Source: Planctomycetota bacterium (lineage in GTDB: Bacteria; Planctomycetota; Phycisphaerae; WQYP01). Taken from it: DNA of 64,000 bases. Below are positions 1-64,000 of this stretch, piece by piece. The stretch's first letter is position 1. Each line of letters starts with the position of its first letter. Position numbers and translations under genes: made by a program. The stretch covers positions 3,521 to 67,520 of the forward strand of contig JAKAEZ010000001.1 of assembly GCA_021819825.1 (NCBI GenBank), given 5' to 3'. Below the pieces are notes generated by a model. It was not told the origin of the DNA and did not search any database. It saw only the letters and a program-made list of their open reading frames with translations.

Positions 1-673
1 CGCGTAACAATTGAATCGTTGACGCGCGCTGCGAAGCGCGGAACACGGCCGCTCCCGCCACCAGCACGTCCGCCCCAGCTTCCAGGGCGTCATGCGCGGT
101 GCGTATGCCAATACCGCCATCAATCGATAGCCGCTGACGCGGTTCCAGCTCATTACGCAGCGTGCGCACCTTGTTGAGCACTTCAGGCATGAAGCTCTGG
201 CCGGTAAAGCCTGGATGCACGCTCATCACCAGCACCAGATCAACCTGATTAAGCACCGCACCAATCGCTTCCGGCGGGGTTTCGGGGTTGAGGGAAATAC
301 CCGCAGTCGCCCCAAGATCATGGATGCGTTTAATTAAATCTACCGCACCAAAACGCGTCAGGCCCGGCGCTTCAATATGGAATGTAATATGCCCCGCCCC
401 GGCTTCAATAAATGGCTTAACAAAATCCTGCGGATCGGTCACCATCAGATGCACATCCTGCATAAGATGACACGCCCGCGCCAACGCCAGAACAATATCC
501 GGCCCCATGGTTAAATTGGGGACAAAGTGGCCATCCATCACATCCACATGCAGCAGATCGGCACCGGCACGTTCAATATCCGCGGCTTCTTCGGCCAGGC
601 GGCCAAAATCAGCCGCCAGAATGGACGGCGCTACCAGAGGCAAATGCGGCGGACGCAAAAAAACGCTGTTCAT
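1..673 (-). CDS. rpe: ribulose-phosphate 3-epimerase (C-terminal end runs off the window edge; absent from supplied ORF track)
   Basis: Manual minus-strand translation from ATG at 673-671: MNSVFLRPPHLPLVAPSILAADFGRLAEEA..LHVDVMDGHFVPNLTMGP..HLMV..MSVHPGFTGQSF..IDGGI. These are classic Rpe motifs. Confidence 0.9.
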   Translation of the reverse strand, partial: MNSVFLRPPHLPLVAPSILAADFGRLAEEAADIERAGADLLHVDVMDGHFVPNLTMGPDIVLALARACHLMQDVHLMVTDPQDFVKPFIEAGAGHITFHIEAPGLTRFGAVDLIKRIHDLGATAGISLNPETPPEAIGAVLNQVDLVLVMSVHPGFTGQSFMPEVLNKVRTLRNELEPRQRLSIDGGIGIRTAHDALEAGADVLVAGAAVFRASQRASTIQLLR

Positions 674-836
674 TCTTCAGGCATCCCAATGTCGCCAACA
701 AAAACACGCTTAGCCAGAGCGGCCCAATTAACCAACCCCGTTCGCACGATCCGCATTAAACCGGGGCATCCTACGGAACCTTTCAGCGGCGCTATACCGC
801 AAAAACGTTCCCTTTCCCCGTTTCATTCTTTTTAAA

Positions 837-2027
837 TCATACCGTGTCGAGAATATCGATGCACGGAAATCCGCGGCCTTCCATAAATTCGAGACTGGCC
901 CCCCCACCCGTGGACACGTGCGACACTTTGGCAGCCAAGCCAAACTGCTCGATGGCTGCCGCGGAATCACCACCACCTATGATGGTCGTGGCTCCATGCC
1001 CCGTAATTTCCGCCAGGCTTTCCGCCACAGCCCGGGTTCCCGCCTGGAACGGCTTTTTCTCAAAGACTCCCATGGGACCATTCCATACCACTGTGCGGGC
1101 GGAACGAATCCGATTCTTGTAATCGGCAATCGTTTTGGGGCCAATGTCCAGACCTTCTTTGTCATCCGGTATTTTGCCTTCCACCACCGCAGTGACGGCT
1201 GTATCGGAAATTTCCGATGCTACGACCGTATCCATTGGTAATACCAGCTTGCCCTCGCCCTTCGCCAGCAGATCGGCCGCCAGATTTACCTTATCCCGTT
1301 CCGCCAGAGATTTGCCGATCTGCTTGCCTTGCGCCAGGAAAAACGTATAGGCCATTGCTCCACCGATCAGGATGGTGTCGGCCTTTCGCAGCAGATTTTC
1401 AATGACGGCAATTTTATCGGAAACCTTGGCACCACCGAGGATGGCAACAAAGGGGCGGTTGGGATGATCCAGTGCCTCACCAAGAAACTTCAATTCTTTT
1501 TCGATCAGGAACCCGATGACGCGCTTACCCGATCCTAAAATCTCGGCCACACCATACGTTGAGGCGTGTTGCCGATGCGCCGTACCAAAGGCGTCATTAC
1601 AATACAGATCGCCCAGCTTGGCCAACTGGGCCGCAAAGGCCGGATCATTTTTTTCCTCACCTTTATGGAATCGCGTATTTTCCAACACCACCACATCGCC
1701 ATCGGCCATTTGGGCAACCATGGCTTCCGCTGCCGGGCCAACGCAATCTGGGGCCAGCTTTACATTCTTTTTTAACAAAACGCTGAGATGTGCCGTCGCC
1801 GGCTGAAGTGAAAACTTCGCCTCCGGTCCGGACTTGGGCCGCCCGAGGTGGCTCATCAGAACCGCTTTTCCGCCGCGTTTGATAATATTCTCAATGGTCG
1901 GCAGTGCTGAAACAATTCGGCGGTCATCGGTAATTTTTCCGGCTCCATCCAACGGGACATTAAAGTCCACCCGCACCAATACCCGCTTGCCTTTAACATC
2001 CAACTGAGCGATTGTTTTCTTTGCCAT
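837..2027 (-). CDS. pgk: phosphoglycerate kinase
   Basis: 396-aa ORF with [22 protein letters not shown] and STGGGASLE motifs. Confidence 0.97.
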
Positions 2028-2256
2028 TTTTTCCTACTTCTTGAACATACCTTCATCCCACAACCAACACACGGTGCGGAAACAAGCCGTTATGCTAGGA
2101 AATACCTATCAAGTGGTCAAGCGACATGACAGCGACGAAATGACAATGACACGATGCGACAATGGCAGCGCGGAGTCCATTTCCGTTAGAATTCCCGCGA
2201 TGAAAGATGTAGTGACAAATTCCCATGCGCTCACGGAGAAACAAAATCACGGCAAT

Positions 2257-3837
2257 ATGCCCGAACACCGCCCGTCGGTGCGCTGCCGGATTCTGGTATT
2301 GGCTGCTGCCTTCGCGATTCTACTGGTCGTGCTGCAAATTTGGCAGTTACCCCGGATTGCCGGTTGGACTTTTTTTTCCTTTTTTGATCCCGGCACCGCT
2401 TTAAAAGGTGATTTGCTGATTTCCATGGGAATGAAGCCGGCGATTGATTTTGGCTATACCCACGGTTTAGCAAGCTTAATGGTGGCCCACTTGGGTTTCG
2501 TGCTTCTGGGCCGCACTCCGGCGGCCTATCTGGTGATAACATCCGTCATGGAAGTGCTCATGGCTGTGATGATTGCGCGCTTCGCAGTCGCGATGAAATT
2601 GTCACGCCCGGCGTTGGTATTTTTATTTATCGCATTGCCCGTAGCGATTATGCCATGCTATTTGACCCTCACTCACCCGCTGGAGGCGTTACTGCTGCTG
2701 TGGGCGATCGCGGAACAGGCCGGTGGCCGGCGGCAACGCGCGCTGGCGATCTGCACGGCGTGCTTATTTGTTAAACCCTCCATGGCCTATGTGTACGGTT
2801 TGCTGCTGGTGATTTGGACGATTATAGATTGTTACCGTCATGAGCGCCGCTGGTCGGGATTATTGCGCCGCACCGCACCGGCGATGGTAACCGGTGTACT
2901 GATGGCGGCGGCGATGATCTGGCGATTTGGAATTCAATCACTGCTTTTAACTATCGTGCCAATCACCGGCATGCGCACCTACAAAGATACCCATTTCGGC
3001 TTTTTTTCCGGCAGTGGTTTGCAGTTCTGGTCACCGGCCTATCACCCATGGTATTACTATATTATTACACCTGCCGGAGTTTGGCTGGCGATGTCCGCGA
3101 TCTTGCTGTGGGTTTTATTGATACGTGGATTGCGGCAAAAACATTCTCCGGAAAATATCGGCAAGAGGCATTATGTTGGCGGCCTGATCACCGATTGGGT
3201 GCATACGCCCAACCGTTTAATGGAAACAGCGCTTTCCATCGCGATCATGCACATCGCTTTCGTGCTGGGTTTTTACGGCTGGAAATATGCCTGGGAATAT
3301 TATTCCTATTTGCCGGTTCTGTTTACGGCTCTGGTAATCAGCCGTTGCCGGACCAGGCAGGTACAGGTGGCAACGGTGCTGGGAATTATGGCGCTGTGCA
3401 GTCAGGCCCGCAACATCGGCCTGACGTTCTGGTGCTGGCAAAATAAAACACGCGATCAGCAAACCGGATATCTATGGGCCTATCCGCAGCAAGCCGCTCA
3501 ATGGCGGTATGTCTGTCGGAAAGTGCGGGGCCATCCCACATTGATACTTTCCAACGGCTACTTGCCATGGATGCCCAAGGGCATGACCATGCCCCTAAGC
3601 TGGTTTCCTGAACCGGGAATTCCCACGGCCATAGAAATGCGACGGCTTAAGAGCGAAGCTATGGCGGCTCATTATATTGTCGTAAGGCACGGATATGGGA
3701 AGTTCGGCTTATGGGTTAATCCGGCCTTCGCGTGGGTTCGCCACAGATTTTCACTGCTGTGGCAAGGGCAATACTTTTCGATTTGGCGGACTAATGCTTC
3801 TCCAACCACTGCTGATAATTCAGCCGCGGCATATTGA
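2257..3837 (+). CDS. polytopic membrane protein, function unknown
   Basis: ORF 2041..3837. I place the start at ATG 2257 (MPEHRP..), just before the first of many hydrophobic spans. No catalytic motif recognised. Confidence 0.55.
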   Translation: MPEHRPSVRCRILVLAAAFAILLVVLQIWQLPRIAGWTFFSFFDPGTALKGDLLISMGMKPAIDFGYTHGLASLMVAHLGFVLLGRTPAAYLVITSVMEVLMAVMIARFAVAMKLSRPALVFLFIALPVAIMPCYLTLTHPLEALLLLWAIAEQAGGRRQRALAICTACLFVKPSMAYVYGLLLVIWTIIDCYRHERRWSGLLRRTAPAMVTGVLMAAAMIWRFGIQSLLLTIVPITGMRTYKDTHFGFFSGSGLQFWSPAYHPWYYYIITPAGVWLAMSAILLWVLLIRGLRQKHSPENIGKRHYVGGLITDWVHTPNRLMETALSIAIMHIAFVLGFYGWKYAWEYYSYLPVLFTALVISRCRTRQVQVATVLGIMALCSQARNIGLTFWCWQNKTRDQQTGYLWAYPQQAAQWRYVCRKVRGHPTLILSNGYLPWMPKGMTMPLSWFPEPGIPTAIEMRRLKSEAMAAHYIVVRHGYGKFGLWVNPAFAWVRHRFSLLWQGQYFSIWRTNASPTTADNSAAAY

Positions 3838-4492
3838 AGCGATCACGGGAGCGCACATACGTCGCCGGAGCACCCATGCGCCCGACCGGGTGGAACGCTT
3901 CGGTACGAATATGCTTTTTGTCCGCATCGTAAATTTCATCGGCAATCCGCAAATGCACGATTTGACCGATGAAAACAAGATTATCTCCAATCTCGATATA
4001 TTGCACCAGGCGGCATTCAAAACTTGCCGCGGATTTTGCCAAATGGGGAACCTTCACTTGTCGGCCCGCGGCACAGGCTAAACCGATTTTTTCCACTTCG
4101 CTGGTGCCATGGGGAAAATCCACGGAACATTCGTTCATTTTTTCCACCATTTCTTCGGTTACCAGGTTCACCACAAATTCACCGGTGCTCCGGATGTTTA
4201 AGGCAGTGTCTTTCGGCGTATTGGTTCCCGGTCGTCGCCCGATTCCAACCGCCAGAATCGGCGGTTCAGCGCCAAGCATATTAAAAAAGCTAAATGGTGC
4301 CGCGTTAATGACTCCTGCCGCATCGATACTGGTGATCCAGGCAATCGGCCGCGGCACGATCAAATTGGTCATGAGTTTATAAGAAAACAAATAATCCGTT
4401 TGAGTAATATTAAATTCCACGTGGATAAAACTCCATACTGTCCAAGATACTCTACCACGGTATCTTAGCCGCACAGCTCCCCGGTTCGCCAT
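3791..4492 (-). CDS. flavin reductase-like FMN-binding domain protein
   Basis: LIVPRPIAWITS..INAAPFSFFN..VVNLV pattern of the flavin reductase (DIM6/NTAB) family. Start is uncertain (ATG 4492 or GTG 4420). The 3' end overlaps the convergent ORF by 47 nt. Confidence 0.75.
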   Translation of the reverse strand: MANRGAVRLRYRGRVSWTVWSFIHVEFNITQTDYLFSYKLMTNLIVPRPIAWITSIDAAGVINAAPFSFFNMLGAEPPILAVGIGRRPGTNTPKDTALNIRSTGEFVVNLVTEEMVEKMNECSVDFPHGTSEVEKIGLACAAGRQVKVPHLAKSAASFECRLVQYIEIGDNLVFIGQIVHLRIADEIYDADKKHIRTEAFHPVGRMGAPATYVRSRDRFNMPRLNYQQWLEKH

Positions 4493-4500
4493 ATTCGAGT

Positions 4501-5238
4501 TTGGGGGATCCTTTCGTTGCCCCACCGCGGGGCGGAGCCATACAATACTCCACAAGATATCCGAACAGGCCAACAGCACTGGAGTGCACATTGTTTGCTT
4601 TAATACTTAATACAATTGATACGATCCACACACTGGCTTATATCCGTCTGGGTGCGGGGTTTCCCAAGTCAGTCGGCTCCATCATTTTTGAAAATCATTG
4701 GGCCATCTGGGCCGCAATGTTTTTGTGTGCCATTGCGGCGATCTGGCGGGGGCTTAATACGCAACGGGCCGCACTGCGAAATCTCGGGATCGCCATTTTC
4801 GCGGTTACGCTCCTTTGGATTTTCACTGCGGTACTGGTGGTAACTCCGCATGAACGACTGGTAAATGCCAATGACGCGATCGTCAGCGCAGCCGCGCACG
4901 ATGACGTGCCGGCCATCATGCGCTATATTTCACGACGTGCCACCTTTGGCCAATGGAATTATGCCCAAATGCAATCCGGCCTGGCGGATCGACTGAAATC
5001 CGCCCATATCACCGGCAATATTATTCGTTCCATGTCCGTGCAGATGCGTGGCAATCAGGCCGTTACGCACCTGGTAATCTGGACCAGCACCCGCGATTAC
5101 GGCCCGGTAACCACCTCCTGGCGTTTTATCTGGCTGGATCACCGCCGACCAGGTAATTGGCGCATAATGGAAGTTGATTTGCTAACGATCAATGGGCACC
5201 GCGCAAGGCCGGGAGCCGTGATTCCCATGCCGCGCTAA
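4501..5238 (+). CDS. hypothetical membrane protein
   Basis: 245-aa ORF opening with TTG. It has 2-3 hydrophobic helices followed by a soluble domain. No family recognised and the start is uncertain. Confidence 0.4.
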   Translation: MGDPFVAPPRGGAIQYSTRYPNRPTALECTLFALILNTIDTIHTLAYIRLGAGFPKSVGSIIFENHWAIWAAMFLCAIAAIWRGLNTQRAALRNLGIAIFAVTLLWIFTAVLVVTPHERLVNANDAIVSAAAHDDVPAIMRYISRRATFGQWNYAQMQSGLADRLKSAHITGNIIRSMSVQMRGNQAVTHLVIWTSTRDYGPVTTSWRFIWLDHRRPGNWRIMEVDLLTINGHRARPGAVIPMPR

Positions 5239-5251
5239 CCAAGCTGGGTTA

Positions 5252-6241
5252 TCAATAAGGCCCGCGAATGTGTGCGGCAATATCCGTTGCGTACAATTCT
5301 CGCAATTGTTTATGCAACGGAGCCGGCAGGGGTGGAAGATCGCTGGATTTGGCGTTATTTAGCGCCTGTTGTGGCTTGGAAGCGCCGGGAATAACCGTTG
5401 TTACCGCGTCGTAATCCAAGATCCAACGAACGGCAAATTCCGCCATGCTTTGATTCTGTGGCACCCATGCTTTCAATCGATCCGCAAGTTCCACGCCGCG
5501 CGAAAATTCCAAACCGGCAAATGTTTCACCGACATTAAACTTCTCTCCGTTGCGATTAAAAGTGCGATGGTCACCGGGCGCAAAGGTGGTATCACGCGTG
5601 TATTTGCCGGCAAGCAATCCGCTGGCCAGCGGCAGGCGCACGATAATGGCGACGCCCTTTTCCTTCGCCTCGGCAAATAATTCATCCATCGGCTTTTGTC
5701 GGAAGATATTGAAGATAATTTGCAGGGAATCACAATCCGGTTGTTGCAGGCATATTTTTGCTTCCTGCATGGTCTCTACACTAGCCCCAAAATGCCGGAT
5801 GAGTTTTTCGTCTTTTAATTTTCGTAACCAGTCAAAAACGTGTCCCGCTTGCAGGTGCCGCATGGGTATGCAATGCAACTGCGTTAAATCCAGCGCTGCT
5901 ATGCCCAGTCTTTCCAAGGAGCGTAAGGTGCATTCGCGCAGCATATCGGCTGTGTAACCATCGGGATAGCCGTTAAGCCTTCCGAGTTTGGTAGCGATAA
6001 ATACAGGCTTGGCCCCGGTCGGCCGTGATTTGAGATATTTGCCGATCAGCCTTTCGCTTCGGCCGTTGCCGTAAACATCCGCTGTATCAAAAAAGGTAAC
6101 ACCGGTCTGATCGGCGGCTTGAAGAATTTCCATTGCCCGCTGTTCGGGTACATCCCCCCAATCAGCGGCACCAAGCTGCCAACAGCCTAATCCAATTTCC
6201 GAAATACTGGCCCCGATCCGACGTGAAGTGCGATACCGCAT
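5252..6241 (-). CDS. aldo/keto reductase
   Basis: GLGCWQLG..FFDTADVYGNG..LDLTQLH..IPGASK motifs. ATG 6241 is preceded by AGGAG. Confidence 0.85.
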   Translation of the reverse strand: MRYRTSRRIGASISEIGLGCWQLGAADWGDVPEQRAMEILQAADQTGVTFFDTADVYGNGRSERLIGKYLKSRPTGAKPVFIATKLGRLNGYPDGYTADMLRECTLRSLERLGIAALDLTQLHCIPMRHLQAGHVFDWLRKLKDEKLIRHFGASVETMQEAKICLQQPDCDSLQIIFNIFRQKPMDELFAEAKEKGVAIIVRLPLASGLLAGKYTRDTTFAPGDHRTFNRNGEKFNVGETFAGLEFSRGVELADRLKAWVPQNQSMAEFAVRWILDYDAVTTVIPGASKPQQALNNAKSSDLPPLPAPLHKQLRELYATDIAAHIRGPY

Positions 6242-6388
6242 GGATAAATTCTCCTGCCTGAAATAACCGGCTTTATGGTAATACAAAACCATGAATTGTG
6301 GCAGCGCATGGGCGGAAATCGCTCCAATATTATGCAGGACTACCGGCTAATCACGACGCCGTTTCAATTTCTGGTCCCGGGTTGGCAT

Positions 6389-7486
6389 TCATCTCCATAG
6401 GTCCAAGAGGCCTTCGGCGCGCCCGGCGAAACCGAGGTTTTGGCACGCGAGAACAAGCGACTGGGCACAGCGGGTATTGTATTCTTTAGGCCATCCTCCA
6501 GGCGGCCAACGCGAGTCAATCATGCCGTTCAGAGCGATTATTCGCGCGGTTAACCAATCACCAGCCTTCACAGATTTTTCCAGCGCCCGTCCCCACGCCG
6601 CACCATCTGCCGCCGCCCCGGACGCAAAAATATCGTGGACGATCGGCGATCCGGAAAATTTCGTGTAGAGATCCGCACCGCGGAGCAGGAACTCCGCCAC
6701 CACCGCCAAGTCCGTGTGCCACGCACACGGCACGAGATTATGCGCCGGCCACATTCGCCCCCATTCTCCCTCCGCCAAGCGAACGAAGTGGTGGGCCGCT
6801 CGCTCAGGCGATCCCTTCGCCGCCTCCAACGCGCCGAGGCACCAGTGCGAGTTGAGAAACCGCGGGTCGGTGACCAGGATTTCCTTATAAATTTCCAGTG
6901 CCTTGGCGACGCTTCCGTGTTGCCGAAAGTAGTCAGCCTCCGCCGATCGGAAGACGGGCACCAGCTTCTGGGCACCACTGGCGGTCCTCAGGGTATCAAC
7001 TGATGATGCTTCTCCCGTCCCCATAAACTCTTTCACCAACCTGGCGCAATTGGCCGGGACAACACCCGGAACGCCAGAGAGTCGTCGACTCTGCTCGATG
7101 AGAGCTGACGCACGAACTGGATCCTTCTCCTCGAATCTCACCCGGCAAAGGTCAATTAATACCATCCGCAAGACTGCGCTAAAATCTCGGCCAAGCGAAC
7201 TGACTTTTCCCGTCTCACCGTCAAGCCAATCCCAAAAGTACCCATCGCCCTCCATCAGCGGCGCACGTAGGCAAATCGCACAGCCATCGTATCGATTCTG
7301 TATTACCGGAATCAGTTCGGGCCAGAGCATACCCGGCTTACGCTTGACGATCTCCTCGGGGTCAAGAATCTCATACTCATCCGTGAGCGTTAAAGCCCCC
7401 GATTTCTCAACCCGTGCACGCAGCGTCAAAAAATCCTCTGGAAGCTGTATTTGGTACCGTGATTCAAGTTGCTCGAATGGCGACAT
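6389..7486 (-). CDS. SMI1/KNR4 (SUKH-1)-like putative immunity protein with C-terminal TPR-like region
   Basis: N-terminus LPEDFLTL..EILDPEEI..WPELIPVIQNRYDGCAICL matches the SMI1/KNR4 pattern. ATG 7486 is preceded by GAAGGAG. It lies directly downstream of the RHS-tip ORF. Confidence 0.6.
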   Translation of the reverse strand: MSPFEQLESRYQIQLPEDFLTLRARVEKSGALTLTDEYEILDPEEIVKRKPGMLWPELIPVIQNRYDGCAICLRAPLMEGDGYFWDWLDGETGKVSSLGRDFSAVLRMVLIDLCRVRFEEKDPVRASALIEQSRRLSGVPGVVPANCARLVKEFMGTGEASSVDTLRTASGAQKLVPVFRSAEADYFRQHGSVAKALEIYKEILVTDPRFLNSHWCLGALEAAKGSPERAAHHFVRLAEGEWGRMWPAHNLVPCAWHTDLAVVAEFLLRGADLYTKFSGSPIVHDIFASGAAADGAAWGRALEKSVKAGDWLTARIIALNGMIDSRWPPGGWPKEYNTRCAQSLVLACQNLGFAGRAEGLLDLWR

Positions 7487-7597
7487 TTCAAACTCCTTCT
7501 GTATAACGAAAACACCCGCGTGCCGCCGTTGCGCCACTACAAAATATAACGGTTCGAGGAACTGCGGTGAGTACGCGGTGGGTTCCCCCTCCGAACA

Positions 7598-8467
7598 TCA
7601 TGCGGTGGGGGGTGGCGGCCCTCCCACATTGATCGGTTGAGGCACCAAATCTCGAAGGATATCGACGGGAAGAACGATGAACATTGGAACGTTCTCCGTA
7701 CCCTCCGTAAGCCCCTTCAGAAAGTCACCAAGCTTGTCCAGAAAGCTAGGCGTCGTCGTGATCCCTTTTAAGAACCACTTTATGACCTTGTTGTTAGATT
7801 TGCGGATGGCCTTGACCAGATTTTTCGCCTCCTGCGTCGTCATCTCGGTTGGGCATATCCCGTGATCCGCAAGATATTTTTCGATTGCAGCCCTCACTGC
7901 GTCGTTATATGCGAAGTGCCGCCTGGTGAAGTTCACATGGTAGGCAGCGCCCAATGTCGCTCCTTTGAAGAATTTAACGGCGGCCGGGCTGAAAGTTATC
8001 CGAGTGTCGTTGTCAAAGTCATAAAGGCTCCGCGGGATGATACGGTGGAACTGGAGGCCCCACGGATCCACATTCCCCACCGGATTGCCCATCACAAACT
8101 GATAGGCATTGGCACCGTTGATGTATTGCAGCGAATCCTGCCTCGACACACTACCAAGCGATGGCGAGTAGTTGCGATTGTGGGTGTAGTAGAGGCTAGT
8201 GACGGAATCCATTCCGATAGCCATCGGGATTTGATAAGGATTATTCACCAGCGGCTGCGTGCCGGACGCGGGCGTTCTCCAATCGGCGGAACACAAGAAG
8301 GCAGTTTGTGGGGCAGGCGTCTGGCCTGCCCTTGGAAGCCTTAACCTGGGACTGCATCTATTCTTAGCCGCCGTTTTTGGCGTGGTTTCCGAAACTGTGT
8401 TATTCATCGCGACCATAATGTCGTCCAAACTTCTAATCCTTGGCCAACCACAACCGCAGACACCCAA
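7598..8467 (-). CDS. orphan RHS-core fragment plus ~150-aa C-terminal toxin-like domain (truncated, lacks the YD-repeat shell)
   Basis: NNPYQ..SLYYTHNRNYSPSLGSVSRQDS..NAYQFVMGNPVGNVDPWGL resembles the RHS repeat-associated core ending in DPxGL, in degenerate form. The ORF opens with TTG; the first ATGs are at 8416 and 8407. Confidence 0.55.
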   Translation of the reverse strand: MGVCGCGWPRIRSLDDIMVAMNNTVSETTPKTAAKNRCSPRLRLPRAGQTPAPQTAFLCSADWRTPASGTQPLVNNPYQIPMAIGMDSVTSLYYTHNRNYSPSLGSVSRQDSLQYINGANAYQFVMGNPVGNVDPWGLQFHRIIPRSLYDFDNDTRITFSPAAVKFFKGATLGAAYHVNFTRRHFAYNDAVRAAIEKYLADHGICPTEMTTQEAKNLVKAIRKSNNKVIKWFLKGITTTPSFLDKLGDFLKGLTEGTENVPMFIVLPVDILRDLVPQPINVGGPPPPTA

Positions 8468-9077
8468 GCATTACAATTTCATCTATTTTACCGCCATGCC
8501 ACACACAATCCAGCAAGCCGCCAAATCCGCCGCCGGTTCCATTAACTAATCACGTCGCCGTTTCACCTCTCGTAGGAATAATCAATCGTTCCCGATACGC
8601 TGGTCCTCCAGCACCGAGGATTTCGCCCTCCCTGACTCAATCTGCCGTTGGGATAGACCATAGAAATCAACAAGCTCCCGGGTAGTCGAATCACTGAATG
8701 TATATTGTACCAATGGAGTCGTATTGATGTACACCGCACCGGTGCCCCTGCGACAGACACTCCTTTTCCCAGCCGAATTTGCTCACCTGTTCACCTGTTC
8801 CAAACTCTACTGATCCATTGGGCCGCAGCTCAATTTGCCCTACTGCTCGCTTGTTGAGCTCTGTTGCCCCATTGACGCGGAAATCTCCGGCCCCATCGGG
8901 ACGGGCCTTTTGCCACAGGAGCGTCCATTCCGGGCTCTCGGCGAAGCCGCCATTACACTGCGGGAAGACCAGGTTAATCGGCCTGAGAGATTCGTGTTTC
9001 GCCCGATAATAATTTATTTGATTATTTTGTCTTTTTTTTATTGACAGTCTGAGAAACCAGCGTATTCTGTATCGCAT
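8468..9077 (-). pseudogene. decayed YD/RHS-repeat remnants (multiple frames, stops)
   Basis: YD-like motifs lie in three different frames separated by stops: VHQYDSIG, VYPNGRLSQ, DYSYERGE, and then GGGFGGLLD. Confidence 0.4.
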
Positions 9078-9307
9078 CTTGCGGAGAGGGAGAAATCGGA
9101 TTTTCTTCCTAAAAAATCATTCAGGGATTGCAACGGCTTAGCGGCGATCGGAAATTTGTTGGCCGAAAAATTTCGACCAACACCACGGGATTACCGCGCG
9201 CCCGTTGCTTGTAAATACATCTTTGCCGGGTACGTGCTTTTTCAGCATGGGGCGTTTGTTGCGCCTTGTGCAAGGTGATTTGGACAGTTTTTTGGAGGAA
9301 GTTGACC

Positions 9308-10291
9308 GTGACAAAAACTTGGGTTCTCATGCAGGGGCGTAGCAGCGCCGGGATGGTGATCGCAGCCACGCTGTTGCTGTCGATGGCCGCGAACAAGGCC
9401 CACGGATCCGTGCAGGATACGCCGGTTTCGCTGACCAGTTCAAGCTGGAATGCGGATGTGGTGTATGGGGCTGCGGTATCCGGGCCGGACTCGGCAACAG
9501 CTTTCGGCGGCCAATACGCGTGGGACGGCGCGGACGCTTTTGTTTCCGGGACGGATTACCTTAGCCCAAACGTAACGTTACCAACGTATATAAGTCCGAC
9601 TACCGGATACTATGACACCAGCCATGTGGTAGATTTCTCATCCGCCGTCACAAATTCGATAATGGCGACTAATACCGAATTCGAGTTCCAGCCGTTTACA
9701 TCGGACAACGTTAATTTGTTTTCCGGTGGCTCAACCGGAGGCACGTTAACCCTTACTGCCGCCACCGCGTTTGACAACATAGCCATCTTGGCCGCATCCG
9801 CGGGATCCGGTCAGGATTACGTAACGGTTGACATAACCCTACATTTTGCTGACGGCTCAACGAGTTCGCTGATGCCTTACAATGTTTATGACTGGGGTAA
9901 ATACTCTGGCGGAGCGGGTGCCCTCCCGAATGCAGTCGACCGCAGCACCGCCAGCAGCACGCTCACCCCCGAAACATCATCGCAATTGGACTATAACAAT
10001 CCGGCCGACTTCCAGATGTACGAAACAGATTTCAATCTTGCTGGCTTTGGCTATTCCAACAAGGCCATTACATCCGTTAGCTTTAGCGCCCCATCCAGTG
10101 GTGATGTCGGTATTTTCGCATTAAGCGGATACGCCAATCCTACACAGCCGCTGCCCGTGCAGCCCACCGCTCCTGATCCCGCAGTTACGCTGCCCGGCTC
10201 CTTGCTATTAACATTCTCCGGCGGAACCCTGCTGGCCCTGGCCGCCATTGGTCGACGATTCGCACGCTTGCGGTGGCCAATGATCCGGTAA
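9308..10291 (+). CDS. exported protein with PEP-CTERM-like C-terminal anchor
   Basis: Signal peptide ..GMVIAATLLLSMAANKAHG. C-terminus LPGSLLLTFSGGTLLALAAIGRRFARLR. GTG 9308 lies 9 nt after GGAGG (alternative start ATG 9329). Confidence 0.6.
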   Translation: MTKTWVLMQGRSSAGMVIAATLLLSMAANKAHGSVQDTPVSLTSSSWNADVVYGAAVSGPDSATAFGGQYAWDGADAFVSGTDYLSPNVTLPTYISPTTGYYDTSHVVDFSSAVTNSIMATNTEFEFQPFTSDNVNLFSGGSTGGTLTLTAATAFDNIAILAASAGSGQDYVTVDITLHFADGSTSSLMPYNVYDWGKYSGGAGALPNAVDRSTASSTLTPETSSQLDYNNPADFQMYETDFNLAGFGYSNKAITSVSFSAPSSGDVGIFALSGYANPTQPLPVQPTAPDPAVTLPGSLLLTFSGGTLLALAAIGRRFARLRWPMIR

Positions 10292-10475
10292 GGGCATCCC
10301 GGCGTATGACTTGGCAATTCCATGGGGCTTGGGCGGTACTTTCAGGCACGGCGCACCTGTTGACGGCTCATTCATTTTTGCGACTACTGGAATTTTTTCG
10401 CGGGCCGCAGATAATAAGGGGCTTGGTTTTTGTGGCGCGGGCCGCTGGTTGTGGATACGCATTGGAATTTACCGC

Positions 10476-11546
10476 ATGATTGTCATTCTTAAACCGGGAG
10501 CCGATGACGCTCTTGTAAAGAATATTGTCTCGCAAATTGAGGCCCTGGGTCTGCAGGCACACTTGTCCAAAGGACAATTTCGTACGGTTATCGGGGTCGT
10601 GGGAGAAGAGGTTAAAGTAGATAAAGAACACCTCATGGCCATTAATGGCGTTGAGCAGGTGCTGCCAATCATGCGGCCTTACAAGCTGGCCAGCCGTGAA
10701 TTTCATAAAGCGGACACGATAGTAGAAATTCCATCTCCGGGTGGAGGCGTGGTCAAGGTCGGCGGCGGGCACTGTGTTTCTATCGCCGGCCCTTGTGCGT
10801 GTGAAAACGAAGAGATGGTTCATAACATTGCCAAATTCATCCGGGCATCAGGCGCGGCGGTGCTCCGCGGCGGTGCCTATAAACCGCGCACCAGCCCCTA
10901 CAGCTTTCAAGGGCATGGGGAAGATGCGTTAAAGTGGCTGCGTGATGCGGGGCGGGAAAATGGCATGCCCATTATCACGGAAGTTATGGACACACGGCAC
11001 GTGGCGATCATTGAACAATACACCGATGTATTTCAAATCGGTGCGCGCAACATGCAAAATTTTAATCTGCTCTTTGAAGTCGGTAAAACTCGCAAGCCGG
11101 TGTTGCTGAAGCGCGGCATGGCCGGCTCCATTCAGGAATGGCTTATGAGCGCGGAATATGTGCTTAGCCAGGGGAATCGCCAGGTCATTTTGTGTGAGCG
11201 GGGTATTAAAACATTTGAAACCGCCCTGCGATTTACGCTGGACATATCCGCGGTTCCTGTGGTAAAAGCCAACAGCCACCTGCCGGTGATTGTAGATCCC
11301 AGCCATGCCAGCGGAGTGCGGGACTTTGTTCCGGCGCTGGCTCAAGCCGGCATTGCGGCGGGCGCGGACGGCATTATGGTGGAAGTTCACGATAACCCGT
11401 CCAAGGCGATGTGCGATGGGCCGCAGGCGCTGTTGCCGGAAGCGTTTGCCGATTTGATGGTAACGCTTAAAAAGATTTCCGCGGTGCTGGGACGGACTTT
11501 TTCCGAACCCGCCGCTGTGCCCCAGATGGCGCAGGTACGCGTTTAA
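10476..11546 (+). CDS. aroF: 3-deoxy-7-phosphoheptulonate (DAHP) synthase, type I-beta with N-terminal regulatory domain
   Basis: MIVILKPG.. ferredoxin-like N-domain, then GPCACE..LRGGAYKPRTSPYSFQG..QIGARNMQNF..VDPSH..GIMVEVH. Confidence 0.9.
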   Translation: MIVILKPGADDALVKNIVSQIEALGLQAHLSKGQFRTVIGVVGEEVKVDKEHLMAINGVEQVLPIMRPYKLASREFHKADTIVEIPSPGGGVVKVGGGHCVSIAGPCACENEEMVHNIAKFIRASGAAVLRGGAYKPRTSPYSFQGHGEDALKWLRDAGRENGMPIITEVMDTRHVAIIEQYTDVFQIGARNMQNFNLLFEVGKTRKPVLLKRGMAGSIQEWLMSAEYVLSQGNRQVILCERGIKTFETALRFTLDISAVPVVKANSHLPVIVDPSHASGVRDFVPALAQAGIAAGADGIMVEVHDNPSKAMCDGPQALLPEAFADLMVTLKKISAVLGRTFSEPAAVPQMAQVRV

Positions 11547-11605
11547 AAAATAGCGGCCGGATTGCCGCGTGGTGGCTGGTGCCCGTACAGGTATTGCGTC
11601 AATAA

Positions 11606-12397
11606 ATGGAGATAAAAAACGTGCGAAAATATTTAATTGCCGGAAACTGGAAAATGAATCTGGATCGCGCTGAAAGCGTGGATTTAGCTTCTAAAATTGC
11701 CGGGCATACACCATCGGTCTGCCCCGTGGAAATCAGTGTCATCCCGACGCTGGTGCACCTGGAGGCAGTCCGCGCGGTTCTTAACGCAAAAGTATCCCTG
11801 GGTGCCCAGAACGCTTATTTTGAGAAAAAAGGTGCCTTCACCGGGGAAGTCAGCGTGGGGATGCTGCGGGAAATGGGCGTGACTTACGTGCTGGCCGGGC
11901 ACAGTGAACGGCGGCATATTTTAGGTGAAACCGACGAAATTGTGGGCAAAAAAGCTCATGCTATTGTGGCGGAAGGCCTGAAGTTGATTCTGTGTGTTGG
12001 CGAAACGCTTGAACAACGAAAGAACTTTAAGACCGTTGAAGTTGTTGGTCGGCAACTCGATGCGGGTCTGGCGCATGTTTCCGCCGCCAGCGCCGAAGGT
12101 GGCCATCTGGTTATCGCCTATGAACCGGTGTGGGCCATTGGCACAGGATTGACGGCCACTCCCGCACAAGCCCAGGAAGTCCATAGTTTTATTCGGACAA
12201 AACTGGGGGAAAAATATGGCCATGAAACGGCTCAGGCCATTCGCATCCAATATGGTGGGTCGGCAAAAAAAGCCAACGCCGCCGAGCTTCTGGCGCAGGC
12301 CGATATTGATGGGCTGCTTATTGGCGGAGCCAGTCTGATAGTGGATGAATTTATGGGTATTGTGCAGGCCGCCATTGCCGCGCAAGCGGGACATTAA
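11606..12397 (+). CDS. tpiA: triosephosphate isomerase
   Basis: IAGNWKMN, GHSERR and YEPVWAIGTG motifs. The true start may be GTG 11621, which lies 9 nt after GGAG. Confidence 0.95.
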   Translation: MEIKNVRKYLIAGNWKMNLDRAESVDLASKIAGHTPSVCPVEISVIPTLVHLEAVRAVLNAKVSLGAQNAYFEKKGAFTGEVSVGMLREMGVTYVLAGHSERRHILGETDEIVGKKAHAIVAEGLKLILCVGETLEQRKNFKTVEVVGRQLDAGLAHVSAASAEGGHLVIAYEPVWAIGTGLTATPAQAQEVHSFIRTKLGEKYGHETAQAIRIQYGGSAKKANAAELLAQADIDGLLIGGASLIVDEFMGIVQAAIAAQAGH

Positions 12398-12439
12398 GAC
12401 AACGGGTAACCGAGCTGACGGCTCAAGGATAACAGGTCC

Positions 12440-12865
12440 ATGACAACATTTTTTTCCATCTTGCTGGTGCTTCTGGGCGTCGTGATGATTTTCGTCATTC
12501 TGCTGCAACGCGGGCGCGGCGGCGGCCTGATTGGCGCGTTTGGTGCCGGTGGCGGCGGCTCGGCCTTTGGCACGAAAACCGGTGACGTATTTACCACGAT
12601 CACCGTGGTGCTTTTTGTGTTGTTTATGTTTCTGGCGATTGGATTAAACTGGATGGTGCAGGGAAAAACGCCCGTCGCCGCCTCGCGCCCGGCGGCGACA
12701 ACCCAGGGTGCCATGACAACCACCAAGTCGACGACGGCAGGCACAACACCGACTGCGGCACCGGCCGCGGCTACCACCGGAACCAAGACTTCCAAGCCGA
12801 CCGTGGCAACGAAAGTTCCGGCCGGAAACGCCACAAACGCTAAACCGGCGGCGACGCATCCGTGA
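12440..12865 (+). CDS. secG: preprotein translocase subunit SecG with long Thr/Ala/Pro-rich tail
   Basis: Two TM helices flank [24 protein letters not shown]. It holds the conserved position after tpiA. Confidence 0.8.
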
Positions 12866-12881
12866 TGGATTCGGAGTTCAA

Positions 12882-13778
12882 ATGATCATCAGCATGACCG
12901 GTTATGGCAGAGCGAGCCTGGAAGAGGAGAATTTTTTCTGCCAGGTGGAAATTCGTTCGGTCAATAACCGATTCCTTAAAGCCTCTATTCGCCTGCCCGA
13001 CGAACTGGCGGACTGTGAGGCCGAAATCGACAAACTGGTGCGGCAGCAACTTTGCCGCGGGTCAATAAATGTTACCGTGACCGTGGTGCTGCCGGCGGGC
13101 ACAGCGGCGGTGGTGAATCGGGAGGCGGCACAATATTACCTTAAAGAAATGCAGGATTTAGCACGTCAGGCCAAGGATTCTCCGGCCCCGATGACCATTG
13201 ACCTTACAGAATTGCTGCTTTTGCCCGGGGTATGCGAATCGCCCAACCGTGGAACCGCCGAACCGGATCACCAGCACCGGCGTGAGGTCATTAACCGCCT
13301 GACCGCCGATGCGTTGGGGCAGGTTGTACAAATGCGCAAGCGCGAAGGCGAAGCGCTTTGGAAGGATTTAAAATCGCACCTCGACGAAATCGCCATCGCT
13401 CTTGAAACCATTCGGCAGCAGGCTCCGCAGATTGCGCAGCAATACCATCAGAGATTACGGGCTCGCGTGATGCAACTGGTGGGTGATGCCAAACTGTCAC
13501 TTTCTGATGCGGATCTTTTAAGGGAAGTGGCATTATTTTCCGAGCGGGCGGATATCAGCGAAGAAATTTCGCGGCTTTCTGGGCATCTGGAGCATTTTGT
13601 GGGTTTGGCGGAAAAGGAAAATCAGGTGGGCCGCACGCTGGAATTTATCGCCCAGGAAATGCTGCGGGAGGCCAATACCATCGGCAGCAAAGCCAGCGAT
13701 GGCAAGATCGCAAAGCTCTGCATGCAGATTAAGGGCATTATTGACCGAATCAAGGAACAAGTGCAGAACGTGGAATAG
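12882..13778 (+). CDS. yicC: YicC-family protein
   Basis: MIISMTGYGRA..EIRSVNNRFL..EMLREANTIGSKA..IKEQVQNVE. Confidence 0.85.
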   Translation: MIISMTGYGRASLEEENFFCQVEIRSVNNRFLKASIRLPDELADCEAEIDKLVRQQLCRGSINVTVTVVLPAGTAAVVNREAAQYYLKEMQDLARQAKDSPAPMTIDLTELLLLPGVCESPNRGTAEPDHQHRREVINRLTADALGQVVQMRKREGEALWKDLKSHLDEIAIALETIRQQAPQIAQQYHQRLRARVMQLVGDAKLSLSDADLLREVALFSERADISEEISRLSGHLEHFVGLAEKENQVGRTLEFIAQEMLREANTIGSKASDGKIAKLCMQIKGIIDRIKEQVQNVE

Positions 13779-13800
13779 CCTCAAGCGTCCCGGGTAAGAA

Positions 13801-14421
13801 ATGTCAAACCCGGATTTACTCATTACCAGGCACGGAATTCAGTTGATGGAAAACGGCACACAAGGGTTGCTTATTTTTGTATCAGGGCCTTCGGGTGTGG
13901 GGAAATCTACGGTATGTAACCGTTTGGCTAAGGACCTGCCGGCCCAATTCGCCCTGTCGGCAACGACGCGGGCGGGTAAGCCGCAGGATCAATGGGGAAA
14001 GAAATATATTTTCGTAAATGAGAATGAATTTCAACAGCGTGTTGCAAACAATGAATTTCTTGAATATGCTAGGGTGTTTGGGCATTGGTACGGTACGCTA
14101 CGGCAACCCGTGCTGGATGCCTTGGCGATGGGCCGAACGGTACTGCTGGAAATAGACATTCAGGGTGGTATTCAGATTGTCAAAATGTTTCCCCAAGCCG
14201 TAGGCGTGTTTATTCTACCGCCAGGCGAAGAGGAATTAACCCGGCGGTTACGCGAACGTGGGCGCGATGAACCGGAGGTTATTGAAACACGACTTCGGCA
14301 GGCCAAACAGGAAATTGCCATCGCCGAGCAATCCGGGGCGTACCGGATTAAAGTGGTCAACCGTGTGCTGGATGAGACCATCGCTGAATTGATCAGCCAA
14401 CTCAAAGCGGTACAAAGGTGA
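13801..14421 (+). CDS. gmk: guanylate kinase
   Basis: SGPSGVGKST P-loop, and YxFV..F..EYA..GxxYGT pattern. Confidence 0.92.
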   Translation: MSNPDLLITRHGIQLMENGTQGLLIFVSGPSGVGKSTVCNRLAKDLPAQFALSATTRAGKPQDQWGKKYIFVNENEFQQRVANNEFLEYARVFGHWYGTLRQPVLDALAMGRTVLLEIDIQGGIQIVKMFPQAVGVFILPPGEEELTRRLRERGRDEPEVIETRLRQAKQEIAIAEQSGAYRIKVVNRVLDETIAELISQLKAVQR

Positions 14422-14515
14422 TCACAGCGGGCTTCCGGTTGTACGGTAGCCGGGAAAATTGAATTTTGAAATGGGCACAATAGCCACTTGGAATATAATC
14501 AGGAGTATTTACGAC

Positions 14516-14752
14516 ATGATCGAAGCAATTAAAAGCGATGAAATTGTACATAAACTGGGCGGCCGATTTAAACTTTGCGCCTTGGTGCAGCACCGTCTGG
14601 CAGAACTGATCGAAGGCCAGAGACCGCTGGTAGAGCGCAACGGCCGTAGCGACATGGAAGTCGTTCTGGACGAAATTCTTCAGGGCAAAGTCAGCATTGA
14701 TTTTGAAAAAAGCAATATAACAAAGCCCGCCGAGGCTCTCGGACATAAATAA
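14516..14752 (+). CDS. rpoZ: probable DNA-directed RNA polymerase omega subunit
   Basis: KLGGRFKLCALVQHRLAELI resembles planctomycete-type omega. It sits in the conserved gmk-rpoZ-coaBC position. AGGAG lies 10 nt upstream of ATG 14516. Confidence 0.6.
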   Translation: MIEAIKSDEIVHKLGGRFKLCALVQHRLAELIEGQRPLVERNGRSDMEVVLDEILQGKVSIDFEKSNITKPAEALGHK

Positions 14753-14821
14753 GCACGTCGGTTGGCATTGCGGCAGGATGGCACCGAAATTAGCCTCACG
14801 ATTCCGGAGTGGAAACGGCTC

Positions 14822-15376
14822 ATGAACAGCGCACGGAAAAAGGTTCTGGTGTGTGTCTGTGGGGGAATCGCCGCCTACAAAGTATGCCATGTGGTCAGCC
14901 AATTGGCACAACATCAATACAAGGTGGATGTGGCCATGACGGCCCAATCGCTGAAATTTGTCGGCGCGCTGACCTTTGAAGCACTTTCAGGACATGCTGT
15001 ACATACGGATCTGTTTAATAATAGAGACAGTGCCGATCCCCAGCATATCCAACTGGCGCAAAGTGCTGATTTGATTGTGGTTGCTCCCGCGACGGCGAAC
15101 ATGATCGGAAAAATCGCGCACGGCTTGGCGGATGATCTGGTAAGTACGTTGCTGCTGGCGGCACAACCGGAAAAACTGCTGCTGGCCCCCGCAATGAATG
15201 AGCAAATGTGGAATAACCCCGCGGTGCAGGCCAATGTGGCGATGCTGCGGTCGCGGAACATTGCGATGATCGGGCCGGAGTCCGGGTGGCAAGCCTGTCG
15301 GACGATCGGCACAGGCCGCATGAGCGAGCCGGAGGTCATCGTTCAAATGGTCATGTCCCGAGTTCCGGTTACTTAA
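14822..15376 (+). CDS. coaC: phosphopantothenoylcysteine decarboxylase (stand-alone CoaC flavoprotein domain)
   Basis: GGIAAYK..APATANMIGKIAHGLADDL..APAMNEQMW..GTGRMSEPE. The ORF stops after ~185 aa with no CoaB domain. Confidence 0.8.
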   Translation: MNSARKKVLVCVCGGIAAYKVCHVVSQLAQHQYKVDVAMTAQSLKFVGALTFEALSGHAVHTDLFNNRDSADPQHIQLAQSADLIVVAPATANMIGKIAHGLADDLVSTLLLAAQPEKLLLAPAMNEQMWNNPAVQANVAMLRSRNIAMIGPESGWQACRTIGTGRMSEPEVIVQMVMSRVPVT

Positions 15377-15486
15377 ATTTGAGCAATCCGCGATTGCCGG
15401 TTGGGGCATGGTGGGCCAGGGGAAGCAATTTTCCGCACATGCTGATAGAATGCCCCATTCCAGTTTGGTTCAAAGGAGTTACGCGC

Positions 15487-18399
15487 ATGACATCGCGTGA
15501 GATACGCAAGCAATTCATTGATTTTTTCATCAGCCAAAACGGCCATTCATTTGTGCCGTCCAGTCCGGTGGTGCCGCATGATGATCCGACACTATTGTTT
15601 ACCAATGCGGGGATGAATCAATTCAAACCTTATTTTCTCGGCACCGCCACCGCCCCTTGGAAGCGTGTGGCCAATACGCAAAAGTGCATCCGTGCGGGGG
15701 GAAAACATAATGATCTGGATGACGTGGGACGATCACGCCGGCATCACACTTTTTTTGAAATGCTCGGCAATTGGAGCTTCGGCGATTATTTTAAAGCCGG
15801 AGCAATCGAAATGGCCTGGAAACTTTTAACCGAAGTTTGGCAGATCAATCCGCTGCGACTGCATGTCACGGTCTACGCGGGCAATCCGGCGGACAATGTG
15901 CCGGCGGATGACGAGGCGGCACAACTGTGGAAACAGATCGCCGGCTTACCAGATCATCACATCCACCGGTTTGTGGATGAGAATTTCTGGGAAATGGGAG
16001 AGACGGGGCCCTGCGGCCCCTGCACCGAGATATTTATTGACCGCACGGCGGACATGACCGGCGGCCCGCAAGTCAATGGCACCGATCCGCGTGTCATGGA
16101 AATATGGAATCTGGTATTTATTCAGTACAACCGCGGTGCGGACCGCAGGCTCACGACCTTACCGGCCCAGCACGTGGATACCGGTATGGGCCTGGAACGT
16201 ATATGTCAGGTGTTGCAGGATAAAAGCGATAACTACGCTACGGACCTGTTTACCCCCCTCTTTACGGCCATCGGGGAGCTTTCCGGCAAGGAATATTCCG
16301 GGATATTTCCGGCTCTGGACCAGGGCTCCGGTGAAGAGATAAAAAATCCAGCCTTGACGCGGGATATCGCATTCCGTGTTATCGCGGATCATATCCGCTG
16401 CCTGACGTTCGCGATCACCGATGGAGCCGTTCCCGGAAACGACGGCCGCGGCTACGTATTGCGGCGCATCTTGCGTCGAGCTGTGCGCTTCGGACGACAG
16501 AACCTGGGGATGCGTGAGCCATTTCTGCATCAACTGGTGCCCGTGATTGTCAGTTCCATGAGCGAGGCGTTTCCGGAATTGGCAAGCAACCCCAAGCGTG
16601 TCGCTGACATTATTGAAGATGAAGAGCGCGGTTTCAGTCGCACATTGGACCGCGGCTTGGAACTTTTCCAACTGGCCGCCGACGAGGCCCGGGCTGAAAA
16701 GCTCAAACCAACCATGATTTCCGCGGAAAATGCGTTCAAACTCCATGATACTTTTGGCTTCCCGATTGATCTCACGCAGATCATGGCGCAAGAACAGAAC
16801 ATGGGCGTCGATAAGTATGGCTATGACCTGCTGATGCAGCAAGCGCGGGAGAAAGCCCGGTTGGGAGGCAAGGCAGCAAGTTCCGGCCTGACGGATATGC
16901 CGCCGGAAATTCTGGCGGAATTACCCGCCCTGCGCATTAAACCCACCGACGACCACGCGAAGTATGACCACCGCCCCCTGCGCACGCACATTGTGGGTAT
17001 TTGGGATGCCCAGCGCCTGAGAGAATCTGTAACCGCCGATGAATCCGGCAGCATAGCGCTAATTTTAGACCGGACTAATTTTTATGCCGAAATGGGCGGT
17101 CAAATCGGCGATCAGGGAGAAATAAAGACCGACTCGGGTACGACATTTGTGGTGGAATCCGTAAGGCAACTTGGCGGATATGTGCTGCATATCGGCCGTT
17201 TAAAACATGGCACCATCCATCGCGGCGATTCGGCCAGCGCGTCGGTATTTAACGCACGGAAGCGCATTGAAAAAAATCATACCGCGACGCATTTGGCCAA
17301 CTGGGCCTTGCGCGAAACGCTGGGCGACCATGTGGAGCAAAAAGGTTCGCTGGTGGATGCCGATAAACTGCGTTTTGATTTCGTGCAACCCAAAGTGCTG
17401 GATGATCATGAGCTTGAAAAGGTCGAAGCGCTGGTGCAGGAGGCTATCGGCAAAAAGCTGACGGTCTACACTGATGTAGCGCCGCTTGAGCAAGCCCGAA
17501 AGATCCACTCGCTTCGCGCCGTTTTCGGTGAAAAATATCCGCCGATGGTGCGGGTTGTTTCCGTTGGCGTTCCTGTATCCGAGTTGCTGGCTAATCCGGA
17601 AAATCCGGCGTGGCGGCAATACTCCATTGAATTCTGCGGCGGGACGCACATAGGCAGTACCTCCGACGCGGAGGAATTCGCCATCATAGCTGAAGAATCT
17701 GTCAGCAAAGGCGTTCGCCGACTCGTGGCCGTCACAGGAGCTGCTGCGCAAGCCGCCCGTCGCCATTCCACTGCCGTAGAAGCGCTGATTGCGACAGGTC
17801 AAGGCGGCGCAGGCAGCGTGGAAGATCAAGCAAAGCTGGCTGGTGCCCTGCAGGAGGCGGGGAGAGACCCGGCACTTCCCCTGCTTGCCCGCCGCCGCGC
17901 GCTTCGTGCCGCATCGCAAATCCAGGAACGTGTCAAACAACAACAGAAAAAAGAGGCATTATCACGCGGTAATACGGACCTCAACGGCACCATCACCATA
18001 CTGCTGGATCAGGCGCAGCGTATCGCGGACAACCACGTAATTATCGGGCAACTGCCTGATGCGGATGTGCCGGCGTTGCGTGCAGCGGTCGATGGCGTGA
18101 AAAAGAAACTCCACCCGGCCCCGGTCGCGATGCTGTTGGCCTCGACCATTACAGAAACCGACAAACAAGGCAATCTCCTTCCGCCCAAGGTAAATCTCGT
18201 CGCCGCGGTCAGTGATTCATTGATTCATAAAATCAGTGCCGGCGATTGGGTAAAAGCTGTGGCACCCGTGGTCGGCGGAACCGGCGGAGGCCGCCCGCAG
18301 ATGGCCATGGCCGGTGGAAAAGACGCCCACATGATTGAAAAAGCACTGGAAACAGCGCGGAGCTTCGCGCTTGAACGAATGGTAGAGAATCGCCAGTAG
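15487..18399 (+). CDS. alaS: alanine--tRNA ligase
   Basis: MTSREIRKQFIDFF..LLFTNAGMNQFK..FFEMLGNWSFGDYFK, the HTATH editing motif, and the C-terminal GGGRPQMAMAGG (DHHA1). Confidence 0.97.
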   Translation: MTSREIRKQFIDFFISQNGHSFVPSSPVVPHDDPTLLFTNAGMNQFKPYFLGTATAPWKRVANTQKCIRAGGKHNDLDDVGRSRRHHTFFEMLGNWSFGDYFKAGAIEMAWKLLTEVWQINPLRLHVTVYAGNPADNVPADDEAAQLWKQIAGLPDHHIHRFVDENFWEMGETGPCGPCTEIFIDRTADMTGGPQVNGTDPRVMEIWNLVFIQYNRGADRRLTTLPAQHVDTGMGLERICQVLQDKSDNYATDLFTPLFTAIGELSGKEYSGIFPALDQGSGEEIKNPALTRDIAFRVIADHIRCLTFAITDGAVPGNDGRGYVLRRILRRAVRFGRQNLGMREPFLHQLVPVIVSSMSEAFPELASNPKRVADIIEDEERGFSRTLDRGLELFQLAADEARAEKLKPTMISAENAFKLHDTFGFPIDLTQIMAQEQNMGVDKYGYDLLMQQAREKARLGGKAASSGLTDMPPEILAELPALRIKPTDDHAKYDHRPLRTHIVGIWDAQRLRESVTADESGSIALILDRTNFYAEMGGQIGDQGEIKTDSGTTFVVESVRQLGGYVLHIGRLKHGTIHRGDSASASVFNARKRIEKNHTATHLANWALRETLGDHVEQKGSLVDADKLRFDFVQPKVLDDHELEKVEALVQEAIGKKLTVYTDVAPLEQARKIHSLRAVFGEKYPPMVRVVSVGVPVSELLANPENPAWRQYSIEFCGGTHIGSTSDAEEFAIIAEESVSKGVRRLVAVTGAAAQAARRHSTAVEALIATGQGGAGSVEDQAKLAGALQEAGRDPALPLLARRRALRAASQIQERVKQQQKKEALSRGNTDLNGTITILLDQAQRIADNHVIIGQLPDADVPALRAAVDGVKKKLHPAPVAMLLASTITETDKQGNLLPPKVNLVAAVSDSLIHKISAGDWVKAVAPVVGGTGGGRPQMAMAGGKDAHMIEKALETARSFALERMVENRQ

Positions 18400-18407
18400 C
18401 GGCTTGG

Positions 18408-19169
18408 CTATTGATACACTGGGGAGTTCAGGGCTTGTTCGAGGCTCAGGGAAGCCAGGCCGCGGGATTTTAGAATTTTCAGTATTTCCGGCAAGGCTTG
18501 AATGGTGGATTCCTGCGAACAATTTCTGCGTGCCGGCTCAAGGCCGTCGTGCAGGGTCACAATATCTCCCGGGCGAATTTGTGATGTGACGATTCGGCAA
18601 ATGGTGCGCGGCGAGATTTTTAAAGTATCCCATGCGCGCACACGCCAGGCGATATAACGCATGGCGCTTTTACGCACGGCCCGGGCCTGCGGCGGTGTTT
18701 TAAATCCCATCGGCGCACGAAACAAAGTCGGTTCACGACCGATGATTTCCGCCAATGCGGCGCTGGTGCGCTGCAACTGATCCCGCCAATACGCTTCACC
18801 ATGCCACACGCCGTGATGGTGATGATCCCAGGTATGATTGCCGACGGTATGCCCTTCGGCAATCATTCGATGAACCAGTTCAGGATACTGCTTCACTTGT
18901 GATCCAATGAGAAAAAAACTGGCGTGGGCATGTTGCTGCCGCAATATATCAAGCACGCGGTCGGTGAATCCGGGAGTGGGACCATCATCAAAGGTAAGTG
19001 CTACGGCCTTGTGTGGATAAATGGTTTTAATGACCGGCGCTACAACATTGCTGCCGGAGTATAACACGCCATACCAGATCGCGAGCGCCGCGCCCGCAGA
19101 CACTCCGGCCACCCCTGCCACAAAGGGGTGTTGCATGATCAGTTCGCTGGGGAAATTCACGATCATCAA
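18408..19169 (-). CDS. polysaccharide deacetylase (NodB homology) with N-terminal TM anchor
   Basis: LTFDDGP..GNHTWDHHH..LHD motifs. Confidence 0.8.
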   Translation of the reverse strand: MMIVNFPSELIMQHPFVAGVAGVSAGAALAIWYGVLYSGSNVVAPVIKTIYPHKAVALTFDDGPTPGFTDRVLDILRQQHAHASFFLIGSQVKQYPELVHRMIAEGHTVGNHTWDHHHHGVWHGEAYWRDQLQRTSAALAEIIGREPTLFRAPMGFKTPPQARAVRKSAMRYIAWRVRAWDTLKISPRTICRIVTSQIRPGDIVTLHDGLEPARRNCSQESTIQALPEILKILKSRGLASLSLEQALNSPVYQ

Positions 19170-19190
19170 GTCTTTCTTTTTTTACCGCAT

Positions 19191-19871
19191 TTATGGAATG
19201 CGAGCGGTGATGGATGTTGCACTATTTGTACGCTGTCGTAAATGCAAGATATAGTTTAACGCAGAATCCGAAATAACCATCGATTCCGGCTCCCCTACTG
19301 TAGAGCTGTTAAACATGATGGCATAATTTGCCCCGGACGGTGTTTTTACGCTCAGGTGGGTCGGAAGCAGACCATTTGGGCTGACGGCGAAATTCCATAG
19401 AAAGCGATTGTCATTGGCGTCCTTATATACCACGACATCGCCCGAGGCCTTAACTGCGGCATGCCATGGTCCCTCCGGTCGGCGAAAGGCCAGGGAAATT
19501 CCTTCTCCAATGGCTCTTGCCAATGCCAGATCGGACCGGCGCGGCTGAACCAAAAAGTGTGTGCCCGCCCAATTGCGATGCACGATAAATGCATATCGCC
19601 CATCCGTCGATTGCAATGTAAGCGTAAAACGATAGGCATTAATCAGGTCCAGATGTCCGACAATGGCGCTGACATGATTGTCATAATCCAGTGATCCGGT
19701 AAATGCGGCATTGTATTGACCGGCACCGGCGTCCACCCATGATTTGATCCCCCGCAAAGCAGGTGAATTGCTTTTTAGCGCGGTGGATGGGGGTGGATTG
19801 CGGCAACCGGCCAGCGCGAGCGCCAGGCAAGCAGCCACAGCGGTTATCATTAATGATTTACAGGTCATCAC
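19191..19871 (-). CDS. hypothetical lipoprotein
   Basis: Lipobox LALAGC after a signal peptide. No family recognised. Confidence 0.55.
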   Translation of the reverse strand: MMTCKSLMITAVAACLALALAGCRNPPPSTALKSNSPALRGIKSWVDAGAGQYNAAFTGSLDYDNHVSAIVGHLDLINAYRFTLTLQSTDGRYAFIVHRNWAGTHFLVQPRRSDLALARAIGEGISLAFRRPEGPWHAAVKASGDVVVYKDANDNRFLWNFAVSPNGLLPTHLSVKTPSGANYAIMFNSSTVGEPESMVISDSALNYILHLRQRTNSATSITARIP

Positions 19872-20758
19872 ATAGCTCCTGAACCATAATAATTCCGCAC
19901 ACCTTCAACAAATCCTACATTGGGTGAATAGCCAAGAATGGTACGGGCGGCAGTAATATCGGCTTCGGTATGATTCTGAAAAAAGCTGTAGGGATTATCA
20001 ATATATTCCGGTTGCAGATTGGTGTGCATAACGCGGTTTAATTCCGCGATAATGGCATTGAAAGATTCCGATACGCCGCTGCCGACATTAAGTATGTGAC
20101 ACCCTTCAGCTTCCAGTGACTTCACGTTGGCCTGAATGACATCGTCAATCCAGACAAAATCTCGCCGCTGATTACCGTCATGGAATATCCGGGGGCGTTT
20201 GCCGGCCTTCATCTGCTGGGCTAACTGATAAATCATGGAGGCAAATTTACCCTTGTGAGCTTCGCCGGGGCCGTAGACATTGAAATAGCGCAAGCCAACG
20301 ATCGGCAGATGCGAATCTCCGTGCCACTTGGCGGCCAAGCGCTCCATGGCGAGTTTGGAATAGCCGTAAACATTTAATGGGGATGGTTCATCACTTTCTC
20401 GCATGGGAGCGGGTCGATTGCCATAGGTTGCGGCGGATGATGCCCAAACCACGCGAGCTTTCCATACCATGGCCCAGGATAGAATAGTTCGGAATCGCTC
20501 AAGATTATTCTGCATCATTTTCCATTGATCGGTCACCGTGGTATCCGTGATGGACGCCTCATGGAAAATCGCGTCGAAGCGCCCGGCGGGCGGGTTTTCG
20601 CAGCGGTCGGTATAGACTTCGCCCGTGAATTTTACGAGATTCTTAAAATCGCCGGATGAGAAATCATCCAGCACCACAACCTTGTGTCCGTGTGCCGCCA
20701 GGTACTTGGCCAGATTTGAACCAATAAATCCCGCTCCACCGGTTACCAGAATTCGCAT
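19868..20758 (-). CDS. NAD-dependent sugar epimerase, ADP-L-glycero-D-manno-heptose 6-epimerase (HldD)-like
   Basis: MRILVTGGAGFIGSN, YGYSK, and RYFNVYGPGE..KG..RDFVWIDDV pattern. Confidence 0.8.
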   Translation of the reverse strand: MRILVTGGAGFIGSNLAKYLAAHGHKVVVLDDFSSGDFKNLVKFTGEVYTDRCENPPAGRFDAIFHEASITDTTVTDQWKMMQNNLERFRTILSWAMVWKARVVWASSAATYGNRPAPMRESDEPSPLNVYGYSKLAMERLAAKWHGDSHLPIVGLRYFNVYGPGEAHKGKFASMIYQLAQQMKAGKRPRIFHDGNQRRDFVWIDDVIQANVKSLEAEGCHILNVGSGVSESFNAIIAELNRVMHTNLQPEYIDNPYSFFQNHTEADITAARTILGYSPNVGFVEGVRNYYGSGAM

Positions 20759-20815
20759 GTAGACTCCAAACGTTTCTATACAGCTTCCGTTGCGACGCCA
20801 CAACAAGCTTTATGA

Positions 20816-21937
20816 TTATCGCGGTTGTTGCTGCGTCATACAATGCAGCGTCCCCAAACCCCATACCAGATCGCGGCAATATATGGGAATAATGCTGCGA
20901 TTGGGAAAACATTTCTCCAGAATTTTCAGCGCCCGCAGGTCCTCGGGATCATTAAACACCGGGACCAGCACACCGGCGTTGCAGATGTAAAAATTGGCAT
21001 AGCTGGCCGGCAGCCGCTGCTTATCAAAATAAACCGGTGCGGGCAGCGGCAATTCGATGATATTAAAACTGCGGCCCCGTGTGTCCCGCATTGTCTTTAA
21101 GCATTTCATATTTTCCGCCATACGCCGATGATTGGCATCGCGGCGATTGGGTTCCACACATGCAACAATGGCCGATGGAGAAACGAAACGGGCGGTATCA
21201 TCAATATGGCCGTGGGTATCATCTCCTACGATGCCGCTATGCAGGTATAGAATTTTTTCCACGCCCAGATTATCACACAAGTGCTGTTCCAACACCGTGC
21301 GGGAAATTCCCGGATTCCGGCTTTGTACCTTCGAAAGCAGGCACTCCCGCGTCGTAAGCAGACATCCGGCACCGTTGACATCAATGCTGCCCCCTTCCAG
21401 AACCAAACGCACGATTTTGCCATCGGACCTTGCGGCCATGGGGTTATGAATAGCAATACCGAGAGCTTTGGCGGCATACGCCGGCACATGCGCATCGCGA
21501 TGATAATCGTCATATTTGGCCCAGGCATTAAAAAGCCAGCCAAGGGCCACCATACGTCTCGAGGTTGTACCGCGCTTTTTTACAAAAATCGGGCCGGAGT
21601 CCCGGGTCCAGATGCGATCCGTTTTCAACACATGAAAACGAACGGCCGACAATTTAACGCCTGATTTATTAAGAATGTCCCGTATGATGGCAATACGGCT
21701 TTGCGATTCCACAATCAGATGAACGGTTTCCGCGGATGCAATATGCCGGATAATTTCCGCGATAATCCAGGGAATGGGCGTAAATTTTCCCGGCCAATCC
21801 TCCTGATTGTGCGGCCAGGCCAACCAGGTGGCGTCATGCGGTTCCCATTCGGCGGGCATCTGGAAGCCTTGGTTGCGTAAGCTTGGGGCGGCACCGGATT
21901 CGGATAAATTCTTTATGTTTGATTTTGAAGCGGTCAT
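20816..21937 (-). CDS. aguA: agmatine deiminase
   Basis: MPAEWEPHDATWLAWPH..GGSIDVNG..HGHIDD..GTLHCMTQQQP. Confidence 0.9.
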   Translation of the reverse strand: MTASKSNIKNLSESGAAPSLRNQGFQMPAEWEPHDATWLAWPHNQEDWPGKFTPIPWIIAEIIRHIASAETVHLIVESQSRIAIIRDILNKSGVKLSAVRFHVLKTDRIWTRDSGPIFVKKRGTTSRRMVALGWLFNAWAKYDDYHRDAHVPAYAAKALGIAIHNPMAARSDGKIVRLVLEGGSIDVNGAGCLLTTRECLLSKVQSRNPGISRTVLEQHLCDNLGVEKILYLHSGIVGDDTHGHIDDTARFVSPSAIVACVEPNRRDANHRRMAENMKCLKTMRDTRGRSFNIIELPLPAPVYFDKQRLPASYANFYICNAGVLVPVFNDPEDLRALKILEKCFPNRSIIPIYCRDLVWGLGTLHCMTQQQPR

Positions 21938-21986
21938 TGACAGTTCCGTTAAAAATGCGTTCAGACAAACTATATCTGTGCGCGAA

Positions 21987-22868
21987 TCAGGAAAATCGCT
22001 GGGTTAATCCGGCATAGGCATCCACTCGGCGATCTCGGAAAAACGGCCAGTTTCGCCGAACAGTTTCCTGCAGTTTCGGATCCACTTCCGCAATGAGAAT
22101 ATCTTCTTTATCCACCGATCCACGCTGTAAAAAACGGCCGAACGGATCGCAAATGATGGAGCTGCCGAAAAACTCCAGCCCCCCGCCTTTTGCGCCTTCA
22201 TGCCCAATACGATTGGGCGACGCGACGTAGACACCGTTGGCAATAGCGTGCGACCGCTGAACCGTTTGCCACGCATCAACTTGAGCGGCCCCGAATTCCG
22301 CTTTCTCCGCCGGGTGCCATCCGATGGCTGTGGGGTAAAACAACACCTGAACATCCTGCATGGCGGTAAGCCTTGCCGCTTCCGGAAACCACTGGTCCCA
22401 ACAGATCAGTACCCCAATGCGTCCAAAACGAGTTTGGAACGCTTTGAACCCCAGATCACCGGGCGTGAAGTAATATTTTTCATAAAACAGCGGATCATCC
22501 GGAATGTGCATTTTGCGATACATCCCCAGCAGCGTGCCGTCAGCATCAAGAACCACGGCGGTATTATGATAGATTCCCGCAGTGCGCTTTTCAAAAAGAG
22601 AGATCACCAGCACCACATGCAGCTCCGCTGCTAATTTACTGAAGCGCTGGGTACTGGGACCGGGAATTGATTCCGCCAGATCAAACAGTTCCGTTGATTC
22701 GGTTTGACAAAAATATTCAGAACAAAATAATTCCTGGGTGCAAATCACGTTAGCACCCAGGCTCGCGGCTTGACGTATTTGCCGCTCGGTATGATCCCGA
22801 TTGGCGTTGGGATCTTTTTCGCAGCGCATCTGCATAATCCCGATGGTGAATTTTTTATCTGCGGGCAT
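21987..22868 (-). CDS. aguB: N-carbamoylputrescine amidase (nitrilase superfamily)
   Basis: QELF..YRKMHIPDDP..VLICWDQWFPEAAR, with the Glu-Lys-Cys triad context. ATG 22868 is preceded by GGAGGCG. Confidence 0.9.
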   Translation of the reverse strand: MPADKKFTIGIMQMRCEKDPNANRDHTERQIRQAASLGANVICTQELFCSEYFCQTESTELFDLAESIPGPSTQRFSKLAAELHVVLVISLFEKRTAGIYHNTAVVLDADGTLLGMYRKMHIPDDPLFYEKYYFTPGDLGFKAFQTRFGRIGVLICWDQWFPEAARLTAMQDVQVLFYPTAIGWHPAEKAEFGAAQVDAWQTVQRSHAIANGVYVASPNRIGHEGAKGGGLEFFGSSIICDPFGRFLQRGSVDKEDILIAEVDPKLQETVRRNWPFFRDRRVDAYAGLTQRFS

Positions 22869-23012
22869 TTCGCCTCCTTGGCACAACCTCATTCCGCTTT
22901 GGCCCCGCCGGGACAAAAAAGCCGGAACAAATAGTTTGCTGATTATACGCAAAGCGTCAACCAGAGTAGAATATCATCATGGATTGCCCAGCAGGTTCCG
23001 GAGCGTAACGGC

Positions 23013-24158
23013 ATGACTCAGCGATGGCTCAATGATCTTATCCCAAACGTTTTTCCGTGCCATGCGCTATTCACCGGCCGATTGCATAAACCGGTTGGTC
23101 TACGATTACCGTATCAACGACTGCGCCCCGCGGTACTTTGTGCGTTGACCGGGGCGATGATCGTGTGCATGGCGATCCCCACAACCGCCCGCGCTGCAGG
23201 TGAGAACTCCACGTTCGTAGCCGGACAAACCAGCCCGCTGCGGAATGAAATTACGCCGCAAGTACGGCAAACGGTACGCCGCGGTTTGAAGTGGCTGGCC
23301 GCTCGGCAGAACGCCAACGGATCATTTGATTCAGGTACCACCGCCATTACCGCCTTGGGCGGCTTGGCGTTTGTCGCCGGCGGCAATTTGCCGGGGCAGG
23401 GGCGGTATGCCCAGAATGTTTCTCGTGCTCTACGCTATATACTTGATCACTGCCAGCGCTCCGGACTGATCGCTGGTCCAACAGATGCCGATCCCATGTA
23501 TTCGCAGGGATTTGCCACCCTTTTTCTGGCCGAGATTTATGGTCAATCGCATGCGCCGGATCTGCATGAAAAGCTGCAACGGGCCATCCGCCTGATTATT
23601 GACGCGCAAAACGCCGCGGGTGGATGGAGATACCAACCCGTGCCGATGGATGCGGATATCTCCGTGACTATCTGCCAGGTCATGGCCTTGCGCGCCGCGC
23701 GTGAAGCCGGCATCGCAGTTCCCAAGCGCACCATCACCAAGGCCATCAGTTTTGTTCATCGCCTGCAAAACGCGGACGGCGGATTCAGTTATATGCTCAA
23801 TATGGGTGGATCGGCATTTCCGCGTTCGGCGGCGGGCGTGGCGGCGCTGCTGTATGCGGGTATTTATCGCGGCTCGGCTATTGGCAACGGAGTGCATTAC
23901 CTCATGGAGTGCCTGCCGGGAACGCCGCAGAATAACCAGGGAAATTATTTCTACGGCAACTATTATGGTACGCAGGCCATGTTTCTTGCCGGAGGAAAAT
24001 ATTGGGCCAAATGGTGGCCCGCCGTCAGTGGTGATCTGATGAAGCGGCAGCAAACGGCCGGTAACTGGACCGGCGGGGCGGGCCAGAGTTACGCTACGGC
24101 CATGGCCTTAATTATTCTGCAGATTCCCGACAGATATCTGCCGATATTGCAGAAATAG
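23013..24158 (+). CDS. prenyltransferase/squalene-oxidase-repeat (terpenoid-cyclase-fold) exported protein
   Basis: Repeated Q..NADGGF / Q..NGSF / AGGWRY motifs typical of this repeat family. Signal-anchor at the N-terminus. Confidence 0.65.
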   Translation: MTQRWLNDLIPNVFPCHALFTGRLHKPVGLRLPYQRLRPAVLCALTGAMIVCMAIPTTARAAGENSTFVAGQTSPLRNEITPQVRQTVRRGLKWLAARQNANGSFDSGTTAITALGGLAFVAGGNLPGQGRYAQNVSRALRYILDHCQRSGLIAGPTDADPMYSQGFATLFLAEIYGQSHAPDLHEKLQRAIRLIIDAQNAAGGWRYQPVPMDADISVTICQVMALRAAREAGIAVPKRTITKAISFVHRLQNADGGFSYMLNMGGSAFPRSAAGVAALLYAGIYRGSAIGNGVHYLMECLPGTPQNNQGNYFYGNYYGTQAMFLAGGKYWAKWWPAVSGDLMKRQQTAGNWTGGAGQSYATAMALIILQIPDRYLPILQK

Positions 24159-24171
24159 GCTGGAGGAACCG

Positions 24172-25407
24172 TTGAATCGTCGTGGATTTTATCGACTGAT
24201 CTTCACTCTCTTAGTCGTTGGTGGCTTCTTTTACGCAGCCCCCTCGCTTGTTGCGCAACCTGGCACGGCCCCGGCCATCAGAGCACCGCTGTGGCGAGTG
24301 CGACTGGCAGCTCTGACACCGCGGGGCAAAATACAATCGATGGCTTCAACACAGGTTAGTCTATGGACGTCAGCGGGCCGCGTGAGGCTGTTGGCGGCGG
24401 GCAAAACAGTGAATCTTACCACGCGGGAAATATTAAGCCTGAGTCGTAGGGATATAGCGGTACCGGCACGAAATACCCGCCCATCACCGTGGTGGCTGCA
24501 CCTTCGTACCGGGGATGTTTTGGCGGGGAATCCGGTGGGAACCAGCGGGGGAAAAATGGCCTTCGACTCCCTGATATTTGGCAAAATAAGTGTGCCGATA
24601 GATGATGTTGCCGGACTCACCCGCCGGCGCAATACCCCCCTGCTTCACGGAATCGCGCATGATCATCTACAATTTATCAACGGCGACCAACTCTCCGGTG
24701 CCATGCTGCAAATCCTGCCTCAGGCGGTGCAATGGAAAAGTACGCTGGGAACAATCAGCATTCCTCTGGTCCGCATCGCAACGATTAATCTGGCCAAAAC
24801 GCTGGCACCAAGCATTTACCGCGGCCCGCGCGTTGGCATCACCTTCAGCGACGGCACGATGGTGACCGCATCGGCCGTTGCTTGGCGCGGCACTACGCTG
24901 GTTCTTACCGTTCCATCCCTTGCGGCGCTCAGTTGCGGAGTCGGCATGATTCAACGCATTGACATACGTGGTGGAAACCTTACCTGGCTTACCGACCTTG
25001 CCCCGCAAAAATATGTTCAGACACCGTATGTTGGAACGCCGTGGCCTTTGGTAAAGAATGCCAACTGTGTGCTGCGCCGGCTGAAGGTAAACGGCCGGGT
25101 CTTCAGGCACGGTCTAGGCACGCATGTGGCAGCGCGATTGATATACAACCTGGCGGATAAATACAGCAAGCTGACGTTTATTCCGGCCATGGACCAATCT
25201 TCGCGCCCCTGGGGGGCGTGCAAGGTTGTGGTACAGGCGGACGGCAAGACCGTTTATACTTCCGGCATATTAAGGTCCGGGGAATTATTGCCGCCGGTTT
25301 TACTTTCGGTAAAACAGGTTAAGGTATTGGAGTTTATTATCACTGGGATTCACGCCTATGGCGTGCGCGGGCGCGTGGATATTCTTAATGCGGCATTACT
25401 GCGATAG
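24172..25407 (+). CDS. exported protein with C-terminal NPCBM-like carbohydrate-binding module
   Basis: FRHGLGTHVAARLIYNL..YSKLTFIPAMDQ..GACKVVVQADGKTVYTS..VKVLEFII matches the NPCBM/NEW2 pattern. TTG start after GGAGGAA. Confidence 0.6.
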   Translation: MNRRGFYRLIFTLLVVGGFFYAAPSLVAQPGTAPAIRAPLWRVRLAALTPRGKIQSMASTQVSLWTSAGRVRLLAAGKTVNLTTREILSLSRRDIAVPARNTRPSPWWLHLRTGDVLAGNPVGTSGGKMAFDSLIFGKISVPIDDVAGLTRRRNTPLLHGIAHDHLQFINGDQLSGAMLQILPQAVQWKSTLGTISIPLVRIATINLAKTLAPSIYRGPRVGITFSDGTMVTASAVAWRGTTLVLTVPSLAALSCGVGMIQRIDIRGGNLTWLTDLAPQKYVQTPYVGTPWPLVKNANCVLRRLKVNGRVFRHGLGTHVAARLIYNLADKYSKLTFIPAMDQSSRPWGACKVVVQADGKTVYTSGILRSGELLPPVLLSVKQVKVLEFIITGIHAYGVRGRVDILNAALLR

Positions 25408-25440
25408 TTCCAGGTATGGATAAGAATCGGGGCATGGGCC

Positions 25441-26250
25441 ATGGATACACCTCCACAACTTTATCAGGCGCGTTGCGTTTGCGGACATGATTTGGAAATT
25501 CCATCCCAGCGGCTGGGCCGCCACCTGATTTGCCCCATGTGCAGCCGCACATTGATTCCTGTGGCCGCCACGCCCGCGGCTAGTGTGCCAGTGCCGACAA
25601 CCGCGCCGGCCGCAGCTCCCGCCCAAGCGCAACGTCCCTGCCCCTCCTGTGGAGAAATGATTCTCCGCATCGCTCGCAAATGCCGATACTGCGGTGAATT
25701 TGTGGACTCCCCCGCCGCGCCGGCCGCACCAGCGGATTCCGAAATTGCGGCCAAGGATGATCCCGCCGAGCAAACTATGGCGGACGCGGTGTTTGATGTT
25801 TCGGTTTCGCAATGGGATAATTTTTTTCGCTATCTGACATGCACCATCGTGCTGATTATTTCCGCGGGAACTTACAAGATACCGATGCTGCGAGCCTATG
25901 GAGCTATTATTTTTGCCGTGGTATTAACCGTAGATGTCTTTGCGGGCTTTCTTATTTACTTGAATTCCCGTAATAGCCGATGTCTGATTAACGCCGATCG
26001 TGTGGAAACCCAAAGCGGCATATTCACCAAACAAATTGACTGGATTTCGCTTAGCAGTGTGTTGGATATTCAACTGCGGCAAGGGTTTATTCAGCGGATG
26101 CTGGGCATAGGCACCATCGAAATTCGCAGCAATGATCAGGTCACGCCGCTGATGGAACTCCATCAGATTCCGCAGGCGCGGAAAGTATTTGAATATATGC
26201 AGCAACAGATCAGCCGCCGCCATCAGCAGGGCGTGGCTCGATTAATCTGA
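25441..26250 (+). CDS. zinc-ribbon plus bacterial PH (bPH_2/DUF304) membrane protein
   Basis: CPSCGEMILRIARKCRYCGEF zinc ribbon, Pro/Ala linker, two TM helices, then GIFTKQIDWISLSSVLDIQLRQGFIQRMLGIGTIEI. Confidence 0.6.
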   Translation: MDTPPQLYQARCVCGHDLEIPSQRLGRHLICPMCSRTLIPVAATPAASVPVPTTAPAAAPAQAQRPCPSCGEMILRIARKCRYCGEFVDSPAAPAAPADSEIAAKDDPAEQTMADAVFDVSVSQWDNFFRYLTCTIVLIISAGTYKIPMLRAYGAIIFAVVLTVDVFAGFLIYLNSRNSRCLINADRVETQSGIFTKQIDWISLSSVLDIQLRQGFIQRMLGIGTIEIRSNDQVTPLMELHQIPQARKVFEYMQQQISRRHQQGVARLI

Positions 26251-26310
26251 TATTTTCCACCCATAACGCTATAATTCCGTGTATGTGAAACCTGCATCGG
26301 AGACGATACC

Positions 26311-26844
26311 ATGAGCGACGCCAACGATTATGATCTTAAGCCGCAACCCGCTAAACCCGCCGCAGCCCCAGCAACGCGGAGCGCGGAGGCCCCCACCGTT
26401 GTAGTTTCCTCGCCAGTATCATCCCCAACGGATAATGTTGAAGCGGCGCAGTTGAAAAAGCAGGCTGCCGCCGAAGAGGAAGAAGACATTCGCAAAAACA
26501 AGGGTATGGCTTTGCTGTCCTATTTGGGTGCTTTAGTAGTAATACCTATGATATTCGGCCTGCATTCAAAATTTGTCCGACATCACGCCAATCAGGGGTT
26601 GATGCTCTTTACGCTGGAAATGGTCGTCTGGGCGGCTTGTAAAACTGTCCTGCTGTTGGGTTATCCATTACTGCATTTATCGGCGATGGTGTATCTGACA
26701 TCTCTTGTGGGCGGTCTGATCTGGCTGGGCTTTACCTTACTGGCCTTGCTGGGACTGCTGCATGTCGCCGGCGATAGTTACGCCAGTCTGCCGGTCATCG
26801 GAGAATATGAGATTATCAGCATTCTGGGCAGTGATGAGTCATGA
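26311..26844 (+). CDS. DUF4870-like membrane protein
   Basis: ALLSYLGALVVIPMIFG..SKFVRHHANQGLMLF signature after a disordered N-terminus. Confidence 0.5.
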   Translation: MSDANDYDLKPQPAKPAAAPATRSAEAPTVVVSSPVSSPTDNVEAAQLKKQAAAEEEEDIRKNKGMALLSYLGALVVIPMIFGLHSKFVRHHANQGLMLFTLEMVVWAACKTVLLLGYPLLHLSAMVYLTSLVGGLIWLGFTLLALLGLLHVAGDSYASLPVIGEYEIISILGSDES

Positions 26845-27851
26845 GTCCGCCGAGCTTTTTTGACGCTCATTTGGATCTGGCGTATCTGGCGGAAACCGGC
26901 CGGGACATGTTGAATGATCCACCGCGCGGATCGGATAGCCCAGCAGCCGTGACGTTAAAATCTTTAGCGGATAGCCGCGTGCGCCGCGCGGTGGCCACCG
27001 TTTTTGTCCAACCGCGCACGCGGGATGACTCCGGTGAAAATATTAATGGCTCATGGTGTTACAGTTCACCGCAGGAGGCCTACGAGCAATCAGTGCGACA
27101 ACTGAACCGGTATGATCAATGGCATGTCGATGGCCACGTGATTCTGATGGACCGACCGCGAAAAACACCATCAGAAAAGCTTGAATTATTGCTCCTGCTG
27201 GAAGGCTGCGCTGGGATTCGCAGCGTGAATGATCTGGATGATTTTTATCGCCGTGGAATACGCATCCTGGCCCTGACATGGGTGAATGGAACACGCTGGG
27301 CCGGGGGCGATCAATCAGGCGGTGATGTCACCGCCGATGGCATCGCGCTGCTGAATCGCGCTGATGCATTAAAGATGGTGCATGACGTGTCGCATTTGTC
27401 CGAACAAGCGTTCTGGACCGTTATGGAAACAACATCGCGCCCCAAGATTGCATCACACAGCAACTGCCGCAGTCTGTTGCCGGGAAAAAAACATCCGGAA
27501 AGACACTTATCCGATGCGCAGATCAAAGCCTTGGCAAACGCGCAGGGCGTGATTGGCATTAATCTGTTTTCCCGGTTTCTAGTTAGCACTGGCACCGCTG
27601 CGATACAGGATGTGGTTCGCCATATTCAACATATCGTTGAACTGGTCGGCCGCACTGACATCATCGGTTTAGGATCTGACATGGATGGCGGCTTTTCCGC
27701 ACTTGATTTACCCACCGGTATTCGCCGGCCCGCCGATTTAGGAAAAATATGTGATGCCCTCGCCACCGCCAACTTTACCGATACCGCCATTGAACAATTC
27801 GCATGGGGCAATTGGAATCGTGTATTTCGACAGGTGGGCATGTTCCTCTGA
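26841..27851 (+). CDS. membrane dipeptidase (peptidase M19)
   Basis: FDAHLDLA, LTWVNGTRWAGG, DVSHLS, SHSNCR and GLGSDMDGGF motifs. ATGA start/stop overlap with the upstream gene. Confidence 0.85.
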   Translation: MSPPSFFDAHLDLAYLAETGRDMLNDPPRGSDSPAAVTLKSLADSRVRRAVATVFVQPRTRDDSGENINGSWCYSSPQEAYEQSVRQLNRYDQWHVDGHVILMDRPRKTPSEKLELLLLLEGCAGIRSVNDLDDFYRRGIRILALTWVNGTRWAGGDQSGGDVTADGIALLNRADALKMVHDVSHLSEQAFWTVMETTSRPKIASHSNCRSLLPGKKHPERHLSDAQIKALANAQGVIGINLFSRFLVSTGTAAIQDVVRHIQHIVELVGRTDIIGLGSDMDGGFSALDLPTGIRRPADLGKICDALATANFTDTAIEQFAWGNWNRVFRQVGMFL

Positions 27852-27904
27852 AGCTTCCCCCTCAAACACACCGCCGTCTGATTTAATTCCGCTCGTCGTT
27901 GGTC

Positions 27905-27928
27905 GAAAAAGCCTCGTGAAACGAGGTC
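27905..27928 (-). terminator. weak intrinsic terminator-like hairpin downstream of 28069..28908
   Basis: On the minus strand: CCTCGT-ttc-ACGAGG followed by CTTTTT. Confidence 0.35.
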
Positions 27929-28068
27929 CATGCGCTCGGCGGGCATCTCGTCGGCGTTGCAGGAGAGTTATTGAATTGGCGGGTCCGGGTCTCCATACTC
28001 GCCGCGCAAGCCTTTCAACATCGGGGATGGGCGCTCGCCGACTTCCGAAACGATCTCTAGAAACTGGG

Positions 28069-28908
28069 CTAACCACAAATGTCGACGGTAGCCGGCCCGT
28101 TTGTCAGATCTCCGCTGGTGCATATCGCATGACCAGAGAACAAATCGCCATCGTTGAACCAAAAATCAAACAAACCGTCCGGATGCGCGGTCACTGATTC
28201 CAACCGCATTCGGCCTCGGAATTCGCTCGCACTTAATGGCCCCTCGTGTGCGTCGCTCCAACATTCATTTTTTAGTGGTAGCAGCCGTAGCAGTGCGCAG
28301 TCCTTGACGCGCTGATCCCAATGTGCCTGATCGTCCCAGAGGCGACGAGCGGTCAGAAGGCCTTCGGCAGGGGACCCCGCATCATCGGTCGGCACCATGA
28401 GCTTCGCGGGGCACCCATTCCAAGAGCATTCAACAGAGTACCAGCCCACCCGCCGGTCCAGAGTCATAATTCCGAAGAAGGAATCCTGGTACCTTACGGG
28501 AGTATTGAGCTGTTCGGCAAAACCCTTTAACGCAAGGTCGCCCTCGTCGGGACCGAATACCTCTTCAAGGAGCGCACACCACTCACCTGACTTCTGATCG
28601 GCGGCTACCCGGGCTCGTATTCGCACCACGGCCAACGCAGCGACCGAAGCCTGCAAAGCCCTTAATTCGCCTTCCGTCGCACTGCGCGTTACCGCTAATG
28701 CATTCGACCTTATTTCGCCCCCCGCGATCCGCCACGCCGCCAATGAAAACCGAACGGTCCACAATCGCTGGCGTCCAATCATGCCACCAGTTACGCCCGC
28801 GTGGCTAACGACGCCTGATACTTCGACCGGCGGAATATTCGCGAGCTGGTCGAACAGCTCGTTTTGCCGCGAAACAATCTCATCGTTAGGTTCCATTTCA
28901 CTACCCAT
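28069..28908 (-). CDS. hypothetical protein (C-terminus reminiscent of DUF2262)
   Basis: 279-aa ORF ending in ..LFDFWFNDGDLFSGHAI..G. The family assignment is from memory only. Confidence 0.45.
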   Translation of the reverse strand: MGSEMEPNDEIVSRQNELFDQLANIPPVEVSGVVSHAGVTGGMIGRQRLWTVRFSLAAWRIAGGEIRSNALAVTRSATEGELRALQASVAALAVVRIRARVAADQKSGEWCALLEEVFGPDEGDLALKGFAEQLNTPVRYQDSFFGIMTLDRRVGWYSVECSWNGCPAKLMVPTDDAGSPAEGLLTARRLWDDQAHWDQRVKDCALLRLLPLKNECWSDAHEGPLSASEFRGRMRLESVTAHPDGLFDFWFNDGDLFSGHAICTSGDLTNGPATVDICG

Positions 28909-28938
28909 GGTACGTACCCCGGCGTTCCTGATAGTCGG

Positions 28939-30384
28939 TTATTTATTCCCCAGCACCTTGCTCCAATGTTTCAGTTGCACCGCCAACTGTTTTTTTCCGC
29001 CGGCTCCTGCCGATTGATACGCCGCGACGACATTGGCCGCACCTAATACCGTCATAACATCAGCCCCAATTTCCGGTGATAATTTCCGCATGGTTTCCAG
29101 CGGCAAATCCATAAGCCGGGTCAGAGACTGACTTTCGCAATGCGCCACCATGGAACCCACAATCTGATGGGCCGTGCGGAATGCCACACCCTTCCGAACC
29201 AGATACTCCGCCAGAACCGTGGCATCCAAAAATCCTTCATCCAAGCGGCAGGCGATGGATTCCGGCTTGATGGCGGCGCTTTTTACGATAGGCGCGGCGA
29301 TCTGCAGGGATAATTCCACCGAATCAAACCCCGCAAAGAGCCAACGTTTATCTTCCTGCATATCCCGGTTGTACGCCAGTGGCTGTCCCTTCAACATGGT
29401 TAGAAGCGCCACAAGCTGGCCATACACGCCGCCGGTGCGGCCACGAATTAATTCCAGCATGTCCGGGTTGCGCTTCTGCGGCATCATACTGCTGCCGGTG
29501 GTATACTGATCGGCAATACGAATGAAATCAAACTCGGTGGAGCTGTACAAAATCCACTGTTCCGCCCAGCGTGATAAGTGCATGGCAATCATGGAAAGCG
29601 CAAAGGCGAACTCCACGACAAAATCCCGATCACTGATGGAATCCAGGGAATTTGCGGTGATGTCCTGCATCCCCAGTTGCCTTGCCACCTGCAAGCGATC
29701 AATGGGCAGCGTGCTGCCACCCACCGCGCCGGAGCCTAGCGGACTGATGTTGGTGCGAACGCGGCAATCCGCCAGTCGATCACGATCACGCTGAAACATT
29801 TCCACATACGCTAGAAGTTCATGGCCAAAAAGTATGGGCTGCGCTCGCTGCAAATGGGTATAGGCCGGCATGACCACTCCGCCGTCCTGCTGGGCCAGAG
29901 CTACGTACGCCCGCTGCAATTCGGTAAGAAGTTGAGCAACACGATCTATTGCGGCCACACACCAAAGGCGGATATCCAGTGCAACCTGATCGTTGCGGGA
30001 TCGTGCCGTGTGAAGCTTGCGGCCAGGATCACCCACACGTTGAATCAAAGCGGCCTCCACGGCCATGTGAATATCTTCCTGCTTAAGATCAAATTCAAAT
30101 GTGCCGGAGCGTATATCGTCTAGAATACTGTTCAAGCCCTTGCGGATGGCCGCAAGGTCGGATGCGGAAATCATCCCCTTTGCGCAAAGCATATCCGCAT
30201 GCGCCAAGGACCCTCGAATATCGTGCTCGGCCAGGCGATAATCAAAGGAAATGGACTCTACAAATTTTTCCGCCAGGGGATCAGCCGCATCGCCGATCCG
30301 CGCTTGCCAAGCCTTGGCGGGCGTGGCATGCGAGGGGGATTTTGCAGGTGTTTTGACACTTTTTGTGCTCTTCGCTTTTGGCAT
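28939..30384 (-). CDS. argH: argininosuccinate lyase
   Basis: SISFDYRL, TARSRNDQV and GSSMMPQKRNPD signature. Carries a Lys/Ser/Pro-rich 25-aa N-terminal extension. Confidence 0.95.
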   Translation of the reverse strand: MPKAKSTKSVKTPAKSPSHATPAKAWQARIGDAADPLAEKFVESISFDYRLAEHDIRGSLAHADMLCAKGMISASDLAAIRKGLNSILDDIRSGTFEFDLKQEDIHMAVEAALIQRVGDPGRKLHTARSRNDQVALDIRLWCVAAIDRVAQLLTELQRAYVALAQQDGGVVMPAYTHLQRAQPILFGHELLAYVEMFQRDRDRLADCRVRTNISPLGSGAVGGSTLPIDRLQVARQLGMQDITANSLDSISDRDFVVEFAFALSMIAMHLSRWAEQWILYSSTEFDFIRIADQYTTGSSMMPQKRNPDMLELIRGRTGGVYGQLVALLTMLKGQPLAYNRDMQEDKRWLFAGFDSVELSLQIAAPIVKSAAIKPESIACRLDEGFLDATVLAEYLVRKGVAFRTAHQIVGSMVAHCESQSLTRLMDLPLETMRKLSPEIGADVMTVLGAANVVAAYQSAGAGGKKQLAVQLKHWSKVLGNK

Positions 30385-30560
30385 ATTTCATCTTCTAATC
30401 TTTAAAACACTCTCTTATGGCCATGGTCATCATCGGCCATGTCCCAGTCTTCGCCAATCCGTATTCACGCGTTCAAGCGCTGGATCTGCCCATAGATTTT
30501 AGGGTATGCCGCAATAGGCCTCAAGTACGCGCCGTTATGCGTTCCCCGACGCACGGTAAA

Positions 30561-31367
30561 TCATACCGCTTCGGCAATAACCGGATTGGCAAGAATACCG
30601 ATCTTTTCGATCTCGACCTCCATCTGATCGCCCGGTTTAAGCCACAGCGGCGGTTTCCGTGCCATGCCCACGCCTTCCGGCGTGCCGGTTAAAATCACCG
30701 TTCCAGGCAGCAGTGTCGTAGATCCGGAAAGAAATTCAATAATGGCCTCCACCGAGAAAATCATGTCCGCGGTATTCGATTGTTGCCGTGTTTCACCATT
30801 TACGCGCGTCTGAATGCTTAAACTGTTCGGATTGCCGATTTCGTCCAGCGTAACAATCGCCGGCCCTAGCGGGCAGAAAGTGTCAAATGTTTTTCCCCGA
30901 CACCATTGTGATCCGCCCCGCTGAATTTGCCAGTCACGCGCGGAAACATCATTGGCGGCGGTAAACCCCAGTACATAATCCAGCGCCTCGGCGGCAGGAA
31001 CATTTTTGGCCTTTCGTCCAATGACAATAGCCAATTCACATTCATAATCCACCTGATCGCTGGCCAAATGCCGCGGCAATGCCACAGGATCGCCGGGATT
31101 CTGAACCGCCGCGGGATTTTTCATAAACAACACCGGAAATTCCGGGATGCGGGCGTTCGTTTCCGCGGCGTGCCGCCGATAATTCAAACCGATACAGAAA
31201 ATCGCGGCTGGCTGAACCGGAGCGAGCAATTTTGCGGGGCGTACACGCTGATCGGTGAGCGCAAACGATCCGAACAGATCGCCGGTGATTAAACGGAACT
31301 GCCCATCGCGTTCTGCAGTTCCACAATGGATTTGCCCATGAGCATCAGTAAATCGAATAATCTTCAT
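30561..31367 (-). CDS. fumarylacetoacetate hydrolase (FAH) family protein
   Basis: [46 protein letters not shown]. Confidence 0.85.
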
Positions 31368-31772
31368 ACGTTGATCCTTTCGGGTTTCCGACACGAACGC
31401 AGTTTAAACAACAATCTGATTTTTTAACAGTTCGCCGCGCTCACCGCCCCTGCGCTGCGCAGGCTTGACTTCCCCCCCATGAAGTGACATTTCTATTGAA
31501 ACAGTATATCGCATACACTGCACCTGTACCGCGAGATTCGCTACCATTATACTTGCATTGTTTGCGGATGATATTATAAGGTTTTCACGGCACCCCCGGC
31601 AATGCGGAACCTTCCGGGCGTTATCATTAGTTGGCCGATGGAGGCACGGAATTCGCGGCGGGACACACCGGGCAACCGGAACATTCCATGTGCCGTTCCA
31701 ACGCGGCCGTGAAACCGGGATAAGGCATGGAAGCCTGATCCTTTGAAGGCTAGAAACACATGAGGAATAAAC

Positions 31773-34334
31773 ATGAAACACCGCAGGCTCATTCTACCTG
31801 GTATTCTGATCACTTTCGCCACGTGCCTGGTGTTGACCATGCTCGGCGGACAGGCGTCGCGAGGCCAGGCCTCGCGGATGATCGGTCTGCCTCAATATCA
31901 TCTGGTATCCAAAGCTTCTCCAATTCCTGAGCCATATCCGTCTTTGCACGGAGGCTCATTTTCCGCTCCGCCGGTACCACTTTCTCCCGATCCGCTGGTG
32001 GCGTATCGCTGGCGACATCCAAGCGCCTCTGATGGACTGCAAGCTTATGTCTTGCGCCCGTTGGCGGTCAGTACACGCACGCCCAAGTCTTTCGCCGATC
32101 TGAAATCTGTAACCACCAGTCGTTGCAATATCACGGTCAAAGGGGTGGGTGCCATTCGTGTGGACTTCGGCACGGAAAGCGCCGCATGGATCGAATTTGA
32201 CAGTCCCGATTTTAACGGCGGCACGATCAAGATGGGTGTAAGCGAGTTCAAGGCACCCGCGCACGAACCCAACCATGCCATCGGCGTGCCTGAGAAAATC
32301 GGCGATACATATCGGCTTAAGCTCAACCCGCAATACTATGAAGGCGTGCGATTTGGCTGGATTTACATCAAAAGCTTTTCCGGCAAGCCTTGGCATATTA
32401 CTGCCATACGGGCGGTCTGCCAGATTAAGCCCACCAATTACAACGGCAGTTTTTCCTGCAGCAATCCAATGCTCACCCGGATATGGTACACAGGTGCCTA
32501 CACGGTAAAGCTGAATCTATTGCACCATTATTTCGGGGCTATTCTGATGGATCGGGGAGATCGCATCTCCTGGGTGGGCGACGCCCACATTGCGCAGTCC
32601 ACAGCCATGACGGCTTTTGGGAATTTCAATTTCGTTAAGCGCAATCTTAATATCTCCGCCGGCAAGGGTAATGGCATTGCCAGCTATTATTTGTATTGGA
32701 TATTGAGTCTGGTGGATTACTACCGCTATACGGACGATGCTGCGGAATTGCAGCGTTATTACCCGCTTGTAAAAACGCTGCTGGCAAGGGCCGCCACCAA
32801 TTTCGCCCATCCACATATCGCATTTTACGGGTGGGGCGACCGATTGGGTGGATTCGCCAGTGCCGAGAACCCACAGACGCGAGAAGCCTATCGGATGCTG
32901 TTTGTGGAGACCTGCCGGCGTTTTGCGTGGGCGGCCGGCACGGCCGGGAATAAGACTTTACAGACACAGTACACAACAATCGCCGATGAGTATGCCGCCA
33001 AGATTCAGCGCCAGTCAAGCTGGGTCCAGACCGTTAACATTTATCCCGCCAGCGATGGCATCAATGCTGGCGTCCCAACCGCTGCGCAGGAGCGAGAACT
33101 GTACCGCCGGTGTTTCGCCAATCGATTGGATCGCCTTGCGTATTCGCCATTTAATGAATATTTCGTGGTGGAGGCGATGGCTCGGATACACCAATGGGAC
33201 GAGGCCTTGGAAACCGTGCTGGATGATTGGGGCGGACAGATTAACTATGGAGGCACCACATTTTTTGAAGCTTACCGGCCAAGCTGGAATAGCATTATCC
33301 CCACCAACGGCGGTATTCCCAGCACAATATGCGGCCCCACCAGCCTCTGCCATCCATGGAGTTCCGGATGTACCACCTGGCTTACGCAGTGGATTGCGGG
33401 CCTCCGACCCATAACCCCTGGCTTTGCCACCGTGGATATTGTTCCACATCTTGGCCGCACCTTGACTTGGGTGAAAACCAGCGCTCTCACACCGCATGGA
33501 ACCATTTCCGAGTCGCTGAATGTGAACCGTGGTACGGCCAAGTACAGAATTCCATCCGGGATTATGGCGCGCATCGGGGTGCCCAAGGTAGGCCGCCGCA
33601 TCATGACCATTACCATCAATGGCCATCTGGCGTGGCATGATGGCCGCTTCGCCGCCTGTCCCGGAATCAGCGGTGCAACCCAAAGCCGCAATTTTGTGTA
33701 TTTTACCAACGTGCGATCCGGTCAATATGCACTGACGATTTCATACCGTGGGAATACGCCGCCATTCCTGCATGAACCGTTTATTTATCCCGTGCAGGTG
33801 CTGGGGCAGGACTCCATCACGCAGGGCAACTGGGGTGGCGTATATGGACGCGACGGATATGTACTGTTCGCCGATGGCCCGAAGGAGGCGAACATTGAAC
33901 ATCTGCCCAGCTATGTCAAGTCGGTTCATTGTCTTTGGACACATAAAACCCAGTGGCCAAGCAATGGCTCCGATCTACGGGCATTGGCGGCAAGTTCTAG
34001 CAATGGTCGGCATCATCGAAACGCCGGGATACTGTATTCCGATTTGACGCCCCAGGCCCCGCAGGCGGCGGTGGACATTCGGCTCCGACACCGACGCAAC
34101 TATCGGCTGGCATTGTACGCGGTAGATTTTGACCACAAGAACCGCAAGGAGGTCGTCACGATTGAAGACCTGCGAACCAAAAAGCTGCTGGCCCCTGTGC
34201 AGGCGTTCTCCCATTTTTCCGGAGGAAAGTATATGGTGTTTGAGTGCCATGGGAGTGTACGCGTGCGGTTTGATCCGATCCGCGGGGAAAACGCCGTTCT
34301 AAGCGGTCTGTTTTTTGATCCGCCCGGCGGATAA
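31773..34334 (+). CDS. alpha-L-rhamnosidase-like six-hairpin glycosidase (GH78-type)
   Basis: Signal peptide. MDRGDRISWVGDAHIAQ (compare D.P.R.ER.GWTGD) and LCHPWSSGCTTWL motifs. Confidence 0.65.
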   Translation: MKHRRLILPGILITFATCLVLTMLGGQASRGQASRMIGLPQYHLVSKASPIPEPYPSLHGGSFSAPPVPLSPDPLVAYRWRHPSASDGLQAYVLRPLAVSTRTPKSFADLKSVTTSRCNITVKGVGAIRVDFGTESAAWIEFDSPDFNGGTIKMGVSEFKAPAHEPNHAIGVPEKIGDTYRLKLNPQYYEGVRFGWIYIKSFSGKPWHITAIRAVCQIKPTNYNGSFSCSNPMLTRIWYTGAYTVKLNLLHHYFGAILMDRGDRISWVGDAHIAQSTAMTAFGNFNFVKRNLNISAGKGNGIASYYLYWILSLVDYYRYTDDAAELQRYYPLVKTLLARAATNFAHPHIAFYGWGDRLGGFASAENPQTREAYRMLFVETCRRFAWAAGTAGNKTLQTQYTTIADEYAAKIQRQSSWVQTVNIYPASDGINAGVPTAAQERELYRRCFANRLDRLAYSPFNEYFVVEAMARIHQWDEALETVLDDWGGQINYGGTTFFEAYRPSWNSIIPTNGGIPSTICGPTSLCHPWSSGCTTWLTQWIAGLRPITPGFATVDIVPHLGRTLTWVKTSALTPHGTISESLNVNRGTAKYRIPSGIMARIGVPKVGRRIMTITINGHLAWHDGRFAACPGISGATQSRNFVYFTNVRSGQYALTISYRGNTPPFLHEPFIYPVQVLGQDSITQGNWGGVYGRDGYVLFADGPKEANIEHLPSYVKSVHCLWTHKTQWPSNGSDLRALAASSSNGRHHRNAGILYSDLTPQAPQAAVDIRLRHRRNYRLALYAVDFDHKNRKEVVTIEDLRTKKLLAPVQAFSHFSGGKYMVFECHGSVRVRFDPIRGENAVLSGLFFDPPGG

Positions 34335-34349
34335 CGCGACCGTTGGGTA

Positions 34350-34824
34350 TTGGGACCAGCCCGCGAAGTGCGTGTTCCGGAGAATTTTTTCGACCGGTCA
34401 GGGGGATATCAGGTGCGCCCCAAGGGATATGCCTTCCGGGCGTTTGACCTCGGCCGCCACGGTCGCGTGGAGTCGGCAATGTTGACCAACGTGGATCATT
34501 TAAATCTTACCGCCTACGCGGTGGGGACGGCCAAAACCCAATACGTGACCATTATTAACAAACGAATATGGCCGCCATGCGCGCCCAGCGGAAGCAACGC
34601 TTGCTTTTAATGACTTTACAGCGCATAGCGCCCGGGTGATGTTTCTGCGGGCACCGCATGGCGACGTGGGAGCGCGGCAAGGCGTCACCCTCGGTGGTGC
34701 GGCAATTACTAATCATTCGCCATGGCATGGCCAGTGGCAAACCCTGAAACTCCCCCGCCACGACCGTTGTAACCGGCTTGTTCCGGCCGCCTGCGCTGCG
34801 ATCGTGCAAATCTCCGGGCGATGA
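34350..34824 (+). pseudogene. frameshifted C-terminal remnant of a GH79-type (Glyco_hydro_79C-like) protein
   Basis: ..LNLTAYAVGTAKTQYVTIINK, then a frame switch near 34560 to ..ARVMFLRAPHGDV.ARQGVTLGGAAI..LVPAACAAIVQI. No catalytic domain upstream. Confidence 0.45.
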
Positions 34825-35036
34825 AAACACGCAGGTCTTTGACGGGTGCTTTCAATATTTCCGTGAGAACTCTTATGGCAATCAGCCCCGACGCAACTGG
34901 GCGGTAGTCCACCCGTTGGTCAGGTGGCGCACCGGGCAACGGCTCACCCAATTAAAATACCATCGAGACATCCTTCATGTTTGCTCCGTGAAGCTCGGAC
35001 TGAAACTGATGTTTTCCTCCCGCGCACTTGCCGCGA

Positions 35037-35882
35037 TTACGTTTCGCCTTCGAGTTGTTCCGAGATTGCGGTGGCAGTTTTAGCGGATCGCGGTTCGACA
35101 TCTATGCGGGTGATGGCAACATAGGCCACGAATACCACGATAAAGAAAGTCAGAATAATACTGACAATCGGCGTACCATAGCCTAGACCGCTCATGCTCC
35201 GCGGCTTATCAAACCAGTCCGCAAATGAAGCCCTCAGTGGGCGTGTCATGATGTAGGCAAACCAAAATGCAAAAATGTCGTTAAATCCCAGCAACCAGTA
35301 TCCGACGCCGGGGATCACAAACAGAATGGCAAATACAATGCCGGAAATCAGATAGCCCAGGTGCAGTGTGGCAGCGGTCAAATCTCCGGCTGCAGTGCCA
35401 AGAGCAAAGGTGGCCAGCACCGTAGACCAGTAAAACATTTCTCGGCGCATCGTATAAATGCTATGAATTGAAAGCGTTTGCTCCACGCGGTACCACAGCA
35501 TAAGAATCACGATCACCGCCGCAGCGAATACCGAGGTAGATAAATAATATGGCACCCCCAAAACCACGTGCGCCACGTCCGCCACCATAGTGCCGAAAAT
35601 ACTGACCATGACCACCAGCAGCCAATAGACCCAGGCAATGTAGCGCTTCACCCGGAATTGCAGCACCACCGCCACGGCAAAACCCAATGCCCCCATGATC
35701 ACTGCGGCATAAGGGTTGATATGAAACACCAAGAAGTCTGAAGTCGCTTCCCCCATCGCGGTGGTCAGAATTTTTATAATCCAAAAATAAATTGTAATTT
35801 CCGGCACCTTGGATAAGGCCCGGCGGGCTGTTTCGAATTGGGGCGTACCGCTCATCTTGCTCCTCGAATTGCAACAATTCAA
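35037..35882 (-). CDS. hypothetical multi-pass membrane protein
   Basis: 281 aa with ~8 hydrophobic helices and an FWIIKILTTAMGEATSDFL motif. Function unknown. Confidence 0.6.
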   Translation of the reverse strand: MNCCNSRSKMSGTPQFETARRALSKVPEITIYFWIIKILTTAMGEATSDFLVFHINPYAAVIMGALGFAVAVVLQFRVKRYIAWVYWLLVVMVSIFGTMVADVAHVVLGVPYYLSTSVFAAAVIVILMLWYRVEQTLSIHSIYTMRREMFYWSTVLATFALGTAAGDLTAATLHLGYLISGIVFAILFVIPGVGYWLLGFNDIFAFWFAYIMTRPLRASFADWFDKPRSMSGLGYGTPIVSIILTFFIVVFVAYVAITRIDVEPRSAKTATAISEQLEGET

Positions 35883-36178
35883 TGGATGATCAAAGGCTCA
35901 TGTAAAAAAAGCGCCTCGGCCAGTCAGGCTTCCGGCAAGCCTGATTCATCCGTACCATATATTTTTGCCATCAAAAAGTAAACCCGTCAGCGGTACAATC
36001 CGGGAACTCATTTATTGTGCAAGGCGGTGCGGTAATATTGTCGCCGGCAACGTCAAAGATAATTTTGACACGTCAAAAATCCCGATAAGTGCATTTCTCC
36101 AAAGGAAACCTCATTTTCACATCGCCAATATTTGGCCGGGCATGCGTGACGCTATTTATTATCGGCTCAGTCTTCACT

Positions 36179-37390
36179 TCAGTTTTCTGCGCCTGCAATA
36201 AGTCCTCGGGTTCCGGAATCCGGCGAGGCGGCGGCGGCGTAGCGGTGCGTTTTGCGCATGTTTCGCGGGGTTTCATTGAAATAATTGTGGAACGAGGTAC
36301 TGAATTGCCGGGGAGAACTGTAGCCGGATTTGTGGGCCACCTGGGCAATGGGAATATCCGAGTCCAGTACAAGCTGCCGGGCTGTTTCCATTTGGATGCG
36401 CTGAATTTCCGTGGCCGGGGTACGGTTCAGCGCAGCAAGAAAATGCCGCTCCATAGTCGGTCGTGAGACGGCCAATTGATCCGCCAACCATTTGACCGAT
36501 ATGCCGCTGGGCAGGTTCTGCTGAATCAACCCCAGTGCCTCCCGCACCAGATCATCTTCAACACCGAAAATATCGGAAGACAAACGGGTAATAACCCGGA
36601 TCGGCGGAATCAGCACGGTCATGGCCTTTATTTTTTTCCCGCGCATACGCTGATAGAGCAATTCCATGGCACGCAAACCGATATTGCGGCTATCTAAAAG
36701 AATACTGGATAAATGGGGTGTGCGCAGTTGGCCGTATAAATCATCATTATCCGTTCCCAGAATGGCAATATCTTCAGGAACTCTGATTTTTAAGTTCCGG
36801 CACGCTTCAACCAGATAGGCTCCCAGCAGGTCATCACCGGCATAAATGGCGGCGGGTTTTGCGAGATGTTTCAGCCAGCGGACGACGGTGCTGGGGTACA
36901 AACCCGCGCGGTCTTCAGCCTCGGCTTCCTGCTTTCGAAAATACTGCGCTGCTGCGCCCCGTGCGGCCGCCTGGGCTATAAATCCGTCGCGTCGCGCATC
37001 CGACCAATACCGCTGTGACATGCCATAATAGACGAGCCGCCGAAATCCGCGATCAATAAAGTAATCCGCCGCCATGCGTCCGACAGCCGCATCATCGGTA
37101 ACCACCCGTGGCAGGCTGGAAGTCTCCAGTTCAGCGGAAACATCGACAGCGGGTACACCTCGAATGGCAATGGCCTCCGGAAGTTTCCAAGCCGGCGGGC
37201 AACCGGCGACGATCACGCCATGGATGTCGCCGCGAATCAGAGCAGGCAAATCCGCAGGTTCAAAATTATCGGGGAAAAAAACACGAATCTCCGGTTGGCG
37301 ACCTGCAAATTCCGCTACGCCGCGCAGGACATCCCGGTTATAAGCGACTGCCAGGTTACCCAGGAACAGCACTCTTTTATTTTTCCGCAT
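36179..37390 (-). CDS. XylR-type regulator (periplasmic-binding-protein-like sensor plus AraC HTH)
   Basis: LacI/PBP-like N-domain. C-terminus ..IAQVAHKSGYSSPRQFSTSFHNYFNETP, an AraC-type HTH. Confidence 0.85.
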   Translation of the reverse strand: MRKNKRVLFLGNLAVAYNRDVLRGVAEFAGRQPEIRVFFPDNFEPADLPALIRGDIHGVIVAGCPPAWKLPEAIAIRGVPAVDVSAELETSSLPRVVTDDAAVGRMAADYFIDRGFRRLVYYGMSQRYWSDARRDGFIAQAAARGAAAQYFRKQEAEAEDRAGLYPSTVVRWLKHLAKPAAIYAGDDLLGAYLVEACRNLKIRVPEDIAILGTDNDDLYGQLRTPHLSSILLDSRNIGLRAMELLYQRMRGKKIKAMTVLIPPIRVITRLSSDIFGVEDDLVREALGLIQQNLPSGISVKWLADQLAVSRPTMERHFLAALNRTPATEIQRIQMETARQLVLDSDIPIAQVAHKSGYSSPRQFSTSFHNYFNETPRNMRKTHRYAAAASPDSGTRGLIAGAEN

Positions 37391-37562
37391 AGGCCATCCT
37401 CCGATATATTATCGTACCATATGTGCCACAACTTTGATACAAATTCTGAATATTTTTTCCCAAAATTGCCGGTCATTGAGTCCGAGAAGTCAGCTATGCC
37501 ATTATGTAGAGTTTCGAGAACGGGCATGCCGCTCGGCTGGTCGCGCGATGACAAGATAGTAA

Positions 37563-37629
37563 GTGATACAAAATCGGAAGTTTTTTTTATTAAATTGACA
37601 TGTTTTTATTGTCGCAACCGTGCTAGACT
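37563..37629 (+). promoter_or_regulatory. copy D of shared promoter-like motif (GATACAAAATCGGAAG-T8-..AAATTGACA-N23-TAGACT)
   Basis: Aligns with copies at 42978, 58655 and 62211. Lies ~150 nt upstream of ATG 37781. Confidence 0.45.
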
Positions 37630-37780
37630 CCAACCTAATGGCGTGTTGATGAGTGATGCGCCAGTCCGATAGACGGCAGAATGGTGGAATGGTTGTGAAT
37701 TTCGCACATTTCTCCGGCCTGTCGTCTTTTGAATTATTTCGGATTGAACGCAACTTGATAATTCCCATAAGGAGAAAACG

Positions 37781-40066
37781 ATGGGGTTAAAACAAACTAA
37801 CCAGTTTGGAAAAAGTGCCCCCGAACCCGATGTGCAAGGCTCGCCATTAACCGGATTAGACTCCGTGTCATTAAATGAACCGTATTTCCGGCGAAATTGG
37901 TTGGATGGCTGTTATGGTAACTTCGCCGACGGAGCGTTAATATTCGTATCAAAAAATCGTAAATCAACAGCGCTTGTAATCGCGACATTACTAGTTGGAA
38001 TAGCCCCAAGTCTCGTCCACGCCGACATCCTTGAGTCAAAACGGGGCTTTGCCGATACGGGTGCTAATTACAATGACCTCCAGGCATCCGGTGCCGGATG
38101 GTACTACACTTGGGGGCCTGGCCCGGCGAATCCAGGCAATTTCAACGCCAACTTTTATCCAATGTTCTGGGACGCACCGAGCCAAAGCACCATTGATCAG
38201 GTCGTGGCAACCAATCCTCTTTACGTGCTGGGCTTTAACGAGCCGGATAATTCGACTCAATCCAACATGACGGTCGCGCAGGCGATTTCATCATGGAAGA
38301 TGATTTCTGCCAGCTTTGCCAATACAACAACCCAGTTGGTAAGCCCGGCAGTTGAAGACACTTCCACAGGCCATCAATGGCTTGAAAACTTCATGAGCCA
38401 GGCAAAAGCTGACAATCTCAAGGTCAATGCCGTTGCATTTCACTGGTACGATGATAGCAATCCGTTGACGCCGCAGCAGGATGCCACCAATTTCCTGAAC
38501 TCAGTTGCCTGGTACCATAACACGTTTAAATTGCCGGTGTTTATAACAGAATTTGCGGTCTACGATTGGGGTGGCGGTTACACTACCTCGCAGATGCAGA
38601 CTGGGGAACAGCAGTTTCTCAATATTGTTATACCCCAACTCAATTCGTTGAGTTATGTCGCGGGATATTCTTACTATAATTGGTTCAACGGCTTGGCTCT
38701 CTATTCCACGCAAAGCGGGATCAACGGCAACCCGGATGTTCCGACCCCATTGGGATACGCGTATAACGGCGCGGTTGGCATCGGCACCACCGCCAATATC
38801 AGTGGTGAAAACCTTGGCGAGCATGTCGCATATCTCACCGGCGGCACGCTTACCATGACTACTGGTGCTGGAACCATTAAATACATCGATGCATTGACTA
38901 ATACCAGCTATATTTCCGGCACGATCAACTGGGGCCTGGATCCGTCCTCTTCGACCAATTCGGTACGCGTGGAGCCCGGTGCGGTACTCGTTAAGTCTGG
39001 CAGCAATACGATTACGCTTAGCGGCGGTACGATCACAAACGATGGCACCATTAACGTTGCCCAAGGCGTGCTTGATATCGCCGCTCCTACAACCGGCATC
39101 GGCTCGATTCTCATTGCCGACAATGGTGGAACAAGCGGCTCAATCGCCCAACTTGAGCTTTCGGGTAATATCACCGTAAGCAATGCCATTACCATGGCAC
39201 AAGTCAGCGATCTGGCACAACCCGCAAGCATCCGAAATGTCAGTGGAACCAATACCATCAACGGCCCGTTAACCATTACCTCCGGCGGCGATCTGGTTCG
39301 CGTGCAGTCCGATTCCGGACTCCTTACTTTGAGCGGCCAGATCACCACCAATACAACCACAGCCGGCAATCTCTTTTTGCAGGGTACCGGCAATGGAGTG
39401 GTTACCGGTGCGATCTCCGATAATCCCGTTTTTGCGGCTGGACAACTCAACGTCTGGAAACAGGGTACGGGCACATGGGCTCTCACCGGTACCAATACGT
39501 ATACCGGTACAACCACTGTATCTTCCGGCACACTGCTCGCGGATGGCAGCATAACCAGCGCAACAATCATCATGACAGGAGCCGTGCTAGGTGGCAATGG
39601 TCGGATCAATGCTACCGTTAATAACGCGGGCACCATAAGCCCCGGCGATGTGGGAAACGCTGGAACGCTGACCATTACATCCTTGACCCTGGGCAATGCC
39701 AGCAGTCTGAATTTTATCCTTAATACGCCTGACTCGGCCGCCGGCATCGGGGGCAACAGTCTTCTCGCTACCACAGATTTAACACTGGGATCGGGTATCA
39801 TAGTGAACATCAGCGGAGGTTCACAATTTGGAGTCGGCATGTATCAATTAATAACCTTTGCGGATGCAACTAATAATCTTGCTGATTTAAACTCTTGGGT
39901 GGTTAACGGCCCCAGCGGATACAGGTATACCTTAAGTGATCCGTTGGGAATTATTGACTTGAATGTGACAGCGGTACCCGAACCATCGGTATCAGCGTTG
40001 CTGTTTTTGGGTGGTCTGATGCTTCTGCTGCGTAAAGCTAAGCGACGAGCAGCCGCATCACAATAA
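37781..40066 (+). CDS. GH128-like (Glyco_hydro_cc) hydrolase, autotransporter-type beta-strand repeats and PEP-CTERM anchor
   Basis: GWYYTWG..LGFNEPD..FHWY..ITEFAV catalytic-core pattern, then GTGTWALTGTNTYTGTTTVSSGTLL repeats, then VPEPSVSALLFLGGLMLLLRKAKRR. AAGGAG lies 6 nt before the ATG. Confidence 0.85.
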   Translation: MGLKQTNQFGKSAPEPDVQGSPLTGLDSVSLNEPYFRRNWLDGCYGNFADGALIFVSKNRKSTALVIATLLVGIAPSLVHADILESKRGFADTGANYNDLQASGAGWYYTWGPGPANPGNFNANFYPMFWDAPSQSTIDQVVATNPLYVLGFNEPDNSTQSNMTVAQAISSWKMISASFANTTTQLVSPAVEDTSTGHQWLENFMSQAKADNLKVNAVAFHWYDDSNPLTPQQDATNFLNSVAWYHNTFKLPVFITEFAVYDWGGGYTTSQMQTGEQQFLNIVIPQLNSLSYVAGYSYYNWFNGLALYSTQSGINGNPDVPTPLGYAYNGAVGIGTTANISGENLGEHVAYLTGGTLTMTTGAGTIKYIDALTNTSYISGTINWGLDPSSSTNSVRVEPGAVLVKSGSNTITLSGGTITNDGTINVAQGVLDIAAPTTGIGSILIADNGGTSGSIAQLELSGNITVSNAITMAQVSDLAQPASIRNVSGTNTINGPLTITSGGDLVRVQSDSGLLTLSGQITTNTTTAGNLFLQGTGNGVVTGAISDNPVFAAGQLNVWKQGTGTWALTGTNTYTGTTTVSSGTLLADGSITSATIIMTGAVLGGNGRINATVNNAGTISPGDVGNAGTLTITSLTLGNASSLNFILNTPDSAAGIGGNSLLATTDLTLGSGIIVNISGGSQFGVGMYQLITFADATNNLADLNSWVVNGPSGYRYTLSDPLGIIDLNVTAVPEPSVSALLFLGGLMLLLRKAKRRAAASQ

Positions 40067-40157
40067 TTGGTGTCAAAGTATCATGTAACTATGTGCTGGT
40101 CAGTGGTTAGATTTAATTTCATCGTGTTGTTTTCGATAATAAAAGGGTATCCATTTT

Positions 40158-40985
40158 ATGTCCATCAGAAAATTAATTGTGGTCATTGCGTTTTTCGCTT
40201 GCGTGATCGTGGCTTCTCAAGGAGATACCTCCGCGCATAGTATCAAAAAAGGTGTGGGGATGGGGCCAGGCCACAACACCAAGCTTTGGAAACAACGGTT
40301 GCACGCGCTTCATGTTCATTGGTTTTATACTTGGGGTTCACAGCGACCTGCCGCCACACCAGAGAATATCCAATTTGTACCCATGATCTGGGGTTATTAT
40401 CAAAAAAGCCTGCCGGCGGCCATGAAAGAGATTATTCGCTACCATCAGTCGGGCCTCATTCGGGCAATGCTGGGATTTAACGAACCGGATGGGAAAACAC
40501 AATCCAATATTAAAGTAGACGTTGCCCTGAAAGCATGGCCACAACTGGAAGCCGCAGGCATTCCGCTGGGAAGCCCCGCGTGCGTGCATCCAGATGATAA
40601 ATGGATGAGAGCCTTTATGCACGGTGTTGGGCAACATCATTATCGGGTTAATTTTATCTGCATCCACTGGTATGGTGGCCCCAATCCGCGCGGCTTTCTG
40701 GCAATGTTGAAACACGTTCATAACCTGTATCATCGCCCGCTCTGGATTACGGAATTTGCCGTTGGAGATTGGCACGCCAATAAAGCTCATCCCAATATAT
40801 TCTCGCCCCAAGTCATCGCCCGATTTATGAGAGCAGTTCTTCCAGCCATGAACCGTCTGTCTTACGTGCAGCGCTACGCATGGTTTCCGGCCAATAAATC
40901 CAAATTCACCGCTTTGGGAACCTCCGCTTTATTCCGGAAGAATGGCACACTTACACGACTGGGGCGTATTTACGCGGCGGATTAA
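40158..40985 (+). CDS. GH128-like (Glyco_hydro_cc) glycoside hydrolase, secreted
   Basis: Signal peptide. WFYTWG..LGFNEPD..IHWYG..WITEFAVGDW. Confidence 0.8.
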   Translation: MSIRKLIVVIAFFACVIVASQGDTSAHSIKKGVGMGPGHNTKLWKQRLHALHVHWFYTWGSQRPAATPENIQFVPMIWGYYQKSLPAAMKEIIRYHQSGLIRAMLGFNEPDGKTQSNIKVDVALKAWPQLEAAGIPLGSPACVHPDDKWMRAFMHGVGQHHYRVNFICIHWYGGPNPRGFLAMLKHVHNLYHRPLWITEFAVGDWHANKAHPNIFSPQVIARFMRAVLPAMNRLSYVQRYAWFPANKSKFTALGTSALFRKNGTLTRLGRIYAAD

Positions 40986-41070
40986 GCTTCCCACCGTCAT
41001 GGTCGCAAGGCCCGCGCGGACCCGAATCAGGAAAGTACAGTTTACAGACAATCAATGGAAAGCTCTATTT

Positions 41071-42591
41071 ATGATAACAAGATATATTCCTGTGGGTGTC
41101 TTATTTCTGATTAGTTCAGTGACGAGCGCACAAGCTGGAACTTTTTATGTTGATGCGCGGCATGGCGCGGATACCAACAATGGCATGTCGATACGCACAG
41201 CCTGGAAAACGTTGCGCCGCGTGAACCACGCACATCTTGTGCCTGGAGATCATGTTCTGTTCAGGAGCGGTAATGTGTGGCGAGGGTCACTGATACCTGA
41301 TGCGTCCGGAAGCGCGGGCCACCCTATTGTGTTTGCACGGTATGGAAAGGGACCGCTGCCGTTAATTGCGGCCGGGGGAAAAGCCAAGGATGCGGTTCGA
41401 CTTTACAACGTGCAGTATGTTGAAGTGCGCAGCTTAGCGATAACCAACCATGGGAAAACCACCGCCGTTCGCCGCGGCGTGGACGTGGTGTTGGACAATT
41501 TTGGAACCGCCCACGATATTGTTATTGAAGATTTATATATACACGACGTAAATGGTACGCCCAAACAGAAAGATGACGGAGGCATCGTTTTTCAATCCCT
41601 TGGCCGAAAGGTTCCAAGCCGTTTTGATGGCTTGTATATCAGGCGGAATATTATATGGAAAGTGGATCGCTCCGGAATTGTTGCCAGGAGTTCGAATGTT
41701 GCACGCTCGCGATGGTTTCCGAGTCTTCACGTGGTTATTTCGGATAATTTCCTCGATGATATCGGAGGAGACGGTATTGTTCCCTGGACAACTCAAGGTG
41801 CGGTTGTAAAGTGGAATATTGCAAAGCGGTGCAGCCAACGATTTCATCAATACAATGCCGGCATCTGGGAATGGAGCGCTGATGACACCTTTTTCACAAT
41901 GAACGAAGCATTCGATACCAAGAGCACACGCGACGGCGAAGGTTTTGATTGCGACTATAACTCACGCGGCACGCATTTCTATCGAAATTTCAGCCACAAT
42001 AACGATGGCGGCTTTATGCTTATCTGCACACCGATCAACCACAGTACCGCGGTAAACGCCGGCAACAGCGGGTCGGTTGTAAATGAAAATATCAGTCATG
42101 ATGACAAAGGCTTGCTGGTTAACTTAAGTAGCGCGGTGAACGTGACGGTTAAGAACAATCGATTCTATGTGGGACCGCAGTACCACGTTGACTTTCTTAC
42201 CAACAAATGGGGTGGCTGGTCCAACAATGTCTGGATCGTTGACAACCAATTTTTTATCAAAGGTGCGGGAAGCGTGACCTTTGGACATGGCGTTAAACGG
42301 ATGAGCAACGGTTCGTATCTGATTGCACCCGGTTGGGGTGGCGTTACGAACCTTCACTTTGTCGGTAATACCTATTCGGGCACGGTATTGAATTGGCCAA
42401 AACAATCGCCAATGCGTGATGCGAAGGGGCCACGGCCTGTTGACATTAACTGGTCTTCCGAACCGATGTTCAATCCGCGACATCCACTTGACTATCCGGC
42501 CTACCTGAAAGCCCATCACGCTTGGATGGTCCGTTTGTTTCAGACGGTATTTCCAAGTCCAACCGCACCGCGAAATCCACCACGGAAATAA
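41071..42591 (+). CDS. right-handed parallel beta-helix (pectate-lyase-fold) secreted protein
   Basis: Signal peptide ..SSVTSAQA, then FYVDARHGADTNNG..AWKTLRRVN..PGDHVLFRSG and repeated NH/ND-rich beta-helix turns. Confidence 0.75.
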   Translation: MITRYIPVGVLFLISSVTSAQAGTFYVDARHGADTNNGMSIRTAWKTLRRVNHAHLVPGDHVLFRSGNVWRGSLIPDASGSAGHPIVFARYGKGPLPLIAAGGKAKDAVRLYNVQYVEVRSLAITNHGKTTAVRRGVDVVLDNFGTAHDIVIEDLYIHDVNGTPKQKDDGGIVFQSLGRKVPSRFDGLYIRRNIIWKVDRSGIVARSSNVARSRWFPSLHVVISDNFLDDIGGDGIVPWTTQGAVVKWNIAKRCSQRFHQYNAGIWEWSADDTFFTMNEAFDTKSTRDGEGFDCDYNSRGTHFYRNFSHNNDGGFMLICTPINHSTAVNAGNSGSVVNENISHDDKGLLVNLSSAVNVTVKNNRFYVGPQYHVDFLTNKWGGWSNNVWIVDNQFFIKGAGSVTFGHGVKRMSNGSYLIAPGWGGVTNLHFVGNTYSGTVLNWPKQSPMRDAKGPRPVDINWSSEPMFNPRHPLDYPAYLKAHHAWMVRLFQTVFPSPTAPRNPPRK

Positions 42592-42977
42592 TCTCAGGCT
42601 CATCCTCAGTGCCAGCCGCACGCCGCGCAGATCGTTCCTGATCAATCAGCGAGCTATACGGATGAATAAAACGTGCTCTTGAGAATAATATCGTATGTGA
42701 CACCGCGCTCAAATCCATTTCAATTCTTCAGGCCGCCCGAAAGGCATGGAGTATTATAGATGCGTTACGAAACCCAAAACCACACTTCGGATAATAGCGA
42801 CTCGTTAGCCTTATATTACGCGCCATCCTGGTCCCATTACGTCCGTAAACGCAAGCGGGATCCGGTAGGCTGTATCGGTCACTATGCTGCGGCGAGGAGG
42901 TGACAAATTCAGCCTTGAAATATGCCACATTTGACCCAGTTGTCGCAATAAGTTTGGCCCAAAAGAATCCGAGCTGT

Positions 42978-43041
42978 GTTACAATTTCAGAAGTTTTTTT
43001 TAAAAAATTGGCCTATTAATTCTGTTGTTACAGACTATAAT
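42978..43041 (+). promoter_or_regulatory. copy A of shared promoter-like motif (GTTACAATTTCAGAAG-T9-..AAATTGGCCTATTAATT-..-TATAAT)
   Basis: TTGGCC 43008-43013 and TATAAT 43036-43041 (22-nt spacer). Near-identical to copy B. Confidence 0.5.
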
Positions 43042-43204
43042 TTATTACGAAGATTGCATGGTAACCACACGTCGCCGGTTGCCATGCAAGAACATATTAC
43101 CGTTTTACAACGCGGGTTTAAGCGGTGGTAGTCACAAAGTTGTATTGCTGGCCTGATTTTCAGGCAGTCCAAGTTAGACGGTTTCTTTTTTAGGAGTACG
43201 TACC

Positions 43205-44179
43205 ATGAACACCCTGTTAAGTAATCGCATGTCACACAGCCGCCGAGGAAGCGGAAAACCGGGGTTTACGCTCATTGAATTACTGGTGGTGATATCCATC
43301 ATCGCGCTGTTGATCGCGCTACTTATGCCGGCGTTGGCCAAGGCCAAAGCGGAATCACTGAGTATTGCCTGCCTTGCCAACCTGCGGTCTCTTGGCCAAT
43401 TGACCGATGAATACGCACAGTCCTATCAGGATGCGATTCCCTTTGGCACATCAACGGACACGAAGTGGCCCAATCAATGGGGTGAATTCTCCTGGGATGC
43501 TCTTTTGTTTTCATTTAAACAAGGCATCCGTCCAACGCCAAGTTGGGGGCTTACCTACAGCAACGGCAATCAATATGGATTAAATACACCCGGCATGGCA
43601 GTCGCGTACAACGCCCTGTTCGACTGCCCGGCCCAATTGATTGTTCCCCCAACTTATACTGCGCACACGTCGTATTCGGCAAATCCCAACTTTTTCACGA
43701 ATTACACCACATGGTCCAACAAGACGTATACATTCAAAATTTCCCAGATTACCGATCCGGGTCAGGCAATTGCCATCGGCGACGCCAACCAGCCAACTCC
43801 TCCCGATACTTGGGACGAGTATACGTTCGATTGGCAACAGAACTCCAACAAGGGGTATACTGGTCCAGCCAACAAGTACATGAGTTACCCGAATTACCTC
43901 GTGCCAGCCAACGGGCTGATTGGCGGCGGTACCGCCAATGAGGATACTCCAAATTGGGTAAGCGGTTACGGCCTGCGTTACCGGCATATGCAAACCGGCC
44001 CCAACAGCGGCTACGCCAATGCGGTATTCTTCGATGGTCATGCCACCAGCATTCCCATCAACAACAATATTCCGGGTGCGGCACCGGGTGGTGCTGGCAC
44101 CATTGGATCAGTTGGCCTGAGAATACTTAATATCATTAATCCGAATTTGCCCGAAAGCTATAATCAGGGCCCATGGTAG
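43205..44179 (+). CDS. prepilin-type N-terminal cleavage/methylation domain protein, DUF1559 (H-X9-DG) family, paralog 1
   Basis: G|FTLIELLVVISIIALLIALLMPAL leader and a C-terminal ..NAVFFDGHATSIP motif. Confidence 0.9.
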   Translation: MNTLLSNRMSHSRRGSGKPGFTLIELLVVISIIALLIALLMPALAKAKAESLSIACLANLRSLGQLTDEYAQSYQDAIPFGTSTDTKWPNQWGEFSWDALLFSFKQGIRPTPSWGLTYSNGNQYGLNTPGMAVAYNALFDCPAQLIVPPTYTAHTSYSANPNFFTNYTTWSNKTYTFKISQITDPGQAIAIGDANQPTPPDTWDEYTFDWQQNSNKGYTGPANKYMSYPNYLVPANGLIGGGTANEDTPNWVSGYGLRYRHMQTGPNSGYANAVFFDGHATSIPINNNIPGAAPGGAGTIGSVGLRILNIINPNLPESYNQGPW

Positions 44180-44197
44180 TTCGTACTCGGGCTTCCA

Positions 44198-44236
44198 GGT
44201 CCTGTGGCTTGAGCAAATTCATCAAGCGACAGGATC
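44198..44236 (+). terminator. conserved intergenic hairpin (terminator/attenuator-like), copy 1
   Basis: ggtCCTGTGGCTTGA-9 nt-TCAAGCGACAGGatc followed by ATTTT. One G-G mismatch. Confidence 0.4.
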
Positions 44237-44415
44237 ATTTTAGAAACGGAATCAGGAAAGGAGTGTTGCCAAAACAAGAGAACTCGCACGAAAATATTTT
44301 TCTGGCGACTTATTAAACCACAATTTATTGACGGAACTAAAATACTTAGGCTTACAGCTTTGAATGATCAGAGCGGCCAATTTCATCAGCTATTCCATAC
44401 TAAGGAGAAAGAGTT

Positions 44416-45246
44416 ATGGAACGGAAAAATCTCATCCTCACGTTAGCGGCACTTGGTACAATGGCATCAGCCAGTGGCGTGTTCGCAACCAATATCCCGA
44501 TTGTCAACCCCAATATGGATGAAATCTACATCAGTCAAGCCAATTACCAGTCGAGCCTGACGAATCCATTGAATGCCATCACCGCCACGCTAAGCGCGAC
44601 GAATGGCGGTTCAAGCGTGACGCAGAAGGGTTCTGGGGGCTTGGGAACCACCACCTTTACTGATCCGGTGACCTATTCCGATGGATCCGTCAGCTCAAGT
44701 GGCTATGTCCCGGGATGGTCTGGGAGTGGTGGTGTAGCCGCAGACCCTAGTGCGGGCAATATCCCCGCTGGAACCTACCTTCAGGGCTATTACTTTAACG
44801 CTTACCAGATTCTATCCACAGATGTCCAGCCCAACACAACGTATACCCTTACGGCAAATATCGGGACAATTTATGTTTCCAATGGCTACTGGCAAGGCGA
44901 TAATCTTGATCTCTCCTATGGTGCTTCTGTTAGCGGCACGACGTTTAATGCAGGGACGGATTTAGCCGGTTTCAATGTTAAAGGAACGCAAACGTCGGGG
45001 TCCGGTGGTTATCGCCCCGCATATCAGAGTTTCAATCAGGTGGTCTTTACCGCCACGACCGGTGCGTCAGTATCTGGACCATTGGCCATCGAGTTTGGAA
45101 ATTATTATTCAGGCTCAGGTGAGCTGTCGGCGTTCAGCGGTTTTACCCTGTCGACTTCCCCGGCGGCCGTGCCAGAGGCTCCGACGCTGGCTTTGTTGGG
45201 AATTGGGGTCTTGGCACTGCTTGGTTTAAAGCGTAAACGGGCTTAA
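44416..45246 (+). CDS. small secreted beta-sandwich (lectin/CBM-like) protein with PEP-CTERM anchor, paralog 1
   Basis: Signal peptide. YVPGWSGSGG motif. C-terminus VPEAPTLALLGIGVLALLGLKRKRA. AAGGAGA ribosome-binding site. Confidence 0.8.
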   Translation: MERKNLILTLAALGTMASASGVFATNIPIVNPNMDEIYISQANYQSSLTNPLNAITATLSATNGGSSVTQKGSGGLGTTTFTDPVTYSDGSVSSSGYVPGWSGSGGVAADPSAGNIPAGTYLQGYYFNAYQILSTDVQPNTTYTLTANIGTIYVSNGYWQGDNLDLSYGASVSGTTFNAGTDLAGFNVKGTQTSGSGGYRPAYQSFNQVVFTATTGASVSGPLAIEFGNYYSGSGELSAFSGFTLSTSPAAVPEAPTLALLGIGVLALLGLKRKRA

Positions 45247-45270
45247 CATACCTTTCGCACGCGGTTTATG

Positions 45271-45318
45271 AAGCGGGCTGTGCGGCCGTTTGGCGCAGCC
45301 CGCTTATTTTCTTTTTTT
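45271..45318 (+). terminator. strong intrinsic terminator
   Basis: 13-bp GC-rich stem AAGCGGGCTGTGC/GCGCAGCCCGCTT with a 9-nt loop, followed by ATTTTCTTTTTTT. Confidence 0.75.
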
Positions 45319-45330
45319 GGAGCATCGTGG

Positions 45331-46848
45331 ATGAAACGACGTACCTTTCTGCAAGCGGGAGCTGCCTCCGCGATTGCCGTTCGAGCGGCTAACCCAAACA
45401 GTAAGCAACGCAGGCCGAACATTCTGGTGTTTCTCACGGATGATCATGCACAATGGGCACAGCAGCCGTATGGAAATCCGGACGTGCGAACCCCCAACAT
45501 GAGTTGGCTGGCGGAACATGGCACAAAAATGACGCAGGCGTTTACGACCTGTCCGGTGTGCTCACCCGCCCGAGCTTCATTTTTCACCGGGCGCATGCCC
45601 TCGCAGCATGGCATCCAAGACTGGTTGTATGAGCCATCGCATATTACCGACAATTGCCTCAAGGGCCAGACGCTGATTTCCCAACCACTGAAAGCGGCCG
45701 GATATCGCACAGGTCTGGTGGGCAAATGGCATTGCGGAGCCACACGGTTCCCCAAGCCCGGTTTTGACTACTGGTTCAGCTACTGGGTTTGGCAATATCC
45801 GCATTTTGGACATCAGAATTTTTCAAACCAGGGTAAACTTCTGCACGAATTTGGCAATCAATCTGAGCTTCTGACGGATCGAGCCATCGAATTTCTCAAG
45901 CAGGGTCGAACCGGCGGCAAGCGCGACGAGCCTTTTTTTCTGTTCGTCAGTTATACCGATACACATTCGCCGCATATTCAAGCTCCCAAGCACTATGTGG
46001 ACTACTACAACAACCAGCCGCTAAATTATTTTAAAGTTCCACCCTTTGCTTCCTGCCATGGGCAGATTGCCAACCCGGGAGATGGCGTACCGCATTTACC
46101 ATCGGAACAACATGCCCGATTGGCGCAATACTATGCGGCGGTGAATAATATTGATCATCAGATCGGGCGGGTACTGGCCACGTTGAAAGAACAGGGAGAA
46201 TTGGATGATACCATGGTGGTATACACGGGCGACCACGGATTAAATGGCGGCCATCACGGTTTTTGGGAGAAAGGCAACGCCACCGTACCACAGAATTTTG
46301 TGGATCAATCCATACGGATATCATCGATAATATCATGGCCCAACGGCGGCGTGCGAAAGAATGTTTCCAGCGACGCAATCGTCAGCCACCCTGATTTATT
46401 CATGACCATTCTGGATGTTGCCAATGCGCATCCGGATGAGGCCACGATGGCCAAAATCAATTCGCCGGGAAAGTCATACCTGCGACAGCTTCGCGGCGAA
46501 TCGGTTCCGCACTGGCGCGACGCGATTATCTGTGAATACGGGAATGCTCGTATGATCCGCAATGATCACTACAAGCTGATCCTTCGGTATCCGTTCCATT
46601 GGGTTGAAGCCCCCAATGAGCTTTATGATCTTCAGGCGGATCCCCATGAACGGACCAATATATATAACCGTCCGGAGCATCAGCAGACCATTAAACAACT
46701 GGCCGCTCGAATCGATGCTTTTTTCAAAGTCTATACGGTGCCGGGAAATTCCGGTCTTGACTTGGAGCACCAACCGGAGCCAGACCCATACGCCCCGTGG
46801 ATTTTAATGGCCCGCCGTGACTCGCAATGGACGATCCGAGATTATTAA
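45331..46848 (+). CDS. Cys-type sulfatase with twin-arginine signal
   Basis: MKRRTFLQAGAA.. Tat motif. LTDDH..CPVCSPARASFFTGR (CxPxR formylglycine motif). GDHG. Confidence 0.9.
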   Translation: MKRRTFLQAGAASAIAVRAANPNSKQRRPNILVFLTDDHAQWAQQPYGNPDVRTPNMSWLAEHGTKMTQAFTTCPVCSPARASFFTGRMPSQHGIQDWLYEPSHITDNCLKGQTLISQPLKAAGYRTGLVGKWHCGATRFPKPGFDYWFSYWVWQYPHFGHQNFSNQGKLLHEFGNQSELLTDRAIEFLKQGRTGGKRDEPFFLFVSYTDTHSPHIQAPKHYVDYYNNQPLNYFKVPPFASCHGQIANPGDGVPHLPSEQHARLAQYYAAVNNIDHQIGRVLATLKEQGELDDTMVVYTGDHGLNGGHHGFWEKGNATVPQNFVDQSIRISSIISWPNGGVRKNVSSDAIVSHPDLFMTILDVANAHPDEATMAKINSPGKSYLRQLRGESVPHWRDAIICEYGNARMIRNDHYKLILRYPFHWVEAPNELYDLQADPHERTNIYNRPEHQQTIKQLAARIDAFFKVYTVPGNSGLDLEHQPEPDPYAPWILMARRDSQWTIRDY

Positions 46849-46940
46849 ACTTACCGCAAAGGGGCCTTGGATTTCTGCTGCGACCCGCAAATTGGGCCGC
46901 TGCTTGCTATAGGATTTTGCCTTTTGATGGAATAGCAATT

Positions 46941-46990
46941 TTTATGTTCTCAAATTGGCCATGATCGCCGCCACTGAAATACTGTATAAT
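46941..46990 (+). promoter_or_regulatory. partial fifth copy of the promoter-like motif (T-rich..CAAATTGGCC-N24-TATAAT)
   Basis: TTGGCC 46955-46960 and TATAAT 46985-46990, upstream of ATG 47034. The upstream GATACAAAA block is poorly conserved. Confidence 0.3.
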
Positions 46991-47033
46991 TCAATCGCCT
47001 GCAAAAAGTTTTTCAGGTTGAAATGAGCCTTAC

Positions 47034-48956
47034 ATGATCACAAAACGTAGCATGATTAGCCTGATGTGTATATTGGTGCTAACGCTGTGCATGCAGCACG
47101 TTGCATTTGCGCGAAGGTACCGGCGGCCCAGGCCAGTGCCATTAACTCCAGTTGGGCAAAGGCTTGCGGTCGAGTATTCCGCCATGTTGCAAAGCCTAAG
47201 ACAAAAAATTATAAACGCGCTACCATCCATCAAGCCGGGGATGGAGAAGCGCTTTATGGCTGCGTACCGTGCCGAGACGGCCTGTAAGCCATACCTGCTT
47301 AGCCCCACCTGGGTGTATCACGTTGGAGAATCCCGTGCTTTAGCGGCGCGAGAGATTGCTCGTGCCCGTGGCAGCAATAAGTCTTATGCCGATGCACTAA
47401 TCCGTTGTCAAAACGCGGCCACTCCGATTCTAGACCAAATTAACGGCTTCCTTTCGAGAGACAACCTTGATGCCGTGCTGGTGAAAGCCTCCATTCTTGG
47501 GTATGCCACGCCGCGTGGGCTGGCGGCGTTTGCTCAGCAGTCTAAATCGAATGAAGCACTGATCCATTCGTTGCTGGCCAACCCGGCACTGATGAAGCAG
47601 ATGCAGTCCGCTGACGGTCCACGAAATGGCAACTACGGGCGGGCGATGCAGATTTATAATACCATTGAGAAATCGAGTCCGCAGGCTCGCCACGGAATTC
47701 TCCAGCGCGTGGCGCTGGCGGTGGCGCTGGTTCAAAAGCCCCTGCGGGCGACATCCGCATTTAATCCAGTTCGCAGATATTATAATTACCAGCAAGCCTA
47801 CTTGAAGAGGCAGCTCGATCCGGTGTTTCCGACACTCACGACGTGGCAATGTCAGTTTGTGGTTAACGATTCCTATCCGAACCGGGATATTTCATGGTTT
47901 CGCCACATGCTGATGAACTATGAACCCGATTATGTATTCAGCGGCCACTACCTGAATATTGTCCACACGGATGTGGGATACAACGCCATGCATTATGGCT
48001 GCGTATTGGGAAACAAGCCTTCTCAGTTGATTGCCGGTGGCGGTGAATGCGGTGCGCGGGCTTGGATTGGCCGCCTGGCGGAGCGGGCATTTGGTATCCC
48101 CACATGGGGCGTCAAGCAGCGCGGTCATGCCGCTTTGAGCATCTGGACCCGCAATGGCTGGATTACCCAGTTCAGTGCCGGCTGGCAATGGGTATGGTGG
48201 AATAAGCGCGGTGGATTAAATTTTTACTTGGAAACTCAGGCTCGACGATACCCCCGGCAATTCATGAAAGTATTGCGTGCGCAATGGGTCGCCGCTGCGA
48301 TCGGTGAGCAAAAGCCGAATCCCAGGGTTCCCGGCACGGGTGGCTTTTGGTATGCCCTGGCAATGAAGGAGCAACGCGCCATCGTCGCCTCGGGTGGGCC
48401 AACGCTACAAGTCCCAACTAACGCACAGTTAGCCAGAATGTACGGACCCACCCAAGCACAGATGGTAGAAATGGCACCTGTATCACGAACGGATTTGGAA
48501 GTTACGACCGATAGTCATGGTGTTATTACCATTCCGGCGGCGGCGTATGACAACCACGCACGACGAGTGCCGGGTGTTACCACGATGAAGAGCTTTTCAG
48601 GTGGTTTGCAAATCTATTATCATTGCGGACAGCCCGCGTGGAAAAAACACCATCCCTTCCAATATATTGTCAAGGCAAGCCGGTCTGGAAGGTATGAAAT
48701 GCAGGCACAAATTGATTCCGTTAAACCTACCGAACATTTAAATTTGTTGGTGAATCACCGTTCGGCCCCGGTCACGATTACCATTCCGTGGACCAATGGC
48801 ATGTGGCAGCAGACCAAGCCCGTGGAAATCACCCTCATCCGGGGCGATAACACCTTGACGTTTAACCGCGGCCAAGACACGGGGTTTCCTGCAAAGGGAA
48901 TCTTTGCCTTAAGCATTAAAACATTGGTCCTGACCCCGCGTAGTGTGAATCAGTAG
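47034..48956 (+). CDS. secreted protein with a possible transglutaminase-like Cys/His core and a C-terminal CBM6/35-like module
   Basis: Signal peptide. GGECGARAWIGRLAERAFGIPTWGVKQRGHAAL. C-terminus ..GRYEMQAQI..LLVNHRSAPVTITIPWTNGMWQQTKPVEITLIRGDNTLTF. Confidence 0.5.
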   Translation: MITKRSMISLMCILVLTLCMQHVAFARRYRRPRPVPLTPVGQRLAVEYSAMLQSLRQKIINALPSIKPGMEKRFMAAYRAETACKPYLLSPTWVYHVGESRALAAREIARARGSNKSYADALIRCQNAATPILDQINGFLSRDNLDAVLVKASILGYATPRGLAAFAQQSKSNEALIHSLLANPALMKQMQSADGPRNGNYGRAMQIYNTIEKSSPQARHGILQRVALAVALVQKPLRATSAFNPVRRYYNYQQAYLKRQLDPVFPTLTTWQCQFVVNDSYPNRDISWFRHMLMNYEPDYVFSGHYLNIVHTDVGYNAMHYGCVLGNKPSQLIAGGGECGARAWIGRLAERAFGIPTWGVKQRGHAALSIWTRNGWITQFSAGWQWVWWNKRGGLNFYLETQARRYPRQFMKVLRAQWVAAAIGEQKPNPRVPGTGGFWYALAMKEQRAIVASGGPTLQVPTNAQLARMYGPTQAQMVEMAPVSRTDLEVTTDSHGVITIPAAAYDNHARRVPGVTTMKSFSGGLQIYYHCGQPAWKKHHPFQYIVKASRSGRYEMQAQIDSVKPTEHLNLLVNHRSAPVTITIPWTNGMWQQTKPVEITLIRGDNTLTFNRGQDTGFPAKGIFALSIKTLVLTPRSVNQ

Positions 48957-49150
48957 CATGATTCACAAATAACATGTCGAAAATTATATATATACCGCGT
49001 CCAGTGCGTACTTCCATTGGAACACACCCAGTAGCCTGCGGCCCGGTGGTTGCTCTGGGTGATTTTTATTCGCGTGCGAGCACTCAAACACTTGTATTCG
49101 AATCTGATCGCCACGCCCAATTCCATGTGCGTCGCAAAGTTTCCTGGAAG

Positions 49151-50503
49151 CTATCTGGCCTCCGCCTTGGCCTTGGATGATCCGCAGCATTGCTTATACT
49201 TCCGACCCGAATTGCAGGGACAGGGAGCGTTGCGACCGGGCGGTTTGCCCGCGAAATTACGCGCGGCTGTTTGATTGCGTGCCAGCAGCCCCATGATTTC
49301 CGCCGGAGCATGTCCCGCTTTAAGCAGTCGCGCCATGGTTTCCATGTAGGGTCGAATATGATGCAGAAAGTGTTTATAGCCGGCGCACAGATAATTCAAT
49401 CCCGGTTCACCGTCGGGTGTATGGATAAAGCGATTTTTGGGGCACTCTCCATTGCAGGCAAATTTCACATCGCACCGGCGACAATATTCGGGCAGCGTGG
49501 TAACTTTATCACTTCCAAAGGTTTTTTGCTTGGGGGAATCAACAAGCCGTTCCAAGGGTGTATCGTTAATGTTTCCCAGGAAGTATTCCGGAGATACATA
49601 ATGGTCGCAGGCGTAAAGGTCACCCGTGTGCTCAATGGCTAAAGCCCGTCCACAGGTTTCACCAAATACACACAAGGCTGAACCGTACCCCGCCCAGATT
49701 CCCAGTTGGACATCAAAAGTCTGGATATAAATACGCCCTACATCCCGGCGCACCCAAACGTCAAAAATGTCGGACAGAAATTTACCGAATTGCAGCGGTT
49801 CAACTGACCAGGGGGCTACGGCATCTTGGGGTTGCAGAATGTTTAAAGGCCCACACTTCGTCAGGTGGCCGGCTGCGCCGCCTATGCGTTCAACCAGCGG
49901 AATAAACTGCATATATCCGCTGCCATGCTCACGCAGAAATTCATAAACCTCAATGGGTTGATAGGCCAGTTCGCGATGGACCACGGTTAGCGTGTTGAAG
50001 TCCACCTTGTATTCCTTAAGCAACTGCAAGCCGCGCCATACTTGGTCAAATGTCGGCTTGCCGGAGCGCGTGACTCTATAGCGGTCGTGCAATTCACGCG
50101 GCCCATCCAATGAAATGCCGACGAGAAAGTGATTCTCGGCAAGAAATCGGCACCAGGCCGCAGTAAGCAGAGTTCCATTGGTCTGAATAGCATTGCTGAC
50201 GCGCTTTTCCGGTGGGCAGAATCGCTTTTGCAATGAAACCACACGCTCAAAGAATTCCATTCCAAGCAGTGTTGGCTCGCCGCCCTGCCACGCGAACGGA
50301 ATTTCGTCTCCCGGTTCCGCCGCAATGTATTGACGCACGTAAGCTTCAAGTGTCTGATGGTTCATCCGGAAGTCAGAGGCTTTGTGATGTTCCGGAAACA
50401 GCGATTCTTTTTTCAGGTAAAAGCAATATTGACAATTCAGATTGCAGATCGGGCCAATCGGTTTGCTTAAAATATGAAATGGTCCATTTGCAGTCATAAG
50501 CAC
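49151..50503 (-). CDS. anaerobic sulfatase-maturating enzyme (radical SAM/SPASM) with C-terminal SEC-C-type motif
   Basis: CNLNCQYC radical-SAM cluster, SPASM cysteines (CDHYV.., YCRRCDVKFACNGECPKNR), and the tail ..APCPCNSGRKYKQCCG. Confidence 0.9.
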   Translation of the reverse strand: MLMTANGPFHILSKPIGPICNLNCQYCFYLKKESLFPEHHKASDFRMNHQTLEAYVRQYIAAEPGDEIPFAWQGGEPTLLGMEFFERVVSLQKRFCPPEKRVSNAIQTNGTLLTAAWCRFLAENHFLVGISLDGPRELHDRYRVTRSGKPTFDQVWRGLQLLKEYKVDFNTLTVVHRELAYQPIEVYEFLREHGSGYMQFIPLVERIGGAAGHLTKCGPLNILQPQDAVAPWSVEPLQFGKFLSDIFDVWVRRDVGRIYIQTFDVQLGIWAGYGSALCVFGETCGRALAIEHTGDLYACDHYVSPEYFLGNINDTPLERLVDSPKQKTFGSDKVTTLPEYCRRCDVKFACNGECPKNRFIHTPDGEPGLNYLCAGYKHFLHHIRPYMETMARLLKAGHAPAEIMGLLARNQTAARNFAGKPPGRNAPCPCNSGRKYKQCCGSSKAKAEAR

Positions 50504-50509
50504 CTAGTG

Positions 50510-50531
50510 CCCTGTTCCGGCCATACCTTCA
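50510..50531. repeat. solo copy of the terminal 22-mer of the 58.2-kb inverted-repeat element
   Basis: CTAGTGCCCTGTTCCGGCCATA matches 58202-58223 at 21 of 22 positions. It lies 7 nt upstream of the anSME start codon. Confidence 0.5.
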
Positions 50532-50791
50532 TCGCAGGTACAATCTAACAGAAAGATCGTATCGAAGTCCACAGTCCGGAAGCAAATGTCTGGCATCTAA
50601 TTCTCTGTGAAAATCGCTCTCTTCCTGTGAATACAGGAAATTACTTTCCACTTATGCGCGATATGATGCCTATTTTGCGCCAAAAATGGCAACCAATCGT
50701 GTATGCTTATAAAAATTATAATAAGGATAATAAATCCGAGTATTTGTGATTTACAACTCCTGACGCGGAGCCGCAGAAGAAGGACGTTTTC

Positions 50792-52273
50792 ATGTTGACG
50801 CATACCACGATTGCCATTGGTTTGGCGCTGTACATTCTGGGAATGCTGGCGGCATCGCTATTCTGGATGCGACGGGTGTCATCGCCATCGGATTATCTGG
50901 TGGGCGGGCGAAGTTTTCCGTACTGGATTCTCACCGGTACAACAACGGCGGGGTGCATCGGTGCGGGCGTGATGGTCGGGGCATCGGGACTGGCGTACAG
51001 TCACGGTTGGGCCGGTGCAGCCTACCCGATCGGTCTGGGTTTGGGTACGGCAATCGCGGGCTTACTTTTTGGCGTCATGCGGCGCTATAAATTCATGACT
51101 CTAAGTGAGGAAATAGCCTCTTATTACGACAATAATCGGATCGTTGTCGAATTTTCGAATGTGACGCTTTTTCTATCCCAATTGGGATGGCTGACGGCTC
51201 AAATTATTGGAGGCGCGGCGGTGCTTGGCGTGGTTACCACCCTACCGCACGGCTGGTGTGTCCTGGCGACAACATTGGTCACTGCGATCATTGCGATTCC
51301 TGGAGGACTTAAAAGCGTTGTGTACACGGACTTTCTGCAGGCCATTATTTTACTGACGGGATTCACTTTTCTGGCCGGCTCGGCACTGCATCACACTGGT
51401 GGATTATCCGGCCTGCTGCACGACGTTCCGCCGGACTACCGTTCATTTCTGGGAGTTGCCTCCTACGGCGGATGGAATATCGCCGGTTTGATCGTTACAT
51501 TTGTGCTGGCAGTCATCGCAGATCCCGGAAGGCGATTAAGCATGTATGGGGCGCGTACGCAGCGCGGTGCCCGATGGGCGATGGTCACTGCGGGACTCAT
51601 TGTCATCGCCTTTTCCAGCGTTATCGCAATTGTCGGCATGTACGCATATCACCTTGATCCTCACATGAAGAATCCGGATCAGTCGCTGCTATGGCTGGTA
51701 ATGCGGGTGCTGCCTTCCTGGCTGGCCGCGTTTGTCGTGGTGGCCGTGGCGTCCGGAATAATCTCATGCGCCAACTACAACGTCATTGCATCAGGCTCAT
51801 TTTTTGTTCGTCACATTTATCCTCTGGTGACCGGGCGTTATCCCAAGCGGCCACTTCCCGCGGTGCGGCTGGCACTGGCCGGGGCCTTGCTGGTAGCGGG
51901 TTTGCTGGCCTATCATGCGCGAACAATCGTACAATTTGTCATTGAATTTCTGCCCGTAACCATGAGCGGGCTGGCTATTATTATTCTCGTTGGCAGGTTC
52001 TCACGGCGCGGAACGTGGCAAGGTGCCGTCGCGGCCCTGATAACAACACCGATTGCGTCGCTGGCGCTGATGCAACTGCCGGCTTCTGATCCCATGTGGC
52101 GCAATCCAATCGTGCCGGCCATCGTGGGGGCTTTGGCCCACCTGGCGGTAAGCGCAGTAACACCGCCAAGCCGGCACAGCTTTGAGGAGATTGCAAATGA
52201 ACTGGCACGCGATCGCCAGAATATCGAAACCAGCCCGTCAGGTGCCGTCACGCCTGCGATAATATCCGGTTGA
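50792..52273 (+). CDS. sodium:solute symporter (SSS) family transporter
   Basis: 493 aa with ~13 TM helices and the SSS-type N-terminal pattern (..DYLVGGRSFPYW..). Confidence 0.85.
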   Translation: MLTHTTIAIGLALYILGMLAASLFWMRRVSSPSDYLVGGRSFPYWILTGTTTAGCIGAGVMVGASGLAYSHGWAGAAYPIGLGLGTAIAGLLFGVMRRYKFMTLSEEIASYYDNNRIVVEFSNVTLFLSQLGWLTAQIIGGAAVLGVVTTLPHGWCVLATTLVTAIIAIPGGLKSVVYTDFLQAIILLTGFTFLAGSALHHTGGLSGLLHDVPPDYRSFLGVASYGGWNIAGLIVTFVLAVIADPGRRLSMYGARTQRGARWAMVTAGLIVIAFSSVIAIVGMYAYHLDPHMKNPDQSLLWLVMRVLPSWLAAFVVVAVASGIISCANYNVIASGSFFVRHIYPLVTGRYPKRPLPAVRLALAGALLVAGLLAYHARTIVQFVIEFLPVTMSGLAIIILVGRFSRRGTWQGAVAALITTPIASLALMQLPASDPMWRNPIVPAIVGALAHLAVSAVTPPSRHSFEEIANELARDRQNIETSPSGAVTPAIISG

Positions 52274-52283
52274 GATCGAAACA

Positions 52284-52307
52284 TGCGGCCTACCTACTTA
52301 GGCCGCA
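52284..52307. terminator. hairpin between convergent genes
   Basis: TGCGGCCTA-6 nt-TAGGCCGCA, a perfect 9-bp stem. It overlaps the stop codon of the minus-strand sulfatase. No clear U-tract. Confidence 0.3.
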
Positions 52308-53793
52308 CCGCCTTAACCATCGGTAGGCCTGTCGCATAATCCAATTGGCGAGGCTCATATTGTTCGTTTTCGCGCTGCCGTGTCATGCCTGTGTATTCCC
52401 ACGTGGCAGCACGTGCATCGGTTCGCCATGCACGACGTTCCCAATAATATCCTCGGAACGGATCACGCGTGCTGTTCATCCAATCAAGCAGACGGTTGTG
52501 CAGTTGATCACGAATACTGCGATAAGCCGGGCTTTCTATAAGATTGACCAGTTCGCACGCATCGCTTTCGAGATCATAAAGTTCATCGGAACTCAGCAGA
52601 TTAATCACCAATTTGTGGCGTCCGTCGCAAACGGCACGCATTGGTTGAAATCCGCCAAATCCGTCATGGTCCACTTCGTACCGACCAAATTCAATGAATA
52701 CCTCGCGATTCCCCGCGATGGAAGGATCGCGGATTGTTGGTAACATGCTCTGTCCGTCCATATCTTGTGGCACGGGCAGGTCGAACGCGTCGAGAATGGT
52801 CGCACTAAGGCCAATGTGGGAAACAGGATGCCGACATACGACATTCCCGGGAGCGTGCTGCGGCCAGCGAATAATTAACGGAACGCGAGCCACTTCATCG
52901 TAGGCCACAGGCCCCTTGTTTGTAATTTTGTGCGAATGCAACGCATCGCCATGATCAGAGGTATAAATCAACAGAGCATCGGAGGCATGTTGTTGCACGG
53001 CGGTAAGCACCCTGCCAATCTGATGATCAACAAATGAATTGCATCCGAGGTAATACGCCATGAGTTGTTGATCGGTTGCCGCGTCACCCTTCTCATGAGA
53101 AACACTGGAGGCCCAGACACGCTGATGCTCCGGCTTATGCTCGAGTGTATCGGCGCAATTGGCCGTGCTCGGCCACTGATAATCTTTATACATTTGTGAG
53201 AACGGCTGCGGACACAAAGACGGATGATGTGGCTCATCGTAAGAAACAACCAGGAAGAAATCTTTTCCGGCGTGCTGACGCAGAAAGTTTATTGCCCGGT
53301 CTGAACAGCGGTGCGCGTAGGTAAATTCGGATGATAGGTTCGGCTGGTTATTGGTCATAATGTCACGAGATCGCAACCGGTCAGACTCCGAGAGTTCCTC
53401 GAGGTAACAGCGCATGTCATACCAGTATTGAGGGTCCCAACCGTCCGGGCATCGTCCCAGTCCGAAATAGTCGCTTCCGTCGAGATGCCATTTGCCCACA
53501 TATCCGCAGTGTAATCCCTGGTCTCTTAGTCGCTGGCCGATAGTTTTAATATTATCGCCAAGTGCCATGTTGTTGGCCCAAGATCCATTGGAATGTGGCC
53601 AGATACCGGTGAATATGGCAGAACGAGCCGGCCCACACACTGGCTGGCAGGTATAAGCTTTTTCAAAGCGCACCGCCTGACGCGACAACGCATCAAGGCA
53701 TGGGGTCCTCATCGCAGTGTTGCCGTAGCAGCCCAGCATGTCGGTGCGCTGTGTATCCGTCAGGATTAAAATAACCTGTTTAGGTTTTTGCAT
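52294..53793 (-). CDS. Cys-type sulfatase without signal peptide (cytoplasmic)
   Basis: MQKPKQVILILTDTQRTD..CQPVCGPARSAIFTG (CxPxR)..SDHGD. Confidence 0.9.
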   Translation of the reverse strand: MQKPKQVILILTDTQRTDMLGCYGNTAMRTPCLDALSRQAVRFEKAYTCQPVCGPARSAIFTGIWPHSNGSWANNMALGDNIKTIGQRLRDQGLHCGYVGKWHLDGSDYFGLGRCPDGWDPQYWYDMRCYLEELSESDRLRSRDIMTNNQPNLSSEFTYAHRCSDRAINFLRQHAGKDFFLVVSYDEPHHPSLCPQPFSQMYKDYQWPSTANCADTLEHKPEHQRVWASSVSHEKGDAATDQQLMAYYLGCNSFVDHQIGRVLTAVQQHASDALLIYTSDHGDALHSHKITNKGPVAYDEVARVPLIIRWPQHAPGNVVCRHPVSHIGLSATILDAFDLPVPQDMDGQSMLPTIRDPSIAGNREVFIEFGRYEVDHDGFGGFQPMRAVCDGRHKLVINLLSSDELYDLESDACELVNLIESPAYRSIRDQLHNRLLDWMNSTRDPFRGYYWERRAWRTDARAATWEYTGMTRQRENEQYEPRQLDYATGLPMVKAVRPK

Positions 53794-53827
53794 GAAGATA
53801 GGCTCCCACAGTAAGGTTTTATACCGC

Positions 53828-55093
53828 TCAACGCCGTTCTGGGTTTTCTACCACAGTTGCATAGACCGTATCAGGCGATGCCTCACGCGGAGAAGCAAGG
53901 TGTGTGGTATACGACGACACTTGCCCCAACTGATGGCGAAATATTCCCGGTGACATCCCGGTCATGGCTTGAAATGCCAGAAGCATGCGGTTCCGATCCA
54001 TAAATCCGGCCCGTGACGATATGGCCTTGAGTGGCAAATCGGTTTCGCGCATGAGTTTCTTGGCCAACTCAACCCGCCAACGCAATATTTCCTGATGAAT
54101 ACCGTGCCCCAGATATTTTTTGAATTTTATTTCCAGCGAGCGTCGTGATGTGCCGGTGGCATTGACGATATCGGTCACGCGCAGGCGACCATTGCTATGC
54201 GAGCGGATAATTCGGATAGCCGAGACGACATCGGCATCGGATATCAGCAGCCGATCTGTAGATTCACGAACGGTGATCGCCGTTGGAGGAACCGTCAACA
54301 AGTGCCGGGTCTTGACCTGCCCTGATAACATCTGGTCCAGAAGCTTAGCGGCTTGATAGCCGATCAACTCAACATTGTAGCGTACGCTTGAAAGAGGCGG
54401 ATTGGCAAGCGTGCATACCAACTCGTTGTCGTCGGCACCCAAAACGGCAATATCATTGGGTACATGCAGATTTAGAACGCGGCATGTGGACAATACCGCC
54501 AGGGCATACTCATCATGACTGCAGAAAATGGCCAATGGCCGCTGACGACGGTCAAACCGTTTGAGCCAGGATCGTAATTTTGGAATCTCGCCGGTCCATT
54601 CAACCGGCTGGTTCTGGGAACTGGAAAAATCATGAAAAGCATTGACAAAAAGACTATCGACAGCATGGCCCTGTGCCCGAAGAACGCTAACAAAACCTTC
54701 GTGACGCTGGTCGGAAAAAAACAGATTGCCTGTGCCGACAAAGGCAAAATGCTGGTAGCCCTTCTTAAGAAAATATTTAGCCGCGGCCGCACCGACTTTT
54801 ATGTCATCAGCCCCCACCCGCCCTCCGGGAGCATGGGGTAGAAAACCACCCACATCGACCGATGGAATGTTGAGTCTCGCGATAACCTGGGCAATTTGCG
54901 GCATCCGAATCGCCCCTATGATGCCGTCGGGTCGCCGACTTTTTATTACTTGAACCGCTTTTAATTCGGGTGAAACGCCCTGCCATATCCAATGGTCAAA
55001 GCCGACAGCATACTGACGGATACCTGTAAGAATCCGCTGCGAATAACCCGGTTTAAGACGAATCAAAAGCATGATATTTCGACGGTTTAGCAT
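53828..55093 (-). CDS. XylR-type regulator (PBP-like sensor plus AraC HTH), second paralog
   Basis: Same architecture as 36179..37390. C-terminus ..LKAISSRAGFMDRNRMLLAFQAMTGMSPGIFR. Confidence 0.85.
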   Translation of the reverse strand: MLNRRNIMLLIRLKPGYSQRILTGIRQYAVGFDHWIWQGVSPELKAVQVIKSRRPDGIIGAIRMPQIAQVIARLNIPSVDVGGFLPHAPGGRVGADDIKVGAAAAKYFLKKGYQHFAFVGTGNLFFSDQRHEGFVSVLRAQGHAVDSLFVNAFHDFSSSQNQPVEWTGEIPKLRSWLKRFDRRQRPLAIFCSHDEYALAVLSTCRVLNLHVPNDIAVLGADDNELVCTLANPPLSSVRYNVELIGYQAAKLLDQMLSGQVKTRHLLTVPPTAITVRESTDRLLISDADVVSAIRIIRSHSNGRLRVTDIVNATGTSRRSLEIKFKKYLGHGIHQEILRWRVELAKKLMRETDLPLKAISSRAGFMDRNRMLLAFQAMTGMSPGIFRHQLGQVSSYTTHLASPREASPDTVYATVVENPERR

Positions 55094-55643
55094 AACAATA
55101 TTGAATCTCACCCGGCCATAATGCAGGCTTTAGTTTTCTCCGGCGACGCCTGCGCGCATTTTTGCGTCTTGCCACCCGTAACGCTTCATTGACTATAACG
55201 CTCATGGCATTATTCACCAAGGCAAAATAATGCAACAGAATCTGTGTATTATGGGTGTATAGCGTCCTGATGAGGGTGAAAATTTCCGGAAAAACCGCAA
55301 TAAATATGGACAAGGTCAATGTACGGGTGGATCTCCGGCCTGGAAAATGGCTTGCGCGAAATGTCGCACTTTCTACGTCAATCGATGTTGTGTATAGGTT
55401 ATAATACTGTATGCAGCCGTAGGTCAGGGCGTGAAAGCAGAGGTTTTTTAGGCGCTATAAAATGGGGCGCATCGGAATTACTTTCTGAACACGCCACTTT
55501 TTCGACATCGTGCCTTGCGGCATTTTTTCTCCGTTAAGGGAGTACTGTTTGTTGTTCAAAATTGCTCATGGCACCGATCAATCAGGCAGTACCTTCTTAT
55601 TCTCATTCACTTACATCAAGGCGTTTACAGGCAGGAGCAATAA

Positions 55644-58205
55644 ATGATGAAACTTGCGGCAAAGCTACGGCAACACTTATTAAAGCACGGGTCGTTGGAT
55701 CGTGCCCTGACCTTACTTATGATCGCGTTTAGCATACTCGTCGGAATTTTCAACCGTGTGCCTCGGGTGACAGGTATGTCAATGGCCGGCGGCAAAACTG
55801 CCGTAACCTCGGCTCGTTCGGTTCGACTGCTGGACAGCCGCTGGCGGCTGCAGACGATGCCGCACTTCACACGCTGGCCAGCCGGTGAAGTATTACATGC
55901 TAAGTATCTTTCCCAACTGCACTGCCCATGGCCCGATGGGGTGTGGACTCCAGTGCATTTACCTGATGATTACGTGGTGGCCGGAAAATTCACCTACCAC
56001 GGTAGAAAGTTCAGCTATCAGGACGTGCATGCGGCGCACGGCTACTTGCCGGTATATCCGGCGTGGTATCGCCGGACATTCAGAGTGCCGGTCACGGCCC
56101 GTAATAAGACCATTTGGTTAAATTTCGGCGGGGTGTATCGGGATTCTGTGGTATTTATCAACGGCCAACTGGTGGGTCAGCATCCCAGCGGTTATACCGG
56201 CTTCCGGTACAACATCGGCAAGTTTTTGCATTACCGCCGGCCTAATACCTTGGCGGTGTTTGTGGATCCGCGGTTTGCGGAAGGCTGGTATTATGAAGGA
56301 GGAGGCATCTACCGCCACGTGCGATTGATCATTACGAATAAACTCCACGTGGCCCCATGGGGCACGTTTATCATCAGCAAAGTACTAGGGAAAATTCATT
56401 GTGGTTCCCCTGCAGGGGATTATGCGTCGGCCGAACTGACCATTCGGACCAAGGTGGTCAACGCCCACCGGAAAGGGCGGAAGTTTGTTCTGAAATCCCA
56501 GATCATCAGCCCGGAAGACAAAGTACTGGCGACGATCTCGAGTTATGAACATTTGTCCCCCGGCGGAACCAAAACGTTCATCCAACATGCGAACATAAGA
56601 AATGCCGCGTTATGGTCGCTAAAGCATTGTAATTTATATCATTTGGCCACGCGTTTGGAGATCAAAGGCATGGCGGTGGATGCCAAGCGCACCACTTTCG
56701 GCATACGCACGCTACGTTTTGATCCGAGTCATGGTTTATTTCTGGACGGTAAGCGCGTGGAAATTAAGGGTACTTGCAATCACCAGGATTTTCCAGCGGT
56801 GGGCATTGGTGTACCAGATAATCTTTGGCGATGGCGGATTGCCAAGCTACAGGCAATGGGGTCCAATGCGTATCGGACGGCACATAATCCGCTGGCCTCA
56901 GCGTTCTACCGTGCCTGCGACCACATGGGGATGCTGGTGATGGATGAGAACCGGCATCTAGGAGACGTTTACACCCCCAAAACCAAGATGGGTGCCGCTT
57001 ATTCTAATCTTTCCGACCTTCAATGGATGATTCTCGCGCAGCGCAATGACCCCTGTGTGATATTCTGGTCGATGTGCAATGAGGAAAATCAACTGGAAGG
57101 TACGCGCGAAGGAGCCAGGATATTCGGTGCGATGATGCACCTGGTTCACCGTCTGGACCCCACTCGTCCGGTCACCTGCGCCATGAACGGCGGCTATAAC
57201 AAACGGGGATTTTTCAGCGTCGAGAATTTGCTGGGCATCAACTACCACTGCAATCTATATGCAAAATTTCATAAACAGTTTCCATCGAAAATGATCTTCG
57301 GCAGCGAAGACTTCAATTGCTTAAGCGCGCGAGGTGTTTTAAAAACCCAACGAAATACAGGGCTGTGTTCCGAATTCGGTGCTCTGTTGGGCCGTGGTAA
57401 GGGGTGGGCCTACAACCATACCCCCTGGCGATCATGGATTCCGGTAGTGACACATCCCTTTGTCGCCGGCGATTTTATCTGGACCGGCTTCGATTATCTG
57501 GGAGAGCCTAATCCTTTCGGTTGGCCAGACGTCACCAGTCAAACTGGCGCGATGGACCGGTGCGGCTTTCCCAAACCTTGCTATTATTACTGGCGCGCAT
57601 GGTGGAACACCGAAAAGCCGTTCGTTTATGTTTTTCCAGCATGGACACTTTCCCGCGCGATGATTGGCCGCCCAGTGCGCGTTCGTTGTTACTCCAACTG
57701 CCCAGAGGTTGCTTTAACCCTGAATGGACGAAGCCTGGGCCAAAAGCATATGCCCCGCTACAAATATGTTGATTGGACCGTACCCTACGAGCCTGGCAAG
57801 TTGACTGTTCGCGGTTACTCCGGCAATCGCGTCGTCAGTAAGTATTCCACTCAGACTGCCGGTGCGCCGAGGGCTCTCAAGCTGGCCGATGAAGTACCAA
57901 CGCTCACGGCTAACGACGAAAGTATCGCTCCGGTCGCTTTGACCATCGTAGATTCGCACGGCTTTCCGGTCATTAACACATCCAATATGGTACAGTTCAG
58001 CATTTCAGGCCCCGGAAGCATCGTCGGTGTGGCAAATGGAGATCCAGCCTGCCATGAACCCTGTGCGGAAAGTCATATCCCTGTTTTCCACGGTAAATGC
58101 CTGGTAATGATCCGTGCGGGCCTTAAGCCGGGCGTCATTGATCTTATTGCTAAAGCGCATGGATTAGCCGAAGCAATATTAAAAATTAGCACGACCACCC
58201 GCTAG
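55644..58205 (+). CDS. GH2 glycoside hydrolase (beta-galactosidase/beta-glucuronidase family)
   Basis: AWYRRTF..FGGVYRDSVVFINGQLVG.., NHQDF..YRTAHNP.., WSMCNEE. Confidence 0.9.
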   Translation: MMKLAAKLRQHLLKHGSLDRALTLLMIAFSILVGIFNRVPRVTGMSMAGGKTAVTSARSVRLLDSRWRLQTMPHFTRWPAGEVLHAKYLSQLHCPWPDGVWTPVHLPDDYVVAGKFTYHGRKFSYQDVHAAHGYLPVYPAWYRRTFRVPVTARNKTIWLNFGGVYRDSVVFINGQLVGQHPSGYTGFRYNIGKFLHYRRPNTLAVFVDPRFAEGWYYEGGGIYRHVRLIITNKLHVAPWGTFIISKVLGKIHCGSPAGDYASAELTIRTKVVNAHRKGRKFVLKSQIISPEDKVLATISSYEHLSPGGTKTFIQHANIRNAALWSLKHCNLYHLATRLEIKGMAVDAKRTTFGIRTLRFDPSHGLFLDGKRVEIKGTCNHQDFPAVGIGVPDNLWRWRIAKLQAMGSNAYRTAHNPLASAFYRACDHMGMLVMDENRHLGDVYTPKTKMGAAYSNLSDLQWMILAQRNDPCVIFWSMCNEENQLEGTREGARIFGAMMHLVHRLDPTRPVTCAMNGGYNKRGFFSVENLLGINYHCNLYAKFHKQFPSKMIFGSEDFNCLSARGVLKTQRNTGLCSEFGALLGRGKGWAYNHTPWRSWIPVVTHPFVAGDFIWTGFDYLGEPNPFGWPDVTSQTGAMDRCGFPKPCYYYWRAWWNTEKPFVYVFPAWTLSRAMIGRPVRVRCYSNCPEVALTLNGRSLGQKHMPRYKYVDWTVPYEPGKLTVRGYSGNRVVSKYSTQTAGAPRALKLADEVPTLTANDESIAPVALTIVDSHGFPVINTSNMVQFSISGPGSIVGVANGDPACHEPCAESHIPVFHGKCLVMIRAGLKPGVIDLIAKAHGLAEAILKISTTTR

Positions 58206-58472
58206 TGCCCTGTTCCAGCCATAATTACGGGTTGATTGGTCTTAATCCGGCCAGATGCAAGGAGTCGGCGGCGAGAACCGGGTTCGTAAACCCCTTGAGC
58301 CGACGCGACGCCGCAGATGGCCGGTTTAAGGCCAACCCTTCGGGCGGGGGCCAAGGGGCCGCGGGCTTTGTCGCTCGTCGTCAACGTATGCATCCATACG
58401 CAATCCTCCTCGCTTCGCGCCCACAACCCCTTGGCCCTCCGTCAACCCGTAATTAAGACCGGAACAGGGCGA
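58206..58472. repeat. ~265-nt structured element bounded by 29-nt imperfect inverted repeats (MITE-like element or unknown ncRNA)
   Basis: 58207-58235 pairs with 58442-58470 at 26 of 29 positions. Internal helices include 58241-52/58319-30, 58348-58/58427-37 and hairpin CGTATG-catc-CATACG. TAG lies on both flanks. Confidence 0.5.
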
Positions 58473-58654
58473 TAGTTTTCCAAAAAGTCAGGAAAAACAT
58501 GGGGTTCAGGGAAGATCAAGCCGGTGCTAAGCCATGCTGTAAAATGAGGATCGCACCCGCAACAACTGATAGAATCAGGTATCTCCGTGCGGCGAGCGTT
58601 GTGTGACATCAGCTCTTTTTAAGAAAAATCGTATCAAAAGTTGCCGGATCAAGC

Positions 58655-58720
58655 GCGATACAAAATCAGAAGTTTTTGTGCACAAATTGGCCTATTTTTA
58701 TTTCCGGCAATGGGCTAAAT
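58655..58720 (+). promoter_or_regulatory. copy C of shared promoter-like motif (GATACAAAATCAGAAG..ACAAATTGGCCTATT..-CTAAAT)
   Basis: TTGGCC 58687-58692 and CTAAAT 58715-58720 (22-nt spacer). Upstream of ATG 58862. Confidence 0.45.
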
Positions 58721-58861
58721 TTCCCTTTGGAACCTTAAAATGGCGTATGAGCGCTGGTGCCGGGACAATCGCAGGATGTTTGGATATTGTCTGGAGCGAA
58801 GAGTTAGACCGGCGGTGCACCGCTAGCCTTAATGGGCCGCCGACTTAGATGAATTGAGGAA

Positions 58862-61609
58862 ATGATGGATGTAGTCATGCCGAGAGTTGCGTCCAAGAGT
58901 TCTAAGGCTAGGTTAGCCATGTGGTCAGCGCGCCGCATGCTGGTAATGGCCGCTTTAGCGGCCTGCTGGATTGGTGTTGCGCCGACCCAAGTTTCGGCCG
59001 ACCCTCCCGTACCCGGCTATCAGTTGCTATGGTCCAGCCAATTTAACGGCAATTCGTTGAATCCGCTGAAGTGGAATTTTGGGCAACCGTGGGGCAGCAA
59101 TGTTCCGCCAAGCAGCAATAGTATTGGCGAGCCGGGCAATGTTACCGTAGCCAACAACACACTGAATCTTACCGCTCAGAATCAGAGCACGGATGGTTAT
59201 GGATATACCACAGGCTTGGTGAATACCAGCGGCCTGCTGAACTTTACGTATGGTTACGTCGAAGCAAAAATTCAAATTCCGTACACGCTGGGTACTTGGC
59301 CGGCATTCTGGATGCTGCAAAATGGATGGCCTCCGGAAATTGATGTCATGGAAGCACCGCAGCAAACATACAACAACCAGGCGGGATCCGTTGGCACATC
59401 CTATGATTATTACGCCACGTACCACTACACCAATTCCAGCGGCAATGCCGCCTCCGCCGGAACGGGCATGTACTATACCGGCGTCAACGAAGCTACGAGC
59501 TTTAACGATTACGGCATGATGTGGACACCCAATGCGATCAGCTTTTACTTCAACGGCAATCTGGTTGATACCATCAACAGTTCTCAGGCCAATATCGCGC
59601 AAAGCCAAAACATGTACCTGCTTCTGGACCTGGCGATCGGAGGCTGGCCCGGCAACCCACCTTCCTGGGCATCCTTTCCCACGACCATGCAGGTGCAGGA
59701 TGTGAATGTTTGGCAATTGCCATCCTCAAGTGCGATGACCATGAATTTCAAGGCATCAGGCTCGGTGGCTGCGTGGAATAATGCCTCATCCTGGCAAAAC
59801 GGCAATGTGCCCACGCTGGGTTCTCAAACGGCGGTGTTTGGCCAGAGCAGCGCCAGCGACACCAACGTGCAATGGTCTAACTTTCAGACCGTTGGCAACC
59901 TGACTTTTAACGGCGGCACAACCAATTATACACTGGGACAGGTTAATACTTCCGGATTAATGCTCGCCAACGATACGGGGACAGCCAACATCACCGCCAA
60001 TGCGTATAATGGACACAGCGATTCAGTGACCCTGGCCTCAGAGTTGGAGCTATACAACAACACCAATATTGTCAATAACATGTCCAACTCCATTCAAATA
60101 TATGGCAATATCTATGGTGAAGGGGCATTAGGCGTACAAAATGGCGGCGTTGATATTCACAGCGCGATTACCAACACGGGCGGGATAAGCGTTGACAATA
60201 ATGGCAGTATAATGCTTAGCGATGGCAGCATTAATTCTCCCACCAATGATGTCAATTTGAGCACCGCACCCGGAAGCAATGCAAGCATGACCGTGCTCGG
60301 GGCCGCTTCATCAGTGAATGCCCGTGTTATTAGAGTCGGTGGGTGGAATGGTGGCCCCGCGACTTTCACGCAAGACGGCGGAACTGTTGCGGCGCAGACC
60401 TGGTTTGTCATTGGGCAATCCGGAGCGGCCACGGGGCAAGCTACTATCAATGGAGGGACTCTGGTGGTGAGGGCGGGCGGCGGTGCCAGTGGAGACTTGG
60501 AATTAGGTGTATTTAACTCTGCCTCGGGCACATTGAACATCAATGGAACCGGAATCGTTGCGTTACTGAATAATTCCAATATTGTCTTGGGTTCACAGGG
60601 CACCAGCGGCAACGGCACGGTTAATCAAAATGCCGGGAGCGTTGGATTTTACTCCGACAACGGCTCAACCGCCGGAGGAACGGGCGCTGTCATTCTTGGC
60701 CGTAACGAGTCTACCGGTGTTTACACCTACAACCTTAACGGCGGCACTCTTAAAACCCCGCAAATTGAAAGTTCCAGCGGCACCTCCAATTTCAATTTTA
60801 ACGGCGGTACTTTGGCAGCTGCCGGAAACAACGCGGAGTTCATGCAGGGGCTTTCCACAGCTTCCATTGAAACGCATGGCGGCACAATCAATCCCAATGG
60901 ATTTCATATCACCATCGGACAAAACATTTCCGGAAGCGGAGCATTAACCGTCACGGGCGGCGGCACACTGACACTTTCAGGCAATAACACGTATTCCGGC
61001 GGCACCACCATTTTGGGAGCCAGTCTGCTGGCGGCAAACACAACTGGCTCCGCCACCGGCTCCGGCACAATCACGATCGGTGCCGGCGGGATGCTTGGTG
61101 GCACCGGGGCCATTAGCGGTCCGGTTTCCACTCTCGGCGGTGGCATGCTGTCCCCCGGTGCCGCTGATCCGGGCGGCACGCTGACGATTGCCAATACGCT
61201 GACTATCGGGGATGGAACAAACCTGCAATATTATTTTCCCGCACCTTCCAGCGGAAGCACTTCCAACAGCCTGATTACAGTAGTCGGCACGTCGGGCAGC
61301 AATGGCAATCTGACCTTGGGCAAGGATGTTACAGTCTCACTGCAAGCCGGGAGCACACTTGCCGCTGGCACCTATCACCTGATTTCCTACACTGGCCAGT
61401 TGGATAATTTAAGCGACAATTTTAGCGGCTGGACGCTTTCCGGATTTAATTTACCGGGAATGACCTATAACTTCAGCACACAAAACACCGCCAACACCGT
61501 CGATTTAGTGGTTTCCGCTGTGCCAATCCCTGAACCTGCACCACTGCTGCTATTTGGCTTAGGCGCGTTGGCACTGGTGGCAGTTCGAGGCAGACGAAGG
61601 TCTCAGTAA
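58862..61609 (+). CDS. GH16 glycoside hydrolase, autotransporter-type beta-strand repeats and PEP-CTERM anchor
   Basis: WPAFWML..PPEIDVMEA (ExDxxE GH16 catalytic motif), GGGTLTLSGNNTYSGGTTI repeats, and VPIPEPAPLLLFGLGALALVAVRGRRRS. Confidence 0.85.
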   Translation: MMDVVMPRVASKSSKARLAMWSARRMLVMAALAACWIGVAPTQVSADPPVPGYQLLWSSQFNGNSLNPLKWNFGQPWGSNVPPSSNSIGEPGNVTVANNTLNLTAQNQSTDGYGYTTGLVNTSGLLNFTYGYVEAKIQIPYTLGTWPAFWMLQNGWPPEIDVMEAPQQTYNNQAGSVGTSYDYYATYHYTNSSGNAASAGTGMYYTGVNEATSFNDYGMMWTPNAISFYFNGNLVDTINSSQANIAQSQNMYLLLDLAIGGWPGNPPSWASFPTTMQVQDVNVWQLPSSSAMTMNFKASGSVAAWNNASSWQNGNVPTLGSQTAVFGQSSASDTNVQWSNFQTVGNLTFNGGTTNYTLGQVNTSGLMLANDTGTANITANAYNGHSDSVTLASELELYNNTNIVNNMSNSIQIYGNIYGEGALGVQNGGVDIHSAITNTGGISVDNNGSIMLSDGSINSPTNDVNLSTAPGSNASMTVLGAASSVNARVIRVGGWNGGPATFTQDGGTVAAQTWFVIGQSGAATGQATINGGTLVVRAGGGASGDLELGVFNSASGTLNINGTGIVALLNNSNIVLGSQGTSGNGTVNQNAGSVGFYSDNGSTAGGTGAVILGRNESTGVYTYNLNGGTLKTPQIESSSGTSNFNFNGGTLAAAGNNAEFMQGLSTASIETHGGTINPNGFHITIGQNISGSGALTVTGGGTLTLSGNNTYSGGTTILGASLLAANTTGSATGSGTITIGAGGMLGGTGAISGPVSTLGGGMLSPGAADPGGTLTIANTLTIGDGTNLQYYFPAPSSGSTSNSLITVVGTSGSNGNLTLGKDVTVSLQAGSTLAAGTYHLISYTGQLDNLSDNFSGWTLSGFNLPGMTYNFSTQNTANTVDLVVSAVPIPEPAPLLLFGLGALALVAVRGRRRSQ

Positions 61610-61619
61610 AAATTGCGGC

Positions 61620-61934
61620 TCAAGTTAATGCACATGGATGTTCGTCCCACTGATCCCTGCAAGGAATAAGCAATGACGCTAAAAGGCTATTTACTTGCAT
61701 CCATACACAACATACAAACTTGAAAGCCCGCACCACCAAGAAGGCTCCGGTACAACATACGGGCAGAAAGCCGTGACCTTTACTGGCTTTCGGACCATAT
61801 TTACCTTCCCTGGTATAATCGTGTGGCAGGTTCACTACACGCCACGACGCATCATTGAAATCAGGAGCCGCTGATAAATCTTTTTCAGCGTTCAGCAATG
61901 CCCGGCACACCAAGCTGCCGACGAGTTCTGACAA
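61620..61934 (-). pseudogene. N-terminal fragment of a second GH2-type gene
   Basis: ..FNDASWRVVNLPHDYT..GHGFLP matches the GH2 sugar-binding-domain start. The reading frame then degenerates and no downstream domains exist. Confidence 0.45.
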
Positions 61935-62210
61935 ACTTCAATACCAGTGGGATGTATAAATTCCCATACTGAAAAATCAAACGCCGATCGAAATGCTTAC
62001 AATCCCTTGCTCACGGATCGCGCATCCCCTGAAACACCCCGGCTTACTCGGCGAAAACTTTTTCAAAGAATGCACCCCACCTCAAGAAATCTGAAGACTA
62101 CCTATAAAACAAGCTAAATCGCCCGATACACGAATCTAATACGCACCACAAAAAATACGAGGAACAAGAGATAATTCATAAAAGCAAAATAAAAAAAATA
62201 GAGCGATATT

Positions 62211-62276
62211 GTGATACAAAAACAGAACTTTTTTTTCACAAATTGGCCTATTAATTCTGTTCGCACCGACTATAAT
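62211..62276 (+). promoter_or_regulatory. copy B of shared promoter-like motif (GATACAAAAACAGAAC-T8-..AAATTGGCCTATTAATT..-TATAAT)
   Basis: TTGGCC 62243-62248 and TATAAT 62271-62276 (22-nt spacer). Confidence 0.5.
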
Positions 62277-62440
62277 TTGAGCATGATTCTCAAGTGGTAA
62301 CGACACGTCGCCGGTTGCCATGTAAGAACATTCCAGCGTCTTGTGACGCGGGCTTAAGCGGTAGTGATTAGAAAATTGTAGCGCTGGTCGGGCATTCAGC
62401 GCAGTGTAAGTTATATGGTTGTTTTTTAGGAGCGGATACC

Positions 62441-63415
62441 ATGAAAACCCGATTAAGTGATCCCATGTTACACAGCGGCAGAGGAAGCGGAAAACCGGGG
62501 TTCACGCTCATTGAATTGCTGGTGGTGATATCTATCATCGCGCTTTTGATCGCGCTACTTATGCCGGCGTTGGCCAAGGCCAAAGCGGAATCGCTGAGTA
62601 TCGCCTGTCTTGCCAATCTGCGATCTCTTGGCCAACTAACTGATGAATACGCACAGTCTTATCAGGATGCGATCCCCTTTGGCACATCAACGGACACGAA
62701 GTGGCCCAATCAATGGGGTGAATTCTCCTGGGATGCTCTTTTGTTTTCATTTAAACAAGGCATCCGTCCAACGCCAAATTGGGGGCTTACCTACAGCAAT
62801 GGCAACCAGTATGGCCTGAATACCCCAAGCATGGCGGTAGCCTATAACGCCTTGTTTGACTGCCCGGCAGAGTTGATCGTGCCACCCTTGTATAGCGCAA
62901 ACATGTCGTACTCTGCCAATCCGAACTTCTTTATGAATTACACCACATGGAGCAACAAAACGTATACATTCAGAATCTCCCAGATTACCGATCCAGGACA
63001 GGCTGTGGCCATTGGCGATGCCAATCAATTATCTCTTAAAGGAGGCTACTCTGGATGGACCTTCGACTGGCAACAGAACTCCAACAAGTGGTATACTGGC
63101 CCAGCCAACAAGTACATGAATTACCCGAGTTACCTCGTACCAGCCGACGGGCTAATCGGCGGGGGGACAGCCAATGAGGATGCTCCACTTTGGAAGAGCG
63201 GCCAAGGCCTGCGTTATCGTCACATGTCCAATGGCCCCAACAGCGGCTATGCCAATGCGGTATTCTTTGATGGCCATGCCACCAGTATACCAATCAACAA
63301 CAACATTCCCGGCGCAGCACCGGGCGGTGCCGGCACCATTGGATCGGTCGGCTTGAGAATACTTAATATCATTAATCCGAATTTACCCGAAAGCTATAAT
63401 CAGAATGCATGGTAG
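62441..63415 (+). CDS. prepilin-type N-terminal cleavage/methylation domain protein, DUF1559 family, paralog 2
   Basis: 324 aa, colinear with 43205..44179. Most positions are identical by eye, and the termini are nearly identical. Confidence 0.9.
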   Translation: MKTRLSDPMLHSGRGSGKPGFTLIELLVVISIIALLIALLMPALAKAKAESLSIACLANLRSLGQLTDEYAQSYQDAIPFGTSTDTKWPNQWGEFSWDALLFSFKQGIRPTPNWGLTYSNGNQYGLNTPSMAVAYNALFDCPAELIVPPLYSANMSYSANPNFFMNYTTWSNKTYTFRISQITDPGQAVAIGDANQLSLKGGYSGWTFDWQQNSNKWYTGPANKYMNYPSYLVPADGLIGGGTANEDAPLWKSGQGLRYRHMSNGPNSGYANAVFFDGHATSIPINNNIPGAAPGGAGTIGSVGLRILNIINPNLPESYNQNAW

Positions 63416-63434
63416 TTCGTACTCGAGTGTTCCA

Positions 63435-63473
63435 GATCCGGTGGCTTGAGCAGTTTCATCAAGCCACCGGATC
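63435..63473 (+). terminator. conserved intergenic hairpin, copy 2
   Basis: Perfect 15-bp stem GATCCGGTGGCTTGA / TCAAGCCACCGGATC with a 9-nt loop, followed by ATTT. Confidence 0.45.
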
Positions 63474-63654
63474 ATTTAAAAAACTGAAAAGTGAAAGGAT
63501 CGCGATCCAATAAAAGAAAACCCGCACGAAAAAATTTTCGTGTCGACTTAGCACTACCAACATTGAATGGACAAATCCCAAACCCTTTGCGTTATAGCTT
63601 TGAATGATCAAAGCGGCTACTTGGATCAATTATTTCATGCAAGGAGAAAGATTT

Positions 63655-64000
63655 ATGAGACGGAAACACATCACTATTGCGATTGCAGCACTGGCAGCCT
63701 ATGGAGCACAGACCTCATCGGTCTTGCTGTTTGCCTCAGCGGCAACGTCAACCGCCATCCCCATCATTAACCCGGATTTTAATGTGGTATTGGAATCGCA
63801 AGGTTCTTCCGTAACTGGAACGCTTGCCGGGTATTCCAGCGGCTGGGGGGCCACGACATTTAGTTCTTCCATTAATTATACGGATGGCTCATCAAGCACT
63901 TCTGGTTATGTTCCCGGTTGGACCGGTGCCGGAGGCGAGCAGATTCTCGGCGCAACAAACACCGCTCCGAATCCGCGCAGCGGAGGCAGCTATGCCTACA
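63655..64000 (+). CDS. small secreted beta-sandwich protein, paralog 2 of 44416..45246 (runs off window edge; absent from ORF track)
   Basis: Manual translation: MRRKHITIAIAALAAYGAQTSS..IPIINPDFN..TTFSSSINYTDGSSSTSGYVPGWTGAGGEQ.. This aligns with ..IPIVNPNMD..TTFTDPVTYSDGSVSSSGYVPGWSGSGG. Same AAGGAGAAAG ribosome-binding site. Confidence 0.7.
   Translation, partial: MRRKHITIAIAALAAYGAQTSSVLLFASAATSTAIPIINPDFNVVLESQGSSVTGTLAGYSSGWGATTFSSSINYTDGSSSTSGYVPGWTGAGGEQILGATNTAPNPRSGGSYAY

Follow-up and report, generated by a model that had tools for sequence, protein, structure and literature searches.

The window, i.e., the whole 64-kb stretch of DNA that was analysed, belongs to a MAG found in mine-drainage and sediment metagenomes, and its nearest relatives are Phycisphaerae/Planctomycetota MAGs. 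The part between 1 and 31 kb carries housekeeping genes (PGK, TIM, DAHP synthase, AlaRS, guanylate kinase and argininosuccinate lyase), followed at 31–64 kb by a glycan-utilisation region that contains GH128 enzymes, one GH16, one GH2, sulfatases, an SSF transporter, two XylR-like regulators, PEP-CTERM/PATR proteins and two prepilin-type N-methyl proteins, the latter encoded at 43205 and 62441 and having 88% mutual identity (Table 1). The original prediction, made from the sequence alone, had described five copies of a promoter-like module upstream of genes for exported proteins. Pfam confirmed its labels for the GH128 and GH16-PEP-CTERM genes; the Pfam family DUF1559, which it had assigned to the two prepilin-like proteins, was without match in either of them, and the 640-aa protein at 47034, labelled TGase/CBM, has no Pfam match. 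An Rfam search of the window returned zero family matches.

Three further features of the window were recorded. Just upstream of the alanyl-tRNA synthetase ORF, 338 nt situated between called long ORFs (14948–15285) are coding-like; overlapping ORFs in this area occupy 14762–15376 (+) and 14402–14947 (-), and the segment may represent a mis-called start or a frameshifted gene. Perfect or near-perfect intergenic palindromes at 9151–9182, 35922–35946 and 61869–61890 (GAAATTTGTTGGCCGAAAAATTTCGACCAACA, CAGGCTTCCGGCAAGCCTG and CGCTGATAAATCTTTTTCAGCG) may serve as operators or terminators. An element of ~275 nt (58206–58480), situated immediately behind the stop codon of GH2, has terminal inverted repeats of ~30 nt (TGCCCTGTTCCAGCCATAATTACGGGTTGA / TCAACCCGTAATTAAGACCGGAACAGGGCG) and a very strong DNA fold (-81.5 kcal/mol, z = -8.35). 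Its end motif also occurs solo at 50504–50530, and a related locus has a counterpart at L023:64–77. Two + strand copies of this end motif bracket a 7.7-kb block consisting of the SSF transporter, a sulfatase, XylR2 and GH2; the syntenic locus L028 lacks this block and has the radical-SAM gene directly beside GH16. The element could be MITE-like or the recombination scar of an inserted cassette.

Table 1. Regulators, module copies and downstream genes in the window
Feature	Position	Strand	Description
XylR1	36179–37390	-	Peripla_BP_3 (LacI/GalR-type ligand-binding) and C-terminal AraC-type double HTH (Pfam HTH_18 + HTH_AraC)
Extra copy	37435–37475	+	TGATACAAATTCTGAAT-ATTTTTTC-CCAAAATTGCCGG; full-length, weaker, 23 bits (PWM)
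Copy 1, block	37564–37604	+	TGATACAAAATCGGAAG-T8-ATTAAATTGACATG; predicted span about -72 to -32; precedes GH128-PATR
Copy 1, -10-like hexamer	37624–37629	+	TAGACT, preceded by TGC (extended -10-like); offset 60 from block start
Target group 1	37781–42591	+	GH128 (PF11790) + PATR 37781–40066; GH128 40158–40985; beta-helix protein 40942–42591
Copy 2, block	42977–43017	+	upstream of prepilin-like 43205
Copy 2, -10 hexamer	43036–43041	+	TATAAT, offset 59
Target group 2	43205–46848	+	prepilin-like 43205–44179; PEP-CTERM protein 44416–45246; sulfatase 45268–46848
Degenerate copy	46924–46990	+	upstream of the 640-aa gene at 47034
XylR2	53828–55111		second XylR-like gene
Copy 3, block	58656–58696	+	upstream of GH16-PATR-PEP-CTERM gene
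Copy 3, -10-like hexamer	58716–58721	+	TAAATT, offset 60
GH16 + PATR + PEP-CTERM gene	58862–61609	+	downstream of copy 3
Copy 4, block	62212–62252	+	upstream of prepilin-like paralog
Copy 4, -10 hexamer	62271–62276	+	TATAAT, offset 59
Second prepilin-like gene	62441–63415	+	downstream of copy 4

Our analysis revealed six copies of the module in the window, i.e., four strong copies, one degenerate copy and one extra copy, each intergenic, on the + strand and oriented toward the + strand gene downstream. The five copies listed in the original prediction were all present at their coordinates and aligned readily, while the sixth, at 37435–37475, had been missed and was recovered by scanning with a PWM built from the four strong copies. 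These four score 61–65 bits and the background scores ≤5 bits; the scan found the module absent from the housekeeping part (from 1 to ~31–37 kb), and within the window it is restricted to the glycan-utilisation part. The pattern TACAAWWWCRGAASTTTT had four exact matches in the window and six with ≤3 mismatches, with an expectation of 0.71 ± 0.92 in dinucleotide-preserving shuffles, none of which (0/100) reached six. When the 18 intergenic regions of the window longer than about 60 nt were compared all-against-all, the module was the only motif common to more than three of them. The -10-like hexamers of the window copies stand 44–165 nt from the start codon, and the copy-to-gene distances of the original prediction hold.

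The copies are not equivalent. The extra copy has no -10 hexamer at offset 59/60. It stands between the XylR1 gene, whose divergent start codon is 45 nt away, and copy 1, which follows 129 nt downstream, and is a candidate autoregulatory or looping site. In the degenerate copy, the distal block has decayed (TGATGGAATAGCA-ATTTTTATGTT) by an indel and mismatches, while the proximal block CTCAAATTGGCC and a TATAAT (46985–46990, spacing 24) are kept, and this copy may not be functional. The similarity of the copies at 42977 and 62212 is owed partly to recent gene duplication.

The 5' UTRs of the prepilin-like genes are 160–190 nt long and contain a conserved hairpin about 25–60 nt past the -10 (CATGGTAACC-N10-GGTTGCCATG), located at 43057–43088 and 62294–62323 in the window and found also in L001, L003, L023, L026 and L035. 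Three of its pairs change on both sides among seven sequences. A second small hairpin (CTGATCTGATGWTCAG) is situated about 45 nt before the RBS. The conserved UTR hairpin has no Rfam match and may be a post-transcriptional control element. Three metatranscriptome runs of the same study had no reads over the promoters, and the only signal consisted of cross-matches to the conserved N-terminus of prepilin paralogs. Metatranscriptome contigs of that study match conserved prepilin-like parts (43546–43728) with 90–95% identity and an assembler word depth of up to about 370, which suggests that prepilin-like paralogs or orthologs are highly expressed in that community.

Anatomy of the module and its putative core promoter

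Together, the window and 10 related loci (designated by L numbers) provided 21 non-redundant copies, all of them intergenic and co-directional with the next gene. With offset zero set at the T of TGATAC, the distal half (TGATACAAAATCAGAAG followed by T8) is almost invariant across copies, and the near-invariant columns are G1, T3–A7 (GATACAA), C11, G13–A15, the T-tract at 17–24, A28, T32, C35 and T37, as compared to about 0–0.5 bit elsewhere, with about 0 bit in the flanks and about 0.1–0.5 bit in the spacer columns. Read from the alignment, this column conservation amounts to a phylogenetic footprint, taken from genomes in which orthologous proteins have just 60–88% identity.

Despite the unconserved sequence of the spacer, a TAnnnT hexamer occurs at offset 59 or 60 in 19 of the 21 copies, 18–19 nt from the end of the block. 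No other offset exceeds 7/21, with offset 60 itself reaching 7 and offset 61 reaching 6 through overlap. The hexamer is missing from window:37435 and L028:2638, which are precisely the two upstream tandem copies.

A canonical sigma-70 promoter has a -35 element TTGACA and a -10 element TATAAT separated by 17 ± 1 nt. In the module, the TTGGCC/TTGACC hexamer lies 22–24 nt from the -10, just as the original prediction had measured for TTGGCC/TTGACA; its conclusion that no canonical pair is present was borne out by a consensus sigma-70 scan at the modules, which found no -35/-10 pair and no -35 at 16–18 nt upstream of the -10, and a canonical sigma-70 promoter was rejected on this spacing. In distant relatives, TTGACC gives way to TGATAA (L029:9766), GTTACA (L036:9951) or ATTACC (L038), yet the T-tract and the -10 remain 34 nt apart; thus, TTGGCC/TTGACC is no true -35. 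Setting the hexamer at -12 to -7 of the inferred start places the block at about -71 to -31, so that it would cover this part of a sigma-70-type promoter that has no canonical -35.

Of the direct-repeat half-sites that an AraC-type dimer would be expected to bind, about two helical turns apart, the block gives only weak signs. The sequence (T/C)ACAAA(A/T)T recurs at 21–22 nt in some copies, e.g., in L003, and the self-similarity of the profile has a broad peak at shifts of 20–24 that is confounded by the A/T tracts. Most copies also display a short palindrome, TGA-N7-TCA.

The candidate regulator XylR1 and copies in related genomes

XylR1 is transcribed divergently from copy 1 and the GH128 gene, and its best solved-structure match is E. 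coli XylR (4FE4), with residues 3–381 matching residues 4–386 (E = 2e-37). To find copies elsewhere, public collections were scanned with the pattern TACAAWWWCNGAANNTTTTN{3,9}AAATTGNC. Among species-representative genomes this yielded 10 matches, of which only those in L001 (Phycisphaerae MAG) and L003 (Planctomycetota MAG) are true copies; both have a downstream TATACT/TATAAT, and L003 has a prepilin-like gene. The other eight genome matches look like chance, and 12 metagenome contig matches were attributed to chance, all coming from AT-rich or unrelated contigs in which the remainder of the module is missing. Further loci, fetched via homologs of the prepilin-like and XylR-like proteins, were then scanned. 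In total, Phycisphaerae/Planctomycetota relatives contribute 16 non-redundant copies.

GH128 follows the module in L026, L029 and L036, with target group 1 being syntenic in L026 (module copy at L026:4245). GH16-PATR follows it in L028 and L035, where L028:3039 and L035:1251 are orthologs of copy 3, and a prepilin-like gene, often with a sulfatase next, follows it in L003, L023, L026, L028, L029, L035 and L036. Genes without assigned function are found downstream at L026:18992 and L038:5893.

In four of the related loci, the module adjoins XylR1 orthologs with 65–88% identity. L036, L038 and L043 had been retrieved through XylR1 homologs, independently of the motif, and L029 through its prepilin-like homolog. 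In L036 (ortholog with 66% identity), the module lies 50 nt from the start codon, facing GH128, and a second copy precedes a prepilin-like/sulfatase pair; in L029 (74%), it lies 47 nt from the start codon. In L038 (65%), gene order differs and the module is found 132 nt past the stop codon. In L043 (88%), where synteny is broken, the distal block still stands 103 nt upstream of the regulator. Counterparts of the regulator-proximal copy at 37435 exist in L029, L036 and L043. In L042, which encodes a 54% ortholog, the geometry and the proximal part are kept and the GATACAA box is replaced. No module 1, as we designate the module described here, was detected in L040, whose XylR-like protein is 48% identical, and no obvious motif is common to the two divergent intergenic regions of that locus. 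L023, L026, L028, L035, L001 and L003 carry the module with no XylR1 gene within the 4–20 kb fetched. Conserved xylR1-GH128 synteny accounts in part for finding the module next to the regulator.

The original prediction had named both XylR/AraC regulators of the window as candidate binders. The presence of the module beside its orthologs favours XylR1; the same cannot be said of XylR2, which is only 26% identical to XylR1 and whose upstream region (55112–55643) has no motif common to other intergenic regions of the window.

XylR-like paralogs in relatives are accompanied by modules of their own. A paralog in L033, 35% identical to XylR1, is found in the same assembly as an L029-type locus, which bears module 1, and is flanked by two copies of GTTATAAAAAAGCAAA...TTGTGA-N16-TAnAnT. 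The module shared by these two sites (8143–8215 and 9703–9775) reads GTTATAAAAAAGCAAAnAnATTTTTnAAAAnAAnTATTGTGA-N16-TAnAnT; its distal box resembles that of module 1 (ATAnAAAAnCAnA), and its -35 and -10 are canonically spaced. Since the canonical 16-nt spacing is present here, the odd spacing of module 1 belongs to the module and not to the polymerase of the lineage. In L043, direct repeats with 21-bp spacing (CGCAAAAAnACAC), common to two prepilin-like promoters, flank a third paralog. The two prepilin-like genes of L043 have a common upstream region of ~200 nt (at 2790–3269 and 7685–7943, minus strand) containing 21-bp-spaced CGCAAAAA(G)ACAC repeats followed by TTGACC/TTGATC, and one of these regions is divergent from the third XylR-like paralog (3270–4337).

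Proposed mechanism and alternative readings

Based on the sequences and their arrangement, we consider it probable that the module is the operator of a XylR/AraC-type activator whose small regulon would take in genes for GH128, GH16, prepilin-like proteins and sulfatases, one copy being upstream of the regulator itself. The operator-plus-promoter reading of the original prediction gains support from the hexamer fixed at 59–60 nt in 19 of 21 copies, from the missing -35 at 16–18 nt, from confinement to the glycan-utilisation region and from co-location with XylR1. We infer the binder, the activation step, the transcription start and the effector from the observed sequence conservation, fixed geometry, orientation, gene context and co-location with regulator orthologs. 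Each copy would be an activator-dependent promoter of sigma-70 type, composed of a TAnAnT -10 and an A/T-rich operator of ~41 bp that replaces a usable -35; the operator would consist of TGATACAAAATCAGAAG, T8 and then CACAAATTGACCTA, extending from roughly -71 to -31. XylR1 most likely binds this operator. Once loaded with a glycan-derived effector, XylR1 would occupy the DNA beside and over the -35 region and bring in RNA polymerase, as class-II activators of the AraC/XylS/XylR type do. The genes switched on would be the GH128 and GH16 enzymes of beta-glucanase type with PATR/PEP-CTERM anchors and the operons led by prepilin-like genes and carrying sulfatases, with an MFS transporter in relatives. 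The copy at 37435 would probably serve autoregulation and/or allow one regulator dimer to hold two sites together, in the way that E. coli XylR joins two operators by looping.

An unlikely alternative, although the best placed of those considered, is a class-I arrangement, in which only the distal box (TGA-N7-TCA within TGATACAAAATCA, centre near -65) is bound by a regulator, not necessarily XylR1, and the T8/A-rich segment (-54 to -41) acts as an UP element for alpha-CTD. UP elements are A/T-rich, lie at -40 to -60, act via alpha-CTD and are found at strong promoters whatever the regulon. The distal 25 nt are conserved far above the proximal block, L043 retains the distal part only, the T-tract and the A-rich segment occupy the usual UP-element position, and the TGA-N7-TCA palindrome is present in most copies. 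However, C35, T37 and T32 of the proximal block are also near-invariant, the T8/A block is missing from the housekeeping promoters of the window, the arms of the palindrome have only 3 bp, and the paralog-specific modules beside XylR-like paralogs point to the XylR-like family.

Even less probable, in our view, is a promoter for an ECF-type sigma factor, in which CAGAAG/C followed by the T-tract would be the -35, the -10 would lie in TTGACC ~16 nt on, and TAnAnT would belong to a separate second promoter. ECF promoters have an AAC-containing -35 and a -10 of CGT/GTC type about 16–17 nt apart, with the start about 7 nt later. GAAC/GAAG with the T-run does resemble ECF -35 elements, e.g., GGAACTT, the spacing to TGACC is about 16 nt, and sigma-70-family genes are present in L028, L038 and L043. 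Nevertheless, only a minority of copies have the AAC core (GAAG or GAAT in most), GATACAA, the most conserved box, is upstream of the supposed -35, and no sigma gene is a consistent neighbour. This reading is disfavoured because the AAC core is rare and because the putative -10, TTGACC, decays in relatives while TAnAnT, 22–24 nt further, stays fixed in 19 of 21 copies; the non-canonical sigma factor that the original prediction had offered as an alternative is not favoured.

A generic strong-promoter cassette or small mobile repeat, spread by gene duplications without a dedicated regulator, is very improbable: the copies at 42977 and 62212 do belong to a duplicated gene with a common 5' UTR and the prepilin-like genes form a large paralogous family, but the block precedes unrelated genes (GH128, GH16, prepilin-like and the gene without Pfam match), similarity breaks off abruptly at the edges of the block and returns only at the -10, neither terminal repeats nor target duplications are present, the copies are strict in orientation and in distance to the gene, housekeeping promoters lack the block, and the scan of public collections found true copies only in two related Planctomycetota MAGs. 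A mobile or duplicated cassette accounts for the 42977/62212 pair only.

Four other candidates were rejected. Sigma-54 promoters have an invariant GG at -24 and GC at -12 (TGGCAC-N5-TTGC); here, the GG of TTGGCC becomes GA in most relatives (TTGACC) and no TTGC is found 10 nt downstream. There is no G+C stem for a terminator or hairpin and there are no terminal repeats for a MITE, and a CRP-like TGTGA-N6-TCACA is at variance with the N7 spacing and the unconserved leading TG.

To our knowledge, the promoters and regulons of Phycisphaerae and other uncultured Planctomycetota are almost uncharted, and our literature search found no paper on them. The XylR1 module offers a concrete candidate operator-regulator pair and a picture of an activator-dependent promoter in this lineage. 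The candidate regulon links prepilin-like proteins and sulfatases to hydrolases of beta-glucan type, and the PWM could be used for annotating glycan-utilisation units in related MAGs; the main value is a first handle on how Phycisphaerae control the transcription of their glycan-utilisation genes and on what the associated prepilin-like genes do. More tentatively, it is possible that one XylR-type sugar sensor co-regulates secreted or anchored beta-glucanases (GH128 and GH16), sulfatases and members of the prepilin-like family (DUF1559/H-X9-DG-like), which is greatly expanded in Planctomycetota, and that XylR-like paralogs do likewise, each with its own operator and its own operon led by a prepilin-like gene (modules 1, 2 and 3). 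If true, the prepilin-like proteins would be dedicated parts of substrate-specific units for glycan capture or uptake, and such units would be the Phycisphaerae counterpart of the PULs of Bacteroidetes, with XylR-like regulators as switches.

Comparison with known systems

The closest parallel is E. coli XylR, which acts at the IA and IF sites of xylAB and xylFGH. XylR1 shares its combination of a LacI/GalR-like sugar domain and an AraC-type DNA-binding domain. The operators of E. coli XylR are ~37 bp long, with two direct repeats beside the -35; its promoters have a poor -35/-10, and one dimer bridges two operators, looping the DNA (PMC3561964). The two systems further agree in an operator, putative here, of ~37–41 bp that is A/T-rich and immediately precedes or overlaps the -35, in weak core elements, in a regulator gene located beside its targets, and in two operators close enough (129 nt apart here) that one dimer could bridge them. 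In contrast, when compared by eye on both strands, the module is unlike the gaAa-a-a-AAT consensus (PMC3561964). Lack of a consensus match, as expected at about 25–30% protein identity, means that the module is not an ortholog of the E. coli XylR site. In addition, a direct repeat is only weakly detectable in the module, the predicted target genes encode extracellular glycoside hydrolases, prepilin-like proteins and sulfatases, in place of xylose catabolism and transport as in E. coli, the host phylum is Planctomycetota, and binding here is predicted from sequence.

Class-II sites of the AraC/XylS/RhaS type (araBAD I1-I2, Pm and rhaBAD) are similar in that a site at about -70 to -35 replaces a good -35 and in that a divergently transcribed regulator has a site in its own upstream region; the module of the L043 paralog, with its 21-bp-spaced A-rich repeats, resembles them as well. 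The ligand domain differs, being of periplasmic-binding-protein type in XylR1 and of cupin type in AraC. UP elements of the rrnB P1 type share the A/T-tract in -40 to -60, a likeness that fits the T8/A-rich part only; unlike them, the module has invariant G/C positions (GATAC, C11, G13 and C35), reaches -71 and is limited to one functional gene set, with other modules beside other regulator paralogs.

Activation from an AraC/XylR-type site that borders a weak core promoter is a textbook mechanism. Since the regulator architecture, the size and position of the operator, its A/T richness, the weak core and the paired sites all agree, the module would work like a class-II site of the XylR/AraC type. 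It would be a conventional kind of gene switch, and not an ortholog of the E. coli XylR system.
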